The notes beneath the pieces are model-generated. The model was not told the origin of the DNA. It ran no database searches and saw only the letters and a program-made list of their open reading frames with translations. From positions 7,705-71,704 of the forward strand of contig QZIZ01000075.1 of the NCBI GenBank assembly GCA_003599195.1: a stretch of DNA of 64,000 bases. Direction: 5' to 3'. This document shows, piece after piece, positions 1 through 64,000 of the stretch. Position 1 is the first letter of the stretch. Each line of letters starts with the position of its first letter. The translations under genes were made by a program, and so were the position numbers. Source of the DNA: Deltaproteobacteria bacterium (lineage in GTDB: Bacteria; Desulfobacterota; Desulfobaccia; Desulfobaccales; 0-14-0-80-60-11).

Positions 1-64
1 TGTTCCATCGTCGCCAGAACCTTCCGCCCTTTTTGACCCGGTTTTGACTTCGTGACCTCTGAAC

Positions 65-149
65 TCTCTAAAAATTAGAGATTGCGCCCACTTGCCTTTT
101 CTGATAGGTTTGCTTCCCTGGGGAAGCATTCCTAATATCCCTTATTAGG
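65..149. promoter_or_regulatory. Three short perfect palindromes upstream of the XRE-family gene (candidate operators)
   Basis: TCTCTAA-aaa-TTAGAGA (65-81), TGCTTCCC-tg-GGGAAGCA (111-128), CCTAATA-tccct-TATTAGG (131-149). The TTAGGGAA motif recurs at 145-152 and 188-195. Confidence 0.3.
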
Positions 150-163
150 GAATTTTTATCACA

Positions 164-625
164 ATGTCAAGAAAAAAATCTCCCCAATTAGGGAAATATT
201 TAGGTACAGGAGATCGTATTAGAAAAATCAGAGGTGATTTGACTCAGGAAGAATTTGGAAAATTGTTTGGCGTTAAAGGTAATACTATCTCTCGCTGGGA
301 AGATGGAAGGCTTTCTGACGAAGAAACTTTAAAAAAAATTGCAGATTACGGCCGGGTTACTGTAGAATGGATTTTGACCGGTAAAGAAGAGCACCGGCTC
401 CGGGAACCGGCCCCGGAACCTTATAGGATCAAGCCCACCACTCTGAATTTAGATGCCTTGTCCCATGTCATTCTGCTGGTGCGGGACTGGCTTCGCCGTC
501 AACGTGAAAAGCTTTCCGCGCCTGCCGAGGCGCATCTGATCGCCAGTTGTTACGAATATTGGGCCACTAAAAATTTCTACCCTGACGATCAGGATATTGC
601 TGATCTGCGCCGCTCTCTGCCCTAA
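164..625 (+). CDS. XRE/Cro-CI family helix-turn-helix transcriptional regulator
   Basis: N-terminal IRKIRGDLTQEEFGKLFGVKGNTISRWEDG is a typical HTH_3 pattern. The C-terminal half is unrecognised. Confidence 0.75.
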   Translation: MSRKKSPQLGKYLGTGDRIRKIRGDLTQEEFGKLFGVKGNTISRWEDGRLSDEETLKKIADYGRVTVEWILTGKEEHRLREPAPEPYRIKPTTLNLDALSHVILLVRDWLRRQREKLSAPAEAHLIASCYEYWATKNFYPDDQDIADLRRSLP

Positions 626-690
626 CCGGGCATATCTCTGCCCTCAATATCTCTTTAATTTTTTCTCTTGGTGGATTCACGGAGGCCCAG

Positions 691-1086
691 ATGGTCCGTA
701 TCTTCCTGATGCTTTTCTTTTTTCTGGCTTTTCTGCTTTCCTCTTCTTATTCTTATTCCCAGTCTTTTCCCAAAGGAGGGCTGGATTTATCAAACCTTCC
801 CCCAGGCCGGGCCGCGGCGGTGCTCCTATATGCCTTTCAACAGGAAGGCTGCTTGGAACTACGCCTTGTCTACCCCAACCCCCTTTTATACGTTGAACCT
901 AAATTTTGGCAGACCCTCACCCACGTGGAAAAGGTCAACTTCGGTAAACTCGCCCTTGAATTGGTCAATACCTTAAATAATGAGACCGGCTATCAATGTT
1001 ACTGGGTTTTTATCAAGAACATGACCACCAAGGAGAAGCTGGGCACGGTTCATTTGCTTGAAAATCGGGTGGAAATATTCAAATAA
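691..1086 (+). CDS. Hypothetical secreted protein
   Basis: ORF with a hydrophobic N-terminal signal-like segment (MVRIFLMLFFFLAFLLSSSYSYSQ). No recognisable domain. Confidence 0.4.
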   Translation: MVRIFLMLFFFLAFLLSSSYSYSQSFPKGGLDLSNLPPGRAAAVLLYAFQQEGCLELRLVYPNPLLYVEPKFWQTLTHVEKVNFGKLALELVNTLNNETGYQCYWVFIKNMTTKEKLGTVHLLENRVEIFK

Positions 1087-1111
1087 TAGGATTTAAGGAG
1101 CGGAGAACGGT

Positions 1112-1291
1112 ATGAAAGCCCCTAAACATTCAACCGGACAGGAACTTACAAGCGATGATTATAAGATTTGGCTTGAATGTGATACCTGCGGGATCTCTTG
1201 GTCCCTTGATCTGAGCCCCGGGGTCAAACTTCCGGAAGATTATTGGCTGTGCCCTAATGGTTGCAATGTTCCGAAGGAGACAATTCATTGA
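1112..1291 (+). CDS. Small (59 aa) zinc-ribbon-like protein, below the ORF-track cutoff
   Basis: ATG at 1112 preceded by AGGAG (1096-1100). Translation MKAPKHSTGQELTSDDYKIWLECDTCGISWSLDLSPGVKLPEDYWLCPNGCNVPKETIH has CxxC...CxxxC. Confidence 0.4.
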   Translation: MKAPKHSTGQELTSDDYKIWLECDTCGISWSLDLSPGVKLPEDYWLCPNGCNVPKETIH

Positions 1292-1394
1292 ACCTTTACA
1301 AAATATTCGGTAGATGTCCCACCTTGGAATTTTCAGGTTTTTTCTAATTAAGTTTATTTTATAATTATTTCCGTCTGTTATCCTTCTTTCTCCC

Positions 1395-1428
1395 GGTGGG
1401 ACATCACCGTCCCACCTTTTGGCTTTTT
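1395..1428 (+). terminator. Rho-independent terminator candidate
   Basis: GGTGGGAC-atcacc-GTCCCACC stem-loop followed by TTTTGGCTTTTT. Confidence 0.5.
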
Positions 1429-1620
1429 ACACATTATATTGTTTACATATTATTTGTTTTTTCTAATGCTTTTTTTCTAAATTTATCCCTTAGTTAATTA
1501 TTATACATCTTTATATGGTTGCTCAGCTTCTTTTCTCATTTCGTATGCAATAACCTCTTTTTTTGCTGAAAATTCTATCACTTTTCTCATTTTGCCTCTT
1601 GTCCCCCACCCTTTCTAACT

Positions 1621-1646
1621 CCCTAAAAGTTCCCTAAAAGTTCCCT
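1621..1646. repeat. Tandem 11-mer CCCTAAAAGTT (2 full units plus a partial) in a non-coding pyrimidine-rich tract
   Basis: Direct reading: ccctaaaagtt ccctaaaagtt ccctttt. Confidence 0.8.
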
Positions 1647-1790
1647 TTTGGTGTCCTCACATCCCCCATTTACCTTTTCTTATTTTCCCTGCTCCCCCCC
1701 ACAAAATAAAAAACCGGCTCAACACCTACCCACCAACCTCTAAGCATCTATCAGCGTATAAATTCTTGAACCGAAAGTCCTTGATTTAAC

Positions 1791-1877
1791 TGGTGCCTGG
1801 GGCCGGACTCGAACCGGCACGGGGCGAACCCCGAGGGATTTTAAGTCCCTTGCGTCTACCCGTTCCGCCACCCAGGC
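1791..1877 (-). tRNA. tRNA-Leu, anticodon UAA
   Basis: The reverse complement folds as a cloverleaf. Acceptor GCCTGGG/CCCAGGC plus ACCA; anticodon stem AGGGA/TCCCT with loop CTTAAAA; long variable arm CGGGG-ttcg-CCCCG; T-arm GCCGG-TTCGAGT-CCGGC. Confidence 0.9.
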
Positions 1878-1955
1878 TTTTTTGGAATTTCAAGGACTTG
1901 GCTTATTTTTGCAGGTGTTGTTAATTTTTTGGTGTCCATATAGATGTCCACGCGC

Positions 1956-2303
1956 TCAGATTTTCCCCTGCACCAAAGTTTTGAGTTCCTCTTCGCTCAC
2001 CTTGTTTCGGCGTTTGCACATCTGCATGGTTCTGTGTCCCGTAGCCGCCATTATACGAAAGTAATCCTGCCCCTGCAATCGCCAGTTTTGAAACTCCTTG
2101 AATCTGTCTCAATGGAAGTCAACAGTATCCTTTTCCTTGGCAAAAGTGGCGGATTGCCGCAAACCACAGCATTGGAAGCCCGCCTGAAGCATTTCAAAAA
2201 AAAGCTCAGTCTTAAAGATTTCAGGGTGAACTTCCACCCACGTCCCGCATTTCCCGCATTTCGCCAGATACTTATCATCTTCGGTGATCCTGGTGAGAGT
2301 CAT
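1956..2303 (-). pseudogene. Decayed tyrosine-recombinase (integrase) remnant
   Basis: One minus frame reads ...LFFEMLQAGFQCCGLRQSATFAKEKDTVDFH*DRFKEFQNWRLQGQDYFRIMAATGHRTMQMCKRRNKVSEEELKTLVQGKI. The GLR (box I-like), H-x-x-R and GH-T--M--R[Y]N-VSEEEL patterns are integrase-like. There is an in-frame TGA at 2109-2111, the box I to box II distance is far too short, and the expected catalytic Tyr is Arg. Confidence 0.5.
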
Positions 2304-2390
2304 GGTCCGTCCATGGGCTTCTGAGTTGCCGCCAAGAGGGTTGCCGGCGGCGGGCCGGCTGCTGGAGCATTCGCGTCAGGAAGTTCCGCT

Positions 2391-2978
2391 TTAATAAACG
2401 CGCCGAGGCACACCGGCAGATATGGGCTGCCTGGCCGGATAGCCCGCTACTCCCTGGCCCGTATCCAGCCGGAATTTCACCCAAGCTACCAGAACGGCAA
2501 ACAGCCCGGCCCACACCCGGGTATGGCCGTGGCCGGTATGAATATGGGCCAATTCATGGCAGAGGGTGGTCAGGCGGCATCCGGGGGGGTAAAAGCGGAC
2601 GGACTTTTGTCCATGGTCCGCTTCCGCCATTAACACTGAAGACTTTAGCCGGAAAACCGCTGGATCGTCAGAGATCTCCAGCGGGACCGGAGAAAAGCCG
2701 AAGGCCGCGCAAATCAGCCGGCTCCAGGACTCGATCTCCTTAAACTCCCGGGGCCGGATCAATTCCCGGTCATAAGCATGACACTTGTCGCACCATACCG
2801 GGCCGTCAAATACCAGGTTACCGTGATCCCCGGGGTCCAGGACGGCGCGGCATCGGGGACACTCCAGGAACAGGCCTGCCGATTCACTGGCGGCTTGGAC
2901 CACTTCGCTTCTTTTCTCCCCAACATCCGGCTCATCCATGAGGCGGCCCCCAAAGGAGGTACTCCACCGGATAGTCAA
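2391..2978 (-). CDS. SprT-like zinc metalloprotease with N-terminal zinc ribbon
   Basis: HEXXH motif in LCHELAHIHTGHGHTRVW. Upstream CPRC...CDKC zinc-ribbon pattern. Confidence 0.55.
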   Translation of the reverse strand: MTIRWSTSFGGRLMDEPDVGEKRSEVVQAASESAGLFLECPRCRAVLDPGDHGNLVFDGPVWCDKCHAYDRELIRPREFKEIESWSRLICAAFGFSPVPLEISDDPAVFRLKSSVLMAEADHGQKSVRFYPPGCRLTTLCHELAHIHTGHGHTRVWAGLFAVLVAWVKFRLDTGQGVAGYPARQPISAGVPRRVY

Positions 2979-2996
2979 GATTTACGAAAACGGTCC

Positions 2997-3356
2997 TCAA
3001 AAATTTCCCAGGGAACATGACCCTTCGTCGCCTTCGTAGACGGGCTTGCCCTCAAAATTAATTTTTTCCCCGGATCCGTCCAGGGTCAGGATTTCAAAGG
3101 CCTCATCCCAGTTACCCCACCTCGTATTCTCTCCGAAGGAAATGGCCCCCCGCCCCAGATTGTGACATACAACAATGGCACCCGCATCTCCCGAAGGCGT
3201 CCGGAAAAGGTAACTGGAAACGACGGCTTCTCCTTCTTGGGCGATGGTTCTTTCAATGACTTCAATGGCCGTCTTTGCCGTTATGCCCATGGCCGCGGCT
3301 TCCGGACGCCAACTATCCGGAGTCAGAAGCCGCTTTTCCCAATAATGCAACAGCAT
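2997..3356 (-). CDS. Hypothetical protein, co-oriented with and 18 nt upstream of the SprT-like gene
   Basis: Open frame with plausible composition. No recognised motif. Confidence 0.35.
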   Translation of the reverse strand: MLLHYWEKRLLTPDSWRPEAAAMGITAKTAIEVIERTIAQEGEAVVSSYLFRTPSGDAGAIVVCHNLGRGAISFGENTRWGNWDEAFEILTLDGSGEKINFEGKPVYEGDEGSCSLGNF

Positions 3357-3528
3357 GCCCTTGAGTCCTTTGTTAAAAGTTGGTCACAAATTTTATCTGA
3401 ATTAAATTTAACTAGCAATAATCGTTCCGGAATTGATCAGAACCGCGGCCGGCGGCGATCCCGGGATTTCTGGGGATGGTCTGGCTGCCGGAGCGAGGTT
3501 TATTTATTTTTTTAAGCAAATTTTATAT

Positions 3529-3557
3529 TTGACAAGCCGCTAATTTCCGACTAATAT
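3529..3557 (+). promoter_or_regulatory. Sigma-70-type promoter candidate for the sigma-54 activator gene
   Basis: TTGACA (3529-3534), a 17-nt spacer, then TAATAT (3552-3557). A small inverted repeat TCCGA-ctaata-TCGGA overlaps the -10. Confidence 0.45.
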
Positions 3558-3602
3558 CGGACTCCCTTGGTGTCTAAAATTAGACTGGATGTCGGAGGAC
3601 AT

Positions 3603-5897
3603 ATGGATAGGTCTAATTTTCCCAGGATTCCCTTCACCGATCTGGATCTCCTTGAATCTGAAGAATTTCAACTGCGAATTTTTGAAAGCTTTGCCGATCC
3701 CCTGGCGGTTTACGATCGAAGTTACCAAATCCTGAAAGTTAATCAGCCGCTGTTGAAATTCTATCAACGGTCCGCCGGGCAGCTCCTGGGCCGGCATTGC
3801 TACCAGGTCTTTCATGGCCGCAGCGCGGTTTGCGAGAACTGCCACGTGGAGAAGGTCTTCGAGACCGGAAAACCCCAAAGGCGGGAAATGCTCATTACGT
3901 TGCCGGATGGCAGCCGGCGTTTCTTCGTGGTCCATGCCTATCCGGTGAAGGATGACGGGGGCGCCGTCATCCAGGCCCTGGAGCATGGCCGGGATGTCAC
4001 TTATCAGAAGACCGTGGAAAAGGAATTGCGCTCCGCCAAGCAATTTCGAGAAAACATCATCAATGCCATCACCGACACCCTGTTGGTCATCGATCCCCAT
4101 AATTTCCGGATTATGCAGGCCAACAACTCCTTTCTGAGCCGAGTCGGTCTTGATGCCGCTAGAGTCCTGGGCAGAACCTGCTACGAGATTTTACTGCGCC
4201 GGGAACATCCTTGCGCTGTGGACGGCCTGGATTGTCCGGTGGAAAAGTCCGCCAAAATTAAGCGAACGGCAATGGTCGATAAGGTTTATCCCGATGCCCG
4301 GGGAGTAGAGCGGGTCTTGCATATTGCCAGCTATCCCCTCTTGGATAGCCAGGGAGAGGTGGAGCTGGTGGTCCGCCTGGAGCGGGACGTCACTGAAAAG
4401 CGGACCATGGAGGAAGCCCTGGCCTTCAGGTCCCGGGAATTGCAGAAAACTCAGCACCAGTTGGAAACGCTGTTCGAAATTTCCCGGCAAATGAACGCCA
4501 AGGATTCATTAGTCGAAATTATTGAGTCTTTAAAAACCATAACTGAAGAAATCTTCCCCCATACCAGTTCACTATTTTTGATCATGGATGCCGGCCGCAC
4601 CCATTTTCTCCGATTTGGCGAAGGACTGGGCTATTTCATCGAAAAACCGGGCTTGGTGGCGGATTTTATCCGGTTTTTGGGAATACTTCAGGAATCCTGC
4701 ATTATTACCGGCAGGGATAGCCCGGCCCGGCTCGCTTTTCTAAAAACTATTTCCGGGATATTTCCCCAATGGCTTGGCATACCGATCATGGTGGAAAGAC
4801 AATGTATCGGGTTTTTTCTATTGAGTTCCCAAAACCTCATAGACTATTCCAACCGGGACTTGCAATTCATCCAGGCATTGCTGGATCAGACTTCAGGGCA
4901 TATCCGGTCTCTGGTTTTACATGAGTCCAAAATTAGACAGGTCCATAGCCGGACCGCCAAAGTCTGTCATGGAGAAATCATCGGGCAGAGCAAGAGGATG
5001 CAGGAGGTCTATGAACTCATCGACCTGGTGGCCGGTTCCGACGCCACGGTGCTCATTACCGGGGAGAACGGCACCGGCAAGGAGTTGGTGGCCCAGGCCA
5101 TCCACCGCCAGAGCCATCGCCGCAAGGGGCCGTTTGTGGTGGCTAACTGCTCGGCCTATTCCCCCACCTTGCTGGAAAGCGAACTCTTCGGCCATGAGAA
5201 AGGCGCTTTTACCGGCGCCATCCGCCAGAAAAAGGGACGCATCGAAAGAGCCCACGGGGGCACGCTTTTCCTGGACGAAATCGACGATATCTCCCCGGCG
5301 ACCCAGGTGCTGCTGCTGCGTTTCCTCCAGGACCATTACTTTGAACGGGTGGGGGGAGAAAGAGCCATTGAGGCCAACGTCAGGGTGTTGGCCGCAACCA
5401 ATCAAGATCTCCAGAAGGGAGTGGATACCGGGAAATTCCGGAACGATCTCTATTACCGGCTGAACGTAATCGCCATTCATCTCCCCGCCCTGCGGGAGCG
5501 AAAGGATGACATTCCCCTTCTTTGCCGCCATTTCCTGAGCAAATGCAGCGCCAAAGAGAAGAAGAACATCCAGAAATTCTCGGCCAACGCCATGCAAACC
5601 TTGATGGATTATGATTGGCCGGGCAATGTGCGCCAGTTGGAAAATGCGGTCAATCATGCGGTGATTGTCGCCCAGGACGACATCCTCGGCAAGCGGCATT
5701 TGCCCCGATTCCTCAAGGAAATCGAAGATGAACCTGCTTCCACTTCCTTGACGGAAAATGAGCGCCGTTTAATCTTGAGGGTGCTTCAGGAAACCAACTG
5801 GAACAAACATGACGCAGCCAGGCGCCTGGAAGTCACCCGCAGCACCCTTTATAGTAAAATCCGGCGTTACGGTCTGGAGAGGGCGGGTAGCGCCTGA
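3603..5897 (+). CDS. Sigma-54-dependent transcriptional activator (PAS-PAS-GAF-like sensor, AAA+ domain, Fis-type HTH)
   Basis: Walker A GENGTGKE, GAFTGA loop (EKGAFTGA), C-terminal HTH AARRLEVTRSTLYSKIRRYGL. PAS-like segments carry Cys-rich stretches (CENCH, CAVDGLDCP). The ATG at 3603 follows GGAGGA; the track start at 3567 is GTG. Confidence 0.9.
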   Translation: MDRSNFPRIPFTDLDLLESEEFQLRIFESFADPLAVYDRSYQILKVNQPLLKFYQRSAGQLLGRHCYQVFHGRSAVCENCHVEKVFETGKPQRREMLITLPDGSRRFFVVHAYPVKDDGGAVIQALEHGRDVTYQKTVEKELRSAKQFRENIINAITDTLLVIDPHNFRIMQANNSFLSRVGLDAARVLGRTCYEILLRREHPCAVDGLDCPVEKSAKIKRTAMVDKVYPDARGVERVLHIASYPLLDSQGEVELVVRLERDVTEKRTMEEALAFRSRELQKTQHQLETLFEISRQMNAKDSLVEIIESLKTITEEIFPHTSSLFLIMDAGRTHFLRFGEGLGYFIEKPGLVADFIRFLGILQESCIITGRDSPARLAFLKTISGIFPQWLGIPIMVERQCIGFFLLSSQNLIDYSNRDLQFIQALLDQTSGHIRSLVLHESKIRQVHSRTAKVCHGEIIGQSKRMQEVYELIDLVAGSDATVLITGENGTGKELVAQAIHRQSHRRKGPFVVANCSAYSPTLLESELFGHEKGAFTGAIRQKKGRIERAHGGTLFLDEIDDISPATQVLLLRFLQDHYFERVGGERAIEANVRVLAATNQDLQKGVDTGKFRNDLYYRLNVIAIHLPALRERKDDIPLLCRHFLSKCSAKEKKNIQKFSANAMQTLMDYDWPGNVRQLENAVNHAVIVAQDDILGKRHLPRFLKEIEDEPASTSLTENERRLILRVLQETNWNKHDAARRLEVTRSTLYSKIRRYGLERAGSA

Positions 5898-6040
5898 ATG
5901 TAAAAGGAAAGGTCCAAATTTAAACATTACTATTTTGATTAGATTATTGGGGTTTTCCCAGGGCTCCCTTATAAGAAAGAGTCCGATTTTATACATTTAT
6001 TAATAATTTAATTAGCCAAAATCTTGCCATAAGTGCCAAG

Positions 6041-6068
6041 GGGCCGAATTTTCGGCCCTTTTTTATTT
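6041..6068 (+). terminator. Rho-independent terminator candidate downstream of the activator gene
   Basis: GGGCCG-aatttt-CGGCCC followed by TTTTTTATTTT. Confidence 0.55.
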
Positions 6069-6398
6069 TGGCAAAAAACTTGAATAAGATCATTCGTCAG
6101 CGCACCAGAGGTGGGGCCGCGGTGCGCGGTTAGCTTAAAATCTAAATTAGCTCAATGTATTAACCACTTCTGCAGGAAAGGGGGTGAAACTTCCTAAGAA
6201 GGAGGCACAAGGAATCCAAAGGCCGAGTCCTGTGCTTCCTTGCGTTTAAGGGCCTTTGTTTGTCGTGGTCATTTCTCCTAAGAGCAGCATTTCCCATCAG
6301 GAGGAACCTTGGTATTCAAATCCCTCAACTCTTAGTTCGTTTCCTTCAGGTCTGCAACAAAGGCTACTCCTATGACGCCAGATATGGGAGGTCAAAAG

Positions 6399-7892
6399 AT
6401 GGCGAAAGAAAAACGCGATATTGAAATCAACAGCCGGGCCGATACCCTGCCTTTGATGGGGCCGGAGGTCAGGCCCTGGCCGGTCACTCCACCCCCTACA
6501 CCCGAATGGGTCATGGACAATGTCTATGCCAAGCGCAAAGCGCAGGAATTCGGTAAATTCCTGGAAGACAACCTGAGACTGGATTTTGTTTTCGATAAAC
6601 CGGAAGCCCTCCAGGGCCTCCGGGTAATGTGCAACGGCATCTGGCAGATCAGCAGAATGTTTGCCGCCAGCCTGCTGGGGGAACAGGGCGCGGAAGTGGT
6701 TCATATTGAGCCGCCCGGGGGCGACCCCCTGCGCCAACTCACCCCCTTCGGCCGGGAAGAGTACATGCTCATGGATAACGTCGCCGGCGAACCCTGCGGC
6801 CTGGATTTTCTCCACGAGTTCCGCAACGCCAAATCCATCACCTTGAACCTGGAGACCGAAGACGGGCGGGCCATTTACAAAAAGATGGCTACGGTCTTTG
6901 ACGTCATCATCGAGGCCTGGCCCCCGGGATATATGGATTCCGTAGGGTTAGGCTACCGGCACCTGTCCAAGCTCAACCCCCGGCTGATCTACTGTTGGGT
7001 GGGGGAGCGGGGCCAATGGGGTCCCATGAAGGACGAGGTCTCCAAGCATGGCCAATGGATTCTGGACCCCTTCTCCGCGGCGGCTGACTCCTGGATCCAC
7101 AACACCGGTTTCCCCCAGGATCAGTGCCCCCGCGGCAAGGGCGGCGACCCCATGCGCTCCGGCGCCTGGCTGCCCTCCTACGTCTGCGGCGAGCAGGCCG
7201 CGGTCAATATCCAGGCCGCGCTCTACTGGCGGGACGGGGTGAGCGGCGAAGGCCAGTTCATCGAGGTCACCGCCGCCGAAGCTCTGATGGACATCCTGGA
7301 CTTCGACATCGGCTGGTACGGCTTCAACCGGTCCATTAAGGCCCGCACCGGCGCCTGGGACCCCAACCTCAACCAGTACGAGTGGAACCCCTGCAAAGAC
7401 GGCTATATGATGATCGGCGGCCAGACCGACCGTCTCTGGTACCGTATCGGCATGTGCATCGAGCGGGAGCTCCCCGAGTTCGGCCGGCTGATCCATGAAG
7501 ACCCGCTGCTCAAAGAGATGGGGGCCCGCAACTCGCTCCAGGGCCTGATCAAGACCTATTCCATCACCACCAAGTGGCTCCGGGACATCAACCGTATCGA
7601 GGCCGAGCAGAAGCTGATGGAGTATGAAATCGCTGCGGGTCCGGTTCTATACATCGATGAAGTGGCGGAATTCCCCCACTTCAAGTACCGCCCCTGGGTC
7701 AACACCATCGAGACCCAGTTCTACGGCACGGTGATGTATTCTGAATCCTGCGCCGCGTTCCAGCACCGCACTCCGGCCCGAGTCAAGGATATTGGCCGGC
7801 CCCTGGGGCATGACAACGGCGAAGTCTACCAGAAATTCCTGGGCATCGGCCCCTTGAAACTCCGGGAACTTAAGGCGAAGGGGGTTATCTAA
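6399..7892 (+). CDS. Family III CoA-transferase (CaiB/BaiF-like), unusually long paralog 1
   Basis: [45 protein letters not shown] matches the family III N-terminal signature (G-RV-D...GA-V-VE-P-GD--R). The ATG at 6399 follows GGGAGG. Confidence 0.85.
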
Positions 7893-9319
7893 ATGGACGA
7901 AAAAGAACTGCAAAAACTAAAGGTTTGCGACATCGAAGACCTCCCCGGCCCCAAGAGCAAGGAAGAGCTGGAAGAGATGAAGATGCCCTTCGAGGAGTAT
8001 TGCCGCAAGGCCTTCGATCCCGGCAACGAGTTCCTCAAACCCGAAGCCCTGAAGGGTATCCGGTGGATGAGCACCACCATGTACATCTTCACGCCCCACT
8101 CGGTGGCCAACCTGGCCGAGCTGGGCGCGGAATGCATCAAGGTGGAGATGCCCCGGATGGGCGACCCCATGCGCCAAACCTCGCCCTTCAACGAGGCGTA
8201 CCTCTATCCCCTGCACGACACCCGGCCCATGACCGGCACCGGTTACGGCTTCCTGAACGCCAACGTCAATGAATACTACATCACCCTGGACTACCACGTG
8301 CCCGAGTCCAAGCGGGTCTTCTACGACCTGGTGAAGCAGTCCGACGGCCTCACCGAGTGCTACCGCCACGGCACCTTCGACCGCTGGAAACAGGGTTACC
8401 GCTACCTGATGGAGATGAACCCTCGGTTCATCTATGTCTGGGGCGGCGGCTTCGGCTACGGCCCGAAAATGTTTGGCGGCTCTTACGACATCCTGGGGCA
8501 GGCCCACGCCGGGCTGGCCAGCATCACCGGCACCCACAAGGACATGGGCGGCCACGCTACCAAGTGCACCAACTGGTGCATCGACTGGTACTCCGGCACC
8601 CAGATCACCTGCGCCATCATGGCGGCCCTGAACTATCGGCTCAAGACCGGCCTGGGCACCATGATCGAGTTCTCCCAGGTGCAGGCCGCAACCCGCATGT
8701 GCGGCTACACCGCGCCCCTGTACGGCCGCTTCGGCATCGTCCGCCAACGCTGGGGCAACTGGGACACCCAGCTCTGCGTCCACGGCATCATCATGACCGG
8801 CAAGTCCGACTTTCCTGATCGGCCCAACCCCCAGGAAAAGTTCGAGGCCCGCTATGTCATGCTGAGCGCCTTCCAGGATGCGGACTTCAAAGACCTGTGC
8901 GACATCATCAGAAGCCGGACCTCTTCAGCAGCTATAAGACCCACAAGGAGAGGGTCGGCGGGCCGGCCCAGGTGGAAATCTATAAAGCCATCGAGGCCTG
9001 GGCCGCGGACAAGACCCGCTCCGAAGTGGTGAAGATCTTCAAGGAAGCCGGACTCCTGGCCGCACCGGTGATGAATGACAGAGAGGTCTATGAGTCCGAG
9101 CACTTTCGGACCCGGGGCACCGTCCGCTGGCTGGATGACCCGCTCTTTGGTGATATTCTCGCTCATTGCTCTTACAGCGCCGGTTTGCTATCCAAGACCC
9201 CCCGGAGGCTCAGGTGGCAGTGGCGGCCGGTGGGCGCGGACAACGTCAAGATCTACCACGAGCTCCTCGGCTATCCCATGAGCAAGATCGAAGAGCTCTA
9301 CAACCGGAATATCATTTAA
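7893..9319 (+). pseudogene. Family III CoA-transferase paralog 2, interrupted by a single frame change near 8904-8914
   Basis: The 7893 frame gives [45 protein letters not shown] and stays family-like up to ...FKDLCDII, then turns into Arg/Ser/Pro junk. The family-like C-terminus ([15 protein letters not shown]...[18 protein letters not shown]) continues in the 8897 frame. Confidence 0.8.
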
Positions 9320-9336
9320 GCGGAGGGGACAGGCAT

Positions 9337-9822
9337 ATGTGCGATATCATCTGGTGCAAGAAAGAGGTAGGCGGCAAAGTCTGCGACACCGTCAATTACC
9401 TGGACCCCTATTGCTTCTGGAACTGGGAAGGCAAGATCGGCTGCGCCGAATGCGGCACGGTGTACTATATCCACATGATCCAGGGGCACATGTACCGGGG
9501 TCCCGATGAAAAACCGGGCGAAAAGGCCGACATCCTGCCCCTCTTTGCGGATAAGCCCAACGACGGCTATAGCTGCTATCTGCCGGGGATCGAAGGGCGC
9601 ACCCGGCCCTTCACCTGCCTGCCCCGGGAAATCTATTTGGGGCACGCGGACACGGTGAAGTTCAGCATCCGGGGCAAACCCGTCCGGGGCTGGCGCCCCC
9701 AGCCGCCGTCGGCGGGAGTGGCCGGATCATTCGGGTTCTTCTGGGATATCGAGAAGCTCTCTCCTGAGGTCTGGGCCGAATATCAGGAGAAAATCAAAAA
9801 AGGCGAAGTTAAGGACTGGTAA
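9337..9822 (+). CDS. Cys-rich protein of unknown function (161 aa)
   Basis: ATG at 9337 after GGAGGGGA. MCDIIWCKKEVGGKVCDTVNYLDPYCFWNWEGKIGCAECG... carries multiple Cys pairs. The track ORF from 9166 overlaps the upstream gene's tail and is taken as a spurious extension. Confidence 0.6.
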   Translation: MCDIIWCKKEVGGKVCDTVNYLDPYCFWNWEGKIGCAECGTVYYIHMIQGHMYRGPDEKPGEKADILPLFADKPNDGYSCYLPGIEGRTRPFTCLPREIYLGHADTVKFSIRGKPVRGWRPQPPSAGVAGSFGFFWDIEKLSPEVWAEYQEKIKKGEVKDW

Positions 9823-9836
9823 GGGAGGAGCTGCTC

Positions 9837-10094
9837 ATGGCCATGAAAAAAGAAGAAATGATCGAAGCCAAAAAGTTAAACCCGGTCCAGTTTCTGGCCA
9901 AGGTGCTGGAGGCGGAAAAACACACCGACCATATCTGCTGGGGATGCAAGTACCTGAAATGGGTGCCCAAAGGCTCCGGGTTCCCGCCCGCGGATATCAT
10001 CGGCTGGTGCAAAAAGATCCACTGGCCCCATTACTGGTCCATCTCCGAGATGGACGTCATCAAAAAGTGCTATGCCTTCGAAGCTAAATCTTGA
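9837..10094 (+). CDS. Small Cys/Trp-rich protein of unknown function (85 aa)
   Basis: RBS GGGAGGAG upstream. HICWGCKYLKW...GWCKKIHWPHYW. Confidence 0.55.
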   Translation: MAMKKEEMIEAKKLNPVQFLAKVLEAEKHTDHICWGCKYLKWVPKGSGFPPADIIGWCKKIHWPHYWSISEMDVIKKCYAFEAKS

Positions 10095-10383
10095 GGAAAC
10101 CCGCCGGCACGGGGTGGAGGAACTCGATACCCTGCGGGGCATGGTCCTGGCCTGGAGGAAAGATTACTTCCAGTCAGCGCCGCCCCAGGGAGGGGAAGAT
10201 TATCTCTTTCTCTGCGAGGATTTTTCCCAGGAGATCGAGGAACATATCTACCCCTATATCCGCCGGATGGTGTTGACCGATTACCTCGACCAGGCCCAGG
10301 CCGGGGAGTTTCTGGATTTTTGCTTCCGGCAGGTCCTGGAATTGAAAGGTTATCTGGACCTGGACAACGGATCCCCGGATTAA
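10072..10383 (+). CDS. Acidic hypothetical protein (about 80-103 aa, start uncertain)
   Basis: Tightly packed in the operon and overlaps the previous gene by 23 nt if the ATG at 10072 is used. No known motif. Confidence 0.45.
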   Translation: MPSKLNLEETRRHGVEELDTLRGMVLAWRKDYFQSAPPQGGEDYLFLCEDFSQEIEEHIYPYIRRMVLTDYLDQAQAGEFLDFCFRQVLELKGYLDLDNGSPD

Positions 10384-10438
10384 GGGGATCCGGTCATCAG
10401 TTGCTGCGATTCTTCTAGAGAACGATAGGAGGGTAAAC

Positions 10439-10906
10439 ATGCCCGAAAAATGCCGCTTGGGTGTTTGTGGCTTTGACCCCATGCTGGTCCGGGGTTATGT
10501 GAAGACCGGATTCAGGGCCTTGTGGTGGTATCTCCCCGACGAGATTTTCGCGGATTTTGACGTGCAGATCGGGGACAAGGTCAAGGGGACTCTGAATAAG
10601 GTGATCAACGGTAAAGAAGAAGTTACCGCCACTCCCAATGAACCTTTTGAATGGGTGACCAGCAAGGAGACGGGCTATGCCGTCCTGCTCCCTGCTGGTG
10701 TCATCACCAAGTATGAGCTCACGGAATTTCACTTTTTCGAACTGCAAATCGACCAGATCCTCCGGAAAGTGGGAGGCGGCCCCAGCGGCCGGGACCAGGA
10801 TGAATTCGAGGCAGTGGATGTCTATCCCGGGGAAACCAAGCAGCGCAAGTGGTGGCCTGACGGGAAGATGAAACTGAAATTCACCCTGCCCTACGCTGCG
10901 CCGTAA
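10439..10906 (+). CDS. Hypothetical protein (155 aa)
   Basis: ATG preceded by AGGAGGG. Clean ORF, last gene before a terminator. No recognised domain. Confidence 0.55.
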   Translation: MPEKCRLGVCGFDPMLVRGYVKTGFRALWWYLPDEIFADFDVQIGDKVKGTLNKVINGKEEVTATPNEPFEWVTSKETGYAVLLPAGVITKYELTEFHFFELQIDQILRKVGGGPSGRDQDEFEAVDVYPGETKQRKWWPDGKMKLKFTLPYAAP

Positions 10907-10928
10907 TTAACGCGCCCTTGCCGCATAC

Positions 10929-10974
10929 CCCTGGCCTCCTTCTCCTTCGAGGGAGGCCAGGAACTCTTTATTTT
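10929..10974 (+). terminator. Rho-independent terminator candidate ending the CoA-transferase operon
   Basis: CCTGGCCTCC-ttctccttcgag-GGAGGCCAGG followed by a T-rich tail (aactctttatttt). Confidence 0.5.
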
Positions 10975-11042
10975 CACAATTGCACTATTGACAATCCCGA
11001 TTTAGAACCGAACTTTACCTTATCGGGAGTGAGATTATTCCT

Positions 11043-12206
11043 ATGGATGAAATCAGCAATTACGAACTCCATACCCAGGAGAACTGGCAACCTCTGGCAG
11101 ACCTCCTGAAGATTAGCGACCCCTTGTTCGAGAAGACCTTTTTCCTCTTTGGGTATGACTTTTCCTGCAATATTTATCTTATCCAGGGAGATTATCTGTC
11201 TATTATCGACCCGGGAAACGATTACACCGCGTTTATGCAGCTCCTGGACCAGGGGTTCAAGCTCACGGATATCAAGAAGATCGCCCTGACCCACGGCCAT
11301 CCGGACCATGTGATGGGCGCCCTGGAATTATTCAGAGGATATCCCGGTTATCGGATTTCTGAAGTGGAGATTATTATGCACGCCGCCGGCCCCCAGCAAT
11401 ATAAGGAACTGGTAGAGTCCCTGGGCTGCCGGCTGACTGAGGTTAAAGGCGGGGAAAAGATCGATTTAAGCGGTTTTGAACTGGAAGTGATCCACACTCC
11501 CGGACACACCCTGGACGGGATTTCCTTTTTCCATGAACCGTCCCGGACCCTGTTCTCCGGAGACACCGTCTTGCCCCATGCCATGGCGGAAGTCGATTCC
11601 TCGGGCGGGGGCAGAATGGATCACTATCTTTACTCCCTGCGGACCCTGCGCAAGAGAGAGGTTCACCATGTCCTGCCCGGCCACGGCGGCCTGGTGGCCC
11701 ACCTGGGCCGGCAGGTGGTGGACGGGACCTTTGAGGGCCTCATCAAGAAGTTGGTGGGAGTGGAAACCCCCTTCACGGAAGGGGCCGTGACTCTGGCCCA
11801 GAAAGGTTTACTGGATGAGGCCCTGTTCTATACCCAAAAGGAACTTGCGGTCAGTCCCCATAATCCCCGGGCTTTGGAAATGGAAGCCTTCCTGCTGCTC
11901 GACCTGGGACGCAATGATGAGGCTAACGGCATTTTCGACCGGATTTTGCAGCAAGATCATCGCCATTTTCACGCCCTGCTGGGCAAAGGCAGAGCCCTGC
12001 TGGGCATGGGAGGATTTCCGGCCAGCCTCAAATTTTTTGACCAGGCCCTGGAAATTAATCCCCAGGACCAGGAAGCCCTGATAAATAAAGGCCTGGCCCT
12101 TTATCTCAGCGGCCGGCAGGATGAAGCCTTGGATATAGAGATATTCCAAAAGGAGTTTGCCCGGAGGGTAAAACAGGAATTTGCCAAAAGGCCAATGGCT
12201 CGATGA
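11043..12206 (+). CDS. Metallo-beta-lactamase-fold hydrolase fused to C-terminal TPR repeats
   Basis: HxHxDH motif in LTHGHPDHVMGA, downstream HTPGHT and LPGHG. The C-terminal 150 aa has TPR-like A/L/G periodicity (ALLGKGRALLGMGGFPASLKFFDQALEINPQDQEALINKGLALY). Confidence 0.85.
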   Translation: MDEISNYELHTQENWQPLADLLKISDPLFEKTFFLFGYDFSCNIYLIQGDYLSIIDPGNDYTAFMQLLDQGFKLTDIKKIALTHGHPDHVMGALELFRGYPGYRISEVEIIMHAAGPQQYKELVESLGCRLTEVKGGEKIDLSGFELEVIHTPGHTLDGISFFHEPSRTLFSGDTVLPHAMAEVDSSGGGRMDHYLYSLRTLRKREVHHVLPGHGGLVAHLGRQVVDGTFEGLIKKLVGVETPFTEGAVTLAQKGLLDEALFYTQKELAVSPHNPRALEMEAFLLLDLGRNDEANGIFDRILQQDHRHFHALLGKGRALLGMGGFPASLKFFDQALEINPQDQEALINKGLALYLSGRQDEALDIEIFQKEFARRVKQEFAKRPMAR

Positions 12207-12291
12207 TAAACCGGCGTACCCATTCTGTTCTGGATATTCAGCAGCAATATCCAACTGAGGACTTCAACCCGGAAAGGGACGGAACGCAATC

Positions 12292-12540
12292 ATGGGAAAA
12301 ATACTTCGGCTGGACCGGGAAAAAGAAGCCATTGAAAAAGCTCTTCAGGTTCTGAGCTCCTCGCCGGTGGAACAGATCGTGGTCGCCGTCAAGTTTTCCG
12401 ACCGTTCGGAAGAAGTCTTTTTTTACGGAAATCCCAAGGAAATTATCCAATTATTAGCTTTGGCCCAGTTTCAGATAGGGTTTCGCTTCCCCTTGGGCGT
12501 GTGGGACAGGGTCGAAGAGAAAGACAGGGATCAAGATTGA
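12292..12540 (+). CDS. Hypothetical small protein (82 aa)
   Basis: ORF only. Its stop overlaps a possible TTG/GTG start of the next ORF. Confidence 0.35.
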   Translation: MGKILRLDREKEAIEKALQVLSSSPVEQIVVAVKFSDRSEEVFFYGNPKEIIQLLALAQFQIGFRFPLGVWDRVEEKDRDQD

Positions 12541-12788
12541 CCTGGTTTGCGGCCTTCCGATGCCTGGATTGTGAGCACTTCTGGCGGGAACCGTCCCCGG
12601 AGGATGCCTGGGAGATGGCCAGAGAGGTGGCCGCCGCGGCCGTTTGCCCGCTGTGCGGCGCTAAGATGAGAGACGGCCGGGTGGAACTGCTGAGTCACGC
12701 GGAATCGAATCTCGCAGTCATCAGCGCCACCACCCATAACTTTTCTCCAGCCGATAATTCTCTCCCAAGAAAACCAAAAGGGCGATAA
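12501..12788 (+). CDS. Small zinc-ribbon protein (start uncertain: GTG 12501 or TTG 12537)
   Basis: CLDCEHFW...CPLCGAKM (CxxC-N-CxxC). Confidence 0.4.
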   Translation: MGQGRRERQGSRLTWFAAFRCLDCEHFWREPSPEDAWEMAREVAAAAVCPLCGAKMRDGRVELLSHAESNLAVISATTHNFSPADNSLPRKPKGR

Positions 12789-13165
12789 CCCTACGGCTTA
12801 AGGGTTGGTTAAAGGGTCGATTACCGAACATAATAATGATAAAAAGAGTCGGAAATCAAACAAGAACATCCCTGCATACCATTTTTTATCTTTTAATTAT
12901 AGTTAGTTATACTATTTTATAATTGGCTTGTTCTTTGCATCAAACCTAAAGCGTAAGAGAAAAAGTCATCGGACGCTTTTTCCTCCTTACGTGCAGCTTT
13001 CACGTTTAAGGCCCCACGGACGATTCCCCGTGGGGTCTTTGCTTTGTATCGGCACGAATTTGAAGCCGCTTGCCCTTCAACACCCCCGATTTTTGAGCTT
13101 ATGCGTGATAACTCAAAAACAGCCTGAATGTTTTTCTCATAAGAAAGGCGCATACGGGAATAAAT

Positions 13166-13570
13166 TTGATCCATCAAGATAAATCTTCGCCCATCTTATT
13201 GTTAATTTCAGACCATAACACGCGCAATTGTTTATGGAATCTACTCTCGGAAAACGAACTTTCACCTCGGTTGATGGGCGATCAGAAAGAGTTGTTGCGG
13301 GAACTCAAAAAGAGCCGGTGCGCCACGGTTCTGATCGATTGTAGCGCGGTCAGCGATTATGGAGCGGGAATAATATCGAAGATTAAAGTAGTCTGCCGGC
13401 ATAGCCGCATTATCGTTTTCTGTGATAAAGCGCACCTTGTTGATAGTCACCATAGAGGGATCATCAAGGAAATTTTAGCAATCGGCGTTTATGCCTGTGT
13501 TATGGCCCCTTACAAAGGATGGGAAGTCATCAGTCTGGCCGGCTATTATTCCCATCCGGAGAGAAAGTAA
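13166..13570 (+). CDS. Receiver (REC)-like single-domain protein, divergent
   Basis: ILLLISD...TVLIDCS...IIVFCDK layout resembles the CheY-like beta-alpha pattern. Convergent with the hybrid kinase gene. Confidence 0.45.
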   Translation: MIHQDKSSPILLLISDHNTRNCLWNLLSENELSPRLMGDQKELLRELKKSRCATVLIDCSAVSDYGAGIISKIKVVCRHSRIIVFCDKAHLVDSHHRGIIKEILAIGVYACVMAPYKGWEVISLAGYYSHPERK

Positions 13571-13581
13571 AACCTGAGTAG

Positions 13582-16215
13582 TTATTTCGATCCAAAAACC
13601 CGATTTAGAGTCGCCTGCAAATTTGCCATCGTATAGGGCTTCTGGACGAATCCCGCCAGCCGTTGAGCGGCGAACCGCGGGGCTACATCTTCTTCGTTAT
13701 AGCCGCTGGACAAAATCACGCAGACATCGTTTTTAAGGCGCCACAATTCCTGGAACACTTCATCGCCGGCCATCTCGGGCATGGTGAGGTCAAGGAGGAC
13801 GCAATCGATTTCGTCTTTCCGCTTCCGGAAAATCTCCACTCCCTCCAGACCGTGAGCAGCAGTCAGGACTTTTAAGCCCAACCGCTCAAGCATTTTCGCT
13901 CCCACCTGCCGTACTGAGGGGTCGTCATCAACCAAGAGGATGGTACCGTTGCAGGGGATGGAAGAGCTCGGTACTGAATCCGGAGTCCGTTCCGCCGGCA
14001 TCCGGGCCGCGGCGGGCAAAAGGATCCTGAAAATGGAACCTTGGCCCGGCGTGCTGGAGACCTTGATAGCTCCCTGATGGCCCCGGACGATACCGAGCAC
14101 CGCTGCCAGGCCGAGCCCCCGTCCCGTAAATTTGGTGGTGAAGAAGGGGTCAAAGATCCGGCGCCTGGTTTCCTCATCCATCCCGGCTCCTGTATCAGCT
14201 ACCTCCAAGTAAACGTATTTTCCTTCAGGAAGCTTGTCATCCACGTAACTTTCGGCAAGATAGTTCCGGTCGCACTCCATAACCCCGGTGGCTACTGAGA
14301 TATCCCCCCTGCGGTCCCCCATGGCCTCGGAGGCGTTGGTGATCAGGTTCATAATGATCTGACGCATCTGCGTTGCGTCCACTTCCACCGGCGGGAGTTC
14401 TGGCGCGAAGGAATAGCGCAGCGCAGCTTTTTTGGAAACTGAAACAGCCAACATCTGGGCCATCTCCCTGACAAGTTGCGAGAGGTCATACCGGCCTACC
14501 GTGAACCGCCCCTTTCCGGAATAAGCCAACATCTGGCGGCATAGGTCTGCGGCCCGTAGCGAGGCCCGGGTGATCTCCTCCACATTTGGGCGGGCCGGTG
14601 ACTCGGGTGACAAGGTGAGCAGCGCCAGGTCTGCATTTCCCAATATGGCCATAAGCAGGTTGTTGAAATCATGGGCAATACCGCCGGCGAGCACCCCTAG
14701 GCTTTCAAGCTTCTGGACTTCCTGCATCTGGGCCTCCAGCCTGAGCCGTTCTTCCTCCGCCCGGCGGCGCTCGGAAATATCTCTGGCGACAAACACCGAT
14801 CCCAGGAACTCTCCCTCCTGGCTTTTCAGGGGCGACGCAGCCACCAGAAAATCCTGGCCCAGTTCTTTCTGGAGAAACTCCTGGATCAGCACCAGGTTAT
14901 TCTCAAGTCCCGGTTGCTGATAGGAAGATAGGGGCGGCGGCGCCAAGTCCGGAAACAGGTGATGGTAGTTTAATCCCGGAGTTTCCTGGACTTTTAGCCC
15001 AAGTCTTTCTGCCATAGCCTGGTTGATTTTTACAATTTTATTCTGATCGTCAATGATGGCGATAAGGTCGGGGACGGTATTGAAGGTGCGCTCCCAGTCG
15101 TTGCTGGCTCTTCTCAAAGATATTAAAGTGTTCTGCAGCTTTTGAGAAATATCATGGAAGGCCTTGGCCAATTCGCCGATTTCGTCACTGCTGCGAAAAT
15201 CTCCCAGCTCATGCTGAATTTTGCCGCTGGTTTCATGTGGGGCGGTTTCCAATGAAAAGACCCTCTGCCGCAACCAAACCAGGGGGCGGGTTATGCGGCG
15301 GACGGCAATGATCCCCACGCCTACTGAAGCAATGACTGCGGCAAGAATGCCGGCAAACAGGTTTCTTCGAGCTTCAGAGATAGGAGCGTAAGCCTCGCTC
15401 TGAAGCTGCTGGGAGCCGATAATCCAGTCGGTCCCCGGAATACGCTTAAAGGCCGAGAGCATGGGTACTCCCCGGGAGTTAACCGTTTCTCCGACGCCTT
15501 CAAAACCCTCCAAGGCCGCATCAAAAAGCCGGTTAGCCCCCAGGGGAACATCCCTTTTCAACACTCTCGCGTCCTCCGGATGAAGGATCATCAGCCTGGA
15601 GTGGTCGTAGACAAAGACGTAACCGGACTTTCCGATCCTTATCTTTCTGATGCCTTCCAAGGCGTTGGGAGACAATATCTGTACCGAGCAGCCCAAAACT
15701 CCCAACACCTGATTTGCGGAGCCCCGCAGCAAGGCCGTGAAAGTGAGCACCGGTTGGCCGGTTCTTTTCGAGATGTAGGGAACGCCTATTATGCCTTTCT
15801 TTTCTTTTATCGTCCTTTGGAAGTACTCCCGGAAGGAAACGTCCGCCCCCCTTACTTCAGGAAATGAGGGGTAATCCACCCAAACGCGGCCTTTTTTATC
15901 CAACAAAAACATGCCGTTTTCAAACTTCGGGAAAGTTTCCACCAAGGTGCGCAAACGGTTTTCTAACGTCGGGATGTCATTTTTTTCCAAAGCCGGCACC
16001 GGCAAGGCCAGAGCCGCAACTTGGGCGTCATTCAAAGAATCTTCTATGAACCTGGCGATGGAATCGGAGGTGCTTTGGGCCACCGCGTCAACGCCGGATA
16101 ATATTGAGTTCTTCAGAGATTGCTGGAGAAATTGAAGATAAAAAAACCCGGTGACTCCAAGGGTTAGAGAGATGATGGCCGCAAGCAGGAGTGATGTCTT
16201 GGTTCTTAGGGTCAT
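13582..16215 (-). CDS. Hybrid sensor histidine kinase (periplasmic Cache-like, HAMP, PAS, HisKA, HATPase, C-terminal receiver)
   Basis: N-terminal TM, a large extracytoplasmic segment, then a second TM. H-box GGIAHDFNNLL, G-boxes DTGAGM and GRGLGLA, C-terminal ILLVDDD...LLDLTMPEM receiver. Confidence 0.9.
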   Translation of the reverse strand: MTLRTKTSLLLAAIISLTLGVTGFFYLQFLQQSLKNSILSGVDAVAQSTSDSIARFIEDSLNDAQVAALALPVPALEKNDIPTLENRLRTLVETFPKFENGMFLLDKKGRVWVDYPSFPEVRGADVSFREYFQRTIKEKKGIIGVPYISKRTGQPVLTFTALLRGSANQVLGVLGCSVQILSPNALEGIRKIRIGKSGYVFVYDHSRLMILHPEDARVLKRDVPLGANRLFDAALEGFEGVGETVNSRGVPMLSAFKRIPGTDWIIGSQQLQSEAYAPISEARRNLFAGILAAVIASVGVGIIAVRRITRPLVWLRQRVFSLETAPHETSGKIQHELGDFRSSDEIGELAKAFHDISQKLQNTLISLRRASNDWERTFNTVPDLIAIIDDQNKIVKINQAMAERLGLKVQETPGLNYHHLFPDLAPPPLSSYQQPGLENNLVLIQEFLQKELGQDFLVAASPLKSQEGEFLGSVFVARDISERRRAEEERLRLEAQMQEVQKLESLGVLAGGIAHDFNNLLMAILGNADLALLTLSPESPARPNVEEITRASLRAADLCRQMLAYSGKGRFTVGRYDLSQLVREMAQMLAVSVSKKAALRYSFAPELPPVEVDATQMRQIIMNLITNASEAMGDRRGDISVATGVMECDRNYLAESYVDDKLPEGKYVYLEVADTGAGMDEETRRRIFDPFFTTKFTGRGLGLAAVLGIVRGHQGAIKVSSTPGQGSIFRILLPAAARMPAERTPDSVPSSSIPCNGTILLVDDDPSVRQVGAKMLERLGLKVLTAAHGLEGVEIFRKRKDEIDCVLLDLTMPEMAGDEVFQELWRLKNDVCVILSSGYNEEDVAPRFAAQRLAGFVQKPYTMANLQATLNRVFGSK

Positions 16216-16775
16216 TGCCGGTGTCTAGAATCTAATTCTTTGCTGAAGCTTTGCCTTCAGGTCTTCAAGGTCTCTTTCTAAAATGATTTTGGACCTCTTA
16301 TCTATTTAAATCGACAGAATCTTTTCTTTTCAAAAGGTATCTGAACCATTTTATTATATCTAATATTTTTAAATTTTAGACCATCAAATCGCCCACTTTC
16401 AGGATAAATCGTTACAGACTACTGGCCATTGCCGCGCTGATCTGTGGCGCGGGTATCTACCTGGTTTATCAGGCGCCGTTCATCTTTCGGAAGCGGCCTT
16501 CCAGGCGGTCCTCGCCGGCGGCCTGGCCCGGGGCGCCCGGCGCATCGAGCAGGGCGGCTGGAGGGGCAGCGTCTTCAAGGCGACCTGGATTCCCTTTGCC
16601 CTCACCTTCTTGCTGTCGCTCCTGGCCGACTGGCTCATCCACCATTTCTTCCCCGGTGTGACCCGCATTTCGGAACTATTCGCCCAATTGAGGAAATGAA
16701 GTTAACAAAAATGCCTTTTCTCATATCTCCTATGTTAAGATCATAGCAGTCATTCAATACCCTGCAGAAGCCCGG

Positions 16776-16856
16776 CCCCCCTCACCCCAGCCCTCTCCCC
16801 CCGCCAATCCACGGCAGGGGGAAAAGATAGCCATGGGGCGGGGGAGAGGGAGTAAG
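16776..16856. repeat. CCCTCTCCC/GGGAGAGGG hairpin-element copy
   Basis: CCCCCCTCACCCCAGCCCTCTCCCCCC...GGGGCGGGGGAGAGGGAG. Same motif set as 28594-28738, 31627-31821, 54876-54918 and 59489-59530. Confidence 0.8.
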
Positions 16857-16877
16857 TCGCCGGCATGTCATGGATTT

Positions 16878-16905
16878 TACTGACCACTGGCCACTGACAA
16901 CTTTT
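16878..16905. repeat. Heptamer tandem array (YACTGRC type)
   Basis: TACTGAC CACTGGC CACTGAC AACTTTT. Confidence 0.85.
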
Positions 16906-16957
16906 CATGAAGCAGCAGCATAAAAATATGAATAAATCAGGAAATATCTCCATACAC

Positions 16958-17467
16958 ATGAAACCTTTTAATCTTCCCTGTCTCCTGCTCCTCCCGGCCC
17001 TGCTCCTCTGCGGCTGCGCCGCCGGGACGGAATCGCAATCCGACGCCGAGCGCCAGGCCTTTTTTGCCGCGGCCCAGCAGGCCAACCTCCAGGGGCTGAC
17101 CTGCATGAACCCCAGGCAATACGTCGACCTTTCCGGCTATGCCCCTTACCTGGGGGTCAAATATCCGCCCACCCAATCCGTGGAAGTCCTCACCAAACCG
17201 CCGTCTAAGCCCCACCAAGCCTTTGCCTTTCTGCAATGCGCCGGCCCCGCCGCGGTCCAGCCTTCCGGGACCCTGGAGCCCGCGGTCCTGAGCGAATTAA
17301 CCAAACAGGCCAAGGCCATCGGCGCCGACGCCATCATTGTCAGGAGCGGCCGGGACCATACTAACCAAACAAACGGCGGGGCCGATAAGGTGGAAGCCGT
17401 GGCCATCAAGTACCGCCTGGAAAACCTGGAGAAAAAAAGGGAGAGCCTTGGACCAAACCTTAAATGA
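16958..17467 (+). CDS. Lipoprotein, unknown function
   Basis: MKPFNLPCLLLLPALLLCGCAAG contains a lipobox (LLCGC). The track start at 16907 is probably too early. Confidence 0.6.
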   Translation: MKPFNLPCLLLLPALLLCGCAAGTESQSDAERQAFFAAAQQANLQGLTCMNPRQYVDLSGYAPYLGVKYPPTQSVEVLTKPPSKPHQAFAFLQCAGPAAVQPSGTLEPAVLSELTKQAKAIGADAIIVRSGRDHTNQTNGGADKVEAVAIKYRLENLEKKRESLGPNLK

Positions 17468-17476
17468 ATATTAAAT

Positions 17477-17562
17477 CTCACGCAAAGACGCCAAGTCGCA
17501 AAGAAAGGCGCAAGAAATGTTAATAAATCCTTACGCCTCTGCGTCCTCTGCGTCTCTGCGAG
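17477..17562. repeat. RCARAG-arm palindromic element (imperfect)
   Basis: Left arm CTCACGCAAAGACGCCAAGTCGCAAAGAAAGGCGCAAG, right arm CTTACGCCTCTGCGTCCTCTGCGTCTCTGCGAG. The arms are complementary apart from A/G differences. Confidence 0.8.
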
Positions 17563-17580
17563 AAATTATTCTTTGGTTTT

Positions 17581-17615
17581 TACTGGCCACTGGCCACTGG
17601 CCACTGACCACTTTT
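17581..17615. repeat. Heptamer tandem array (CACTGGC type, 5 units) just 5' of the nth RBS
   Basis: TACTGGC CACTGGC CACTGGC CACTGAC CACTTTT. Confidence 0.9.
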
Positions 17616-17631
17616 CTTCTCAGGAGGCCCT

Positions 17632-18279
17632 ATGACCCCCGAGGAAAAAATCGGGCCGGTGCTGAAAATCCTGGATGAGCATTACCCGGACGCCCACGTC
17701 ACCCTGGATTTCACCAACCCCCTGGAGTTGCTGGTGGCCACCGTCTTGTCGGCCCAATGCACCGACGTCCGGGTCAACAAGGAAACCCCAGCCGTCTTCA
17801 AGAAATACCCCGATGCCGCGGCCTATGCCGCCGCGCCCCTGGCGGAGCTGGAGGCGGCCTTTCATCCCACCGGTTTTTTCCGGCAGAAGGCCAAGAGCGT
17901 TCAGGGGATTTGTAAAGCCCTGATGGAGCAGCATGGCGGCCAAGTGCCCGCGTCTTTGGAAGAGTTGGTCAAACTTCCCGGCATCGGCCGCAAGACCGCC
18001 AACGTCATTTTGGGGAACGCCTTCGGCATTCCCGGCATCGTGGTGGACACCCACATGGGCCGGGTCTCCCAGCGCATCGGCCTCACCACCAACCAAGACC
18101 CGGTGAAGATCGAATTCGACCTCATGCCCCTGGTGCCTCAAGAGCGTTGGATCAAATTCTCCCATCAAATGATCTGGCACGGCCGCGCCATCTGCACGGC
18201 CAAGAAACCGCAATGCCCCGTCTGCCCGATTCTGCCGTACTGCGACTACGGCCAACAGGCGGTCTCCGGGGGGCGTTGA
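17632..18279 (+). CDS. nth: Endonuclease III (DNA glycosylase/AP lyase)
   Basis: HhH-GPD motif LVKLPGIGRKTANVILGNAFG and C-terminal 4Fe-4S cluster CTAKKPQCPVCPILPYC. Confidence 0.92.
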   Translation: MTPEEKIGPVLKILDEHYPDAHVTLDFTNPLELLVATVLSAQCTDVRVNKETPAVFKKYPDAAAYAAAPLAELEAAFHPTGFFRQKAKSVQGICKALMEQHGGQVPASLEELVKLPGIGRKTANVILGNAFGIPGIVVDTHMGRVSQRIGLTTNQDPVKIEFDLMPLVPQERWIKFSHQMIWHGRAICTAKKPQCPVCPILPYCDYGQQAVSGGR

Positions 18280-18339
18280 CACTCACTTAAATTCATGGCA
18301 TAAGACAGGGCAATATCGCCCGGAAAAGGGGGAGCGTAA

Positions 18340-18759
18340 ATGATGCTAAAAGATTTGCGGGTAAAGCTGGCGGGACTGCTGGTGGGGCTGCTTTTCATCT
18401 CGGCTTGTGTGCCCATGCTGCTCCTGAGCGCCGGGGGCATGGCCGCCATCGGCACCTATAAATGGGTCGAAGGCACCATGGAGAAGGATTATCCCCGGCC
18501 CATGCAGGAGGTGTGGAACGCCTGCCTGCTGGCCTGCAACGACTTGAAGCTCAAGGTCGCGGGCCAGCAATACGGCCCCTTGGAGTCGAAAATCGAGGCG
18601 GTGCAGCCGCCGGACACCACCGTGAAGATTCAGCTTATCGGCCGGCCCAACCAGATCACCACCGTCAAGGTGCGCTTCGGCATGATGGGCAACCAGGACA
18701 ACTCCGCCTATTTCAACCGCCGGGTCATGCACCACCTGGGGATGCAGCCGGACGCTTAA
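18340..18759 (+). CDS. Putative lipoprotein (DUF3568-like by recollection)
   Basis: Signal/lipobox-like LLFISAC. The remainder is of unknown function. Confidence 0.5.
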   Translation: MMLKDLRVKLAGLLVGLLFISACVPMLLLSAGGMAAIGTYKWVEGTMEKDYPRPMQEVWNACLLACNDLKLKVAGQQYGPLESKIEAVQPPDTTVKIQLIGRPNQITTVKVRFGMMGNQDNSAYFNRRVMHHLGMQPDA

Positions 18760-18795
18760 GGGCTGCTGCGGATAACCATATTAAATCAGGAGATC

Positions 18796-18826
18796 AGGCC
18801 GGGAGCATGGCTTCCGGCCTTTTTTT
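18796..18826 (+). terminator. Rho-independent terminator candidate
   Basis: AGGCCGGGAGC-atg-GCTTCCGGCCT (one mismatch) followed by TTTTTT. Confidence 0.55.
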
Positions 18827-18862
18827 GCCAATTTTCTCTTTCTATGTTAATAAACTTTGTAA

Positions 18863-20398
18863 ATGAAAGACCGTTCTGTTTATTTTCGCCTGGCCGTTCC
18901 TATCCTGCTCTGGGCCATCCTCCTTTTGGTCCTGTATCTTTCAAGCCTTTACAGCTTTCTCCTCTTCCACAGCATCGCCGAAATTTTCAGCATCATCATT
19001 GCCGGCGGGGTCTTTGCCCTGGCCTGGAACTCCCGCCGGGTCATTCATAATAATTATCTGCTCTTCCTGGGCATCGGCCTGCTCTTCATCGCCTTTCTGG
19101 ACCTGATCCACGCTCTGGCCTATAAGGGTATGGGGGTTTTTCCCGGCTACGGCGCCAATCTGCCCACCCAACTCTGGATCGCGGCCCGCTATCTCCAGAG
19201 CCTCACCTTTCTGGCCGCGCCTTTGCTGCTCCATCGCCGCCTCCGGCCCGGACTGGTCTTTTTGGGTTATTTTCTGGCCACCGTCCTTTTACTGCTCGCT
19301 ATTTTCCAGTGGCGGATATTCCCCGACTGCTTTGTGGAAGGCCAGGGACTGACCGCTTTCAAAAAGAACAGCGAATACCTCATCTCCCTGATCCTCCTGG
19401 GCGCCATGGGGCTTTTGCTGCAAAAGAAGCGGGACTTCGACCCTTCGGTCCTGCGCCTCTTGGTAATCTCCATCCTGTTGACCATCGGGTCCGAACTGGC
19501 CTTCACTTTTTACATCAGCGTCTATGGGTTCTCCAACATGGTGGGGCACCTGTTTAAGATCATGGCCTTTTACTGCATCTATAAAGCCATCATCGAGACG
19601 GGCCTGGTGCAGCCCTTTGCCCTGTTGTTCCGGGATCTGAAGCTGCATAAGGAAGAGCTGGAAAAGGACCGGGACACCATCAAAGAGCTTAATGTGGAAC
19701 TCATTAAACGGGTGGAGCAGTTGGAGGCCACCAACCGGGAATTGGAGGCCTTCAGCTACTCAGCCTCCCACGACCTGCAGGCGCCTCTGCGGGCGATTAC
19801 CGGCTTTTCCCAGATATTGCAAGAGGAGTACGTGGATAAACTGGATGAAGAAGCCCGGAAGTTCCTGACCATCATCCAGGACAACAGCCAAAAGATGCGG
19901 CTCCTGATCCGCAGCCTCCTCGATCTTTCCCGCATGGAACGCCGGGAACTGAATATTTGCGAGGTTAATATGGAGGAGCTGGTCTTCTCCGTATTTGCGC
20001 AACAAAACGGCGCCGCGGCCAGAGTTCCCGAATTGACCATCAAACCCCTGCCCCCTGCCCGGGGCGACCTGGTGTTGCTGCGGCAGGTCTTGGACAACCT
20101 CCTGGCCAACGCCCGCAAATTCACCCAAACCCGGGAGGCTCCGGTTATTGAAGTGGGAGGCAGCAGCGATGAGGGTGAGAACGTCTATTACGTCCAAGAC
20201 AACGGCATCGGCTTTGATATGAAGTACGCCGAGAGAATCTTCGAAAGCTTTCAACGCCTTCACAGCGAAGAGCATTTCGCCGGCGCCGGCATCGGCCTGG
20301 CCCTGGTCAGCCGCATCATCCACCGCCATGGCGGCCGGGTCTGGGCGGAGGCAAAACCTGGAGAAGGAGCTGTCTTCTATTTCACCCTGCCCCGGTGA
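18863..20398 (+). CDS. Membrane sensor histidine kinase (multi-TM N-terminal sensor, coiled coil, HisKA, HATPase)
   Basis: About 7 hydrophobic segments, H-box FSYSASHDLQAPLR, N-box LLANARKF, G-boxes DNGIGF and GAGIGLA. Confidence 0.85.
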   Translation: MKDRSVYFRLAVPILLWAILLLVLYLSSLYSFLLFHSIAEIFSIIIAGGVFALAWNSRRVIHNNYLLFLGIGLLFIAFLDLIHALAYKGMGVFPGYGANLPTQLWIAARYLQSLTFLAAPLLLHRRLRPGLVFLGYFLATVLLLLAIFQWRIFPDCFVEGQGLTAFKKNSEYLISLILLGAMGLLLQKKRDFDPSVLRLLVISILLTIGSELAFTFYISVYGFSNMVGHLFKIMAFYCIYKAIIETGLVQPFALLFRDLKLHKEELEKDRDTIKELNVELIKRVEQLEATNRELEAFSYSASHDLQAPLRAITGFSQILQEEYVDKLDEEARKFLTIIQDNSQKMRLLIRSLLDLSRMERRELNICEVNMEELVFSVFAQQNGAAARVPELTIKPLPPARGDLVLLRQVLDNLLANARKFTQTREAPVIEVGGSSDEGENVYYVQDNGIGFDMKYAERIFESFQRLHSEEHFAGAGIGLALVSRIIHRHGGRVWAEAKPGEGAVFYFTLPR

Positions 20399-20399
20399 T

Positions 20400-20478
20400 G
20401 CGGTCTCTGCGTCCTCTGCGTCTCTGCGGTGAACAAAAGGGGGAATTCACCGCAGAGACGCAGAGAGCGCAGAGAATA
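20400..20478. repeat. RCARAG-arm palindromic element, near-identical to 63485-63566
   Basis: GGTCTCTGCGTCCTCTGCGTCTCTGCGGTGAA-caaaaggggg-AATTCACCGCAGAGACGCAGAGAGCGCAGAGAA. It starts 2 nt after the kinase stop codon. Confidence 0.9.
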
Positions 20479-20538
20479 AACTTTTGTTAGAGGTGCGATC
20501 TTCCGATAATGATCTTGAATATTTTAAAGGTGGATTTT

Positions 20539-21573
20539 ATGAAATTTAACCTGCGCCAGTCTAAATTGTGGACCATTTGGCCGGTTTTACTTATTGCCGC
20601 CCTGCTCTCCGTCGCCTCCCAGGCCTATGCCTTCCGGTTCGTGGTCATGGCCGACAGCCCGGACAACGAGACCAATAAAGGGGGGCTCAATCTAGCCTGC
20701 CTGGAATATCTTCGAGGGCAAATCCTGGAGCTGAATCCCCGGCCGGATATGGTGTTTTTTCTAGGCGACCTGGTGACCAAGGCCTACCAGGATTTGGCGG
20801 ACCCGCCCGATCCTGCCAAAAGGCATTATTATATTCCGGATTGGAAAGCAGCCATGGCGCCCCTGGCCCAGGCGGGCGTCAAGATTTACGTGAGCATCGG
20901 CAACCGGGACCTTTATCCGTCTAAGGGCTGGCCGCCTTCCAAAGAAATGGAACAGAAATTTCAGGAAGATTTCTCCGACCCGCCCTATTTCGATATGCCG
21001 GACAACGGCTCCCCCAACTATAAGAAGCTGGCCTATTCCGTGGCCCATGAAAACGCCTTTTTTGTGGTCCTGGACACCTTCGGCTTTAAACCTGACGGCG
21101 CCAACTATGACAACGGTCTGGATGCGGAGCAATTAGCCTGGTTTTCCGGCCAGGCTCGGGGGGCCACACAGAAATTCAAGTTCGCCTTCAGCCACGGCCC
21201 GGCCTTTTCCCCGGAAGGGTTTGCCGTGGGTGATTCAGTGAAAAAAACCATGTGGGGCATCATGGAAGGCGCCCAATTCGACGCCTATTTTTGCGGCCAT
21301 GAACATATCTATTCCCGCTGGGCGATCACCAGAGCGACTGCCCCCTGGATCACCCGCCGCATTACCCAGGTCTTGACCGGGGCCGGGGGCGCCCTGCCGG
21401 ACCAAATCTTTAAAGTAAAACAGGACCGCAGGAAGGTCCACGCCTTTTCTCTTTATAATTACGTGGTGGGGGATGTGAACGAAAACGACGCCCAATTCCA
21501 GGCCGTCGGCGTCGATTGGAATGCGGGGAATTATACCGCCAGGATCATAGATCGTTTTGCGTTGCAGAAATAG
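20539..21573 (+). CDS. Secreted calcineurin-like metallophosphoesterase
   Basis: Signal peptide (LLIAALLSVASQAYA); motifs VVMADSPDN, GDLV, GNRD, GHEH. Confidence 0.8.
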   Translation: MKFNLRQSKLWTIWPVLLIAALLSVASQAYAFRFVVMADSPDNETNKGGLNLACLEYLRGQILELNPRPDMVFFLGDLVTKAYQDLADPPDPAKRHYYIPDWKAAMAPLAQAGVKIYVSIGNRDLYPSKGWPPSKEMEQKFQEDFSDPPYFDMPDNGSPNYKKLAYSVAHENAFFVVLDTFGFKPDGANYDNGLDAEQLAWFSGQARGATQKFKFAFSHGPAFSPEGFAVGDSVKKTMWGIMEGAQFDAYFCGHEHIYSRWAITRATAPWITRRITQVLTGAGGALPDQIFKVKQDRRKVHAFSLYNYVVGDVNENDAQFQAVGVDWNAGNYTARIIDRFALQK

Positions 21574-21738
21574 GGGGAGGCGCTGGCGGTAGCCTGGGCT
21601 ACCTTTTGACCGAAAACGGAAATATAAAAGCACAATATATCATTAATATATCACTCCACTATTGGCCGCGTCTTAGATGAGAATATATAGCAGTAATCAT
21701 ACATATTGCTATGTCATAAAACATATTTCATTGGTTGC

Positions 21739-23406
21739 TCATTCAAAATCGCTAAGGTCAAAATCAAAATCAGAAAGATCATCTTGCATTCTCTTATCTA
21801 GTTCTTGTTCAATAATTCTTTTTTTAAGCTCTTCGCTCAATATTTTTGCCCGCTCATGAATAAATTTCTCATAATCATCATCCCAAATCCCAAATTTCTC
21901 AAAATCGCCGATAAGATGGGTCATCATAGTTTTTTCAATTTGTTCTTCATTAACCTTAATAAATCTTTTCATGTAGGTAGATGGAGATTTTGCACCAATT
22001 TCTCTTTTATTAAGAAAATCGTCGACGATAGTGATGTTTAAAATATGATTCGCATCCCAATCATCTATTCCATTTTTTATTAAATATGCTTTCGGAAAAA
22101 AATGGTGGTAATTTTTGCTGTTTGCCTGTTTTAACCAATAATTACTAATATTAACTATAGAGTTATCGTTAAACGACTTTGGTTGGTGGTGGGCATAAAC
22201 GCATAATATCGCTTTAATATAAGCTCTACCTGCATTGAACCCACCGTTACGAACGATGAAGTCGGGAGAAGTATTAATCCCCCAATCATATTTAGGTAGT
22301 TCTTCGTTTAGAATTAAATCAATTCTTTTTATATCTTGGGCAAGTTTACTCTCGAGACTAGAGGAGTATCTATCTGAAAGAGAACAACGCCAAAAATAGT
22401 CTTGTAAATATTTCCGTTTATTTCCAGTTGGCCTATCGTTATGGTGATAAAAAAAATAGGCGAAGGGGACAATTAGAGCATTATATGGCAATAGTTGAGA
22501 TACTGGAATCCTATAAAAATTTCTAAAATATTCTACGGCTCTCTCTATTGAGTCTACAACATCATTCCATACATTTATGAACTTATTTTTATTAAGTTTT
22601 AGAATTTGTTTCTTTGTGCACTCCTTCTCTAAAACAATAGAGACAGTTTGAAGGACTGTGGCATCGGAAATTGTTTCATAATTTATCGGGGTTAACTTTT
22701 CTATAAGTTTTCTATATTTTTCCGCTAAATCAAAGTCTTGCTCAGCATCAAATGTCTTGGCAACCATAATTTCAAATACAGTAAGTTGTTTGCCGCCTAC
22801 ATTTATACGTGTAAATATTTCTGTTGCCACATCGATTGGTGCTTCTTTTATAAGGATAATTGAATAATTATACGATTCAATTCTTGTTTTATAGTCCTCT
22901 AACTTTTGGAGAAACCTATGAGGATAACGGGATAACAAAATTATCCCACCATACAGGAGATCAGTAATTCTAATTAAAGACCGTTCATCAATTCCCTCTT
23001 TATCCAGTATTACAATTTCTTCATCTTCGTTTGCTTCGAGATTAATATACATTTCCGCATAGTCATCAATTTTCCCATAATCCCTTTCAATTTTTACCCC
23101 TTTCAGGCTGGCGAATAGACTTGTTAATCTTTGCTGTCCATCAAGAACATATTCAATATAATCGCCTTCATCCGGGATGGGTAATCTAAAATTCCCAATA
23201 TCTCTAATAGCTCTTAATCTTTCTTTGGTTTTCCAAAATATAAGGGTCCCGATTGGGTAACCTTTAATGATGCTATCCATCAAGTTAGCAGATTTCTTTA
23301 AGTCCCAAACAAATTCTCTTTGAAATTGTGGAATTTTAATTTGCCCCTTTTCGATATCATTTAGCAAGCCTTTGAAATTCCGCGGACTAGTTTCAGGGAG
23401 ATACAT
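21739..23406 (-). CDS. GmrSD-like DUF262/DUF1524 protein (candidate modification-dependent type IV restriction nuclease)
   Basis: N-terminal IPQFQREFVW...VLDGQQRLTSL (DUF262 DGQQR signature). C-terminal YHHFFPKAYL...NHILNITIVDDFLNKR (His-Me/DUF1524-like). Acidic tail DLSDFDFDLSDFE. The gene and its flanks are visibly much more AT-rich than the surrounding DNA. Confidence 0.85.
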   Translation of the reverse strand: MYLPETSPRNFKGLLNDIEKGQIKIPQFQREFVWDLKKSANLMDSIIKGYPIGTLIFWKTKERLRAIRDIGNFRLPIPDEGDYIEYVLDGQQRLTSLFASLKGVKIERDYGKIDDYAEMYINLEANEDEEIVILDKEGIDERSLIRITDLLYGGIILLSRYPHRFLQKLEDYKTRIESYNYSIILIKEAPIDVATEIFTRINVGGKQLTVFEIMVAKTFDAEQDFDLAEKYRKLIEKLTPINYETISDATVLQTVSIVLEKECTKKQILKLNKNKFINVWNDVVDSIERAVEYFRNFYRIPVSQLLPYNALIVPFAYFFYHHNDRPTGNKRKYLQDYFWRCSLSDRYSSSLESKLAQDIKRIDLILNEELPKYDWGINTSPDFIVRNGGFNAGRAYIKAILCVYAHHQPKSFNDNSIVNISNYWLKQANSKNYHHFFPKAYLIKNGIDDWDANHILNITIVDDFLNKREIGAKSPSTYMKRFIKVNEEQIEKTMMTHLIGDFEKFGIWDDDYEKFIHERAKILSEELKKRIIEQELDKRMQDDLSDFDFDLSDFE

Positions 23407-23738
23407 TGGGCACCCCTTACGGAAGATATACGCGTAACCTCATACACCGCATACCAAAAATGGTTTTTGGGGCATTTTTCTCGAGTTAAACTCCGAAAAA
23501 GTTCCTTTTTTCAATAACCGAATTGCCTTGGCATAATATCACAAATTTCCGGGGTATGGTGTTTTTTGAAAGTTGGCCATTCTTGATAACTTGCCACATT
23601 AGACAGTTATCAGTGGAGCGCGAAAAATTCCAGATATGATCCGATTATATGGAAAATTATTGACAGACGCCAGTTTGATGCGGATGCGTCCCTATTCTTG
23701 ATGGTGGGTAGTGCAAATATTACCAGGATGGAGTTTTT

Positions 23739-24812
<1,074 letters not shown>

Positions 24813-24818
24813 TTTCAT

Positions 24819-24975
24819 CTGGTTCCCAAGCTGCGCTTGGGAACCCACTTGGCTGCGAAGCTTTGCTTCGCCGGTTATGTATTGGGTAAATTGTCTATGG
24901 TGCTTGTAACTAGCCCGGCCAAGCAGAGCTTGGCCTCCAAGTGCGTTCCCAAGCGGAGCTTGGGAACGAGAAGAG
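24819..24975. mobile_element. MITE-like element, copy 1 (terminal inverted hairpins GGTTCCCAAGC...GCTTGGGAACC)
   Basis: Left end CTGGTTCCCAAGCTGCGCTTGGGAACCCACTTGGCTGCGAAGCTTTGCTTCGC. Right end CCAAGCAGAGCTTGGCCTCCAAGTGCGTTCCCAAGCGGAGCTTGGGAACGAG. Second copy at 36989-37132. Confidence 0.8.
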
Positions 24976-24993
24976 ACGGTGCCATGCTGACAG

Positions 24994-25347
24994 CTAAATC
25001 GCTTGCTTGGAAAGTTCCGCCACCTTAGCGAACCCCGATGGATCAAACAGCGCCAAATCCGCCAACGCCTTGCGGTCCAGGTTGATCTGGGCCTTTTTCA
25101 GGCCGCCGATGAATTTGCTGTAGGACATGCCCAGGGGACGCAGGGCTGCGTTGATGCGGACGATCCACAGGGCCCGGAACTCGCGTTTCCGCACCTTGCG
25201 GTCCCGGTAGGCGAACGTCAGGGCCTTTTCCACGGCTTCCCGGGCGGAGCGGTAGAGGCGGCGCCGGCCGCTGCGGTAACCGCTGGCCATGCTTAGAAAT
25301 TTTTTGCGTCGGGCCCGGGAGGCCACACTTTTTCTCACGCGTGACAT
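24994..25347 (-). CDS. rplT: 50S ribosomal protein L20
   Basis: [43 protein letters not shown] is canonical L20. Confidence 0.95.
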
Positions 25348-25361
25348 GGGGTACTCCTATT

Positions 25362-25559
25362 TTAAACGTAAGGTAAGAGGCGTTTCAGGTTCTTCTCATC
25401 GGTCCCGGTGAGATAATCCGGCAGCCTTAAATGCCGTTTCCGTTTTCGGGACTTGCTGGTCAAAATGTGGCGCTGATTGGGGTTTTTCCTTTTCAGCCGG
25501 CCGCTGGCAGTGGCGCGGAAGCGCTTGGCCGCACCCCGATGGGTCTTCATCTTCGGCAT
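25362..25559 (-). CDS. rpmI: 50S ribosomal protein L35
   Basis: [25 protein letters not shown] is canonical L35. Confidence 0.95.
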
Positions 25560-25580
25560 AACGTAAACCTCTTAAAAACA

Positions 25581-25709
25581 GTTTTTAGTTTTTGGTTTTT
25601 AGTAAAACAAATGCCTTCCTCGGCCAATTCAAGAAGCAACCGGCTTCCCTCGCCAGAGATGGTTTAACTTTTAATGATAACTTAAAACTAAAAACTAAAA
25701 ACCAAAAAC
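25581..25709. repeat. Inverted pair of heptamer arrays bracketing the infC-rpmI intergenic core
   Basis: GTTTTTA GTTTTTG GTTTTTA (25581-25601) versus TTAAAAC TAAAAAC TAAAAAC CAAAAAC (25682-25709), about 80 nt apart. Confidence 0.9.
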
Positions 25710-25711
25710 CA

Positions 25712-26221
25712 TCATTTGGGAGTGACGATCATACTCAGGTTCCGGCCTTCCAGTTTGGGGTGCTGCTCCACTGTGGCGATATCCCCCAAGGCCTCGGAAA
25801 TCTGGGCCAGAATACGGAAACCCCGGTCGGTATGGGCGATCTCCCGGCCCCGGAAGATCACGGAAATTTTGACCTTATCCCCTTCGGTCAAAAAGCGCCG
25901 GGCGTTTCGCATCTTAAAGGCCATATCGTGTTCCTCGATCTTGGGCCGCACCTTGATCTCTTTGACCTGGATGGTGGTTTGCCGCCGCCGGGCTTCCTGC
26001 TGTTTTTTGCTCTGTTGATACTTGTACTTGCCATAATCCATGATGCGGCACACCGGCGGATTGGCCTGGGGAGCCACTTCCACCAGATCCAGGTTGGCCT
26101 CCGCAGCCATGGCCAGGGCTTCCCTGACGGGCATAACTCCGACCTGCTGGCCGTCGGCCCCGATCAAGCGGATTTCGGGAACCTTGATCTGTTCGTTGAT
26201 TCTCACGCGCTGCTTCTGGAT
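25712..26221 (-). CDS. infC: Translation initiation factor IF-3, probable non-canonical AUC start
   Basis: RINEQIKVPEIRLIGADGQQVGVM... is canonical IF-3. AGGAGG lies 8 nt upstream of the in-frame ATC at 26221; the track GTG at 26206 is 23 nt from the SD. Confidence 0.88.
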   Translation of the reverse strand: MQKQRVRINEQIKVPEIRLIGADGQQVGVMPVREALAMAAEANLDLVEVAPQANPPVCRIMDYGKYKYQQSKKQQEARRRQTTIQVKEIKVRPKIEEHDMAFKMRNARRFLTEGDKVKISVIFRGREIAHTDRGFRILAQISEALGDIATVEQHPKLEGRNLSMIVTPK

Positions 26222-26239
26222 GGCCGTAACCTCCTGGAT

Positions 26240-28159
26240 TTATGGGCTTTTAACAGGAGATGGGATTTTCCCTTCCTCCTGCACTCGCTGTACAAAAGTA
26301 TCTACGGGAATATCCTTCCACTCCGTGCCGTCCCGCAACCGGGGCGAGAGCGTCCGGCTCTCGGCTTCCCGGTCGCCGATGATCACCATATAGGGAATTT
26401 TTTGGAGTTGCGCTTCCCGGATCTTATAGCGGAGCGTCTCCGGCCGGCCGTCCAGCTCCACCCTTAAGCCCGCGTCCTTCATGAGCCCCTCAACCTCCTG
26501 GGCGTAAGCGTGCACCCGGTCGGTGATGGGCAGCAAGATGGCCTGGACCGGGGCCAGCCACACCGGGAAGGCCCCCGCGTAGTGTTCCACCAGGACGCCC
26601 ATGAAGCGTTCGAGCGACCCCAAAACCACCCGGTGCAGCATCACCGGCCGGTGGCGCCCCCCGTCCGCGCCCACATAGGTGAGATCGAATCTCTCCGGCA
26701 GGGTGAAATCGCACTGGATGGTGGCGCACTGCCAGCGGCGCTGCAGCGCGTCCTTCAGCTTGACGTCGATCTTGGGCCCGTAAAACGCGCCCTCCCCTTC
26801 GCAGATGGAGTAAGGGATATTTTTGGCCTGCATGGCGTTATGGAGCGCGCCGGTGGCCAGTTCCCATTCCGCGTCGGTGCCGATGGACTTCTCCGGCCGG
26901 GTGGACAGCTCCACCTCGTATTCGAAGCCGAAGACGGTCATCACCTCGAAGACAAAGTCCAAAACCCCCAGGATTTCGCTCTCCACCTGCTCCGGCGTGC
27001 AGATAATGTGGGCGTCGTCCTGGGTGAACTGGCGCACCCGGGTTAAGCCGTGGAGCACCCCGGAACGCTCGTGGCGCATCACCGTGCCCAACTCGAAAAA
27101 CCGCAGGGGCAGCTCCCGGTAGGAGCGCACCCTGGATTTGTAAATCAGCATGTGGGCCAAGCAGTTCATGGGTTTGACCCCATACAGGGTCTCCTCCACC
27201 TGGCTGAAATACATGTGGTCCCGGTAGTTGTCCCAGTGGCCCGAGCGTTTCCATAAATCCGCCTTGAGCATCTGGGGGCCCATGACCATCTGGTAGCCCC
27301 GTTTTAAATGCTCCCGGCGTTCAAAATCCTCGATGAGGCTCCGGAGCATGGCGCCCTTGGGGAGGTAGATCACCAGGCCCGGCCCGGCTTCCTCCTCCAC
27401 CATAAACAGCCCCAACTCCCGGCCCAGCTTGCGGTGGTCCCGGCGTTTCGCTTCCTCCAGGAGTTCCAGGTGGCGGTTTAGTTCCTCATGGGTGGCGAAC
27501 GCGGTGCCGTATAGCCGCTGCAGCATGGGCCGCTTTTCATCCCCACGCCAGTACGCGCCGGAGACGCCGGTGAGCTTGAAAGCCTTCAGGTAGCCGGTGG
27601 AGGGGATATGCGGCCCCCGGCAGAGGTCCACAAAATCGCCCTGGCGATATAAGCTGACCGAATCGGCAGGGATCTCCTCCAGGAGTTCCACCTTATAGGC
27701 CTCCCCCATTTCTCGGAAAAGCCCCAGGGCTTCCTCTTTGGAGACTTCCCGGCGCTTAAAGGGAAGGTCCGCGCCCACCAGTTCGGCCATCCTGGCCTCG
27801 ATCCGGGCCAGGTCCTCCGGAGTAAAAGGCTCCGCCACATCGAAGTCGTAATAAAAACCCGCTTCAATGGCCGGGCCGATGGCCACTTTCACTCCCGGGA
27901 AGAGCGAACGGACCGCTTCCGCCATCACGTGGGCCGCGGAATGGCGCATGATCTCCAGACCCTGGGGGGACTCCAGCCATACGGGGGCCACGGTGCAGTC
28001 ATGGTCCAGGGTCCTCCCCAGGTCCAGCAACTCCCCATCCACGCTAGCGGCCACGGCCTTATGGTCTGTGGCCACTCCCAGGTCTTGCAGCGCCTGGGCC
28101 ACGGTGATCCCTTCGGGTTCCTCCAGGGTCCGGCCGTGGTCCAAGGTGATTTTGATCAT
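26240..28159 (-). CDS. thrS: Threonine--tRNA ligase
   Basis: Full-length ThrRS by eye (TGS N-terminus, [11 protein letters not shown] editing motif, class II core, anticodon-binding C-terminus). Confidence 0.95.
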
Positions 28160-28173
28160 GCTTCGCCTCTAAT

Positions 28174-28218
28174 AAAAAAAGGCACCTCGGGCGTCCTCAA
28201 GAACTCTCCCCAGATGCC
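28174..28218 (-). promoter_or_regulatory. Terminator-like hairpin plus U7 tract inside the thrS leader (candidate attenuator)
   Basis: Minus strand: GGCAUCUGGG...CCCGAGGUGCC stem (one G-U pair and one bulge) followed by UUUUUUU, ending 14 nt before the thrS AUG. Confidence 0.4.
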
Positions 28219-28390
28219 GTTTCATTCTTACATAAATAGATTCACGGATGCTGCCGTGCTGCTCCTCATTCCCCCAGGCAAGCTTCACCCACTGAGTAAT
28301 AATTCAGCTCATTATTTCGCATAAATACCCGGCCAAGTCAAGCATTTTTACTTTTTTAAAGTGCTGTAGAAGATGAAAAAGAGAAAAATA

Positions 28391-28513
28391 ATTAACCACA
28401 AAGACACAAAGACCACGGAGGTTGACAGAGGAAAAGATTTTTGGATTGGCGCTAGCGCCAATCCAAAATACTATCTCTGTGCATCTCTGTGCCCTCTGTG
28501 TCTCCGTGGTAAA
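28391..28513. repeat. RCARAG-arm palindromic element (ACAGAG/ACAAAG variant) with central GC hairpin
   Basis: Arms TTAACCACAAAGACACAAAGACCACGGAGG... and ...CTCTGTGCCCTCTGTGTCTCCGTGGTAAAT. Core TTTTGGATTGGCGC-ta-GCGCCAATCCAAAA (28437-28466). Confidence 0.85.
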
Positions 28514-28593
28514 TCTTTTTCCTTTATCGCTTATTGCCTTAGCTCCGGAAAACAGAAAAAGATTTTTTATTTCAGTGACTCCGGAGAAAAGAA

Positions 28594-28738
28594 CCCCCTC
28601 CCCCTTCGAGGGGGGAGGGTTGGGGTGGGGGTGGCGTCTTTTTTCTTAGGAAACAACCCATTGCTGCCCAAGAAGCCCCCCTCACCCTACACCCATTCCC
28701 CCGAGGGGAGAGGGGATTAATACTGGAATATCCATATG
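28594..28738. repeat. Two CCCTCTCCC-type hairpin-element copies
   Basis: CCCCCTCCCCC-ttcga-GGGGGGAGGGTTGGGGTGGGGGTGG (28594-28635) and CCCCCCTCACCCTACACCCATTCCCCCGAGGGGAGAGGGGATTAATACTGGAATATCCATATG (28676-28738). Confidence 0.85.
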
Positions 28739-28871
28739 ATAAAAACTTACTGGTAATAAACAGACCCCTTTGGGAGCAGTTCGTTGGGCCGAATCTTTTT
28801 CAATAGTCTCCAGAGGAATGAGTTAAACCGGAGTTAAGGCAGTAATCGGTTTCCTTTTAGTTCCCCTGGAC

Positions 28872-28900
28872 TTGACAGGATGAAACCGCTACAGTAAATG
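28872..28900 (+). promoter_or_regulatory. Sigma-70-type promoter candidate for the transglycosylase gene
   Basis: TTGACA, a 17-nt spacer, then TAAATG, 39 nt upstream of the ATG at 28939. Confidence 0.3.
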
Positions 28901-28938
28901 GAAACCAAATTTTCACCAAAATTTATCGAGATAAGCCG

Positions 28939-29874
28939 ATGTTGGTAATTTTTCTGATATTCTTTGCGGGGTGCTGGTTCTGGCCCGGACTTTTAGGCGC
29001 AGGGCCGGCCGCGCCTCTGGTTTCGCCTCCGCCGCCGGCGGAGATCATACTCCCCTATTTCCGGGCGCCGGATAAAGCTATCCTTTGCGGCGAACCCGTG
29101 CCCCTGGAGGACCCCGCGGTTAAAGAGGACCTGGACCGGGAATTCACCATCACTGTTTGGAACCGCATCCAGACCACCATGTGGATCAAACGGGCCCACC
29201 GCTACTTCCCCGAGATCGAGCGGAAAATCCGGGACCATCGGCTGCCGGCGGATTTGAAATACGTGGTTCTGGTGGAAAGCGACCTCCGGCCCAAGGCCCG
29301 CTCCTCCGCAGGCGCCCAAGGACCCTGGCAGTTCATGGCCCCCACGGCCCAGCGCTTCCAACTGCGGATCAACGACGCGGTGGACGACCGGATGGAATTT
29401 ACCGCCAGTACGGACGCGGCCCTGCGCTATCTCAAAAATCTGTACCGCCTCTTCCACAACTGGCCCCTGGCCCTGGCCGGGTATAACTGCGGGGAGGGCC
29501 GGGTCCAGAAGGAGATGGCCGCCCAGGGGGTGAAAAACTATTATTACCTGGCACTGCCGGAGGAGACCGAGCGATATGTCTACCGCATTATTGCCGCCAA
29601 GATCGTGTGTGAGTCCCCGGAGCGCTACGGTTTCTTAATCCCGCCGGACCAGCTCTATCCGCCTCAGGACTGCGACGAAGTGAATTTCACCATCACCCGG
29701 GAGGTCCCGGTCAAAACCTTGGCCGAAGCCTGCGGCAGCTATTATAAAGCCATCAAGCGCCTCAACCCCTGGATCAAAGGCGCCAACCTGACTCCCGGGA
29801 CTTATCATTTGAAGATCCCCAAGGGCGCGGCGCCCAGGTTTAAGGAGGCCTACAGCCGGGGACAAATCGGTTGA
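28939..29874 (+). CDS. Lytic transglycosylase (SLT-domain) protein
   Basis: VLVESDLRPKARSSAGAQGPWQFMAPTA matches the SLT ES...S-AGA-G-MQ motif. N-terminal signal-like segment. Confidence 0.8.
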   Translation: MLVIFLIFFAGCWFWPGLLGAGPAAPLVSPPPPAEIILPYFRAPDKAILCGEPVPLEDPAVKEDLDREFTITVWNRIQTTMWIKRAHRYFPEIERKIRDHRLPADLKYVVLVESDLRPKARSSAGAQGPWQFMAPTAQRFQLRINDAVDDRMEFTASTDAALRYLKNLYRLFHNWPLALAGYNCGEGRVQKEMAAQGVKNYYYLALPEETERYVYRIIAAKIVCESPERYGFLIPPDQLYPPQDCDEVNFTITREVPVKTLAEACGSYYKAIKRLNPWIKGANLTPGTYHLKIPKGAAPRFKEAYSRGQIG

Positions 29875-29879
29875 AGATA

Positions 29880-29921
29880 GCTGTCAGCTTGCAGCGGTCA
29901 GCTTTCAGCTTTGAACTTCGA
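29880..29921. repeat. Heptamer tandem array (GCNNTCA type, 6 units)
   Basis: GCTGTCA GCTTGCA GCGGTCA GCTTTCA GCTTTGA ACTTCGA, starting 6 nt after the stop codon. Confidence 0.9.
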
Positions 29922-29949
29922 ACTGGAGGCCTCTACAAACGCCACCCTT

Positions 29950-30100
29950 TTGTCATTCTGAACGGAGCGAAGCGGAGTGAAGAATCTGGTCTTTGAAGCG
30001 ATCAGAACTTCTAATCTGCCGTCATTATCTGGGCAGCCGGTAAAAGCCTTATCGCCAAAAACGAGATTCTTCGGTTCGCTTCGCTCCCTCAGAATGACAA
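29950..30100. mobile_element. MITE-like element with about 37-bp imperfect terminal inverted repeats
   Basis: TTGTCATTCTGAACGGAGCGAAGCGGAGTGAAGAATCT ... AGATTCTTCGGTTCGCTTCGCTCCCTCAGAATGACAA. Confidence 0.75.
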
Positions 30101-30138
30101 ATGAGAAGATTTTGACAAAGTCTCAATACGAACTTTGA

Positions 30139-30187
30139 TCAATGATCACTGACCACTGGCCACAGAACTGGGAACTGGGAACTTAAT
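30139..30187. repeat. Heptamer tandem array (7 units, drifting unit) ending at the mtaD RBS
   Basis: TCAATGA TCACTGA CCACTGG CCACAGA ACTGGGA ACTGGGA ACTTAAT. Confidence 0.9.
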
Positions 30188-30198
30188 TCGGAGGTTCA

Positions 30199-31524
30199 TT
30201 GAAAGCTAGCGGCAAAGAAACTGTCTCACTTTTAATCACCGGGGCCTGGGTCCTGACCCAGAACCCGGATCGCGAAATATTCTCTCCCGGCGCAGTGGCC
30301 GTAAAGGAAGCAGAGATCGCGGCCGTGGGCCCTCCCCAGGAATTGCTGCGCCGCTACGCCCCGGATCAAATCCTGGATTATCCCCAGGGCCTGATTATCC
30401 CCGGCCTGATCAACGCCCACACCCACGCGGCCATGTCTTTGTTTAGGGGCCTGGCCGACGACCTGCCCCTGGAGGAATGGCTTAACAATCATATCTTCCC
30501 CGCGGAACGCCACCTGAACGGGGATTTCGTCTATTGGGGGACGAAACTGGCGGTGGCGGAGATGCTGCTCTCGGGCACCACCACTTTCTGCGACATGTAT
30601 CTCTGGGCCGGGCAGGTGGCGCAGGCAGCCGCGGAAACCGGCATCCGCGCGGTGGTGGGGGAGGTCTTATACGATTTTCCTTCCCCTAATTACGGACCCC
30701 CGGGCGCGGGCTTAAAGTATAGTGAAGCACTCTGCCGCACCTGGCGCGGCCACCCCCTGGTGGGAGTGGCCATTCAGCCCCACGCGGTCTATACCTGCTC
30801 TCCGGAGCTGTTGCAGCAATGCGGGGAACTGGCGGCGCGCTGCGATACCCGGCTCATCATCCATCTTTCGGAAACCCCCCGGGAAGTGGCGGACTGCGAG
30901 GCCCGCTACGGGGCCACGCCGGTGGGGCATCTGCACCGGCTGGGGCTGTTGAATTCCCGCCTGGTAGCCGACCACGGGGTGGTGTTGACAAATGCCGATA
31001 TGGATCTGCTGGCCGCGTCTGGCGCGGGGGTGGCCCATTGTCCGGAGAGCAACATGAAACTGGCCTCCGGCATCGCGCCGGTGGTGGACCTGCTGGCCAA
31101 AGGCGTGCCCGTGGGTTTGGGCACCGACGGCTGCGCCTCCAACAACAACCTGGATATGCTTCAGGAAATGGATACCGCGGCCAAACTGCAAAAAGTCCAC
31201 CGCCTGGACCCCACCGCCCTGCCCGCGACCCAGGCCCTGGACCTGGCCACCCGCAACGGCGCGCGTATTCTGGGACTGGATAAAGAGGTGGGAGCGCTGG
31301 CGCCTGGGATGAAGGCGGACCTGGTGGTCATCGACCTGGACCAGCCCCATCTGACGCCGATTTACGATCCCTATTCCCACCTGGTGTACGCCGCCACCGG
31401 CGCGGACGTCCAGACCGTGCTGGTCCACGGCCGGGTGGTAGTCCGGGACCGCCGCCTGCTCACCTTCGACCTGGAGGAGACCCTGGCCCGGGCCCGGGAA
31501 TTGGCCCGCAGTTTGCAGAAATAA
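30199..31524 (+). CDS. mtaD: Amidohydrolase, 5-methylthioadenosine/S-adenosylhomocysteine deaminase-like
   Basis: PGLINAHTHAAMSLFRGLADDLPLEEWL and later HLSET, GTDG motifs typical of the MtaD/guanine-deaminase branch. TTG start. Confidence 0.8.
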   Translation: MKASGKETVSLLITGAWVLTQNPDREIFSPGAVAVKEAEIAAVGPPQELLRRYAPDQILDYPQGLIIPGLINAHTHAAMSLFRGLADDLPLEEWLNNHIFPAERHLNGDFVYWGTKLAVAEMLLSGTTTFCDMYLWAGQVAQAAAETGIRAVVGEVLYDFPSPNYGPPGAGLKYSEALCRTWRGHPLVGVAIQPHAVYTCSPELLQQCGELAARCDTRLIIHLSETPREVADCEARYGATPVGHLHRLGLLNSRLVADHGVVLTNADMDLLAASGAGVAHCPESNMKLASGIAPVVDLLAKGVPVGLGTDGCASNNNLDMLQEMDTAAKLQKVHRLDPTALPATQALDLATRNGARILGLDKEVGALAPGMKADLVVIDLDQPHLTPIYDPYSHLVYAATGADVQTVLVHGRVVVRDRRLLTFDLEETLARARELARSLQK

Positions 31525-31626
31525 GGGATAAGTCAGTATTATTTCCCCTTCCCATCGGGGGCTAATCATTACCCAGAAATGGGGGGAAATGGATAATTAG
31601 GGAATAGAGTCTTTGCGGACCTCGCG

Positions 31627-31821
31627 CCCCCCTCACCCTGCCCTCTCCCCCCTCCGGGGGGAGAGGGAATTGCCGGGCTTATCCATAAGATACAACCTTA
31701 TGGTTAACGGCTGGCCCCCAAGAGGAGAGGGCAATGCTCGGCATACCTATGAATAATAACTTATGGATATTCCAGTATTAATCCCCTCTCCCCTCGCGGG
31801 AGAGGGAAAGGGTGAGGGGGG
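31627..31821. repeat. Inverted pair (plus partial third copy) of CCCTCTCCC-type elements
   Basis: 31627-31689 CCCCCCTCACCCTGCCCTCTCCCCCCTCCGGGGGGAGAGGGAATTGCCGGGCTTATCCATAAG. 31760-31821 CTTATGGATATTCCAGTATTAATCCCCTCTCCCCTCGCGGGAGAGGGAAAGGGTGAGGGGGG, which is the reverse orientation of 28676-28738. Confidence 0.85.
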
Positions 31822-31868
31822 CGTCTAACGCCCTTCCGCCCCCTACACCAGTCCGGGGAGGCGAGCCA

Positions 31869-32117
31869 ATGGACGTCAAAATGATCACCCGGAAACGGGA
31901 ACCGCGGCAGGTCACCATGAAACTGATCGACGGTTCGCTGCTCCGGGGGCAGGTAAATCTTTTTTACGAAGAGATCGTGCTGAACCGGGTCAGCGACCTC
32001 TTCACCCGGAATAAGGATCCCTTCATCGTGGTCTTCGGAGTCAAGCTGGAAGAGACTCCCAGCCAGGTGGTCATCGTTAACAAAGAGAATATCATCTGGA
32101 TCGCGCCGGAGGACTAG
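31869..32117 (+). CDS. Hypothetical small protein (82 aa)
   Basis: ATG at 31869 after GGAGG. The track start at 31812 lies inside the repeat element. Confidence 0.45.
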   Translation: MDVKMITRKREPRQVTMKLIDGSLLRGQVNLFYEEIVLNRVSDLFTRNKDPFIVVFGVKLEETPSQVVIVNKENIIWIAPED

Positions 32118-32149
32118 CCCGCGCCGGTGTCAAAACCGGCCCCTGGCCC

Positions 32150-32524
32150 TCAGCTCCGGGCGATGAGGAAGACCCCCAGGCAGGTCACCATAATGCCGGC
32201 CATGCGGGTGAAGGAGACCGCCTCGCCAAACATGATCTTTGCCAGGATGGCGGTGAAGATGTAGCCCAGGCTGATCAGGGGATAGGCGTAACTCACTTCC
32301 GCCTTGGCGAGCACGATGAGCCACACCAGGAATCCCAGGCCGTAGCAAACCAGGCCCAGGAGCACGTTCGGGTTGGTGGCCGCTTTGATAAAGACCGGGG
32401 GCAGAGTGCTGGCGGAGATGGCAAAGTTGCCCATTTGCGACATGCCGTATTTCAAGGAGAGCTGGCCCGCCACATTGAGAACCACGTCCAGAAAAATCAG
32501 GGCCAGCACCACTGTTTTAACCAT
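32150..32524 (-). CDS. Small 4-TM EamA/SMR-like (ArnE/ArnF-like) membrane protein
   Basis: Four hydrophobic helices; VAGQLSLKYGM...AYPLISLGYIFTAILAKIMFGE pattern. Confidence 0.65.
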   Translation of the reverse strand: MVKTVVLALIFLDVVLNVAGQLSLKYGMSQMGNFAISASTLPPVFIKAATNPNVLLGLVCYGLGFLVWLIVLAKAEVSYAYPLISLGYIFTAILAKIMFGEAVSFTRMAGIMVTCLGVFLIARS

Positions 32525-32586
32525 TGCGTTGCTTCCTTCTTGCCTAAATTTAGTTAACAATTCAATATCGGCAATATTAAACCCGG

Positions 32587-33375
32587 ATGCAAGAAAATAA
32601 TCCCGCTGCCCTCTCTTCTGAGCCCACGGCCATTCACCGGCTGGACCCCCGGACCAAATTGGCCCTGCTCCTGGCCGTCTTCTTGGCCGCGCTTTTGCCC
32701 CAGCGCCCGGATATCGTGATTTTAGCCACCATCGCAGTCCTGATCCAGGTGGCCCTGGCCCGGGCCTGGGGCGAGGTTTACCGCCTCCGCTGGCTGCTCT
32801 TCATCCTGGCCCTGTTCAGCGTCACGGTCTGGTCCGTCCTGGCCCAGGGCCCGACCCCGCTTTTCTGGCGGGTGAGCCGGGAATCCCTGGCTTTTGGGGT
32901 GGCTACATTCCTGAAGTTGGGGACCATGATGGCGGCCGGCCTTCTACTTCTGGCCACCACCCCGGTGGAAGAGCTTTTCCGGGGTCTGGTGAAACTCAAG
33001 CTGCCCTTTGCCGCCGCGTTCGCCTTTGCCCTGGCCCTGCGTTGGGTGCCGGATATCTTTGCCACCGCCCAGCGGGTGAAGGAGGCCCAGGAGGCCCGGG
33101 GCCTGGCCTGGGAGGAAGGCGGTCCCGTAACCCGCCTGAAACGGCATCTGCCCTTGCTGGTTCCCATTTTTCTGCTCACTCTGCGGCGCAGCCAGACCAT
33201 GGCCTGGGCCCTGGAAGCCAGGGGCTTCCAGATACATCCCCAGCGCACCTATCTCCTGGAACTCCGCATGACTCCGAGGGATTGGCTGGCCCTGAGCCTG
33301 GCCGCAGCCTTCCTGGCCGGCTTCGTGGCCCTGCACCTGGCGGGGTGGGACCAGATTCCGGGGTTGAGGCTGTAA
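32587..33375 (+). CDS. ecfT: ECF-transporter T component (CbiQ/EcfT family)
   Basis: LDPRTKLALLLAVFLAAL N-terminus, multi-TM body, conserved ARG...R-loop region (AQRVKEAQEARG). No adjacent A or S components. Confidence 0.75.
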   Translation: MQENNPAALSSEPTAIHRLDPRTKLALLLAVFLAALLPQRPDIVILATIAVLIQVALARAWGEVYRLRWLLFILALFSVTVWSVLAQGPTPLFWRVSRESLAFGVATFLKLGTMMAAGLLLLATTPVEELFRGLVKLKLPFAAAFAFALALRWVPDIFATAQRVKEAQEARGLAWEEGGPVTRLKRHLPLLVPIFLLTLRRSQTMAWALEARGFQIHPQRTYLLELRMTPRDWLALSLAAAFLAGFVALHLAGWDQIPGLRL

Positions 33376-33384
33376 AAAGAAAAC

Positions 33385-33503
33385 CTCACGCAAAGACGCC
33401 AAGGCGCAAAGACGCAAGATAAAATTTTAAGGGGTAGGGCTGAAGCCGCACCCCTTAAAAATTTCTTGCGTCTTATCTTTGCGTCTTTGCGTCTTTGCGT
33501 GAG
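33385..33503. repeat. RCARAG-arm palindromic element (GCAAAG variant) with central hairpin TTTTAAGGGGT...ACCCCTTAAAA
   Basis: CTCACGCAAAGACGCCAAGGCGCAAAGACGCAAG ... CTTGCGTCTTATCTTTGCGTCTTTGCGTCTTTGCGTGAG. Core hairpin at 33425-33460. Confidence 0.9.
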
Positions 33504-33509
33504 ATATTT

Positions 33510-34820
33510 TTAAGCCCTGGTTTTCAGAACCCGGCCGGTCTTTTTTCGGTAAACCCACTCCATGGCCAGGCATGCCGGCAGCAGCCCCACCATGGTAATC
33601 AAAGCCGGTTTGGCGTTTAGATAGATGTAAATGGAGAGAATGACAAACATGGCGAAGCAGGTAATCATCGCGGCCCAGACCAGCCATTTCCGGGCGCCGG
33701 TCTGGTCAATGATCCGCAGGTGTGCGGCGTTGACGCAGGCGTAGATGAACAGGAAAGCCCCGCTGCCCATCATCGCCACTCCGGAAAGGTCGAAGAACAG
33801 GACAAACAGGATCACCAGTCCCGCGGTGATAAATAGCCCTTCTTCGCTCCGGGACCAGACTTTCCTTTCAAATAATTCCGGCAGTTCCCCGTCCCGGGCC
33901 AGCATATAGCTGATGTTGGCGCCGCCGTAGAGGGTGGCGTTGATGGCCGAGGCGGTGGAAAAAAGGGCGCCCACGGCCACGAGTTTGAAACCCCAGAGGC
34001 CCAGGAAAGGTTTGGCGGCTTCAGCCAGGGCGTAGTCCCGGGAGGAGGCGATGGCGGCAATGTCCAGGTTGCCGATGACCACCAGTGAGACGGCCAGATA
34101 GATCAGGATCACCAGGATGACGCTTAAATACAAGGCCCGGGGCAGGAGCTTCCGGGGATCGGCCATGTCCTCCGCGGCGTTGGTCACTAACCCGAAGCCC
34201 TCATAGCCGATGAAGATGATGCCGGCCCCGAATAACCACTCTTGCCCGGCCGGCCAGTGGCTCGGAGAAAAATTGGGAAGTTGCAGGAAAAAAACTCCCG
34301 CGCCGGCAAACAACAATAGGATGCCCAGTTTTACCCCGACGATGAGAGTTTCCCACTGCCCCATGGCCCGGGCCCCTAAGAAATTGACTCCGGTAAAGAG
34401 GAGAACGATGCCCACCCCCAGGGCCTTGGGCAGGTAGACGGGAGCCGGGGAAGGGAAGAAAGTCATGGCGTAACCCACGAACCCCTGGGCATACAGGGCC
34501 AGGGCGATGATGTAGCCGAACCACATATACAGGTTGAGTCCGCCGCTGATGACCCCGTCGCCAAAACCCTGGACCAGAAATTCCACCGCCCCGCCTGCGG
34601 ACGGAAAGCGCGTCCCTAAGTGGGCGTAGGAATAAGCAGTGAGGAGGGCCACCGCGCCGCCGATGAGGAAAGAGATCCACATGGCGTTGCCCGCGGTCAG
34701 GGCCACCACCCCCAAGATGGAAAAGATGCCCGCTCCCACCATGCCGCCGATGCCGATGGCGATGGCTGCCAACAGGCCGATCTGCCCCTTGGGAGGCTTG
34801 GAGGATGATTGAGGGTTCAT
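33510..34820 (-). CDS. APC-superfamily amino acid permease
   Basis: 12-TM-like profile. N-terminal GLLAAIAIGIGGMVGAGIFSILG is the APC signature. Confidence 0.85.
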   Translation of the reverse strand: MNPQSSSKPPKGQIGLLAAIAIGIGGMVGAGIFSILGVVALTAGNAMWISFLIGGAVALLTAYSYAHLGTRFPSAGGAVEFLVQGFGDGVISGGLNLYMWFGYIIALALYAQGFVGYAMTFFPSPAPVYLPKALGVGIVLLFTGVNFLGARAMGQWETLIVGVKLGILLLFAGAGVFFLQLPNFSPSHWPAGQEWLFGAGIIFIGYEGFGLVTNAAEDMADPRKLLPRALYLSVILVILIYLAVSLVVIGNLDIAAIASSRDYALAEAAKPFLGLWGFKLVAVGALFSTASAINATLYGGANISYMLARDGELPELFERKVWSRSEEGLFITAGLVILFVLFFDLSGVAMMGSGAFLFIYACVNAAHLRIIDQTGARKWLVWAAMITCFAMFVILSIYIYLNAKPALITMVGLLPACLAMEWVYRKKTGRVLKTRA

Positions 34821-34834
34821 AATTCTTGATCTTC

Positions 34835-35017
34835 TTTCTCTGCGCCCTCTGCGTCTCTGTGGTTATTATTTTTTACCGCAGAGACGCAGAGAACGCAGAG
34901 GAAATTTATGGGCAATAAAATATGACGCTCTAGATAAAAGTTAAGGGGTACGGCTGAAGCTGCACCCCTTAAAATTTCTCGCGCCTTTCTTTGCGTCTCT
35001 GCGCCTTTGCGAGAAAC
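34835..35017. repeat. Composite of one full RCARAG palindrome, a second copy of the TTAAGGGGT...ACCCCTTAA hairpin and a single arm
   Basis: 34835-34903 TCTCTGCGCCCTCTGCGTCTCTGTGG...CCGCAGAGACGCAGAGAACGCAGAGG. Hairpin at 34941-34974. Arm at 34976-35017. Confidence 0.85.
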
Positions 35018-35024
35018 ACCTTTT

Positions 35025-36872
35025 CTAAAAAATCGCCCGCGCCAATTCCCACACCTTGGGCGACCGCCATACCTGGGACTTGAACAGTTCCCGGAGGTAG
35101 ATAAACTCCTTCGGAAGCCGGTCGAAAAAATTATCGAACAACTCCTCGTGGGATCTGGCCTCCTTTACTGCTTCCTGCCGGTCCACGGACATGAGTTCAT
35201 AGAATTTATCCGGATCGTATACCAAACCTTCCCAGTGGATATCCTGATGCCGGGGCATGAACCCCATGGGGCTTTCCACGCCGTACCCCCGGCCCCGCAC
35301 CCGGTCCACCACCCATTTGAGCACCCGCATGTTTTCGCCGAACCCGGGCCACATGAACTTGCCGTTCTCATCCTTCCTGAACCAATTCACCCGGAAAATG
35401 CGCGGGGGATTGGCCAGATGCCGCCCCACGTTCAGCCAGTGGTTCCAGTAATCGGCCATATTGTAGCCGCAAAAAGGCAGCATGGCCATGGGGTCCCGCC
35501 GCACGGACAACCCTGCCTCCGCCGCGGCCGTGGCTTCGGAAGCCATGGTCGCGGCCAGGTACACGCCGTGGGACCAGTTGAAGCCCTGAAAGACCAGGGG
35601 CACGTGTTTGCTCATCCGGGCTCCGAAGATAAAGGCCCTGATGGGAACGCCCTCGGGATTGTCCCATTCCGGATCGAACGTCGGACATTGTTGGATGGGC
35701 GCGGTGAACCGCGAATTTGGGTGAGCCGCCAGGCGGCCGCAGTCCGGCGTCCAATCCTGGCCTTGCCAATCGAGCAGATGCGCCGGGGGGTCGTCGGTCA
35801 TCCCCTCCCACCAGACATCACCGTCATCCGTGAGCGCCACATTGGTAAAAATGCAGTTTTTGGTCAAGGTCATCATGGCATTGAGGTTGGATTTCGTGGA
35901 AGTGCCCGGCGCCACCCCGAAAAAACCGGCCTCGGGATTAATGGCCCTGAGGTTACCTTCCTCATCCGGTTTTATCCAGGCAATGTCGTCGCCCACCGTG
36001 AACACCTTCCAGCCTTCAAACCCCTTGGGAGGCACCAACATGGCAAAATTGGTCTTGCCGCAGGCGCTGGGGAAGGCCCCGGCCACATAGGTGCGCTCGC
36101 CCTCGGGATTTTCCACTCCCAAAATCAGCATGTGCTCGGCCAGCCAGCCCTCATCCTCGGCCATAACCGAGGCAATCCGCAGAGCGAAGCATTTTTTGCT
36201 CAACAGGGCATTGCCTCCGTAGCCGCTGCCGAAGGAATAAACGGCCCGTTCCTCCGGAAAGTGGGTGATATAGAGATTTTCTGGATTACAGGGCCAGGGG
36301 ACGTCTTTTTCCCCCGGGGCCAGGGGTGCGCCCACCGAATGCAGGCACTTGACGAAGTGGCCGTCGTCGCCCATAACATCCAGCACCGCCTGGCCCATAC
36401 GGGTCATGATCCGCATATTCACCGCCACATATGCGGAATCCGAGATCTCCACGCCGATATGGGCAATGTGGGAACCCAAAGGCCCCATGCTGAAAGGAAT
36501 GACGTACATGGTGCGCCCGCGCATGCAGCCGTCAAACAGGTGCGTCAATTTTGCTTCCATGTCTGCCGGGTTAATCCAGTTGTTCGTAGGGCCGGCATCG
36601 GCTTTATTGAGAGAGCAGATAAAGGTGCGGCTTTCCGTACGCGCCACGTCCCTGGGGTCGGAGCGGCTTAAGAAACTGTTGGGGCGTTTTTCTTGATTCA
36701 ACCGGATAAAAGTCCCGCTTGCCACCAAATCGTCGCAAAGGCTCCGGTATTCTCCATCGGAACCGTCGCAAATATAGATCCGTTCCGGTTTAGTGAGGCC
36801 GGCTACCATATTAATCCAACTGAGGAGGGAACTGTTGTTGGTCTTCGCGCCGGTTATTTCCAGACCTTGCAT
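35025..36872 (-). CDS. pckG: Phosphoenolpyruvate carboxykinase (GTP)
   Basis: [15 protein letters not shown] kinase-1a motif and full-length GTP-PEPCK similarity by eye. The ATG at 36872 follows AGGAGG; the track start at 36920 is likely too early. Confidence 0.95.
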
Positions 36873-36988
36873 GGACAACCTCCTAAAACCGCGGTCGATA
36901 TGGGGCAGGATTAGATACATTTTTAAAATAAATTTGCGTGTTCTTTTATAGCCTCTCTCAGATTCTTTCTATATCTCTGGTTATATCT

Positions 36989-37132
36989 CTGGTTCCCAAG
37001 CTCCGCTTGAGAACCCACTTGGATGCGAAGCTCTGCTTCGCTTCCCCGGCGGTAATTATTCGGCTACCGCCTAAAAACCAAGCAGAGCTTGGCTGACAAG
37101 TGCGTTCCCAAGCAGAGCTTGGGAACGAGGAG
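36989..37132. mobile_element. MITE-like element, copy 2 (same termini as 24819-24975, different core)
   Basis: CTGGTTCCCAAGCTCCGCTTGAGAACCCACTTGGATGCGAAGCTCTGCTTCGC ... CCAAGCAGAGCTTGGCTGACAAGTGCGTTCCCAAGCAGAGCTTGGGAACGAG. Confidence 0.8.
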
Positions 37133-37148
37133 AGATGGGCCGGGAGGT

Positions 37149-38384
37149 TTAACCTGCTTTTTGCTCTTCTGACACCTTGATGAACTTCTTCCTGAATTTA
37201 TGCTCCACTTCCATATCCGGCGCGCCCAACCCCGCGGCCAGCAAGTATTTATTGACAAAAATCCGGTTTTTTAAATACACGTAAGCCGGAATGGCCTCCC
37301 CCTGCCTCGGCGCCCCGTCCGGAATCTTGCATATTATACTTTTCCCCAGGATTTTGTCAGTTAAATAAGCTATGGCCTTATCTTTTTCTGTGATGCGGAC
37401 GCCGAGAAATTTTATGCTTTGGCCGGTGTCGATCTTCAGGGTGTCCGGGGCAACTATGGCCACTACCTTGTGGAGGACCGGGCCGGACTCCGCCTCCCCC
37501 AGGGGCCGGGCGTCGGGCAGGTGGGGTTGGTAGGATGGTAGGGGCAGGCGGGGCGTTTTTTTTCGGGAAGTAATGGTGATTTCAGGATAAATCGGCAGCC
37601 GGTCCTTCAGCCCCAGCTTTTCTTGGATAAGGCTGAGGAAATCTTCGTGAATCTCATAGCCCACCCCGTTCCGCCCCAACTCCAGGGCCGTCTTCACGGT
37701 GGTGCCGCTCCCCAGGAAGGGGTCCAACACCGTATCCCCCACAAAAGTGAACATGCGGATGAGGCGCCGGGGCAGCTCCTCCGGGAACATGGCTTCATGC
37801 CCCACCTGCTTGGCTCCCCCGAATCGCCAATGGCCGGAGTAATACTCCTTCCACTCCTCTTTGGTCAATTTTGAGGCTTCTTTGATTTCTTTAGCTACCG
37901 CCCTCCCCTTCCCCGGTTTCTTAAAAATCAAAATGAATTCGTAATCGATCTCCACCAGGCCGTTGGGGGGATAAGGATAGGAGCCCATGACCACCGCGCC
38001 GCCGCTGGGGTTCATGGTGGTCTTCTTCTGCCAGATGACGGCCCCCAGGAAGTCGAAGCCGATCTGCTCACATTGGGAGATGAACTCCGCGTGCAGGGGA
38101 ATTACTTTGTAGCGGCCGTAAATGCTGGAGCGGGCGAACTGGTCGCCGATGTTGATGCACAACCGGCTGCCTTCCCGCAATACCCGGAAGCATTCGGTCC
38201 AGGTGCGGTATAGGTCAATCAAATATTCATGCAGGCTCTGCCCGTAGCCGATCTGCCCGGTGACGCCATAATCTTTAATATGCCAGTAGGGAGGCGAAGT
38301 GACTACTAAATCGACGCTTTGGTCATCCAGCTCCACCATGGAGCGGCTGTCTGCAAAAATTATTTTGGCCCAGTTATCCATCAT
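37149..38384 (-). CDS. Beta-class N4/N6 DNA methyltransferase (SPPY type) with C-terminal degenerate SNase/OB-like domain
   Basis: Motif IV VVTSPPYW precedes motif I VLDPFLGSGTT (beta permutation). The C-terminal 120 aa (HKVVAIVAPDTLKIDTGQSIKFLGVRITEKDK...AYVYLKNRIFVNKYLLAAGLG) follows thermonuclease topology but lacks its catalytic Arg/Glu/Asp pattern. Confidence 0.8.
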   Translation of the reverse strand: MMDNWAKIIFADSRSMVELDDQSVDLVVTSPPYWHIKDYGVTGQIGYGQSLHEYLIDLYRTWTECFRVLREGSRLCINIGDQFARSSIYGRYKVIPLHAEFISQCEQIGFDFLGAVIWQKKTTMNPSGGAVVMGSYPYPPNGLVEIDYEFILIFKKPGKGRAVAKEIKEASKLTKEEWKEYYSGHWRFGGAKQVGHEAMFPEELPRRLIRMFTFVGDTVLDPFLGSGTTVKTALELGRNGVGYEIHEDFLSLIQEKLGLKDRLPIYPEITITSRKKTPRLPLPSYQPHLPDARPLGEAESGPVLHKVVAIVAPDTLKIDTGQSIKFLGVRITEKDKAIAYLTDKILGKSIICKIPDGAPRQGEAIPAYVYLKNRIFVNKYLLAAGLGAPDMEVEHKFRKKFIKVSEEQKAG

Positions 38385-38428
38385 AAGAACTTTTATAATA
38401 ACGAGTTGTAGTCATAAATGCATGTAAT

Positions 38429-38489
38429 GTAGGGGCGAACCTTGTGTTCGCCCTGTAACGTCCGGGGCGAACACAAGGTTCGCCCCTAC
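38429..38489. repeat. Perfect 25-bp inverted repeat with nested hairpins
   Basis: GTAGGGGCGAACCTTGTGTTCGCCC-tgtaacgtcc-GGGGCGAACACAAGGTTCGCCCCTAC. Each arm is itself a hairpin (GGGCGAAC...GTTCGCCC). Confidence 0.9.
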
Positions 38490-38518
38490 GAAAAATATCC
38501 TTTTGGCGGATAATTGGC

Positions 38519-38737
38519 TTAAGTTCTTAACCGCCGAAGATCTATCGCTTTATTCAGCAGCGCGGCTGCCAATAGTTCCAACTCATCCGGGTTTCCCGTT
38601 ATGTGCAGGGATTTTGTGGCTGGATGATCTTGTCTTACAAGAAGTTCGTGTGATTTTCGGAGTTCGTTGAGTTCATTAATGCTTAGATCAATTGGGTGGT
38701 TTCCATGGCTTGAGCCATATTTAATTTCAATTCGCAT
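38519..38737 (-). CDS. Hypothetical small protein (72 aa)
   Basis: ORF between ruvA and the methyltransferase. No motif, weak RBS. Confidence 0.3.
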   Translation of the reverse strand: MRIEIKYGSSHGNHPIDLSINELNELRKSHELLVRQDHPATKSLHITGNPDELELLAAALLNKAIDLRRLRT

Positions 38738-38778
38738 AAAAACCCCCACGTTTAAAGAATTAAAGATACCGATATGGG

Positions 38779-38841
38779 CCACTGATCACTGATCACTGAT
38801 TACTGATTACTGATCACTGGCCCCTGACCCCTGGCCACTCT
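38779..38841. repeat. Heptamer tandem array (9 units, YCACTGA type) abutting the ruvA stop codon
   Basis: CCACTGA TCACTGA TCACTGA TTACTGA TTACTGA TCACTGG CCCCTGA CCCCTGG CCACTCT. Confidence 0.9.
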
Positions 38842-39423
38842 TCACTTCGCCAGCCACTTCAAACCCTGGCGCAGAAAATCCTCCACCGTGGCCGCGCCCT
38901 GGGTCCGCGCCATATCCAGGGCCTTTTCCGCCACGTTTTTGGGGTAGCCGAGATTAAGGAGGGCGGACAGCGCGTCCTGGTAGGGCCGGTCGCCGGGAAC
39001 TCCGGGCCGGGGTCTCGCGGAGATGATCACCTTGCCTTTCAGCTCGAGCAGGATGCGGTCCGCAGACTTCTTGCCGATGCCGGGAATCCCCGCCAGCCGC
39101 CGGGAGTCGTTTAACGACAGGGCCTCTTCGAATTCCTGGGGGGAAATGCCGCTGAGGATTTTTAGGGCCATGCTTGGGCCGATGCGGGGGATGTCCAAGA
39201 GCTTCAGGAAGGTGTCTTTTTCTTCATGGGTGATGAAGCCATACAGGTTGAGCGCGTCGTCCTGAATCCGGGTATGAATCTGCAAACTCACCGGGGCCGG
39301 GGGCTCGGGCATGGCATAAAAAGTGGACAAGGGGATCAGCACCAGGTAGCCTACCCCCCCCACCTTGACAATGGCCTGGCCCGTGCTCTTGTCCAGGAGT
39401 TCGCCTTCTAGAAAGCCAATCAT
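38842..39423 (-). CDS. ruvA: Holliday junction DNA helicase subunit RuvA
   Basis: MIGFLEGEL...VGGVGYLV...LLDIPRIGPSMALKILS...IPGIGKKSADRILLELK (OB domain plus two HhH motifs). Confidence 0.92.
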   Translation of the reverse strand: MIGFLEGELLDKSTGQAIVKVGGVGYLVLIPLSTFYAMPEPPAPVSLQIHTRIQDDALNLYGFITHEEKDTFLKLLDIPRIGPSMALKILSGISPQEFEEALSLNDSRRLAGIPGIGKKSADRILLELKGKVIISARPRPGVPGDRPYQDALSALLNLGYPKNVAEKALDMARTQGAATVEDFLRQGLKWLAK

Positions 39424-39586
39424 TTTGAAAATACCGTTTCCGTTTTTCGTTTATAAGATGTAAAGCTGAAAAGTTAAACTGATTCCGTATGCGACAATTG
39501 CTGTAGCTAAATAAAGGCGGGAGCGGCGGGGGTTTTTCCACATCTCCATGGGAACCATTTTCTGACGGCTCTCCGTATCAGCCCAC

Positions 39587-40390
39587 TCACGACCCGACTT
39601 CTCTATACAGGCCCGCCGCCATCTTTAGGTGTTGCCACAGTTGTGGCAACTCACGGGGACGTAGACATAAAGCTCCAAGACGACCATCCGGACCAGGTGC
39701 CAGTGAACAAATATTGTCCGACTTAAGATGACTTGATACGCAGAACAGCACCGCGATTCTACCGAGCTGAAACTGATAGGTGCAATGTCCTTCGTATTTG
39801 AACTTGAAGGGGGCTGCGACGCCACCGTGCCCGGATTGCATGACAGGACATAGCCAGAGCGGGTATTCGTACCTGGCACCTGGATTGCCACTAAGCAGCA
39901 TTGCGCGAAGACGTTCCTCGTGTTGTCCAAGCCTAACCTGCCAAAACTCGGGAAGCGTCGAAACGCTGCTTCGCCAAAGGATGGAAATCAGGAACAGTTT
40001 GAACTTATCGTAGTCGAAGCCCCTAAAACGAAGGAGCTTCATTTTTAATCCCAACGGCCCTCCCTCGACCATACTCATTGACATGCTTGGGGGTGGACAA
40101 CTTCTAAAGGACGTGATAGTTCGCCAGTATGATAGTGAAGGTTGCTCGTATCTGGTGTTTAGCAGTTCTTCGCATTCTGCGCACAGTAACTTCTCCCGTA
40201 GTCCCTTCTGGAGGTACCTCCTCTTGATCTCGCCATTTTTAAATAGAAACCCGACCATCCGTCGTCTTGCAGAGTAGAGCGGCTTGTAGATGAACTCCGG
40301 TATGACGTGCGAATCGCAGAGACGATCCTCGCGACCACACAGGGCGCATTGGGTTCGCTGGTCGGGCGACATGTCACTACTCCTTAACAT
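39587..40390 (-). CDS. Uncharacterised Cys-motif protein inserted between ruvC and ruvA (HNH-like CxxCG-x7-SHVIP start)
   Basis: QCALCGREDRLCDSHVIPEFIYKPLY ... LLCAECEELLN ... FLISILWRSS. The resemblance to HNH zinc-finger nucleases is partial and the spacing is atypical. Confidence 0.5.
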   Translation of the reverse strand: MLRSSDMSPDQRTQCALCGREDRLCDSHVIPEFIYKPLYSARRRMVGFLFKNGEIKRRYLQKGLREKLLCAECEELLNTRYEQPSLSYWRTITSFRSCPPPSMSMSMVEGGPLGLKMKLLRFRGFDYDKFKLFLISILWRSSVSTLPEFWQVRLGQHEERLRAMLLSGNPGARYEYPLWLCPVMQSGHGGVAAPFKFKYEGHCTYQFQLGRIAVLFCVSSHLKSDNICSLAPGPDGRLGALCLRPRELPQLWQHLKMAAGLYREVGS

Positions 40391-40498
40391 GGGCTTCTAG
40401 TCGCGCGTGTGTTTGATCTCCCGAATTGTCTCCCCACGGTTAAATTACTGTGTACGAGCACATTTCAACTTATGTCTGATCATGGCGGGCTTCCGGTT

Positions 40499-40792
40499 TC
40501 AGGGAATTACATTTCCCCATTTAGACCCGCACTTCCGGCACTCCCAGCGCTTGCTGTCCCGGGCAACTTCGCAGCCGCCGAGTTCCACTCTGCCGCTGTC
40601 GATGGCGCGATGCAGTTCTTCATCCAATATCGGCTCGCCGTAGAGGATATAGACCACCCGGTCCGAGTTGCACCTGGGGCAGGTAACCGGCGCGTCCCAG
40701 GGACGAGGGTCTCTTGTTTGGGCTGACGCCAGCAGAGGGAGCAGGAAAAGACCTACCCAAATAACCGCAATAAGGAATTTAAGACGAACCAT
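40499..40792 (-). CDS. Small secreted zinc-ribbon protein
   Basis: MVRLKFLIAVIWVGLFLLPLLASAQ signal peptide; CPRC...CRKC. The track start at 40858 would overlap ruvC and the heptamer array. Confidence 0.45.
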   Translation of the reverse strand: MVRLKFLIAVIWVGLFLLPLLASAQTRDPRPWDAPVTCPRCNSDRVVYILYGEPILDEELHRAIDSGRVELGGCEVARDSKRWECRKCGSKWGNVIP

Positions 40793-40810
40793 TGCCTGTC
40801 CTGTAGTCTT

Positions 40811-40845
40811 ACCGAAGACCGTAGACCGCAGACCGAAGACCGTCA
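40811..40845. repeat. Heptamer tandem array (ACCGNAG, 5 units) abutting the ruvC stop codon
   Basis: ACCGAAG ACCGTAG ACCGCAG ACCGAAG ACCGTCA. Confidence 0.9.
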
Positions 40846-41325
40846 TTACCGCGGCCATTTGCTGTGAAACAGGTGGCAGATCCCCACCGCCAGGGCGTCA
40901 GCCGCGTGTTCGTTGGTGATTTTCAGGCCCAGCAGGTGTTCGATCATCAACTGCACCTGGGCCTTGGTGGCCTGGCCGTAGCCAACCACCGCCTTTTTCA
41001 CGGTGGTGGCGGAATACTGGAAGACGGGGAGGGAGGATTGGGCCGCGGCCAGGAGCACCACCCCCTGGACCTGCCCGAGGACGAAGGCGCTGCGCACGTT
41101 GCTGGCCAAAAAGATTTCCTCCAGGGCCAGGGCCTGGGGCTGGTGCTGTTGGATCAAGTCCGTCAAGCTGTCATAGATTTGACGCAGGCGATTTTCCAGG
41201 GCCGGGCGAGACCCGGCATGGATGCGCCCGGAATCCAGGTGCAGGAGCTTCTCCCTTTCTTCCTGGATGACGCCGAACCCGGTGTCCCGGGAACCCGGGT
41301 CCACCCCCAGGATCACCTGGCTCAC
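40846..41325 (-). CDS. ruvC: Crossover junction endodeoxyribonuclease RuvC
   Basis: [17 protein letters not shown]-terminus and overall RuvC layout. The start overlaps the yebC stop (ATGA). Confidence 0.92.
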
Positions 41326-42071
41326 ATCAGGGCCTCCAGGAGGTTATCCGGGATATCGAAATTGGCGAAGACGTTGTTCACGTCGTCGTGATCTTCCAGC
41401 AATTCCACCAACTTCAACACCTGCTGCGCAGGCTTTTCCTCATCGATGCGCACCGTGGTTTTGGGGTGGAGCTGCAGTTCCGCCAGCGCGGGTTGAAAGC
41501 CTCTGGCCTCCAGGGCCTCTTTGACTTCCACAAAACTTACCGGGTCGGTGAGGACTTCAAACTGGGTCTCATCACTCTGCAGGTCTTCGGCGCCGCACTC
41601 CAAGGCGGCCTCCAGGAGTTCATCCTCCTTGACGCTCTCCCGGTCGAAGACGATGACCCCTTTTTTGTCGAACATCCAGGCCACGCAGCCGGGTTCCCCC
41701 AGGTTACCCCCGTACTTGGTGATCAGATGGCGCACGTCGGAGACGGTGCGGTTTTTGTTATCCGTGAGGCTCTCCACCATCAAGGCCACGCCTGCGGGGC
41801 CGTAGCCTTCCAGGATCAGCTCTTCCAGGGCCGCGCCGCCACCTTCGCCGGTGCCTTTACGGATGGCCTTCATCATATTGTCTTTGGGGAGGTTCTCGGC
41901 CTTGGCCGCGGCAATGGCAGCCCGGAGGCGGGGATTGCCCGAGGGGTCGCCGCCGCCTATGCGCGCGGCCACGGTTAGCTCCTTGGTGAGCTTGCCGAAG
42001 ACCTTCCCCCGCTTGGCGTCCAACGCCCCTTTTTTGCGCTTGATGGTGCTCCACTTGGAATGGCCGGACAT
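41322..42071 (-). CDS. yebC: YebC/PmpR family DNA-binding transcriptional regulator
   Basis: [28 protein letters not shown] is the canonical family N-terminus. Confidence 0.92.
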
Positions 42072-42095
42072 CGGGCTTGCTCCTTAAATGATTTT

Positions 42096-42218
42096 ACCAC
42101 AGAGGCACAGAGAGCACAGAGTTTCACAGAGAATTTGATAATTTCCTTTGACGCCAAGGCGTCAAAGGAAATTACAATTTACCTCTGTGAATCTCTGTGT
42201 CCTCTGTGTCTTTGTGGT
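42096..42218. repeat. RCARAG-arm palindromic element (ACAGAG variant) with central hairpin
   Basis: ACCACAGAGGCACAGAGAGCACAGAGTTTCACAGAG ... CTCTGTGAATCTCTGTGTCCTCTGTGTCTTTGTGGT. Core ATTTCCTTTGACGCC-aa-GGCGTCAAAGGAAAT (42141-42171). Confidence 0.9.
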
Positions 42219-42855
42219 GAATCTTTTTTTTATTCAACGCCAGCAGGTAAATCTCCTTGCTGGCCGCGCGGGAGCCCGGGGGCTTCACCCGGCGGCAGAC
42301 CTTAAAACCGGCCTCCAATTCCCGGACCAGGGCCCCCACTCCAGGCCCTTCGAAGACCTTCACCAGAAAAAATCCCCCGGGCCTGAGCACCCTTTTGGCC
42401 CACTCCCAGGCGGCCAGTGCCAGGTCCAGCGAGCGCTGCTGGTCTACCTCCCTGATGCCCGTGGTCCTGGGGGCCATGTCGCTGACCACTGCGTCAAAAA
42501 AATCACTGACCGCCCTGACGGCCTCCAGATCCAGGCCGCTCACGTCCCCGGGCACGAAGTATACGGGCGGCGCCACCTTAATGGCGGGCGGATTCACGTC
42601 CACCCCCACCACCAAACCGCCCGCGCCCACCCGGGAGGCCAGGTATTGCAGCCAGGAACCGGGAGAGCATCCCAGGTCCAACACCTTTTGTCCCGGCTGG
42701 AACAGGCGGTGTTTTTCGTCCAGCGCCTTTAATTTATATATGGCCCGGGCCACGTATCCTTCGGTCCGGGCTTGGTCGCGGTAGGGGTCGGGCACCCCGG
42801 GGCGGGGCATGATAAAGCGCCTATCTGGGTAAATTAACTGGATTTCTTTTACCAT
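42172..42855 (-). CDS. rlmE: 23S rRNA (uridine-2'-O)-methyltransferase RlmE/FtsJ; last about 16 codons and the stop lie inside the repeat element
   Basis: GYVARAIYKLKALDEKHRLFQPGQKVLDLGCSPGSWLQY (SAM motif I) and DVVVSDMAP. Start at 42855 (MVKEIQ) or 42807 (MPRPG). Confidence 0.85.
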   Translation of the reverse strand: MVKEIQLIYPDRRFIMPRPGVPDPYRDQARTEGYVARAIYKLKALDEKHRLFQPGQKVLDLGCSPGSWLQYLASRVGAGGLVVGVDVNPPAIKVAPPVYFVPGDVSGLDLEAVRAVSDFFDAVVSDMAPRTTGIREVDQQRSLDLALAAWEWAKRVLRPGGFFLVKVFEGPGVGALVRELEAGFKVCRRVKPPGSRAASKEIYLLALNKKKIHHKDTEDTEIHRGKL

Positions 42856-42881
42856 AGGAACCCGGTTTTGGCAATTAAAAA

Positions 42882-42944
42882 GCAGTAGCCAGTGGCCAGT
42901 AGCCAGTAGCCAGTAAACAGCAATCAATGATCAGTGATTAATCG
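42882..42944. repeat. Heptamer tandem array (CCAGTRG type, 9 units) upstream of rlmE
   Basis: GCAGTAG CCAGTGG CCAGTAG CCAGTAG CCAGTAA ACAGCAA TCAATGA TCAGTGA TTAATCG. This is the reverse complement of the CACTGGC family. Confidence 0.9.
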
Positions 42945-42990
42945 GCAAGACGATCCCCTAACCTCCTAACCCCTGGCCCCCGATTTCGAT

Positions 42991-43040
42991 TGTCAATTTA
43001 TTGACAGAGAATTGCATCCTTGACTAGGTTTTCCGTCAAG
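42991..43040. promoter_or_regulatory. Palindromes about 70-120 nt upstream of the fliL sigma-54 promoter (candidate enhancer/UAS)
   Basis: TGTCAAT-tt-ATTGACA (42991-43006) and CTTGAC-taggttttcc-GTCAAG (43019-43040). Confidence 0.35.
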
Positions 43041-43110
43041 AGCTACCGCCAGATCGGATAATTTCCCAGTTCCATCGGGATTTGCGCCCCTCGCCCTCAT
43101 CTTTCGCGGC

Positions 43111-43125
43111 TGGCACAATCATTGC
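43111..43125 (+). promoter_or_regulatory. Sigma-54 (-24/-12) promoter of the flagellar export operon
   Basis: TGGCAC-aatca-TTGC, an exact match to TGGCAC-N5-TTGC, 38 nt upstream of the fliL ATG. Confidence 0.7.
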
Positions 43126-43162
43126 TCCTTTAGAAAAAAAATTTGCGCAAAGGAGCCTGGTG

Positions 43163-43648
43163 ATGGCCCGCGAAAAAGAGCTCCCTCAGGAGGAAATGGA
43201 GGCGGCTCCTCCCAAGCGTAAGGGGAAACTTAAGAAAATCATCATTATGGGTGTCCTGGCCGTGGTGCTGCTGGTGGGCGGCGCCTTTGCCTACCTCGTC
43301 CTGACCGACGACCCCTCCTCTGACAAGGAAAAGGCCAAGCATGCGGATAAAGCCATGATGAACCTGGAGCCGTTCCTGGTCAACCTGGCGGACAAGGACT
43401 CCCGGCGTTATCTCAAGGTGAAGATCGACCTGGAAGTGGATGGCGAGAAGGCGGTAAAAGAACTGGAGAAGTCCATGCCCCGCATCCGGGACCAGCTCAT
43501 CTTTCTTCTCAGCAGTAAAAGTTACCAGGATATCAGCACCCCTGAAGGCAAACATCAGCTCAAGAAAGAGATCATGGAGCGCATGGCGGCCTTGCCCACG
43601 GGCAAGAAGATCAGCGGCGCTTTTTTTACTGAATTTGTGGCCCAATAG
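43163..43648 (+). CDS. fliL: Flagellar basal-body-associated protein FliL
   Basis: Single TM (IIIMGVLAVVLLVGGAFAYLVL), then LEPFLVNLADKDSRRYLKVKIDLEV, typical of FliL. The ATG at 43163 follows AGGAG; the longer track ORF would include the promoter. Confidence 0.8.
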   Translation: MAREKELPQEEMEAAPPKRKGKLKKIIIMGVLAVVLLVGGAFAYLVLTDDPSSDKEKAKHADKAMMNLEPFLVNLADKDSRRYLKVKIDLEVDGEKAVKELEKSMPRIRDQLIFLLSSKSYQDISTPEGKHQLKKEIMERMAALPTGKKISGAFFTEFVAQ

Positions 43649-43657
43649 GAGATCAAG

Positions 43658-44641
43658 GTGACTAAGGTTCTATCCCAGGAAGAGGTTGATGCCCTCCTTA
43701 AGGGAATGATCGAGGGGGAAATCGACGTTGAGACCGACCAGCGAGCCCCGGAAGAGGGGGTCATCAACTATGATTTTACTTCCCAGGAACGGATCATCCG
43801 CGGGCGCATGCCCACCCTGGAGGTAATCAACGAGCATTTCGCCCGGGCCTTCCGGGTCTCCCTGTCCATGACCCTGCGGCGCACCGTGGACATTCAGACC
43901 AACTTCGTGCAGATGGTGAAATTCGGCGAGTTTCTCCGCTCCCTGCCCCTACCCAGCAGTTTTCACATCCACAAGATGGACCCCCTGAGGGGCCAATGCC
44001 TGATGGTGGTGGACAGCAAACTGGTCTTCGCCCTGGTGGAGTGCTTCCTGGGCGGGAGCGCCAAGACCCGGTTCAAGATCGAAGGCCGGGATTTCACCAC
44101 CATCGAGCGCCGCCTCATCAACAAGGTGGTGCTCATGGCCTTCCAGGACCTGGAGAAGGCCTGGGCCCCGGTGCATCCGGTGAAGATGAACCTGGTGCGG
44201 GTGGAGATCAATCCCATGTTCGTGGGTATCGCCACCCCCAACGACATCGTGGTGATCAGCAAGTTCCAGGTGGAAATGGAGCAGACCGACGGGTTTATCA
44301 CCGTGTGCATTCCTTACTCCAATATCGAACCCATCAAGGGTAAGCTCTACTCCGGGTTCCAGAGCGAGCAGCTGGAGCTGGACAGCCGTTGGACCGCCCG
44401 CATCCAGGAGCAGCTCCACGACATGTCGGTGAACCTGGTAGTGGAACTGGCCACCACGGTGATGAACGCCAAAGACGTGTTGAACCTGCAAGTGGGAGAC
44501 GTTATCACCTTTGACAAAAAGGTGACCGAACCGTTATTGGCCAAGGTGGAAGGCATCCCCAAATTCCTGGGCAAGGCCGGCCAGGTCCGCAACGCCAAGG
44601 CTTTTCAATTAAGCAGCAAGCTTTACACACCGGCCCATTGA
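43658..44641 (+). CDS. fliM: Flagellar motor switch protein FliM
   Basis: LSQEEVDALL N-terminus and full-length FliM layout. GTG start. Confidence 0.92.
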   Translation: MTKVLSQEEVDALLKGMIEGEIDVETDQRAPEEGVINYDFTSQERIIRGRMPTLEVINEHFARAFRVSLSMTLRRTVDIQTNFVQMVKFGEFLRSLPLPSSFHIHKMDPLRGQCLMVVDSKLVFALVECFLGGSAKTRFKIEGRDFTTIERRLINKVVLMAFQDLEKAWAPVHPVKMNLVRVEINPMFVGIATPNDIVVISKFQVEMEQTDGFITVCIPYSNIEPIKGKLYSGFQSEQLELDSRWTARIQEQLHDMSVNLVVELATTVMNAKDVLNLQVGDVITFDKKVTEPLLAKVEGIPKFLGKAGQVRNAKAFQLSSKLYTPAH

Positions 44642-44670
44642 GTTAAGCCTGACCGGAGGGTAATGGAACT

Positions 44671-45066
44671 ATGGCAAATGAACGAGTGCAGGATTATGAC
44701 TGGGAAAAGGCGCTGGCCGATAAAAACGTGGACCTGGAGCCGGATTTTGGAGACGCTGCGGACCTGGGCTCGGGGGCTGAAGCGGCAGCCGCCAAAAAAA
44801 TCGGCCATCAAAACCTGGACCTGCTCCTGGACATCCCCCTGGAAATCACCGCGGAATTGGGCCGGGCCAAGATGATCATCAACGATCTCCTGCAGCTGGG
44901 CCAGGGTTCGGTGATCGAGCTGAACAAGCTGGCCGGGGAACCCCTGGAGATCATGATCAACCAGAAGCTCATCGCCCGGGGCGAAGTGGTGGTGGTTAAC
45001 GAGAAATTCGGCATCCGCCTCACTGACATCATCAGTCCCCTGGAACGCATCAAGCAACTTTCCTGA
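44671..45066 (+). CDS. fliN: Flagellar motor switch protein FliN
   Basis: C-terminal SpoA domain [69 protein letters not shown]. Confidence 0.9.
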
Positions 45067-45075
45067 GACTGACAG

Positions 45076-45510
45076 ATGACGGCTTTCGGGGGATGGGTCC
45101 CGGAGGGTTGGAGCTTGCTCAACCTCTTCGCCCAAGGCGCAACCGAAGGGATGGCCGCCGGCGGCGGAGTCATGGCCCAAGAGTTTCCTTTTTGGCAGCA
45201 CTTCATCCGGGTGGCCTTAGTCTTGAGCGCCATGCTGGGAGTGCTGGTCCTGGTCCTTTACCTCTGGAAGAGATCGGGCGTCCTGCGGCCCCAGGGCGTC
45301 TCTCCCTTGATCCAGGTGCTGGCCACCCATTATCTGGCTCCCAAGAAGGCCCTGATCCTGGTGGAAGTGGGCCGGGAAAGACTGCTGCTGGCCAGCGCCG
45401 GGGACCAATTGAGCCTGGTCGCTCCCTTGGCGCCCGCGGCCGCGGCGGCCCAGGCCGAAGATCCGGCTTTAGCGCCGCCGCGAAAGATTGAAAAAGAAGG
45501 TGGGGGATGA
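45076..45510 (+). CDS. fliO: Flagellar biosynthesis protein FliO (by position and single-TM architecture)
   Basis: One TM (IRVALVLSAMLGVLVLVLYLW) followed by LIQVLATHYLAPKKALILVEVGRERLLL, and its position between fliN and fliP. Confidence 0.6.
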   Translation: MTAFGGWVPEGWSLLNLFAQGATEGMAAGGGVMAQEFPFWQHFIRVALVLSAMLGVLVLVLYLWKRSGVLRPQGVSPLIQVLATHYLAPKKALILVEVGRERLLLASAGDQLSLVAPLAPAAAAAQAEDPALAPPRKIEKEGGG

Positions 45511-46250
45511 AGTCCCGCGTCGCTAAATACACCCTGTTGCTCCTTCTCTGCCTGCTGGCAAGGCCCGGTTGGGCCGCGCCGGACGCAGGTCTGGGCGGTC
45601 TGGACCAACTCCTGGCCCCGGAGCGTTTGAGTCTCTCTTTGCAACTGCTGCTGCTCCTCACCGTCCTCTCCCTGGCCCCTGCCCTGGTGGTCATGGTCAC
45701 TTCCTTCACCCGGCTGGCCGTGGTCTTTTCTTTCCTGCGCCACGCCCTGGGCACCCAGCAGATGCCCCCCAACCAGATTCTCATCGCCCTGTCCCTGTTT
45801 CTCACGGTCTTTATCATGGCCCCGGTCTGGCAGGAGATTCAAGAGAAGGCGGTCAATCCTTATATCAATCAGAAATTGCCGGGAGACGAAGCGGTGAAAA
45901 AGGGCCTGGAACCCTTAAGGGCCTTCATGCTGAAGCAAACCCGGGAAAAAGACCTGGGGCTGTTCGTCTCCATTTCCCAGACCCCGAAGCCCAAAAACGC
46001 CGACGATGTCCCCATCTCCGCCATGATTCCGGCCTTCATGATCAGCGAACTCCGGACCGCGTTCGAGATCGGCTTTCTCCTTTACCTGCCCTTTCTGATC
46101 ATCGACATGGTGGTGGCTTCGGTGCTTCTGTCCATGGGCATGATGATGCTGCCCCCGGTGATGATTTCCATGGTTTTTAAAATCTTGCTCTTCGTGCTGG
46201 TGGACGGCTGGAACCTGGTGGTGGGCTCCCTGGTGCGAAGTTTTCAATGA
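45507..46250 (+). CDS. fliP: Flagellar export apparatus protein FliP
   Basis: FTRLAVVFSFLRHALGTQQMPPNQILIALSLFLTVFIMAP is canonical FliP. Confidence 0.95.
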   Translation: MKSRVAKYTLLLLLCLLARPGWAAPDAGLGGLDQLLAPERLSLSLQLLLLLTVLSLAPALVVMVTSFTRLAVVFSFLRHALGTQQMPPNQILIALSLFLTVFIMAPVWQEIQEKAVNPYINQKLPGDEAVKKGLEPLRAFMLKQTREKDLGLFVSISQTPKPKNADDVPISAMIPAFMISELRTAFEIGFLLYLPFLIIDMVVASVLLSMGMMMLPPVMISMVFKILLFVLVDGWNLVVGSLVRSFQ

Positions 46251-46269
46251 CCAGAATTAGGGAGGCGCA

Positions 46270-46539
46270 ATGAACTCGGAAGTGGTGATCGGCATCGCCC
46301 GGCAGGCCCTCCAGGTGACGCTGTTGGTATCCCTGCCCATCCTGGGCATCGGTTTGGTGGTGGGCGTAATCATCAGCCTGGTGCAGGCCGCTACCCAGAT
46401 CCAGGAAATGACCCTGACCTTCGTGCCCAAGATCGTCTCCATTTTCGTGGGCCTGCTGCTGCTCCTGCCCTGGATCATGAACCAACTGGTGACCTACACC
46501 ACCGAGCTGTTCGGCAATATCCCCAACTACGTGCGCTGA
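46270..46539 (+). CDS. fliQ: Flagellar export apparatus protein FliQ
   Basis: 89 aa, two TM; SLVQAATQIQEMTLTFVPKI motif. Confidence 0.92.
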   Translation: MNSEVVIGIARQALQVTLLVSLPILGIGLVVGVIISLVQAATQIQEMTLTFVPKIVSIFVGLLLLLPWIMNQLVTYTTELFGNIPNYVR

Positions 46540-46550
46540 AGGAACTTGAG

Positions 46551-47327
46551 ATGCCCGGCCTGATCCTGCAAATGGAACAATTCTTCATGGTGGTGATCCG
46601 GGTGGGCTGTATTCTCTTTTTCCTCCCGGTTTGGGACAGCCGCCTCGTTCCCGCGCAGATCAAGGTCTATTCCATCCTGGTGATCTCCCTGGCCTTGACC
46701 CCGGTGGTGGCGGGAACCCTGCCCCCTTTCCCCCAGAACTGGCTGGCCGCGGTTTCCCTGGTGCTTCGGGAGCTGCTCCTGGCCCTTTCTCTGGGCCTGG
46801 TGGTGCGCTTCGTCTTTTCCGGCATCCAGATGGCCGGGGAATTGGCGGGCATCCAGATGGGCTTCGGCATGGTGACCCTCATGGACCCCCAGAGCGGCAT
46901 TCCCACGGTATTGATTGCAGACCTGCTGATGCTTACGGCCACCGTACTCTTCCTGGCGGTGGACGGCCACCATCTGCTCCTTTATGTCCTGGCCCAGAGC
47001 TTCGGGGAGGTGCCGGTGGGCGGCCCGCCGCTGATGCCCGGCAGCCTCCTTTCTTTTATTGTCCCTTTGGGAAGCCTGATGTTCCAACTGGCGGTCAAAC
47101 TGGTGGCCCCCATTATCCTGGTCCTGTTTTTGACCCAGATCGCCATGGGCCTGGTGGCCCGCACCGTTCCCCAGGTGCAGGTGATGATCCTGGCCTTCCC
47201 GGTGACCATCCTCCTGGGTCTTACTTTTCTCTCCCTGACCATGATTCTCATCGGCCCCTTCCTGGCCGACAAGTTCTCCTGGTTCAAGGGGCCCTTGTTT
47301 CAGGTTTTGAAAGCCTGGCACGGCTAA
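46551..47327 (+). CDS. fliR: Flagellar export apparatus protein FliR
   Basis: Multi-TM, FFMVVIRVGCILFFLPVW and GIQMAGELAGIQMGFG motifs, position after fliQ. Confidence 0.9.
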   Translation: MPGLILQMEQFFMVVIRVGCILFFLPVWDSRLVPAQIKVYSILVISLALTPVVAGTLPPFPQNWLAAVSLVLRELLLALSLGLVVRFVFSGIQMAGELAGIQMGFGMVTLMDPQSGIPTVLIADLLMLTATVLFLAVDGHHLLLYVLAQSFGEVPVGGPPLMPGSLLSFIVPLGSLMFQLAVKLVAPIILVLFLTQIAMGLVARTVPQVQVMILAFPVTILLGLTFLSLTMILIGPFLADKFSWFKGPLFQVLKAWHG

Positions 47328-47332
47328 AAGAT

Positions 47333-47403
47333 GGTTTTCGGTTTCCGGTTTTCGGTTTTCGGCAAAATGAAAACCGGAAACCGAAAACTAAAAACTAAAA
47401 ACG
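47333..47403. repeat. Inverted heptamer arrays forming a long hairpin between fliR and flhB
   Basis: GGTTTTC GGTTTCC GGTTTTC GGTTTTC gg-caaaat-GAAAACC GGAAACC GAAAACT AAAAACT AAAAACG. Confidence 0.9.
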
Positions 47404-47412
47404 GTCTCTAAA

Positions 47413-48489
47413 ATGGCGGAAGACTACCAGGACAAAACCGAACAACCTACCCCAAAACGACGGGATGAGGCCCGGAAAAAGGGGAAGGTGGCCAAGAGCC
47501 GGGACCTGTCCGGGGCCGTGGTGCTCCTCACCGCCCTGCTGTGCCTGATCCTCTGGGGGCCGGTCCTGGGGCGGAAGACCCTGGAAATGCTGCAGTTATA
47601 TCTGGGGCAAATCCGCCCGGGGATGGTGGGTCCCAACCAGGTGGCCCCTTTATTCGTGGGTTTCGGCCTCACCCTGGCCGGACTGCTGACCCCCATTTTC
47701 CTGAGCCTTTCCGCGGCCGCCATCTTGGGGACTTACGCCCAGGTGGGCAAGATCTACTCCACCGAACGCATCACCCCTGACCTGAGCCGGCTCCAATTCT
47801 TCCAGGGATTCAAGCGCTTCTTTTCCCTGAACACCCTGGTGGAGCTGCTGAAATCCCTGGCCAAGATCGCCGTCATCGGCCTGGTGGCCTTTTATTCAGT
47901 AAAGTCGGAGCTCCCCACGCTGCTGCCCCTGGTAGACCAGGAGGTGGGCCAGGTGCTGCTCCATCTCACAGGCACCGCCTTCCGGGTCTCCGCCCGCATT
48001 ATCATCGCCTTGCTGGTCCTCGGAGCCTTTGATTATCTCTATCAGCGTTACGAGTTCGAAAAGAACCTGAAGATGACCAAGCAGGAAGTCAAGGACGAGA
48101 TGCGCCAGGTGGAAGGCGATCCCAAGGTCAAGGCCCGCATCAAGAGCATCATGCGGCAGATGGCCAACAAACGCATGATGGCCGCGGTGCCTGAAGCCGA
48201 CGTGGTGATCACCAACCCCACCCACTTTGCGGTGGCTCTGAAATACGACAGCGCCACCATGATGGCCCCCGAGGTGGTGGCCAAGGGCCGGGGCTTCATC
48301 GCCTTGAAGATCATCGCCATTGCCCAGGAAGCGGGCGTCCCCAGGGTGGAGAACCGGGAGCTGGCCCGCGCCCTCTACCGCAAGGTGGAAGTGGGCAAGT
48401 CCATTCCCACCTCCCTGTACCGGGCCGTGGCCGAAGTCCTGGCTTATATCTACCGGTTGCGGGGCGCGGCTGCGGGAGGCGCTAGATGA
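47413..48489 (+). CDS. flhB: Flagellar export switch protein FlhB
   Basis: KTEQPTPKRRDEARKKGKVAKSRDL N-terminus and NPTH autocleavage site (VITNPTHFAVAL). Confidence 0.93.
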   Translation: MAEDYQDKTEQPTPKRRDEARKKGKVAKSRDLSGAVVLLTALLCLILWGPVLGRKTLEMLQLYLGQIRPGMVGPNQVAPLFVGFGLTLAGLLTPIFLSLSAAAILGTYAQVGKIYSTERITPDLSRLQFFQGFKRFFSLNTLVELLKSLAKIAVIGLVAFYSVKSELPTLLPLVDQEVGQVLLHLTGTAFRVSARIIIALLVLGAFDYLYQRYEFEKNLKMTKQEVKDEMRQVEGDPKVKARIKSIMRQMANKRMMAAVPEADVVITNPTHFAVALKYDSATMMAPEVVAKGRGFIALKIIAIAQEAGVPRVENRELARALYRKVEVGKSIPTSLYRAVAEVLAYIYRLRGAAAGGAR

Positions 48490-50591
48490 CCACCCTGCCC
48501 CTGGCCTCCAAACCTTCGGTGATGAAAGGTTTCGGCATCCATAAGGGCGAACTCTTCGTGGCCCTGGGGGTGATCACCATCCTCCTGGTCATGGTCTTCC
48601 CCCTGCCGCCCATCGTTTTAGACCTGCTGCTGAGCTTCAACATCACCTTTTCTTTGATGATCCTGCTGCTGTCTCTGTACACCATCCGGCCCATCGAGTT
48701 TTTTATCTTTCCGTCTTTGCTTTTGATCACCACCCTGTTCAGGCTCTCCTTGAACGTGGCTTCCACCCGCCTGATCCTCCTGCACGGTTATGAAGGCATG
48801 GAGGCCGCGGGCCGGGTTATCCGCTCCTTCGGCAGTTTCGTGGTGGGCGGCAACTACGTGGTGGGCGGCATCATCTTTCTGATTTTAGTGGTCATCAACT
48901 TCATCGTTATCATCAAGGGTTCCACCCGGATCGCCGAAGTCGCAGCCCGCTTCACCTTGGACGCCATGCCCGGCAAACAGATGGCCGTTGACGCGGACCT
49001 CAACGCCGGCTACATCGACGAGATGGAGGCCCGGAAGCGCCGGGCCGCCCTGGCCCGGGAAGGGGAATTCTACGGGGCCATGGACGGCGCGTCCAAGTTC
49101 GTCCGGGGGGAAGCCATGGCCGGAATTCTGATCATGGCCATCAACCTCCTGGGCGGCCTGATCATCGGTGTGGCCCAGCACGACATGACCATCGGTGATG
49201 CGGCCCAGACCTTCTCCCTGCTGACCATCGGTGAAGGCCTGGTGGGCCAGATCCCCGCGCTCCTGGTGTCCACGGCCGCCGGCCTGATCGTCAGTAAGGC
49301 CGCGTCCGAAGCCTCCATAGGCGAGGAATATGCGACCCAGTTCACCCTGAAACCCCAGGCCATGAGCGTGGCCGCTGGCATTATTCTCCTCATCGGCCTG
49401 GTGCCGGGCCTGCCCCATGTCCCCTTCATCGCCTTGGCCATGCTCACCGGCGGCTTGGCTTACGTGGCTCGAAACGCCAAACAAAAGGCGGAAGCCGCGG
49501 AAATCGAAGCCAAGAAAGCGCCCCCCAAGCCCAAAGGACCGGAGCCCATGGAGAACCTCCTGGCCCTGGACCTTCTGGAGCTGGAAGCGGGCTACGGCCT
49601 CATCCCCCTGGTGGACGAAGAACAGGACGGGGAACTGCTGGAGCGCATCCGGGCCTTGAGAAGGCAATTCGCCGTGGAGATGGGGGTGATCGTGCCTCCC
49701 ATTCACATTCGGGATAACCTGCAACTCAAGCCCGGCGGCTACGTGATTCTCATCAAGGGGGTGGAAGTGGCCCGCGCGGAGCTGATGGTGGGTTATCATC
49801 TGGCCCTGCATCCCGGAGACGCCCTGCGCCAGATCGAGGGCATTCCCACCCGGGAGCCTACTTTCAATCTCCCCGCGCTCTGGATTCCGGCCAACAAAAA
49901 GGAAGAGGCCCAACACCTGGGATATACCGTGGTCAATCTGGCGTCGGTCATCGCCACCCACCTCTCCGAGGTGATCCGCACCCACTGCCACGAACTCCTG
50001 GGCCGCCAGGACGTACAAAAACTCCTGGACCGCCTGGGATCATCCAACCCCAAGGTGATAGAAGAACTGGTGCCCGGCCTCCTTTCCCTGGGGGGCATCC
50101 AAAAAGTCCTCCAGAACCTGGTTCAGGAAAGGGTCTCGGTGCGCGACCTCCTCACCATCCTGGAGACCCTGGCGGACTATGCGCCTTTCACCAAGGACCC
50201 GGACATCCTCACGGAATACGTGCGCCAGCGCCTGGGCCGGGCCCTGACCAAACCCCTGGAGTCCCCGGATAATAAAATCATGGTCTATTCCCTGGACCCC
50301 TTTATCGAGGACCTGGTGAAAGACAGCCTGCAAAAAACGGATTACGGCGTCTTTCTGGCCATGGCCCCGGAAACCGCCCAGGAAATTATTAATGCCCTCC
50401 AGGGGGCTGTGGATAAGGCTACGGCACAGAACGTGCAGCCGATAATAGTATGTTCTCCCGGAGTGCGGCGGCATCTCCGCCGCCTGGTGGAAAGGCATCT
50501 GCCCACCTTACGGGTGCTGTCCCATCACGAACTGGTAACGGAAGCCAAGATTCAATCCTTAGGGGTTGTGGGTTTAGGCCATGAAGCTTAA
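48486..50591 (+). CDS. flhA: Flagellar export gate protein FlhA
   Basis: FHIPEP-family motifs (EVAARFTLDAMPGKQMAVDADLNAG, GAMDGASKFVRGEA). Overlaps the flhB stop by 4 nt. Confidence 0.95.
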   Translation: MTTLPLASKPSVMKGFGIHKGELFVALGVITILLVMVFPLPPIVLDLLLSFNITFSLMILLLSLYTIRPIEFFIFPSLLLITTLFRLSLNVASTRLILLHGYEGMEAAGRVIRSFGSFVVGGNYVVGGIIFLILVVINFIVIIKGSTRIAEVAARFTLDAMPGKQMAVDADLNAGYIDEMEARKRRAALAREGEFYGAMDGASKFVRGEAMAGILIMAINLLGGLIIGVAQHDMTIGDAAQTFSLLTIGEGLVGQIPALLVSTAAGLIVSKAASEASIGEEYATQFTLKPQAMSVAAGIILLIGLVPGLPHVPFIALAMLTGGLAYVARNAKQKAEAAEIEAKKAPPKPKGPEPMENLLALDLLELEAGYGLIPLVDEEQDGELLERIRALRRQFAVEMGVIVPPIHIRDNLQLKPGGYVILIKGVEVARAELMVGYHLALHPGDALRQIEGIPTREPTFNLPALWIPANKKEEAQHLGYTVVNLASVIATHLSEVIRTHCHELLGRQDVQKLLDRLGSSNPKVIEELVPGLLSLGGIQKVLQNLVQERVSVRDLLTILETLADYAPFTKDPDILTEYVRQRLGRALTKPLESPDNKIMVYSLDPFIEDLVKDSLQKTDYGVFLAMAPETAQEIINALQGAVDKATAQNVQPIIVCSPGVRRHLRRLVERHLPTLRVLSHHELVTEAKIQSLGVVGLGHEA

Positions 50592-51720
50592 AAAATTTTT
50601 AGCCCGAGACCTGAAGGAAGCCCTGTCTCAAGTAAAGAAGGAGATGGGGCCGGAAGCCGTGATTCTCTCCACCCAGTCCCGGTGGGTCAAAAACGATCAC
50701 CGCGGGAAGGGACGCCACCCCGGCGTGGAGGTGACTGCCGCCGTGGATGTCAGCGCCTTCCCCGGCCATAACGGCAACGGTAATGGCAATGGCAATGGAG
50801 AAGAGGAACTCCGGGGGGATTGGTTTCCGCCCTTCCGGACACCCGTCAGCCAGATTCAGGAGGATTTGGAAGAGGTCAAAGATCTGCTGCGCCATTGGAT
50901 GCGGGAAAACGGCACCCCCGCCTGGCTGGGGCAGCACAAGGAACTGGCCACCTTCTACCGTTTTCTCGGCCGCACCGGCCTTGATGAGCGGATTCTCCAG
51001 CGGTGGCTGGATAACGTGCAAAACCTGTTGGAGCAATCCGGCGACCAGCCTCTCACCTTGAAAGAGGTGGCCGGCCGCTATCTGATGCACGCCTTTGAAG
51101 TGGTGGACCCTTGGAAGGCCAAAGCCGGCCGGCCCCGCTACTGGACCTTCATCGGCCCCACCGGGGTGGGCAAAACCACCACCATCGCCAAACTGGCGGC
51201 CAAGTTCGGTCTTTACGAAAAGCAAAAGGTCGGCCTGATCTCTCTCGACAGCCAGAGATTGGGGGCCCACAACCAACTGGCCGCCTACGGCCGCCTGGCC
51301 GGGCAGCCCCTGATGACGGCGCACCGGCGCCATGACTTGCTGGAAGCCCTGGAGAAGATGGGGGACATGGACCTGGTGTTGATCGACACCGCGGGCCGCA
51401 GCCCCTATGCCCCCGGCCTCCAAAAGGAATTGACCCTTCTTTTGGGCGATATTCCGGACCTGGAACACCACCTGGTGTTGAGCGCCACCACCAAGGAGTC
51501 CAATCTTACCAACGCCATCAGCGGCTTTGGGGTGTTGCCCATCTCCTCATACATCATTACCAAAGTGGATGAGACCAACGACTTTTCCGGAATCTTCAAC
51601 CAGCTCTGCCGCCACCGGGTGCCGGTGTCCTATTTAACCGGGGGCCAACGGGTGCCCGAGGACATCGAACTTTCTTCCCGCAGACGAGTTACGGAACTGT
51701 TGCTGCGGCGGCGCCATTAA
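50581..51720 (+). CDS. flhF: Flagellar SRP-type GTPase FlhF
   Basis: GPTGVGKTTTIAKLA, DTAGRS and TKVDE G-motifs. The N-terminal region contains an (Asn-Gly)5 run. Confidence 0.9.
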   Translation: MKLKKFLARDLKEALSQVKKEMGPEAVILSTQSRWVKNDHRGKGRHPGVEVTAAVDVSAFPGHNGNGNGNGNGEEELRGDWFPPFRTPVSQIQEDLEEVKDLLRHWMRENGTPAWLGQHKELATFYRFLGRTGLDERILQRWLDNVQNLLEQSGDQPLTLKEVAGRYLMHAFEVVDPWKAKAGRPRYWTFIGPTGVGKTTTIAKLAAKFGLYEKQKVGLISLDSQRLGAHNQLAAYGRLAGQPLMTAHRRHDLLEALEKMGDMDLVLIDTAGRSPYAPGLQKELTLLLGDIPDLEHHLVLSATTKESNLTNAISGFGVLPISSYIITKVDETNDFSGIFNQLCRHRVPVSYLTGGQRVPEDIELSSRRRVTELLLRRRH

Positions 51721-51749
51721 CCGAGATGTTTAACTAGTTGGGAGTACGC

Positions 51750-52628
51750 ATGAAACCGACCACAATGCTGCAAGAAATGGAAGGGCCGGCCCGGAAACTG
51801 GCCACACCGTCTGCGCCGCACTTAAGGGTGATTTCCGTAACCTCCGGTAAAGGCGGGGTGGGGAAGTCCAACGTGGTGGCCAACCTGGGACTGGCCCTGG
51901 CGCACCAGGGCCTCAAGGTCCTCCTCATCGACGCCGACCTGGGTCTGGCCAACCTGGATATCATTCTGGGCCTGAACCCCAAGTTCACCATTCACGACGT
52001 GCTGCAGCTCCGCAAGACCCTGCCGGAAGTCCTGGTGGAAGGCCCGGGGGGCATGAAGATCCTGCCCGCGTCTTCCGGCATCCCGGAGCTTTCCGAACTC
52101 GACGAATACCAGAAGATGTTCCTGTTAAACGAGCTGGACAACTACTCCGAGAGCGTCGACATGGTGTTGATCGACACCGGCGCAGGCATCTCCCGGAACG
52201 TGCTCTTCTTCAACATCGCCGCCCAGGAGCGGCTGGTAGTGGCCAATAACGAGCCCACATCCATCACCGACGCCTACGCCCTGATCAAGGTCCTGGCCAC
52301 CCAACACAATGAGCGGCGGTTTAAACTGCTGGTGAACGGCCTCTCCCAACCCCGGGAGGCGGAAGCGGTGTACCGCACCCTGCTGAAGGTGTCGGAACGG
52401 TTCCTGGGCCGGGATATTTCCCTGGAATATCTGGGGTTTATTCCTCACGACGAGTCCATACCCAAGTCAGTCCTGAAACAACAACCGGTGTTAACCCTGT
52501 ATCCCAAATCCCGGGCATCCAGGTCTTTTGTGCAGATCGCTCAGCAACTTTGGGACACTCCCGCCCCTGAAGAGGTGGACGGCAACATCAAATTCTTTTG
52601 GCGGCGCCTGCTCCAATACCAGATCTAG
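51750..52628 (+). CDS. flhG: MinD/ParA-type flagellar number regulator FlhG (FleN/YlxH)
   Basis: Deviant Walker A SGKGGVGKSNV, position after flhF. Confidence 0.88.
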   Translation: MKPTTMLQEMEGPARKLATPSAPHLRVISVTSGKGGVGKSNVVANLGLALAHQGLKVLLIDADLGLANLDIILGLNPKFTIHDVLQLRKTLPEVLVEGPGGMKILPASSGIPELSELDEYQKMFLLNELDNYSESVDMVLIDTGAGISRNVLFFNIAAQERLVVANNEPTSITDAYALIKVLATQHNERRFKLLVNGLSQPREAEAVYRTLLKVSERFLGRDISLEYLGFIPHDESIPKSVLKQQPVLTLYPKSRASRSFVQIAQQLWDTPAPEEVDGNIKFFWRRLLQYQI

Positions 52629-52660
52629 ACCGCGCCGTGAAAGAAATAGAGAACGACGAC

Positions 52661-53458
52661 ATGAAGAAGCAAGCTTTAGCCCACGACACCTTCGCCACGC
52701 CCGGGGAATATTGGCCTGCGCAAGTGGACGATTCCTGGCAGGAGCAAATGGTGCTGCAATATGCGCCATTGATTAAGTATATCGCCTCCCGCCTGGCCCT
52801 GCGCCTGCCCTCCCATATTTCTCTGGACGACCTGATCAGTTCCGGGATCATCGGTTTGATAGATGCAATACATAAATTCGATCCCAGCAAAAATATCAGC
52901 TTCAAGACCTACGCGGAATTCCGCATCAAAGGGGCCATCCTGGACGAACTCCGCAGCCTGGACTGGATACCTAGATCAGTGCGGAAGAAAACCCATCTTA
53001 TCGAGAATGCTTACGCGGAATTGCAAAAAACCCTGGGCCGCCCTGCGGAGCCGGAAGAGGTGGCCGAAGCCCTCGGGTTGCAGATGGATGAATTCTACCA
53101 GCTCCTGGATGAGACTAAATCCGTGTCCCTGGTGGAGCTGGAAGGGGTGTGGAAGACCATCAGCGCCAATGCTGACGTGGCCGACAGCGACGTGCCGGAG
53201 ATTCTCCAGGACGAGAACGTGCGGGACCCGTACATGGCCCTGCATTTTTCCCAACTCCAGGAAGTCATGGTGCGGGGCATCGAGGCCCTGCCCGATAAGG
53301 AAAAACTGCTGATTTCCTTGTATTATTACGAAGAACTGACCATGAAGGAAATCGGCCAGATCATGGGTTATACCGAGTCCCGCATCTCCCAGCTGCATAC
53401 CCAGGCCATGTTGCGCCTGCGGGGCAAGCTGCGGGAACATTTTAACCCGGGAGGTTGA
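52661..53458 (+). CDS. fliA: Flagellar sigma factor FliA (sigma-28)
   Basis: Region 2 (LISSGIIGLIDAIHKFDPSKNISFKTYAEFRIKGAILDELR) and region 4 HTH (LTMKEIGQIMGYTESRISQLHTQAMLRLR). Confidence 0.9.
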   Translation: MKKQALAHDTFATPGEYWPAQVDDSWQEQMVLQYAPLIKYIASRLALRLPSHISLDDLISSGIIGLIDAIHKFDPSKNISFKTYAEFRIKGAILDELRSLDWIPRSVRKKTHLIENAYAELQKTLGRPAEPEEVAEALGLQMDEFYQLLDETKSVSLVELEGVWKTISANADVADSDVPEILQDENVRDPYMALHFSQLQEVMVRGIEALPDKEKLLISLYYYEELTMKEIGQIMGYTESRISQLHTQAMLRLRGKLREHFNPGG

Positions 53459-53463
53459 AGAAC

Positions 53464-53946
53464 ATGACCGGCCGCGGGTCCTCACTGCTGCCTTTCCGGT
53501 TTTTCATTCTCTTCCTGGCCCTGGCGCTGGCGACAGGCGCCGGAGCCGCGCCGGCTTATGCCAACAGCTTTGAAAAAACCTTTTCCGAGCCTGGTCCGGC
53601 CCTGGAGGGAAAAATCCGGGAAAAGGTTGAGAAACCCGCAGAACCCGCTACGGCCATTACCTTGGACCCCTTCTTTTTGATCGTGGAGGATGCATCCAGG
53701 GTGCAGGTGCAGCGGGTGCTGGTGGCCCTGGAATTTCTGCAGCCGGACCTGCTGAAAAAATTTGACCCCCAGGCCCCGGGCCTGCGGGAACTGGTCTATG
53801 ATTTTCTGGTGGCCAAGGAGCCGGGGCGTCCGGCCAGAGAAAGGAAAGAGCAGGAACAGCTGCTGGCCGGACTGCTAAACCGCTACCTGGGGCAGGAAGC
53901 GGTCAACGCCGTTAAGGTGGACCAAAGCTTCCTCTTGCTCCGTTAA
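53464..53946 (+). CDS. FliL-like secreted/anchored protein (second, divergent FliL-family paralog)
   Basis: Signal/anchor segment, then ITLDPFFLIVEDASRVQVQRVLVALEF...GLRELVYDFL...LLAGLLNRYLGQEAVNAVKVDQSFLL, which parallels the FliL core pattern seen in 43163-43648. Confidence 0.45.
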   Translation: MTGRGSSLLPFRFFILFLALALATGAGAAPAYANSFEKTFSEPGPALEGKIREKVEKPAEPATAITLDPFFLIVEDASRVQVQRVLVALEFLQPDLLKKFDPQAPGLRELVYDFLVAKEPGRPARERKEQEQLLAGLLNRYLGQEAVNAVKVDQSFLLLR

Positions 53947-53959
53947 GGGAGGGAAGACC

Positions 53960-54172
53960 GTGGATGGCATCGATTCCCACGCAAAGATTCCCATCATTCC
54001 CCGGGATCAGACCCTGATCAGCGAAAAACTCCGGGATAAAGGCGGCCAGGGGGCCAGGCCCCAGTATTACGCGCAGAAACCGGCCGTCCCTGAGCCTCCC
54101 GTGGAAGAGGAAGAAACCCCGGCTCCGGAAGAACCCGGCAAGCCGAAACGTCTCATCGACATCAAAGTCTGA
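53960..54172 (+). CDS. Hypothetical Pro/Glu-rich small protein
   Basis: GTG-start ORF in operon context only. Confidence 0.3.
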   Translation: MDGIDSHAKIPIIPRDQTLISEKLRDKGGQGARPQYYAQKPAVPEPPVEEEETPAPEEPGKPKRLIDIKV

Positions 54173-54187
54173 GAACCGGAGAAGCAC

Positions 54188-54643
54188 GTGTCCCTGCAAA
54201 CCCTGGAATATTGGGTCCTGGCGCAGATGGTCCTGGAATTGGGACTCATCGCCCTGGTGGCGTTTTTTCTGCTGAAAATCAGGTCCTGGTACCGCCGGAT
54301 CCTGGCCCTGGAGACAGAACGGCCTTCCCGGGAGGAGATGGCCAAGATGGCGGAATTGGCAGGGACCCTGGATGAGAAACGCCGGCATCTGGAAGAACTG
54401 CTCACCCTGATGGACCAGAAAGCCACGGCCCTTAAGTCGCAATTAGCCCGGTCCGGCGCCGGCTCCAAGGCCTATGCGCCCGCGGATTCCCCCTCCCCCT
54501 GGGAGTCCGGCGAATCCCTGCGCTCCCAGGTGGAGAACCTCTACCGCCAGGGCTGCTCCACCGAAGAAATTGCCCGCCGCCTGCAACTCAACCTGGCGGA
54601 GGTGAAGATGGCCCTGGATCTGTCACGAGCCAGGCCGCGGTGA
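54188..54643 (+). CDS. Membrane-anchored protein with C-terminal HTH-like tail (DUF2802-like, flagellar-cluster associated)
   Basis: N-terminal TM (VLAQMVLELGLIALVAFFLL), coiled middle, C-terminal LYRQGCSTEEIARRLQLNLAEVKMALDL. Confidence 0.45.
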   Translation: MSLQTLEYWVLAQMVLELGLIALVAFFLLKIRSWYRRILALETERPSREEMAKMAELAGTLDEKRRHLEELLTLMDQKATALKSQLARSGAGSKAYAPADSPSPWESGESLRSQVENLYRQGCSTEEIARRLQLNLAEVKMALDLSRARPR

Positions 54644-54647
54644 GGCA

Positions 54648-54696
54648 GTTTTTAGTTTTTAGTTTTTAGTTCGAAGAAGTCTAGGGTCTTCAGTCT
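54648..54696. repeat. Heptamer tandem array (GTTTTTA x3 drifting to NNAGTCT) 5 nt after the operon's last stop codon
   Basis: GTTTTTA GTTTTTA GTTTTTA GTTCGAA GAAGTCT AGGGTCT TCAGTCT. Confidence 0.9.
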
Positions 54697-54875
54697 TCTA
54701 TCATAAATACGCCCTCCTTCGGCCTGCATTCCTCTCTTTTTCCCGGAAAGTTATCCTTGCACCCAGCCCGCCATTAATAATATGGTGATGTGATAGGCGA
54801 AGCCGGAAAGTCATGGGTGTGGGGATTCCTCTACCTGGACGTTATACACGATTGTCGAAAGTTTCTTCCTCTTAT

Positions 54876-54918
54876 TCCCTCTCCCCCCAGGGGGGGAGAG
54901 GGTTAGGGTGGGGGGGGG
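54876..54918. repeat. CCCTCTCCC-type hairpin element copy
   Basis: TTCCCTCTCCCCCCAGGGGGGGAGAGGGTTAGGGTGGGGGGGG. Confidence 0.85.
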
Positions 54919-54979
54919 TCGGAAAAAACTTTTGGCAACAAATACCAATCATGATCCAATCTTATCGATATTTTCATAA

Positions 54980-55014
54980 CTTGGAACCTGGAACCTGGAA
55001 CTTGGAACTTTCTA
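54980..55014. repeat. Heptamer tandem array (CYTGGAA, 4-5 units) upstream of ade
   Basis: CTTGGAA CCTGGAA CCTGGAA CTTGGAA CTTTCTA. Confidence 0.9.
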
Positions 55015-55035
55015 AATCTGAGGTCAGCGTCAACC

Positions 55036-56754
55036 ATGGATATCAACAAATGGCAACAGCGCCTTAAAGCCGCGCGGGGCGAAATCCCCGCGGACCTGGT
55101 GCTCACCGGCGGGCAGGTGGCCTGCGTCTATTCCGGGCAGTGGCTTAAAAAAGACGTGGCCGTATTTGACGGCGTCATCATCGGCCTGGGGGATTACTCC
55201 GGCCCCCGCGTCGACATTTCCGGCCGCTATCTCCTGCCGGGCCTGATCGACGGCCATCTGCATCTCGAAAGCAGCATGCTCACCCCCCGGGAACTGGCCC
55301 GGGCCCTGCTGCCCCTGGGCGCCACCACGGTGGTGGCCGACCCCCATGAAATCGCCAATGTCTTGGGGGCCAAAGGGTTGGATTATATCCTGGCCGCAAG
55401 CGACGGCCTGCCTCTGGACCTCTTCTTCATGCTCCCTTCCTGCGTCCCCGCTTCGCCCCTGGAGACCGCAGGCGCGGCGCTGGAAGCTGCGGATCTTAAA
55501 CCTTACATAAACCATCCCCGGGTCCTAGGCCTGGCGGAAGTGATGAATTTCCCGGGAGTGGTGTCCGGGGACCCGGGCCTGTTGGAGATGATCGCCCTCT
55601 TTCCCCAGCGGGCGGTGGACGGCCATGCTCCCCTGCTGTCCGGCAAGGACCTGAACGCCTACCGCCTGGCGGGCGTCAATTCCGATCATGAATGCACCAA
55701 TGCCCCGGAAGCATTGGAAAAATTGGAGATGGGCTTTTACGTCCAGGTCCGGGAAGGCAGCCTGGCCAAAAATTTGGCGGACCTGTTGCCGGTAGTGACA
55801 CCCGCCTCGATCCGGCGCACCATGCTGGTTACCGACGATTGCCACCCCGCGGACCTGTTGGAAAACGGCCACCTCAACCATCTCCTGCGCCTGGCGGTGT
55901 CCCGGGGTCTGGACCCCCTGGCCGCCGTCACCATGGCCACCCTCAACCCCGCGGAATACTTCGGACTGAAGGACCGGGGCGCGATCGCGCCGGGTTTGGC
56001 CGCGGACCTGGTGATAGTAAAAGACCTCAAAGAATTCCGCGTCGACAAGGTTCTGAAAAACGGCAAAATTGTGGTGGATGGCGGCCGCCTGACCGCTGAA
56101 CCGGTGATCCCCCCCTACCCTGCCCCTCCTCCGGCCATGAACGTCAAGATGCCGGGAGCGGACGCCCTTTTTCCCATCGCCACCGACGATATGGTCAAAG
56201 TCATCGGTCTCATCCCCGGCCAATTGCTCACGGAAAAACGGATTTTGCCCGCGCCGCTCCATAACGGCCGCCTGGCCGCGGACCCGGCCCGGGATCTTTT
56301 GAAACTGGCGGTCCTGGAGCGCCACCGCGCCACCGGCAACCTGGGACTCGCCCTGGTCCAGGGCTTCGGCCTAAAACAGGGCGCCCTGGCCTCCACCGTG
56401 GCCCATGATTCCCACAACATCGTGGCGGTGGGGGCCGATGAAACGGACATGCTCCTGGCCATGGAGCATCTGGTGAAACTTAAGGGCGGCCTGGCCGTGG
56501 CCGCCGGCGGCCGGGTGCTGGCGGACCTGGCGCTCCCCATCGCCGGTCTCATCAGCCCCGAGCCCCTGGAGGCCGTGGCCGCGGCCTACGGCCGCCTCCT
56601 GGAAGCCTACCGCCAACTGGGAGGAGGGCTCCCCGACCCCTTCATGGCCCTCTCCTTTTTGGCCCTGCCGGTAATCCCGGCTTTAAAACTGACGGACCTG
56701 GGGCTGGTGGACGTGAATAAGTTTGAGGTGGTGCCGCTTTTCGGGGAAGATTAG
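55036..56754 (+). CDS. ade: Adenine deaminase
   Basis: PGLIDGHLHLESSML metal-binding motif and full-length Ade layout (VVADPHEIANV, DGHAP, SDHE, THDSHNIV). Confidence 0.9.
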   Translation: MDINKWQQRLKAARGEIPADLVLTGGQVACVYSGQWLKKDVAVFDGVIIGLGDYSGPRVDISGRYLLPGLIDGHLHLESSMLTPRELARALLPLGATTVVADPHEIANVLGAKGLDYILAASDGLPLDLFFMLPSCVPASPLETAGAALEAADLKPYINHPRVLGLAEVMNFPGVVSGDPGLLEMIALFPQRAVDGHAPLLSGKDLNAYRLAGVNSDHECTNAPEALEKLEMGFYVQVREGSLAKNLADLLPVVTPASIRRTMLVTDDCHPADLLENGHLNHLLRLAVSRGLDPLAAVTMATLNPAEYFGLKDRGAIAPGLAADLVIVKDLKEFRVDKVLKNGKIVVDGGRLTAEPVIPPYPAPPPAMNVKMPGADALFPIATDDMVKVIGLIPGQLLTEKRILPAPLHNGRLAADPARDLLKLAVLERHRATGNLGLALVQGFGLKQGALASTVAHDSHNIVAVGADETDMLLAMEHLVKLKGGLAVAAGGRVLADLALPIAGLISPEPLEAVAAAYGRLLEAYRQLGGGLPDPFMALSFLALPVIPALKLTDLGLVDVNKFEVVPLFGED

Positions 56755-56976
56755 TTCAAAGTTCAAGGTTCAAGGTTCAAGGTTCAAGGTTCAAGGTTCA
56801 AGGTTCAAGGTCATGAAGCTTTAACCTTGAACTTTGATGGCACTGTAAAAAGTCAGAAAATTGCCGATTTTTTGAAATTGCTATTAATAAAATCAGCCAC
56901 TTAAAATATGATCCTGGAAATTTCCGACTTTTTACCAGGGCATCAACTTTGAACCTTGAACCTTGAACTCTTAACT
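56753..56976. repeat. Nested inverted-repeat region: (RGTTCAA)x8 array, inner inverted repeat, then (TTGAACY)x3-4 array
   Basis: 56753-56808 AGTTCAA x2 plus GGTTCAA x6. 56821-56837 TTAACCTTGAACTTTGA. Inner inverted repeat TGTAAAAAGTCAGAAAATT (about 56845) versus GGAAATTTCCGACTTTTTACC (about 56916). 56943-56976 TTGAACC TTGAACC TTGAACT CTTAACT. Confidence 0.9.
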
Positions 56977-56991
56977 CATAACGGAGGCGCT

Positions 56992-57975
56992 ATGAGCCTA
57001 GTCCTCACCGGTTCCCAAGTCATGCAGGTCCTGAACATGGACCTGGCCCTGGCCGCGGCCCAGGAGGCCTTTCAGGCCTACGGCGAAGGCCGGGTGAACA
57101 TGCCGCCCAAGTCCTATCTGCAACTGGCCCAAGGCGACTTCCGGGCCATGTACGGCGAGATCTTTCTGACCCAGGCCCACATCTGCGGCTTGAAATGGGT
57201 AAACGTGCATCCGGGAAACCCGGCCAAGGGTCTGCTCACGGTGATGGCCAAGATCATTATCAATGATCCGGAAACGGGTCTCGAGTTCGCGGACCTGGAC
57301 GGCACCCATGTCACCGATTTCCGCACCGGGGCCGCCGGCGGCCTGGCCGCCAAATACCTGGCCCGGCCCGATGCCTCCAGGCTGGGTCTCATCGGCCTCG
57401 GGGCCCAGGCCCGGACCCAGTTGGCCGCGGTTCTGAAAGTCCGGCCCATCCAGGAGGTGGTGGTTTTCGACCGCCATCTGGCTCATGCCCAAGGCTTTGC
57501 GGATTACGTCACCGCCACCTATGGAGTGGCGGCCCGGGCCGCGGCCGACGCCAGGGACGCGGTGCGGGACCTGGACATCGTCACCACCACCACCCCCAGC
57601 GGCCGGCCCATAGTCATGGCGGACTGGGTCTCGCCCGGAACCCACATCAACGCCATCGGCGCGGACGCCGCGGGCAAGCAGGAGTTGGACCCGGCCATCC
57701 TCCAGGCCGCCAAAATCGTGGTGGACGACTGGGCCCAGGCCTCCCACTCCGGGGAGATCAACGTGCCCCTGGCCCAGGGAAAAATTAAACCGGAACAGAT
57801 CTATGGTTCCCTGGGGGAAATCGCCGCCGGCAAGAAACCGGGCCGGACCGATGCTGCCGAAATCACCGTCTTCGATTCCACCGGCCTCATCATTCAGGAC
57901 CTGGCCCTGGCCTATGCGGTCTGCCAAAAGGCCCGGGCATCCGGCCTGGGCGAGGAGAAGGATTTCTTAAAATGA
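56992..57975 (+). CDS. Ornithine cyclodeaminase/mu-crystallin family NAD-dependent enzyme
   Basis: LGLIGLGAQARTQL Rossmann motif, ...GTHINAIGAD..., family-typical length. The ATG at 56992 follows GGAGG. Confidence 0.85.
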   Translation: MSLVLTGSQVMQVLNMDLALAAAQEAFQAYGEGRVNMPPKSYLQLAQGDFRAMYGEIFLTQAHICGLKWVNVHPGNPAKGLLTVMAKIIINDPETGLEFADLDGTHVTDFRTGAAGGLAAKYLARPDASRLGLIGLGAQARTQLAAVLKVRPIQEVVVFDRHLAHAQGFADYVTATYGVAARAAADARDAVRDLDIVTTTTPSGRPIVMADWVSPGTHINAIGADAAGKQELDPAILQAAKIVVDDWAQASHSGEINVPLAQGKIKPEQIYGSLGEIAAGKKPGRTDAAEITVFDSTGLIIQDLALAYAVCQKARASGLGEEKDFLK

Positions 57976-58121
57976 GGGCGTGGCAGTAACTTACCGGGAA
58001 TCTCCCATGGGAAATTCTCTTGAGCCTTTACAAACCTCTCAGATTAAATATATAGATGGATGGGCGAAATATGGCCCCGGCCATTATCGCCAACCTTCTT
58101 GCCCCAAGGAGATAACGCAGC

Positions 58122-59393
58122 TTGACTATGCGCGGGATGGAAAACGGGTTTTCGCCCATGAGGACTGGGGCGCAACCCCAAGATTATCCGCCGGGGGCAG
58201 CGGAGAAGACAACCCATTTCCAAAGAATTGCCTGGCTGCTCTTTTGCGGCGTTTCCCTGCAGTTGACGTTCCTTAACCCGTCGATAATCCTGCTTCCCGG
58301 AGAACGCACCAACCTGTTTTCGGGGTTATTGTGCGCCATCTCCCTGGCCGCGACGATCTGCATCGCCAGGAAAGGGGACCTGGTCCGGAGCCGCGGCGAG
58401 GCCGCGATCTATCTGTCCCTGGTGGGATTGGTGCTCCTGAGCGGGTTGGTCAGCTCCGCTCCTCTGACCAATTCTTTGCGGGGACTGGTGCTTCTGGCCT
58501 CCGGTCTCGGAGGATTCTGGGGAGCCAGGGTCCTGCTGGCCGCGGAAGCCAGGCAACGGTACTTCCTCCGGCTCGCTCTCTTGATGTTAGCGGGCTTTCT
58601 CCTGGTGGGCCTGGTCTCTTATCTGCTTTCAGGGAAGATTACCACGGCCATGGATCCCAAATACCATTCCCTGGCCACCAAAACCATGCTTCTCTGGTTT
58701 GCGCCCCTGACCCTCCTGTGGGGGAGCACTGCCAAGAAAATTATGGGCGCCGTCCTCATCGGCCTGAGCTACCTGCTCTTTTCCCTGACGGAGTTGCGCT
58801 CCGCGATGCTGCTGCCTTTAATCCTCGGCCTGCTGGCGGTATTTATCGGCAGGCTGCGGGTGCGGTATTTTCTGTTGATTCTTCTGGCATCCTCAGCCGT
58901 GCTCTTCTATTTCATCCGCCATCTGCCCTACTATAAAATGGGCATGGAATATGAGCCGGCCTACTACCGGGTGGAGAACATCGCTTTTTCCTGGCACGTT
59001 GCCCTGAAACACCCGCTCCTGGGCATCGGCCTCCTGACGCCCAGGGAGGAATTCCTGAAAGATTATGAAATTAAATATCCTTACGTCACCCGGGAGGAAT
59101 TCAGTAAGTCCTTAGGAGCCATCAAAGTCGCCGACAATATGCTGCTCACCTTTATGGTGGGCGTAGGCATCCCCTTTGTTTTAATCTACTGCCTTTCATT
59201 AATAAAACTTATGAAAGTACTGGTGGGCGCCATCTATACGCAAACGGAAACCACTACCATTCCGCCGTTGGCGCTATTTCTGCCGTTGGTCAGCGCCCTG
59301 TTGTCATTTTTCATCTACGACATCCTGCTGCACCCCCAGGTGTGCTGGTTCTTCCATCTGCTGTTGGGCCTGATTCCCTGGCGGCGGCAGTGA
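58122..59393 (+). CDS. O-antigen ligase/polymerase-like (Wzy_C-type) polytopic membrane protein; start uncertain (58122-58158)
   Basis: About 10 TM segments with a central loop region (TELRSAMLLPLILGLLAVF...) typical of the O-antigen ligase family. Confidence 0.65.
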   Translation: MTMRGMENGFSPMRTGAQPQDYPPGAAEKTTHFQRIAWLLFCGVSLQLTFLNPSIILLPGERTNLFSGLLCAISLAATICIARKGDLVRSRGEAAIYLSLVGLVLLSGLVSSAPLTNSLRGLVLLASGLGGFWGARVLLAAEARQRYFLRLALLMLAGFLLVGLVSYLLSGKITTAMDPKYHSLATKTMLLWFAPLTLLWGSTAKKIMGAVLIGLSYLLFSLTELRSAMLLPLILGLLAVFIGRLRVRYFLLILLASSAVLFYFIRHLPYYKMGMEYEPAYYRVENIAFSWHVALKHPLLGIGLLTPREEFLKDYEIKYPYVTREEFSKSLGAIKVADNMLLTFMVGVGIPFVLIYCLSLIKLMKVLVGAIYTQTETTTIPPLALFLPLVSALLSFFIYDILLHPQVCWFFHLLLGLIPWRRQ

Positions 59394-59403
59394 AGACAAA
59401 GAC

Positions 59404-59431
59404 CGTTTTCAGTTTTCTGTTTTCTGTTTTC
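59404..59431. repeat. Heptamer tandem array (NGTTTTC, 4 units)
   Basis: CGTTTTC AGTTTTC TGTTTTC TGTTTTC. Confidence 0.9.
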
Positions 59432-59488
59432 TGATGGAACCTGCATTATATATAGATTATGGCAAGTTCTAAAAATTCCTTCCTTTTA

Positions 59489-59530
59489 TTCCCCCTTCCC
59501 CCATGGGGGGGCCGTGGTGAGGGGGGGGTG
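59489..59530. repeat. CCCTCTCCC-type hairpin element copy (degenerate)
   Basis: TTCCCCCTTCCCCCATGGGGGGGCCGTGGTGAGGGGGGGG. Confidence 0.8.
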
Positions 59531-59560
59531 ATAGATGCCCCCCCAATAAAGCTCAAAATC

Positions 59561-60649
59561 ATGACCACGAATTGCAAAAAAATCCTCCTGGTCGCAGGGG
59601 CCCGGCCGAATTTCATGAAAATTGCGCCCCTGTTGCGCGTCATCGACCAGTCGTACTTTGATCGCCTGCGCCCCATAATCGTGCATACGGGCCAGCACTA
59701 TGATTATGAGATGTCCCAGGCCTTTTTTGAGGATTTACAGATCAAGCGCCCTGATTACTTCCTGGGGGTAGGCCCCGGCTCCCACGCGGTCCAGACCGCC
59801 ATGATCATGACGGCTTTCGAAGAAGTCTGCCTCCGGGAGATCCCTGATCTGGTGGTGGTGGTGGGAGACGTCAACTCCACCCTGGCCTGCGCCCTGGTGG
59901 CTAAAAAAATGGGCATCCGGGTGGCCCACGTGGAAGCCGGCCTGCGAAGCCGGGACCTGACCATGCCCGAGGAAATCAACCGCATGGTGACCGACGTGCT
60001 GGCCGATTACCTTTTTGTGTCCGAAAGGAGCGGCTTGGCCAACTTGTGGCAGGAAGGCAGACCCCCGGAGGCCATCCACTTTGTGGGCAATGTCATGGTG
60101 GACACCCTTTATTTGCAGTTGGCCTCTCTGGAAGAGACTCACGCCAACCGGCCTGAGCCTTATGCCGTGCTCACCCTGCACCGCCCCGCCAACGTGGATG
60201 TGGCTAGCAAACTCCTGGAGATCATGGACGCCGTCGCGGTGATCGCCCGGGACCTGCCGGTGGAGTTCCCCGCGCACCCCCGCACCCGGCAGCGCCTGGA
60301 GGCCCTGGATTTAACGGCCGGCCTCACCGGCCGGGGCATCAATTTATTGCCGCCTTTGCCTTATAAGACTTTTTTGCGGCTTTGGAAGGACGCGGCCCTG
60401 GTGCTGACGGACAGCGGCGGCCTGCAAGAGGAGACCACGGCCCTGGGCGTGCCCTGCATCACCATCCGGGACAATACGGAGAGGCCGGTGACCGTCGCCG
60501 AAGGGACCAACATCCTGGCGGGCACGGATTATCAGGGAATCATCACCGCATACGAAACTTTCAAGTCCACCGGCGGCAAAAAAGGGCGGGTCCCCGAACT
60601 CTGGGACGGCCAGGCCGCAGCCAGGATTGTGGCCATCCTTGCCAAATAA
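59561..60649 (+). CDS. wecB: UDP-N-acetylglucosamine 2-epimerase (non-hydrolysing)
   Basis: KILLVAGARPNFMKIAPL...HTGQHYDYEMSQAFFEDL...DSGGLQEE is canonical. The track N-terminal extension (59459) is spelled by the repeat element. Confidence 0.92.
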   Translation: MTTNCKKILLVAGARPNFMKIAPLLRVIDQSYFDRLRPIIVHTGQHYDYEMSQAFFEDLQIKRPDYFLGVGPGSHAVQTAMIMTAFEEVCLREIPDLVVVVGDVNSTLACALVAKKMGIRVAHVEAGLRSRDLTMPEEINRMVTDVLADYLFVSERSGLANLWQEGRPPEAIHFVGNVMVDTLYLQLASLEETHANRPEPYAVLTLHRPANVDVASKLLEIMDAVAVIARDLPVEFPAHPRTRQRLEALDLTAGLTGRGINLLPPLPYKTFLRLWKDAALVLTDSGGLQEETTALGVPCITIRDNTERPVTVAEGTNILAGTDYQGIITAYETFKSTGGKKGRVPELWDGQAAARIVAILAK

Positions 60650-60689
60650 CCCGTATGCTCCTAAATTTGAAAGGTTCATCTCCGTATAT

Positions 60690-60728
60690 TTGCGCCTTTC
60701 TTTGCGTTTTGGCGTCTTTGCGTGAGAA
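60690..60728. repeat. Single arm of the RCARAG (GCAAAG) element directly upstream of the glycosyltransferase start
   Basis: TTGCGCCTTTCTTTGCGTTTTGGCGTCTTTGCGTGAGAAT. Confidence 0.8.
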
Positions 60729-60737
60729 TATCTTTTC

Positions 60738-61898
60738 ATGACCCGCAACAAGATCAAAATCGTTCACCTCATCACCTCCTTCTGGGCCAACCACGGTCCC
60801 AGCAGCGCCTTGTTGACCCAGATCCGGAGCCATGACCCCGGAGAATTCGCCTTTTCCATCTGGTCTCTCTATGCGCCGCCGCCGGCGCAAGATCCACGGG
60901 ACCTCCTTTTGAGAAACGGCATAGAACACCGGGTCCTGCCCATGTCCGCGTCCTTTTTGGATGTGCGGGTGCTTACGCCCCTGGTGCGGCTGCTGCGCCG
61001 GGAGCGCCCGGACATCCTCCACTGCCACCTGCTGCGGGCCAATCTCTACGGACGGTTTGCCGGCCGCTTGGCCGGAGTCGCCAAGATCGTCAATACCATC
61101 CACGGTGTCGATGAATACATGGTCCGCGGGGATTTTACCTCCCGTTCCCTGCGGCTGGCGGAGCGCCTCAGCGCGCCTCTGGTCTCCCGCTACGTGGCGG
61201 TTTCGGAAAACGCCCGGCAGGCGGTCGTCGAACGCCTGAAAATCCCCCCCGGCCGGGTTTCCACCATTCTCAACGCCCTGGATTTGGATCCCTTTCGGCA
61301 ACCGGAAGCCGGCCGCAGAGCCCTCAGGGCGGAGTTGGGCCTGTCCCCGGACGCAGTGGTCATCGGCTCCGTGGGCCGCCTGGCGCCTTTGAAAAATCTT
61401 GCCTTTCTTATAGAGCAGATGAAAGAACTTGCCGTCTCCTTCCCTCAGGCCGAGCTGGTGATCATCGGCGAGGGGCCGGAGCGCCCGGCCCTGGAGAACC
61501 TCATCGCCGCGCTCAACCTGGGGGATAAGGTGCGCCTCCCCGGTTTCCGGGCCGATATTCCCCGGATGCTCCCGGCCCTGGACCTCTTTGCCTTCCCTTC
61601 CCTTTCGGAGGGACTATCCATTGCCCTTTTGGAGGCCATGGCCGCGGGTCTTCCCTGTGTGGTCATGGACGTGGGCGGCAACGGAGAAGCCGTGGCGCAT
61701 GGACATACGGGTTACGTGGTCCCCTATGGGGACTCTTCCGCCTTCGCGTCCGCCCTCTCACACCTCTTAAAAGACGCAAGTCTAAGAAAAAAGCTGGGGA
61801 CGGCTGGAAAAAATCGCGCATTTACGCTATTTAATCCACAGCGTCTGGCTACACAATATGAAGAACTTTACTTCTCGCTCCTGAACCGGCGTCCTTAA
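60738..61898 (+). CDS. Glycosyltransferase family 4 (GT-B, GT1 clan)
   Basis: C-terminal EGLSIALLEAMAAGLPCVV (E-x7-E region) and overall GT4 layout. Confidence 0.88.
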   Translation: MTRNKIKIVHLITSFWANHGPSSALLTQIRSHDPGEFAFSIWSLYAPPPAQDPRDLLLRNGIEHRVLPMSASFLDVRVLTPLVRLLRRERPDILHCHLLRANLYGRFAGRLAGVAKIVNTIHGVDEYMVRGDFTSRSLRLAERLSAPLVSRYVAVSENARQAVVERLKIPPGRVSTILNALDLDPFRQPEAGRRALRAELGLSPDAVVIGSVGRLAPLKNLAFLIEQMKELAVSFPQAELVIIGEGPERPALENLIAALNLGDKVRLPGFRADIPRMLPALDLFAFPSLSEGLSIALLEAMAAGLPCVVMDVGGNGEAVAHGHTGYVVPYGDSSAFASALSHLLKDASLRKKLGTAGKNRAFTLFNPQRLATQYEELYFSLLNRRP

Positions 61899-61912
61899 GT
61901 GTTAAGGCGGAG

Positions 61913-63424
61913 ATGACTATGCCCTGGTGGGCCGTGGGCTTCCTGATAATTTTCGGTTTCACCGTGACCTACGCGGCCATTCCCGCGGCCAAGAGATTGG
62001 CCCTGCGCTGGGACCTGGTCGCACCTCCCGGAGGCAGGCGCAACCATGCCCAGGATACCCCGTTAACCGGGGGTTGGACTCTTTTTCTCCCCTTGGCCGG
62101 GGCCTTCCTGATCTTTTTTGCGTTGGCCCTGACCGGCAGGCTCACGGTGTTGCACCCCGAATGGGGGCGGATGTTATCCCTGTTTTTAGGGACCACCTGG
62201 ATTCTAATCCTGGGCACCATCGACGACCGCCTGGTCATCCCCTGGAAACAGAAGCTGGCCGGCCAGGTCTTGGGAGCCCTCATTCTGGTCATCGGCGGCC
62301 ATACCGTGTCCGTAGCCAACCTCCCCTGGCTGGGCACGGTGTGGTTCGGCTGGTTCGGCATCCCCTGCTTTATCATTGCCGTCATCACCATCACCAACGC
62401 CATCAATCTCATTGACGGCCTCGACGGCCTGGCCGGGGGCATCTGTTTTTTTGCGGCCCTGACCAGCGCCGTCATCGCCCTGGTGAAAGGGGATTACTTC
62501 ATCGCCACCCTCGGCTTCACCCTTTCCGGCAGCCTCCTGGGATTCTTGAGGTTTAATTTCCCCCCGGCTTCCATCTTCCTGGGCGACGGCGGCTCCATGA
62601 TGCTCGGCTTCCTGCTGGGCACTTTGGCCATCAGTTCCACCGCCTTCTTCCCGGGCCAGCGCCTGGGCACCAGCATCATGATCGTGGCGCCCTTCCTGCC
62701 CTTGGGCATCCCCCTCTTTGAAGTGGCCCTGTCCATTATCAGAAGATGGATCACCGGCCAGGCCATCTTCCTGGCGGACGGCAACCATCTGCATCATCGC
62801 CTGATGAGCAAAATCAAGGCCCCGCGGGCCACGGTGGCCATCTTTTATTTTTTCAGCGCCTCTCTCTGCGCCCTGACCCTGCTTATGGTGCTGGAAGTCC
62901 GATCTCCCGTGCTCCGCTTCTTGACGGCCTTTCTCACCCTGGGCCTGATGGTGGCGGTCACCTGGTCCATCCGGCTCTATGGCGACCGGGGCCTCGTGCT
63001 CACCCTGCGGAACCGGCCCCATTTCAAGTTTCTGGGAGAATTTCTCCGCTTTATGACCCTCAAGGCCGGCAGGGCCAAATCCGTCACCGATCTTTTGGCT
63101 CTACTGGAATCAGGTGTCAGGGACCTGGATTTTGACAATGTCGAGATTGTCTATAAAGAACAACCCCTCAGGAAATGGATCAACCCTCAACCTGCGCATC
63201 CGCAAAGCCCTCGCCTGGTCTCCGAAGAATCCTTCAACGGCTGGCACCTGCGGATCAAATGGGCCCAACCCCTGCATAAAGACGAAAATTATAACGAATA
63301 TCTCCTGTTGACCTGGCGCCGTTTTTTAAACACCATCAAGGCCGCGCTGCCCTCCCGGCCCCAAGAGCTGCCGCCTTGGAACGACGCGGCCCCGGCGTCC
63401 GCAAATCCAAAAATCCCTGAATAA
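61913..63424 (+). CDS. Polyprenyl-phosphate N-acetylhexosamine-1-phosphate transferase (WecA/MraY family) with long C-terminal extension
   Basis: NAINLIDGLDGLAGG and FLGDGGSM motifs. About 150 extra C-terminal residues of unknown function. Confidence 0.85.
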   Translation: MTMPWWAVGFLIIFGFTVTYAAIPAAKRLALRWDLVAPPGGRRNHAQDTPLTGGWTLFLPLAGAFLIFFALALTGRLTVLHPEWGRMLSLFLGTTWILILGTIDDRLVIPWKQKLAGQVLGALILVIGGHTVSVANLPWLGTVWFGWFGIPCFIIAVITITNAINLIDGLDGLAGGICFFAALTSAVIALVKGDYFIATLGFTLSGSLLGFLRFNFPPASIFLGDGGSMMLGFLLGTLAISSTAFFPGQRLGTSIMIVAPFLPLGIPLFEVALSIIRRWITGQAIFLADGNHLHHRLMSKIKAPRATVAIFYFFSASLCALTLLMVLEVRSPVLRFLTAFLTLGLMVAVTWSIRLYGDRGLVLTLRNRPHFKFLGEFLRFMTLKAGRAKSVTDLLALLESGVRDLDFDNVEIVYKEQPLRKWINPQPAHPQSPRLVSEESFNGWHLRIKWAQPLHKDENYNEYLLLTWRRFLNTIKAALPSRPQELPPWNDAAPASANPKIPE

Positions 63425-63484
63425 AGGGGGCCTCCACCATCCAGATAATGAGGCTTTTGCAAAATTAATATTTATCCTGATTTT

Positions 63485-63566
63485 CTCCGCGTTTCCTCTG
63501 CGTCCTCTGCGTCTCTGCGGTTAAAAAGGGAGAATTCACCGCAGAGACGCAGAGAGCGCAGAGGAA
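63485..63566. repeat. RCARAG-arm palindromic element, near-identical to 20400-20478
   Basis: CCGCGTTTCCTCTGCGTCCTCTGCGTCTCTGCGGTTAAAAAGGGAGAATTCACCGCAGAGACGCAGAGAGCGCAGAGGAAAG. Confidence 0.9.
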
Positions 63567-63589
63567 AGATTTTGCAAAAGGCATAGATA

Positions 63590-64000
63590 ATGTTGTCTCT
63601 AATTTTCCTCTGGCTTTATATCTCCCTGATCTGCCTGGTTTTCGGCCATGCCGCGGTCAAGTTATTCCGCTTTCTTTTAAAGGAAGAAGATTCACCGAAG
63701 CTGCCCCTTTCCCTCCAGGTCATTTTAGGGTTGGGTTTAATTTCCGCGGGCGCCGGCTATCTCTCGCTATTTATAAATCTCGGCCTGTTGGCCAACTGCA
63801 TCGTTTTCTCAGCCGCCCTGGTCCTGATATCTTTTTATCACCGGGAAATAACCTCCTTCTTGAGGTCCGGAATTCAAAGCCTCTTCGCCCTGAATAGATT
63901 TATCCTGGCTTTACTGGTATTAAGCTTTCTCTTTATTCTCCTCAAGTCCGCCGCTCCCCCCTCGTCCTTTGACACCGGCCTCTATCATGCCCAGGCCATC
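63590..64000 (+). CDS. Polytopic membrane protein, 5' partial at the window edge (possible glycan polymerase-type protein)
   Basis: ATG at 63590; the open frame runs to the window end (MLSLIFLWLYISLICLVFGHAAVKLF...DTGLYHAQAI). Several TM helices. Context is the glycan cluster. Confidence 0.5.
   Translation, partial: MLSLIFLWLYISLICLVFGHAAVKLFRFLLKEEDSPKLPLSLQVILGLGLISAGAGYLSLFINLGLLANCIVFSAALVLISFYHREITSFLRSGIQSLFALNRFILALLVLSFLFILLKSAAPPSSFDTGLYHAQAI

Follow-up and report, generated by a model that had tools for sequence, protein, structure and literature searches.

The window, by which we mean the whole 64-kb stretch of DNA analysed, includes a thrS-infC-rpmI-rplT-pheS cluster that is intact, as the first-pass annotation had reported: pheS scores 359 bits with TIGR00468, whose cutoff is 237, and thrS (26240-28159), infC, rpmI and rplT lie upstream of it on the same strand, giving the Pfam and NCBIfam matches expected. 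Beyond pheS lies an AT-rich segment with a single gene, followed by a phosphoesterase gene, and the features of the locus are as follows:

20509-21573, plus strand: calcineurin-like phosphoesterase gene (Pfam Metallophos), convergent with the island gene and forming the slot's native right-hand flank
21580-23711, no strand: AT-rich island, a cargo segment specific to this strain, in the interval from the phosphoesterase stop codon to that of pheS
21739-23406, minus strand: BrxU-like GmrSD-family gene for a putative type IV restriction endonuclease of 555 aa (open reading frame, Pfam, PADLOC, profile, Foldseek)
21742-21801, minus strand: acidic low-confidence C-terminal tail, about residues 536-555, ending '...DDLSDFDFDLSDFE' (sequence, pLDDT)
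21817-22146, minus strand: nuclease domain of the His-Me finger type at the C-terminus, about residues 421-530, a divergent form of DUF1524 (conservation, profile, model)
22147-22752, minus strand: alpha-helical linker, about residues 219-420 (AF2 model, BrxU alignment)
22753-23373, minus strand: N-terminal DUF262 or ParB-like NTPase domain, residues 12-218 (Pfam match, conservation, BrxU alignment)
23407-23555, minus strand: upstream leader with the gene's probable own promoter (leader shared with L083, L084 and L085)
23739-24758, minus strand: pheS, last gene of the thrS-infC-rpmI-rplT-pheS cluster (TIGR00468, Pfam tRNA-synt_2d)

The first-pass annotation had described about 2.1 kb of AT-rich DNA bounded by a break in composition, and this description holds. 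The GC content of 21574-23738 is 0.349 (35%), against a mean of 0.568 (57%) for the other 2165-nt windows of the 64-kb stretch (sd 0.033, minimum 0.442; z = -6.7), and GC at third codon positions is 0.28 in the island gene as against 0.81-0.86 in pheS, thrS and the DUF3568 and EndoIII genes. Synteny with the nearest relatives yields boundaries close to those given by composition, as nucleotide homology to L174, L175 and L176 stops at 21576-21579 and restarts at 23712, placing the island at 21580-23711, with its start 27 nt past the pheS stop codon. The island holds a single long open reading frame (21739-23406, minus strand) and no integrase or transposase gene, and no tRNA target lies near it, the sole tRNA of the 64 kb being at 1791-1877. 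Searches for flanking direct repeats or a target-site duplication returned short chance-level matches only, an Rfam scan of 20000-29000 found no families, and the 3' flank of the gene showed no attC-like or other structure (fold z = -0.74); between hosts, the 3' flanks and ends of the gene copies are not conserved. Promoter and terminator scans gave matches no commoner than those in shuffled sequence.

The island gene, which includes 'VLDGQQRLTS' and ends in 'DDLSDFDFDLSDFE', is intact, its length fitting that of its homologues (550-560 aa) and every motif column being preserved. Its N-terminal part bears out the DUF262 assignment that had been made from a DGQQR signature: Pfam GmrSD_N (PF03235) aligns residues 12-218 to profile positions 2-198 of 199 and scores 108.2 bits, where the gathering threshold is 33.2 (E = 8e-31), the signature lying at residues 89-93. 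In A1, an alignment of 76 family sequences, the motifs of this domain (Q29-R30, NLMDS at 41-45, DGQQR at 89-93 and F198-x-R200-x-N202) are invariant or at least 90% conserved; a leucine precedes the signature (L88-D-G-Q-Q-R93) where the (I/V)DGQQR motif of the GmrSD family has Ile or Val, and the FxxxN motif reads F198-T-R-I-N202. The linker that follows is nearly all helix between residues 210 and 406 of the AF2 model, mostly at pLDDT above 90, and can be aligned by the family profile as far as BrxU residue 362.

A GmrSD/BrxU/SspE-type architecture, also proposed from the sequence at the outset, is supported by Pfam, PADLOC, the family profile and the AF2 model with Foldseek. The best PADLOC model is PDC-M55C (209 bits, residues 13-534 to positions 19-537 of 554), and HEC-05, which is BrxU (10.1101/2024.01.29.577857), scores 121 bits. 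BrxU (7p9k) is likewise the best sequence match in the PDB, at E = 1e-12 with the single sequence and E = 3e-35 with the family profile, and the best folds returned by Foldseek for the AF2 model (pLDDT 91.7) are BrxU, DndI and SspE. For BrxU the Foldseek E-value is 1.6e-13 with TM-scores of only about 0.4, which fit the domain flexibility known for the GmrSD family yet do not constitute a rigid-body match.

The DUF1524-like C-terminus stood in part: family profile and structure recover it, whereas Pfam GmrSD_C (PF07510) misses the protein, with no match at E <= 0.01 for the 555-aa sequence and none at E <= 10 for the isolated C-terminus. The same model matches 22 of the 76 family members at E <= 0.01, though not the island protein, and gives P0036, a homologue of 70% identity, 25.9 bits, which is above its gathering threshold of 23. 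The profile aligns residues 435-530 to BrxU 475-579 and sets H435-FFPK onto BrxU H475-IYPK, this C-terminal part of the match being weak when taken alone (i-E = 0.12). Nothing meaningful came from Pfam searches with separate C-terminal and linker pieces, an NCBIfam scan of the 555-aa protein assigned no family, and PHROGs matches were to families of unknown function only, chiefly across the DUF262 region and some of the linker. In the AF2 model the His-Me region consists of a strand (431-435), a second strand (458-462) and a helix (463-470), and its motif comprises H434-H435-F-F-P438, N457 and N466, of which H434 and N457 are invariant in A1 and H435, P438 and N466 at least 90% conserved. The motif thus reads HHFFP, not (D/E)HxxP, with an invariant histidine in the acidic position, a form shared with 50 relatives encoded on viral contigs, at identities as low as 22%.

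The protein ends in an acidic tail, with pLDDT of 65 for residues 541-550 and 42 for 551-555, and below 50 for residues 549-555. This tail had been called unusual; its acidity is real, but it is a common property of the family, as the last 30 residues hold 7-13 Asp or Glu in nearly all of 120 close homologues while the tail sequence itself varies. Two truncated or variant homologue ends have only 4-5.

The island is recently acquired foreign DNA, and the earlier proposal that it arrived horizontally as a single-gene insert agrees with its composition, with cross-phylum identity and with the unrelated flanks of its copies. The protein is about 70% identical to proteins of Paenibacillus, Bacteroidales, Elizabethkingia and Cyclobacteriaceae, and the GC content of the gene is 0.31-0.33 in all hosts examined. 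At the nucleotide level it is 90% identical to copies in L083 and L084, whose flanks (RadC, a Cys-rich protein) are unrelated to those seen here, and the homologues in L083 and L086 are likewise low-GC genes amid higher-GC flanks. Some 100 nt upstream of the ATG share the 90% identity to L083 and L084, and alignment blocks common to L083, L084 and L085 extend to about 150 nt. This leader probably carries the gene's own promoter; a TGnTATTAT-like extended -10 was spotted in it by eye near 23530-23545. The sites of insertion vary by host, lying beside pheS, RadC or a glyoxalase gene or in defence islands, where homologues are frequently found; near the Elizabethkingia homologues PADLOC detected a DzbA-like gene and an HTH gene, which are not conserved between contexts. 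More distant homologues occur on Sulfitobacter and Pseudosulfitobacter plasmids (at most 59% identity) and on viral contigs (at most 45%), none of these being close enough to be named as the transfer vector.

The absence of pheT after pheS was confirmed by tblastn with five Desulfobacterota PheT sequences, which gave a best match of only E = 0.1 in the 64-kb window and no remnant. Of the 80 Desulfobacterota loci fetched, 75 show PheT similarity behind pheS, mostly as an open reading frame of about 800 aa beginning right after pheS, whereas pheT is absent from all loci fetched for the clade of the window. The first-pass annotation had placed the island where pheT should be and suggested a broken or eroded core operon, an interpretation that relatives contradict in the very way the annotation had named as its refutation. 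In a tree built from p-distances the window PheS groups with those of L003, L004 and L007 (100/100 bootstraps), and in these three, as in the closer relatives L175 and L176 (PheS 95-96% identical), pheS is present with neither pheT behind it nor the island. An entire clade without linked pheT, set against the 75 of 80 loci that have it, indicates that the unlinking is a trait of the clade that predates the insertion; since a canonical alpha subunit requires its beta subunit, pheT has to lie at some other place in the genome. The slot itself is variable. Orthologues of the phosphoesterase (84-92% identical) occupy the same place in L174, L175 and L176, all without the island, and in L175 and L176 the slot is filled by a small putative toxin-antitoxin pair (RelE-like/XRE), whose toxin is weakly assigned (E = 2e-4, short of the cutoff). 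The slot is nearly empty in clade members further removed, and only three allelic states of the interval between pheS and the phosphoesterase gene were seen.

Taken together, these observations make it likely that the island is a foreign BrxU/GmrSD-type putative restriction gene residing in a variable slot, and that the unlinking of pheT is a separate and older matter. The nuclease activity, modification dependence and anti-phage role of the protein, and the integration route of its gene, are what we infer, and the mechanism follows from homology to BrxU: the N-terminal DUF262 domain would bind and hydrolyse nucleotide and control a cycle between dimer and monomer, the C-terminal His-Me finger (H435, N457, N466) would cut invading DNA bearing modified bases, unmodified host DNA would be spared, and no methylase or partner gene would be required. 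Catalysis is here an assumption, because the acidic residue of the (D/E)HxxP motif is a histidine in the island protein. A more divergent version of this reading, which we think rather unlikely, would have the protein represent a large, uncharacterised HHxxP branch of BrxU-like enzymes with a conserved acidic tail, whose recognition of DNA and sparing of the host differ from those of BrxU and GmrSD, and which moves between phyla as a promoter-plus-gene unit without a recombinase; autoinhibition by the tail would be one example of how such an enzyme might be kept off host DNA.

It is also conceivable, though distinctly improbable, that the gene is a stray component of a PDC-M55 system, or of a locus of the BREX, Hma or type I RM kind, and is inactive or only regulatory when alone. 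The best PADLOC model, matched over its full length, represents component 'C' of what is a candidate multi-gene system, and absent partners might therefore be needed; BREX, Hma and type I RM loci often have GmrSD-like genes embedded in them, and TgvAB requires two proteins. Against this, BrxU/HEC-05 and HEC-06 function as single genes, the seven contexts of close homologues have no conserved neighbour in common, one of these homologues standing alone amid housekeeping genes, and the copy here is flanked by pheS and by a phosphoesterase gene that island-free relatives also have. Moreover, the NTPase and nuclease motifs are all conserved at about 70% identity across phyla, which argues for selection on a solitary gene.

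A role other than restriction, either as a ParB/DndB-like nucleotide-dependent DNA-binding regulator or as a selfish homing-type His-Me nuclease, we regard as very unlikely. The DUF262 fold is ParB/sulfiredoxin-like, Foldseek returning ParB, Noc and Srx for it, and the gene and its leader move across phyla as one unit with no recombinase; His-Me/HNH nucleases include homing endonucleases. However, the protein has the complete three-domain GmrSD architecture, collinear with BrxU and with the nuclease residues conserved, its homologues are often found in defence islands, and the differing insertion sites between hosts indicate that there is no common homing site.

Still less probable is an assembly artefact in which a segment from a low-GC organism was misjoined into this contig, even though the source is a metagenome, the composition shifts abruptly and the nearest relatives at the DNA level belong to other samples. 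The segment is internal, and since the pheS and phosphoesterase flanks are both collinear with relatives, an artefact would need chimeric joining to have happened precisely and twice at a single intergenic slot; that slot is independently variable in relatives, and the L083 and L086 copies show the same contrast of a low-GC gene within higher-GC flanks. The least credible proposal is that the island inserted into or replaced pheT, and so removed the beta-subunit gene from the operon, for which the usual presence of PheT after pheS and the 27-nt distance from the pheS stop codon could be cited, but which is countered by six island-free clade relatives with no pheT after pheS (the sequence of one, L174, stopping short of pheS), by the lack of a PheT-like remnant in the island or the 64 kb, and by the other small cargo that L175 and L176 hold in the same slot.

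The foreign restriction-type gene is an ordinary case of a defence gene occupying a variable slot, and current understanding is unchallenged by it. It adds a probable modification-dependent restriction enzyme, as predicted from its relatives, to a Desulfobacterota lineage that is uncultured and represented by metagenome contigs alone, and provides a natural example of cargo swapping in one slot, between a putative type IV nuclease and a putative toxin-antitoxin pair. It also draws attention to a very widespread, about 70%-conserved BrxU-like branch with the HHxxP variant, for which we found no experimental test in the literature searched. The clade-wide unlinking of pheS and pheT is a smaller point, which corrects the idea of an island breaking an operon.

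Among known systems, the protein is a further member of the GmrSD/BrxU kind and stands closest to BrxU of Escherichia fergusonii pEFER (7p9k/7p9m), its best PDB match by sequence, profile and fold, with which it shares the succession of DUF262 NTPase, helical linker and His-Me nuclease at similar length (555 aa against 587 aa). Common to both are the QR, xLxDS, DGQQR, FxxxN and HxxPK...N...N motifs, and NLMDS (41-45) aligns to BrxU RLFDS, including the serine that controls the BrxU dimer switch; within A1, conservation is 90% or higher at L42, D44 and S45. The differences are equally plain: identity in the structure alignment is only about 16-17%, the nuclease motif is HHFFP where BrxU has DHIYP, the acidic disordered tail is a feature of the island protein and not of BrxU, and unlike BrxU the island gene is solitary in a chromosomal slot by pheS rather than inside a BREX locus. 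No BREX, Hma or type I RM context was seen, PADLOC finding nothing relevant in five genes on the phosphoesterase side. D474A, H475A, N485A and N519A are among the BrxU nuclease-domain mutants studied, and mutation of D474/H475 abolished phage resistance (PMC8565348).

GmrSD proper (EcoCT/Eco94), HEC-06, TgvAB and EF_B0059 have the same order of DUF262, linker and DUF1524-type His-Me domain, and none is a close sequence relative of the island protein; the RLFDS-type motif that it shares with BrxU is absent from GmrSD, SspE and HEC-06. Restriction of phage DNA in dependence on modification is the role of GmrSD-like enzymes and the one predicted for the island protein. EF_B0059, itself GmrSD-like, is active with another variant of the (D/E)HxxP motif and is toxic even in methylation-free E. 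coli (PMC11322646). SspE and DndI have an N-terminal DUF262 domain with DGQQR, as here, and were recovered by profile and fold (6jiv, 9jfl), but these matches are far weaker than that to BrxU and at the sequence level cover the N-terminus only (19 bits for PADLOC SspE); SspE is longer, at 771 aa against 555 aa, and no sspABCD or dndBCDE modification genes occur in the neighbourhood of the island gene.

PDC-M55C matches end to end, and matches the homologues P0006 and P0116 equally well. PDC-M55 would, to judge by its name, be a multi-gene candidate, of which only the C-type protein is present here, partner genes being absent from this locus and not conserved around the homologues, and no publication describing it was found in the literature searched. 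As for the locus, neither a recombinase nor a repeat marks the interval between pheS and the phosphoesterase gene, in which it differs from known cargo slots, but like variable slots of that kind it combines conserved flanks with strain-specific content.

The first-pass annotation had proposed an AT-rich, single-gene island beside pheS, and its composition bears this out. GC content falls from 0.55-0.65 to 0.31-0.38 at about 21.6-23.7 kb of the window and is 0.349 over 21574-23738 (z = -6.7 relative to the remaining 2165-nt windows, which have a mean of 0.568 and an sd of 0.033, with none below 0.44). The one long ORF of this stretch has a GC3 of 0.28, compared with 0.81-0.86 in pheS, thrS and other core neighbours. 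The arrangement is as follows:

21739..23406, minus strand: island gene, sole long ORF of the stretch, 555 aa
Upstream of the island gene, same strand: thrS, infC, rpmI, rplT and pheS
Downstream of the island gene, convergent: calcineurin-like phosphoesterase gene and MASE3 histidine kinase gene
18340-18759: DUF3568 gene
17632-18279: EndoIII gene

[quoted passage not shown] Pfam GmrSD_N (DUF262) matches residues 12-218 with 108 bits, and the DGQQR signature lies at D89-R93, confirming the original DUF262 call. PADLOC models cover it as PDC-M55C (end to end, 209 bits), HEC-05 (121 bits), which is BrxU (10.1101/2024.01.29.577857), and weakly as SspE (19 bits). The family is large: a HMMER search retrieved 8609 cluster representatives at E <= 1e-3, of which 465 remain at E <= 1e-30. 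In an alignment of 76 full-length members (A1; 28-92% identical), residues invariant or at least 90% conserved include Q29, R30, L42, D44, S45, D89-G-Q-Q-R93, F198, R200 and N202 in the DUF262 part, and H434, H435, F437, P438, N457 and N466 in the C-terminal part. The A1 profile matches BrxU (7p9k; E = 3e-35), aligning the N-terminal domain and linker (10-322) with BrxU 7-362 and the C-terminus (435-530) with BrxU 475-579, with H435-FFPK over H475-IYPK, the C-terminal stretch being weak by itself (i-E = 0.12). In the AlphaFold2 model built with A1 (pLDDT 91.7, pTM 0.84), a strand ends at H435, a second spans 458-462 and a helix at 463-470 bears N466, a predicted strand-strand-helix arrangement corresponding to the His-Me finger layout. 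In a Foldseek search of the PDB, BrxU is the top hit (E = 1.6e-13, 623 aligned columns), followed by DndI and SspE and then, for the N-domain, ParB, Noc and sulfiredoxin; TM-scores are about 0.4, and flexible, poorly predictable domain placement is a known feature of the GmrSD-like family. Pfam GmrSD_C (DUF1524, PF07510) gave no match to the island protein, even at E <= 10 with the isolated C-terminus, but it matches 22 of the 76 A1 members, and a homologue 70% identical to the island protein passes its gathering score. Profile, model, fold and family-level PF07510 matches thus bear out the proposed DUF262 plus DUF1524-like architecture at profile and structure level, with a C-terminal diverged DUF1524 that PF07510 misses in this protein itself.

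Horizontal insertion, as originally suggested, is supported by the distribution of the gene. Homologues with ~70% amino-acid identity occur in Paenibacillus, Bacteroidales, Cyclobacteriaceae, Prolixibacteraceae and Elizabethkingia, and gene GC is 0.31-0.33 in every host examined, including contigs with flanks of 0.55-0.59 GC. Two contigs from other samples (L083 and L084) match the window copy with 90% DNA identity over 21726-23506, a stretch that begins 100 nt 5' of the gene's start and extends 13 nt beyond its stop, while their flanks (RadC on one side, a Cys-rich protein on the other) are unrelated. Conserved blocks of the upstream leader extend to about 150 nt, the 3' flanks show no conservation among the copies compared, and the island has neither an integrase nor an associated tRNA, flanking repeat or structured end. 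Plasmids carry more distant homologues of up to 59% identity, and viral contigs carry ones of up to 45%. We conclude that the island is real and horizontally acquired.

Could the gene be an orphaned part of a multi-gene system, as the 'C' of the PDC-M55C label hints? The seven homologue contexts compared share no common neighbour, and no partner is conserved around any homologue examined; three are defence or mobile regions (including CBASS with an integrase and SRA, and AbiJ with HigB and transposases), and one copy is a lone gene amid housekeeping genes. The retention of all NTPase and nuclease motifs at ~70% identity across phyla instead argues for a solitary gene under selection. Insertion sites that differ among hosts, together with the complete GmrSD architecture, make a regulator or a homing-type selfish nuclease less likely.

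A metagenome scan with the adjoining phosphoesterase protein as query returned far closer relatives (L174, L175 and L176) than the PheS-clade loci L003, L004 and L007 described below, with flanks of 88-92% DNA identity to the window. In L175 and L176 (PheS and ThrS each 95-96% identical) the order is orf186, EndoIII, DUF3568, phosphoesterase, a variable slot, pheS (reverse), rplT and thrS; the L174 sequence stops shortly after the phosphoesterase gene. Homology to these loci breaks off 3-6 nt past the phosphoesterase stop (21576-21579) and picks up again 27 nt beyond the pheS stop (23712), and the strain-specific cargo is therefore 21580-23711. The slot measures 907 nt in L175 and 687 nt in L176 and holds two overlapping small genes:

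L175 9063-9969, pheS strand: slot contents
L176 9051-9737, pheS strand: slot contents

The first ORF (97/107 aa) has a weak, below-cutoff RelE/StbE match (E = 2e-4) and the second (113 aa) is an XRE-type HTH protein (HTH_3, E = 1e-13); given this toxin-then-antitoxin layout, the pair is tentatively a toxin-antitoxin module. L175 has a further ~220 nt beside pheS. An assembly chimera is unlikely, because the segment lies inside the contig, its two flanks follow the gene order of relatives, and these relatives show natural variation of the slot. The island is best described as a cargo exchange, in a variable accessory slot adjoining pheS, that came after pheS and pheT had become unlinked (see below).

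Several further features were observed nearby. A 6-bp GC-rich hairpin (GGTAGC-CTGG-GCTACC plus TTTT; 21588-21607, plus strand) lies 15 nt past the phosphoesterase stop, within the strain-specific segment and without counterpart in the three relatives; the automatic terminator scan passed over it because its T-run has only four T. A second strain-specific segment of 1.7 kb (18846-20536) carries the kinase gene (18863-20398), which encodes a MASE3-HisKA-HATPase sensor kinase and has a host-like GC content (GC3 0.74); in the relatives this segment is absent and DUF3568 directly adjoins the phosphoesterase gene, indicating two independent indels less than 5 kb apart. Between the kinase and phosphoesterase genes, a ~74-nt intergenic element (20404-20479) has a match at L175 5472-5543, likewise intergenic and some 2.5 kb distant. 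It aligns in both orientations, reversed at 78% over 74 nt and direct at 97% over 29 nt, which would fit a small palindromic repeat element marking the kinase-insertion edge. Another AT-rich patch within 900-1900 (GC 0.36-0.42 at 900-1500) adjoins the window's only tRNA gene, tRNA-Leu(taa) at 1791-1877, with an XRE-like HTH ORF at 164-625, and is possibly the edge of a tRNA-associated mobile element or what is left of one.

Bacterial PheRS pairs the canonical alpha subunit, PheS, with a beta subunit. The window PheS is such an alpha subunit (359 bits on TIGR00468, cutoff 237), and pheT would therefore have to lie elsewhere in the genome. A tblastn search with five Desulfobacterota PheT queries over the whole 64 kb gave no match (best E = 0.1), leaving neither pheT nor a remnant in the window and confirming that pheS is not followed by pheT. 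Scanning for PheS with one genome per species yielded 80 Desulfobacterota loci, 75 of which have PheT similarity 3' of pheS, mostly an ~800-aa ORF starting right after it; one more contig stops just past pheS. Nearest to the window among them are L003, L004 and L007 (PheS identity 79-81%), which form a clade with it in 100/100 bootstraps; all three lack pheT, and in L004 and L007 the DUF3568 and EndoIII genes follow pheS within 115-190 nt. Similarly, L174, L175 and L176 have no pheT, DUF262 gene or MASE3 kinase gene, L174 ending before pheS. Displacement of pheT by the island, and with it the proposed insertion into or erosion of a core operon, is contradicted by these relatives, which lack pheT and island alike, the arrangement that the first-pass annotation had itself named as refuting this view, so the unlinking of pheS and pheT predates diversification of the clade; operon disruption by the island is not upheld. 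L003 carries a same-strand HEAT-repeat protein gene (about 490-550 aa; 6400-8050) 3' of pheS in place of DUF3568/EndoIII, marking the downstream junction as a synteny breakpoint across the clade. In L018 (CAWEAR010000049, about 40% GC), from an unrelated low-GC Desulfobacterota lineage, pheS likewise lacks pheT, and the genes that follow it at 11002-13200 encode a small coiled-coil protein, a methyltransferase-like product and further small ORF products; unlinking has therefore occurred more than once in the phylum.

Together, these results describe a new member of a known enzyme kind, a putative BrxU-like type IV enzyme of the HHxxP branch in an accessory slot. By homology to BrxU (PMC8565348) and other GmrSD-like enzymes, its DUF262 domain would bind and hydrolyse NTPs, and NTP turnover would drive a dimer/monomer cycle licensing the His-Me domain to cut modified-base DNA. 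Host DNA lacking the modification would escape cutting, so that under this proposal no cognate methylase would be needed and a single gene could suffice. The acidic tail, originally considered unusual, is instead shared across the family: among 120 close homologues, nearly all have 7-13 Asp/Glu within the final 30 residues, although the tail sequence varies. In the island-protein model, block pLDDT drops to 65 at residues 541-550 and 42 at 551-555. The island protein's nuclease motif reads HHFFP rather than (D/E)HxxP, and this HHxxP form is common among relatives, occurring by simple pattern count in 205 of 234 full-length sequences; it is also seen in 50 relatives from viral contigs, with identities as low as 22%. 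In BrxU the corresponding motif is DHIYP, beginning with D474 and H475, mutation of which abolishes phage resistance (PMC8565348). The island protein further has a BrxU-like 'NLMDS' motif; the RLFDS motif to which it corresponds is, according to Payne et al., missing from GmrSD, SspE and HEC-06.

Follow-up and report, generated by a model that had tools for sequence, protein, structure and literature searches.

The window, i.e., the whole 64-kb stretch of DNA that was analysed, carries on its reverse strand a complete gene for a predicted DNA methyltransferase (MTase) of 411 aa, whose C-terminal part appears to be related to staphylococcal nuclease (SNase). The gene lies between ruvA and a gene for PEPCK, together with a short ORF and two repeats. 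The features are, by position and strand:

36989–37129 (no strand): MITE-like repeat between the MTase stop codon and the PEPCK start
37149–38384 (−): complete gene of the MTase–SNase-like fusion, 411 aa, from the ORF list; stop codon at 37149–37151
37152–37478 (−): SNase-like OB-fold domain, predicted to be catalytically degenerate, aa 303–411 (AF2, Foldseek, and PF00565 in homologues)
37479–37619 (−): linker, aa 256–302, rich in proline and basic residues, with conserved positions Y285, P287 and D291 (alignments)
37620–38315 (−): beta-class N6/N4 amino-methyltransferase domain, aa 24–255 (PF01555 match)
37698–37724 (−): motif I, DPFLGSGTT, aa 221–229, AdoMet-binding (sequence read directly)
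38283–38300 (−): motif IV, TSPPYW, aa 29–34, catalytic motif of the N4-cytosine type (sequence read directly)
38429–38489 (no strand): perfect inverted repeat with 25-nt arms (38429–38453 and 38465–38489) and an 11-nt loop
38519–38737 (−): 72-aa ORF between ruvA and the MTase gene; the mechanical ORF from a GTG start has 87 aa
38842–39423 (−): ruvA, the upstream neighbour (tblastn and Pfam annotation of related loci)

The MTase domain matches the Pfam family N6_N4_Mtase (PF01555) over aa 24–255 with E = 1.1e-44 and 153.5 bits, far above the curated cut-off of 26.7, and motif IV lies N-terminal to motif I, which is the circularly permuted order of the beta class. Judged by its sequence, the gene product is a beta-class amino-methyltransferase, which confirms what the first-pass annotation had read from the motif order. 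Both TSPPYW and DPFLGSGTT are invariant in an alignment of 36 homologues. The SPPY variant of motif IV is also found in N4CMT (alignment) and in the N4-methylcytosine (m4C) enzymes M.MthZI and HVO_0794 (PMC5867850); the closest characterised relative is M.MthZI, in agreement with the earlier assignment to the N4-cytosine type. Among solved structures, TTHA0409 and N4C MTases come closest. Nearest of all is TTHA0409 of Thermus thermophilus HB8 (PDB 2zie, 2zif and 2zig; E = 3e-54 for 2zie), which is a dimeric beta-class enzyme (PMC7544214); the match covers aa 12–257, middle region included, but TTHA0409 is only 297 aa long and lacks the C-terminal SNase-like domain. The Type II MTase model PDLC03259 of PADLOC (423 positions) matches at E = 8e-125. 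Homologues number more than 8000; the top 120 of them are full-length and 64–90% identical. The full-length AF2 model is poor over the MTase domain (mean pLDDT 65).

The fusion of MTase and SNase-like domain is present in at least 576 species and is distributed patchily across bacteria and archaea; in a plasmid collection the full-length fusion is absent, with none of 350 matches covering ≥80% of the query. Outside the clade of the window copy, which is delimited below, a homologue of the MjaI-type restriction endonuclease (REase), a protein of ~200–225 aa, was detected by tblastn in 55 of 78 loci. By clustering of ORFs, the REase gene was located in 51 loci; there it directly follows the MTase gene on the same strand, at a distance of 0–65 bp where it was read off. 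The paired REase belongs to RE_MjaI (PF09568; E = 1e-52 and 1e-68), a family whose two characterised members, MjaI and MthZI, cut CTAG. Since the family is normally paired with a CTAG-type REase, the window copy would be a secondary orphan, and its target becomes predictable. M.MthZI aligns with aa 2–258 of the window MTase at 34% identity (E = 7e-40), variable middle region included, and adjoins an annotated MjaI-family REase on plasmid pFZ1; its C-terminus has no similarity to the SNase-like domain. Like the window MTase, the characterised m4C CTAG enzymes M.MthZI, M.MjaI and M.BfaI (PMC5867850) are beta-class PF01555 proteins with an SPPY motif IV, and the REases of their systems are of the same family, PF09568, as in the subfamily of the window protein; they are 303–364 aa long (PMC5867850), compared to 411 aa in the window. 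Two Type II m4C CTAG MTases that are active by SMRT sequencing and have no cognate REase are among the REBASE entries of Blow et al. 2016 for Desulfobacterota, namely Desac_2401/M.Dac11109III of Desulfobacca acetoxidans and M.Dco13527I of Desulforegula conservatrix (PMC4752239, S3/S4 tables). Both are candidate orthologues, for which an SNase-like domain and ruvA linkage are unpublished; D. acetoxidans belongs to the order that is named for many of the closest homologues of the window MTase.

Most likely, the window MTase methylates CTAG and produces N4-methylcytosine, a specificity that is transferred from relatives at most 63% (REase-linked) or 34% (characterised) identical to it. These distances would also suit an orphan with a base or specificity other than m4C-CTAG, whose target-recognition region drifted when restriction pressure was gone: even with the nearest REase-linked relatives, identity reaches only about 63%, the characterised M.MthZI is more distant still, and M.Dac11109III is a candidate orthologue. 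Such drift is unlikely, however, as the MTase domain is strongly conserved in the clade, with ~130 invariant positions that include the stretch between motifs IV and I and a dN/dS of about 0.1, the SPPY motif is retained, and the two cultured Desulfobacterota for which such an orphan MTase is listed both have m4C at CTAG. In the window, CTAG is the most depleted of the 256 tetramers (27 observed vs. 54 expected); CTAG depletion is common in bacteria and hence not specific evidence.

A homologue of RE_MjaI was not found in the 64-kb window by tblastn with six MjaI-family REases (best E = 0.68), and a REase is likewise absent from the 10–17 kb around nine clade orthologues. The window copy therefore differs from MjaI-family restriction-modification (RM) systems by having no adjacent REase. 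One match of this search at 37084–37164, just past the MTase stop codon, overlaps the MITE-like repeat and was judged to be due to chance (E = 2.6). As for other putative nuclease partners, orf267 (39587–40390) belongs to an uncharacterised family of ~240 aa, and has no match in Pfam, NCBIfam or PADLOC; orf72 and orf119 have no assignment either. As none of the three accompanies the MTase throughout the clade, they were rejected as partners. Nine related loci, 58–81% identical, share the order rlmE-yebC-ruvC-ruvA-MTase-PEPCK: in every one of them the place downstream of ruvA is taken by the MTase, and among these loci its divergence tracks that of RuvA. A metagenome-assembled genome of Desulfobacca sp. 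has a 68%-identical MTase followed by PEPCK. The first-pass annotation had noted that no cognate endonuclease is adjacent, and this is borne out by the missing REase family in the 64-kb window and by the housekeeping synteny of the nine loci. In a neighbour-joining tree, the seven clade sequences that were included (the window copy and those of six loci) cluster together within a wider set of REase-linked members. Purifying selection on the MTase domain is strong (dN/dS 0.08–0.11). A scan of the region for promoters and terminators returned sites no more numerous than in shuffled sequence. The window copy is probably an orphan that was domesticated from a known RM family in a clade of Thermodesulfobacteriota.

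Alternatively, the MTase could still serve a functional RM system as its modification enzyme, with the endonuclease encoded at an unlinked genomic site. The analysis covered 64 kb of the genome, most of the family has a linked REase, and split RM systems are known. However, in the 51 relatives where the REase was located it adjoins the MTase gene downstream, within few bp where read off, the nine clade members have no REase over 10–17 kb of context, and REBASE lists the CTAG MTases of two cultured, genome-sequenced Desulfobacterota without a cognate REase. An unlinked partner is therefore quite improbable.

The repeats on either side of the gene raise another possibility, namely that it is the recent cargo of a small mobile element. 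That the gene is bracketed by a MITE-like element (36989–37129) and a perfect palindrome (38429–38489), as had been claimed, is correct, and the wider family is indeed patchy across bacteria and archaea. The arms of the MITE-like element (36989–37043 and 37075–37129, 55 nt each) are 82% complementary; a second copy lies in the window at ~24818–24976, locus L001 has the element at the same site, and copies also occur in L084/L085. The palindrome lies 45 nt upstream of the MTase start codon. A mobile cassette is rejected because synteny is conserved in relatives: the gene occupies the same chromosomal position in nine of them at 58–81% identity, with a divergence that follows RuvA. Furthermore, the MITE-like repeat occurs in several intergenic copies and is found in L001 and L084 as well, and the two flanking repeats are unrelated to one another. 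Both are ordinary intergenic repeats and no mark of a mobile cassette, which leaves recent mobility with hardly any likelihood.

The C-terminal domain is less easily recognised from sequence. In the window protein itself, PF00565 is not matched by Pfam even at E ≤ 10, and a search with the isolated C-terminal 148 aa at the same threshold gave no SNase, but a chance match to TMEM132 alone. A profile built from 20 C-terminal domains returned only chance matches among PDB sequences (E about 1), and hhalign gave a weak match to the S. aureus nuclease (E = 0.004, probability 8.7%). Homologues of 64–67% identity, however, match PF00565 with 25–29 bits, above the gathering score of 21 bits, so that a Pfam signal for the proposed SNase similarity exists in relatives and fails in the window protein. 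Structure prediction is clearer: aa 303–411 reach an AlphaFold pLDDT of 88–95 in the full-length model and of 80–86 in a domain-only model, and Foldseek aligns the model of this part with staphylococcal nuclease over 119 columns at a probability of 1.00 (E = 1e-5, TM 0.6–0.7). The predicted topology, b-b-b-a-b-b-a-a, is that of the staphylococcal nuclease OB fold, as expected by the first-pass annotation. The best Foldseek matches are loop-deleted Delta+PHS variants of the nuclease, which agrees with the omega loop missing in the window domain. By the Pfam matches in homologues and the predicted structure, on which the SNase assignment is based, the last ~110 residues are supported to fold like staphylococcal nuclease.

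The domain differs from the nuclease in the residues on which activity depends and, in the window protein, stays below the Pfam threshold. Nuclease positions R35, D40 and R87 correspond to L327, T332 and A364, and E43 falls within the deleted loop; of the Ca2+ ligands D21, D40 and T41 and the catalytic R35, E43 and R87, only D21 has a retained equivalent, D314, which is variable across the family. Across 79 family members, no equivalents of R35, E43 and R87 occur, and neither D40 nor D21 is conserved. The dN/dS of the domain is 0.26. The suggestion of a degenerate SNase-like domain is hence substantiated by the fold match, PF00565 in homologues and the loss of catalytic residues, and the tail is supported, as far as sequence can tell, to be catalytically inactive and nuclease-derived. 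The fold itself, and the automatic JGI name of one homologue, [quoted passage not shown], might suggest an active nuclease and thus a fused methylase-nuclease. The residue pattern in the window protein and the 79 members speaks strongly against it, as does the separate PD-(D/E)xK-type REase normally carried by the family, and an active tail is extremely improbable.

Instead of cleaving DNA, the inactive tail may serve as an accessory, sequence-nonspecific DNA-binding module. In the models, the linker in front of it is predicted with low pLDDT and forms no secondary structure. A comparable architecture is known from CcrM, which combines an N-terminal beta-class MTase with a C-terminal accessory DNA-binding domain and is a clade-conserved orphan (PMC6787082, PMC10406627). 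The proposed analogy concerns mechanism only: CcrM is an m6A enzyme with a DPPY motif and the target GANTC, and its C-terminal domain is not of the SNase fold.

The explanation we favour, with a probability of about two in three, is that the gene encodes an active m4C CTAG MTase of the MjaI/MthZI lineage, which is fixed in the clade as an orphan and carries a dead SNase-like domain as accessory tail. The product would be an active type II beta-class DNA (cytosine-N4) methyltransferase of this RM lineage that most probably modifies the outer C in each strand of CTAG. The ancestor of the subfamily would have been a two-gene RM unit, consisting of an MTase that already had the SNase-like tail, followed by an MjaI-family endonuclease. 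The endonuclease may have been lost in the ancestor of the Thermodesulfobacteriota (Desulfobaccales-like) clade, after which the MTase, now an orphan, would have settled permanently behind ruvA and been passed on by vertical descent, with purifying selection maintaining it. The OB fold has lost the Ca2+ ligands and the catalytic Arg/Glu of the nuclease, and the tail, held on a flexible basic linker, could act as a nonspecific DNA-binding module like the C-terminal domain of CcrM. A regulatory or protective role of the MTase is conceivable.

The slot that the MTase takes downstream of ruvA is usually occupied by ruvB. It is possible, albeit rather doubtful, that the MTase is a clade-wide epigenetic housekeeping enzyme that is expressed with yebC-ruvC-ruvA, with the tail holding the non-target strand in a CcrM-like manner and m4C at rare CTAG sites marking replication or repair status or controlling transcription. 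If so, these anaerobes would possess a Dam/CcrM-like system built on m4C. To our knowledge, very few m4C orphan methylases have a known physiology, LomA and the haloarchaeal Zim being the main examples, and a conserved m4C orphan in sulfate-reducer-like Thermodesulfobacteriota would be a useful further system. HVO_0794/Zim of Haloarchaea and LomA of pathogenic Leptospira are clade-conserved orphan CTAG m4C MTases derived from MthZI-like RM enzymes, and LomA regulates transcription (PMC5867850, PMC7708080). They differ from the window MTase in lineage and genomic context, an SNase-like tail has not been reported for them, and HVO_0794 has 364 aa. The family, likely target and orphan status are already catalogued in REBASE-derived resources; the window MTase fits neatly, and largely as expected, into a known enzyme family, and current understanding is not overturned. 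The value of the locus lies in being a clean example of the domestication of an RM methyltransferase, in which a fusion that is REase-linked in dozens of phyla is, in one clade, fixed next to ruvA, REase-free and strongly constrained. Moreover, thousands of methylases carry the dead SNase domain, a putative accessory module that could explain how some beta-class enzymes grip DNA.

The span 37149–38737, as given in the first-pass annotation, comprises the MTase gene and the 72-aa ORF. The latter is real at 38519–38737 (−) and encodes a small protein of a rare family: 13 representative homologues, mostly of 66–77 aa, match query positions 16–86. It is absent from L001, L002, L084 and L086 and lies outside the wider conserved synteny, while L088 has an 85%-identical copy at the same position. 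Each arm of the palindrome between this ORF and the MTase gene is one small hairpin, GGGCGAAC-N5-GTTCGCCC, and as RNA the whole folds at −63.7 kcal/mol (z = −9.7). L088 retains one palindrome unit upstream of its MTase gene, along with the 72-aa ORF.

The methyltransferase (MTase) gene lies in a minus-strand gene neighborhood that runs in the order rlmE, yebC, ruvC, two variable ORFs, ruvA, a 72-aa ORF, MTase and PEP carboxykinase (PEPCK):

Features of the MTase neighborhood (window positions)
42172-42927, minus strand, rlmE
41322-42071, minus strand, yebC
40846-41325, minus strand, ruvC
40499-40858, minus strand, 119-aa ORF overlapping the end of ruvC
39587-40390, minus strand, 267-aa ORF between ruvC and ruvA
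38842-39423, minus strand, ruvA
38519-38737, minus strand, 72-aa ORF between ruvA and MTase
38429-38489, palindrome with a perfect 25-bp stem in the MTase leader
37149-38384, minus strand, MTase-SNase-like fusion gene (ORF of 411 aa)
36989-37129, MITE-like element between MTase and PEPCK (second copy at about 24818-24976)
35025-36920, minus strand, GTP-type PEPCK (PF00821), downstream of MTase

The N-terminal part of the fusion protein matches PF01555 (N6_N4_Mtase; aa 24-255, E 1.1e-44), and the AdoMet motif DPFLGSGTT (aa 221-229) comes after the catalytic motif TSPPYW (aa 29-34), an order that constitutes the beta-class permutation already recognized in the first-pass annotation. The nearest solved structure by sequence is the putative methylase TTHA0409 of Thermus thermophilus (2zie; E 3e-54, aa 12-257), followed by rotifer/bacterial N4-cytosine MTases, CcrM, M.RsrI, and M.PvuII, and PDLC03259, a PADLOC model for Type II MTases with 423 positions, matches in two stretches (E 8e-125). 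The catalytic core is intact and of the beta class.

The C-terminus had been described as a catalytically degenerate SNase-like domain. Scanned alone, the last ~150 aa of the window protein have no Pfam match, and a profile built on the domain found nothing among PDB sequences, but seven homologs (64-67% identity) match PF00565 (SNase) at the equivalent position with 25-29 bits (gathering score: 21 bits). For aa 303-411, the AlphaFold2 prediction is confident (pLDDT 88-95 within the full-length protein, about 80-86 for the domain alone) and has the topology b-b-b-(b)-a-b-b-a-b-a, and Foldseek aligns this model with hundreds of staphylococcal nuclease entries in the PDB (probability 1.00, E about 1e-5, TM 0.6-0.7; ~119 columns, rmsd ~2.5 Å), the top matches being loop-deleted Delta+PHS variants. 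The assignment to the SNase fold rests on these three lines of evidence. In the hhalign register, with which the secondary-structure elements are consistent, SNase residues R35, D40, T41, R87, and D21 correspond to L327, T332, E333, A364, and D314 of the window protein, while E43 falls in a loop that is deleted; across 79 family members, the columns of R35, D40, E43, R87, and D21 read, respectively, L/I, K/D/I, deleted, N/H/T, and E/N/D. The invariant positions G328, N373, F376, and N378 look structural. As initially proposed, the tail is thus an OB fold that derives from SNase but lacks its catalytic machinery. It is joined to the MTase domain by an unstructured linker of ~45 residues and, by analogy, might supply sequence-nonspecific DNA affinity.

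A homology search with the window protein returned at least 8000 matches, the best 120 of which are full-length (about 394-463 aa), 64-90% identical and, where the source is named, mostly from Thermodesulfobacteriota, Desulfobaccales or “Deltaproteobacteria” MAGs. With one genome scanned per species, at least 576 species carry the complete fusion (query residues ~1-408) at 44-63% identity, among them members of Archaeoglobi, Thermoplasmatota, Aquificota, Nitrospirota, Bacteroidota, Clostridia, Spirochaetota (e.g., Brachyspira pilosicoli), Saccharibacteria, and other groups. Clustering of neighboring ORFs yielded one dominant cluster: in 51 loci, a gene of ~200-225 aa lies directly downstream of the MTase on the same strand, with a spacing of 0-65 bp where it was read off. 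By tblastn, this gene was found in 55 of the 78 loci outside the window's own clade, i.e., the Desulfobaccales-like relatives with an MTase beside ruvA. It belongs to PF09568, the MjaI restriction endonuclease (REase) family (E 1e-52 and 1e-68). On plasmid pFZ1 of Methanothermobacter, a gene annotated as an MjaI-family REase also adjoins that of M.MthZI. Across the whole MTase domain, M.MthZI and the window protein share 34% identity (E 7e-40); the C-terminus of M.MthZI bears no relation to the SNase-like domain. M.MthZI has been characterized by experiment as an m4C CTAG enzyme, and M.MjaI and M.BfaI are characterized enzymes of the same specificity according to REBASE (PMC5867850). REase pairing in relatives and homology to M.MthZI place the window protein in a large MjaI/MthZI-type restriction-modification (RM) subfamily, distinguished by its SNase-like tail, and m4C in CTAG would be the product expected from this family. 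Since REase-linked relatives carry the tail as well, its function presumably concerns methylation as such and is not peculiar to the orphan. In the distant spirochaete B. pilosicoli (locus L077, positions 1943-3172 and 5917-7760), the fusion and a convergent MjaI-family REase lie ~2.7 kb from yebC-ruvC, which may be coincidence or a common insertion preference near ruv genes.

Published methylomes list two probable orthologs of the window gene, both Type II, m4C, CtaG and “active,” with no REase named: M.Dac11109III (Desac_2401) of Desulfobacca acetoxidans DSM 11109 (54.6% of sites detected) and M.Dco13527I of Desulforegula conservatrix (74%). By contrast, the CTAG m4C MTase of Caldithrix abyssi is listed with a REase (Blow et al. 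2016 supplementary tables, PMC4752239). In the window, CTAG is the most under-represented of the 256 tetranucleotides: 27 sites were observed, against 54 expected from a second-order model (observed/expected 0.50) and 243 from base composition. This fits past CTAG restriction, but CTAG depletion is common in bacteria generally. The MTase gene and its leader lie within a CTAG-free stretch (34930-39408).

Six MjaI-family REases used as tblastn queries gave no match within the 64 kb of the window (best E 0.68), which bears out the earlier claim that no cognate endonuclease is adjacent. The order rlmE-yebC-ruvC-ruvA-MTase-PEPCK is common to nine related loci, which differ solely by small variable insertions and include those of the homologs P0002 (81%), P0063 (66%), P0043, P0102, and P0026 and the genome loci L016 (58%) and L004 (68%). 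The divergence of the MTase follows that of its neighbors (81% identity vs. 85% for RuvA in L001; 66% vs. 69% in L002). In a neighbor-joining tree rooted on M.MthZI, the clade members included (window, L001, L002, L004, L084, L086, L088) fall together in a single group that lacks the REase and is nested within REase-linked sequences. Nei-Gojobori dN/dS is 0.08-0.11 for the MTase domain (five orthologs) and 0.26 for the SNase-like domain (the only comparison with unsaturated dS), showing that both domains are under purifying selection. Synteny, matched divergence, tree grouping, and dN/dS argue for a scenario in which an RM unit would have been acquired once ancestrally, its endonuclease then lost, and a functional methylase, tail included, retained vertically over a long time.

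Enzyme class, probable target, orphan state in Desulfobacterota, and fused architecture are all in public resources already: JGI automatically names one homolog [quoted passage not shown] and the 423-position PADLOC model matches the protein in two stretches. A text search of the literature returned no paper on an SNase-methylase fusion; neither what the dead nuclease domain does nor the fixation of the MTase beside ruvA throughout the clade appears to have been studied. Candidate roles of the orphan are gene regulation, as for the orphan MTase LomA (PMC7708080), protection from incoming CTAG RM systems, or a link to the adjacent ruv genes.

In all nine related loci, ruvA is followed not by ruvB but by the MTase, and a Pfam scan of ten window ORFs showed no ruvB. 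PEPCK is always downstream, as the GTP type in the window, L001, L004, and L086 and as the ATP type (PF01293) in L002, L016, L084, and L088; one enzyme has been exchanged for a non-homologous one while the position stayed the same.

Neither flanking repeat indicates mobility of the MTase. The MITE-like element, present at the same intergenic site in L001 and with copies in L084 and L085, is a genome-wide intergenic repeat. Where the window has this repeat, some relatives carry a toxin-antitoxin pair (Unstab_antitox/ParE_toxin) or the antitoxin alone (L084 6287-6798, L085 2121-2333, L088 5918-6130). The palindrome is a small hairpin unit in two inverted copies, one of which is at the same place in L088; the 136-nt leader containing it folds with -63.7 kcal/mol (z = -9.7). 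The palindrome has no T-tract, and a promoter/terminator scan of the region gave no signal above shuffled sequence. Tandem heptamers (ACTGATC/ACTGATT) lie just past the ruvA stop (38781-38829), and a 55-nt stretch near the rlmE start (42884-42938) is 80% identical to this region.

The 72-aa ORF is probably a real small gene, with 13 representative homologs of mostly 66-77 aa. L088 has an 85%-identical copy between ruvA and MTase; the other clade members lack it, and it is probably not a conserved MTase partner. Related sequence recurs as 4-8 repeated stretches in two large proteins of the representative library, P0242 (1574 aa) and P0252 (1898 aa), suggesting that a repeat module can also occur on its own as a mini-protein. 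The ruvC-ruvA slot looks like an insertion hot spot, since its content varies: L001 has an LprI-domain gene there, L084 and L088 have small ORFs, and L002 and L086 have nothing. In the window, its 267-aa ORF begins with a CxxC...C-D-S-H-V-I-P-E-F motif, has no match in Pfam, NCBIfam or PADLOC, and belongs to a sporadically distributed family of uncharacterized ~240-aa proteins (149 matches). In the 119-aa ORF, a segment at the N-terminus is hydrophobic and there are two CxxC pairs; its zinc-ribbon matches are weak, and a 71%-identical copy occupies the same place in L088.
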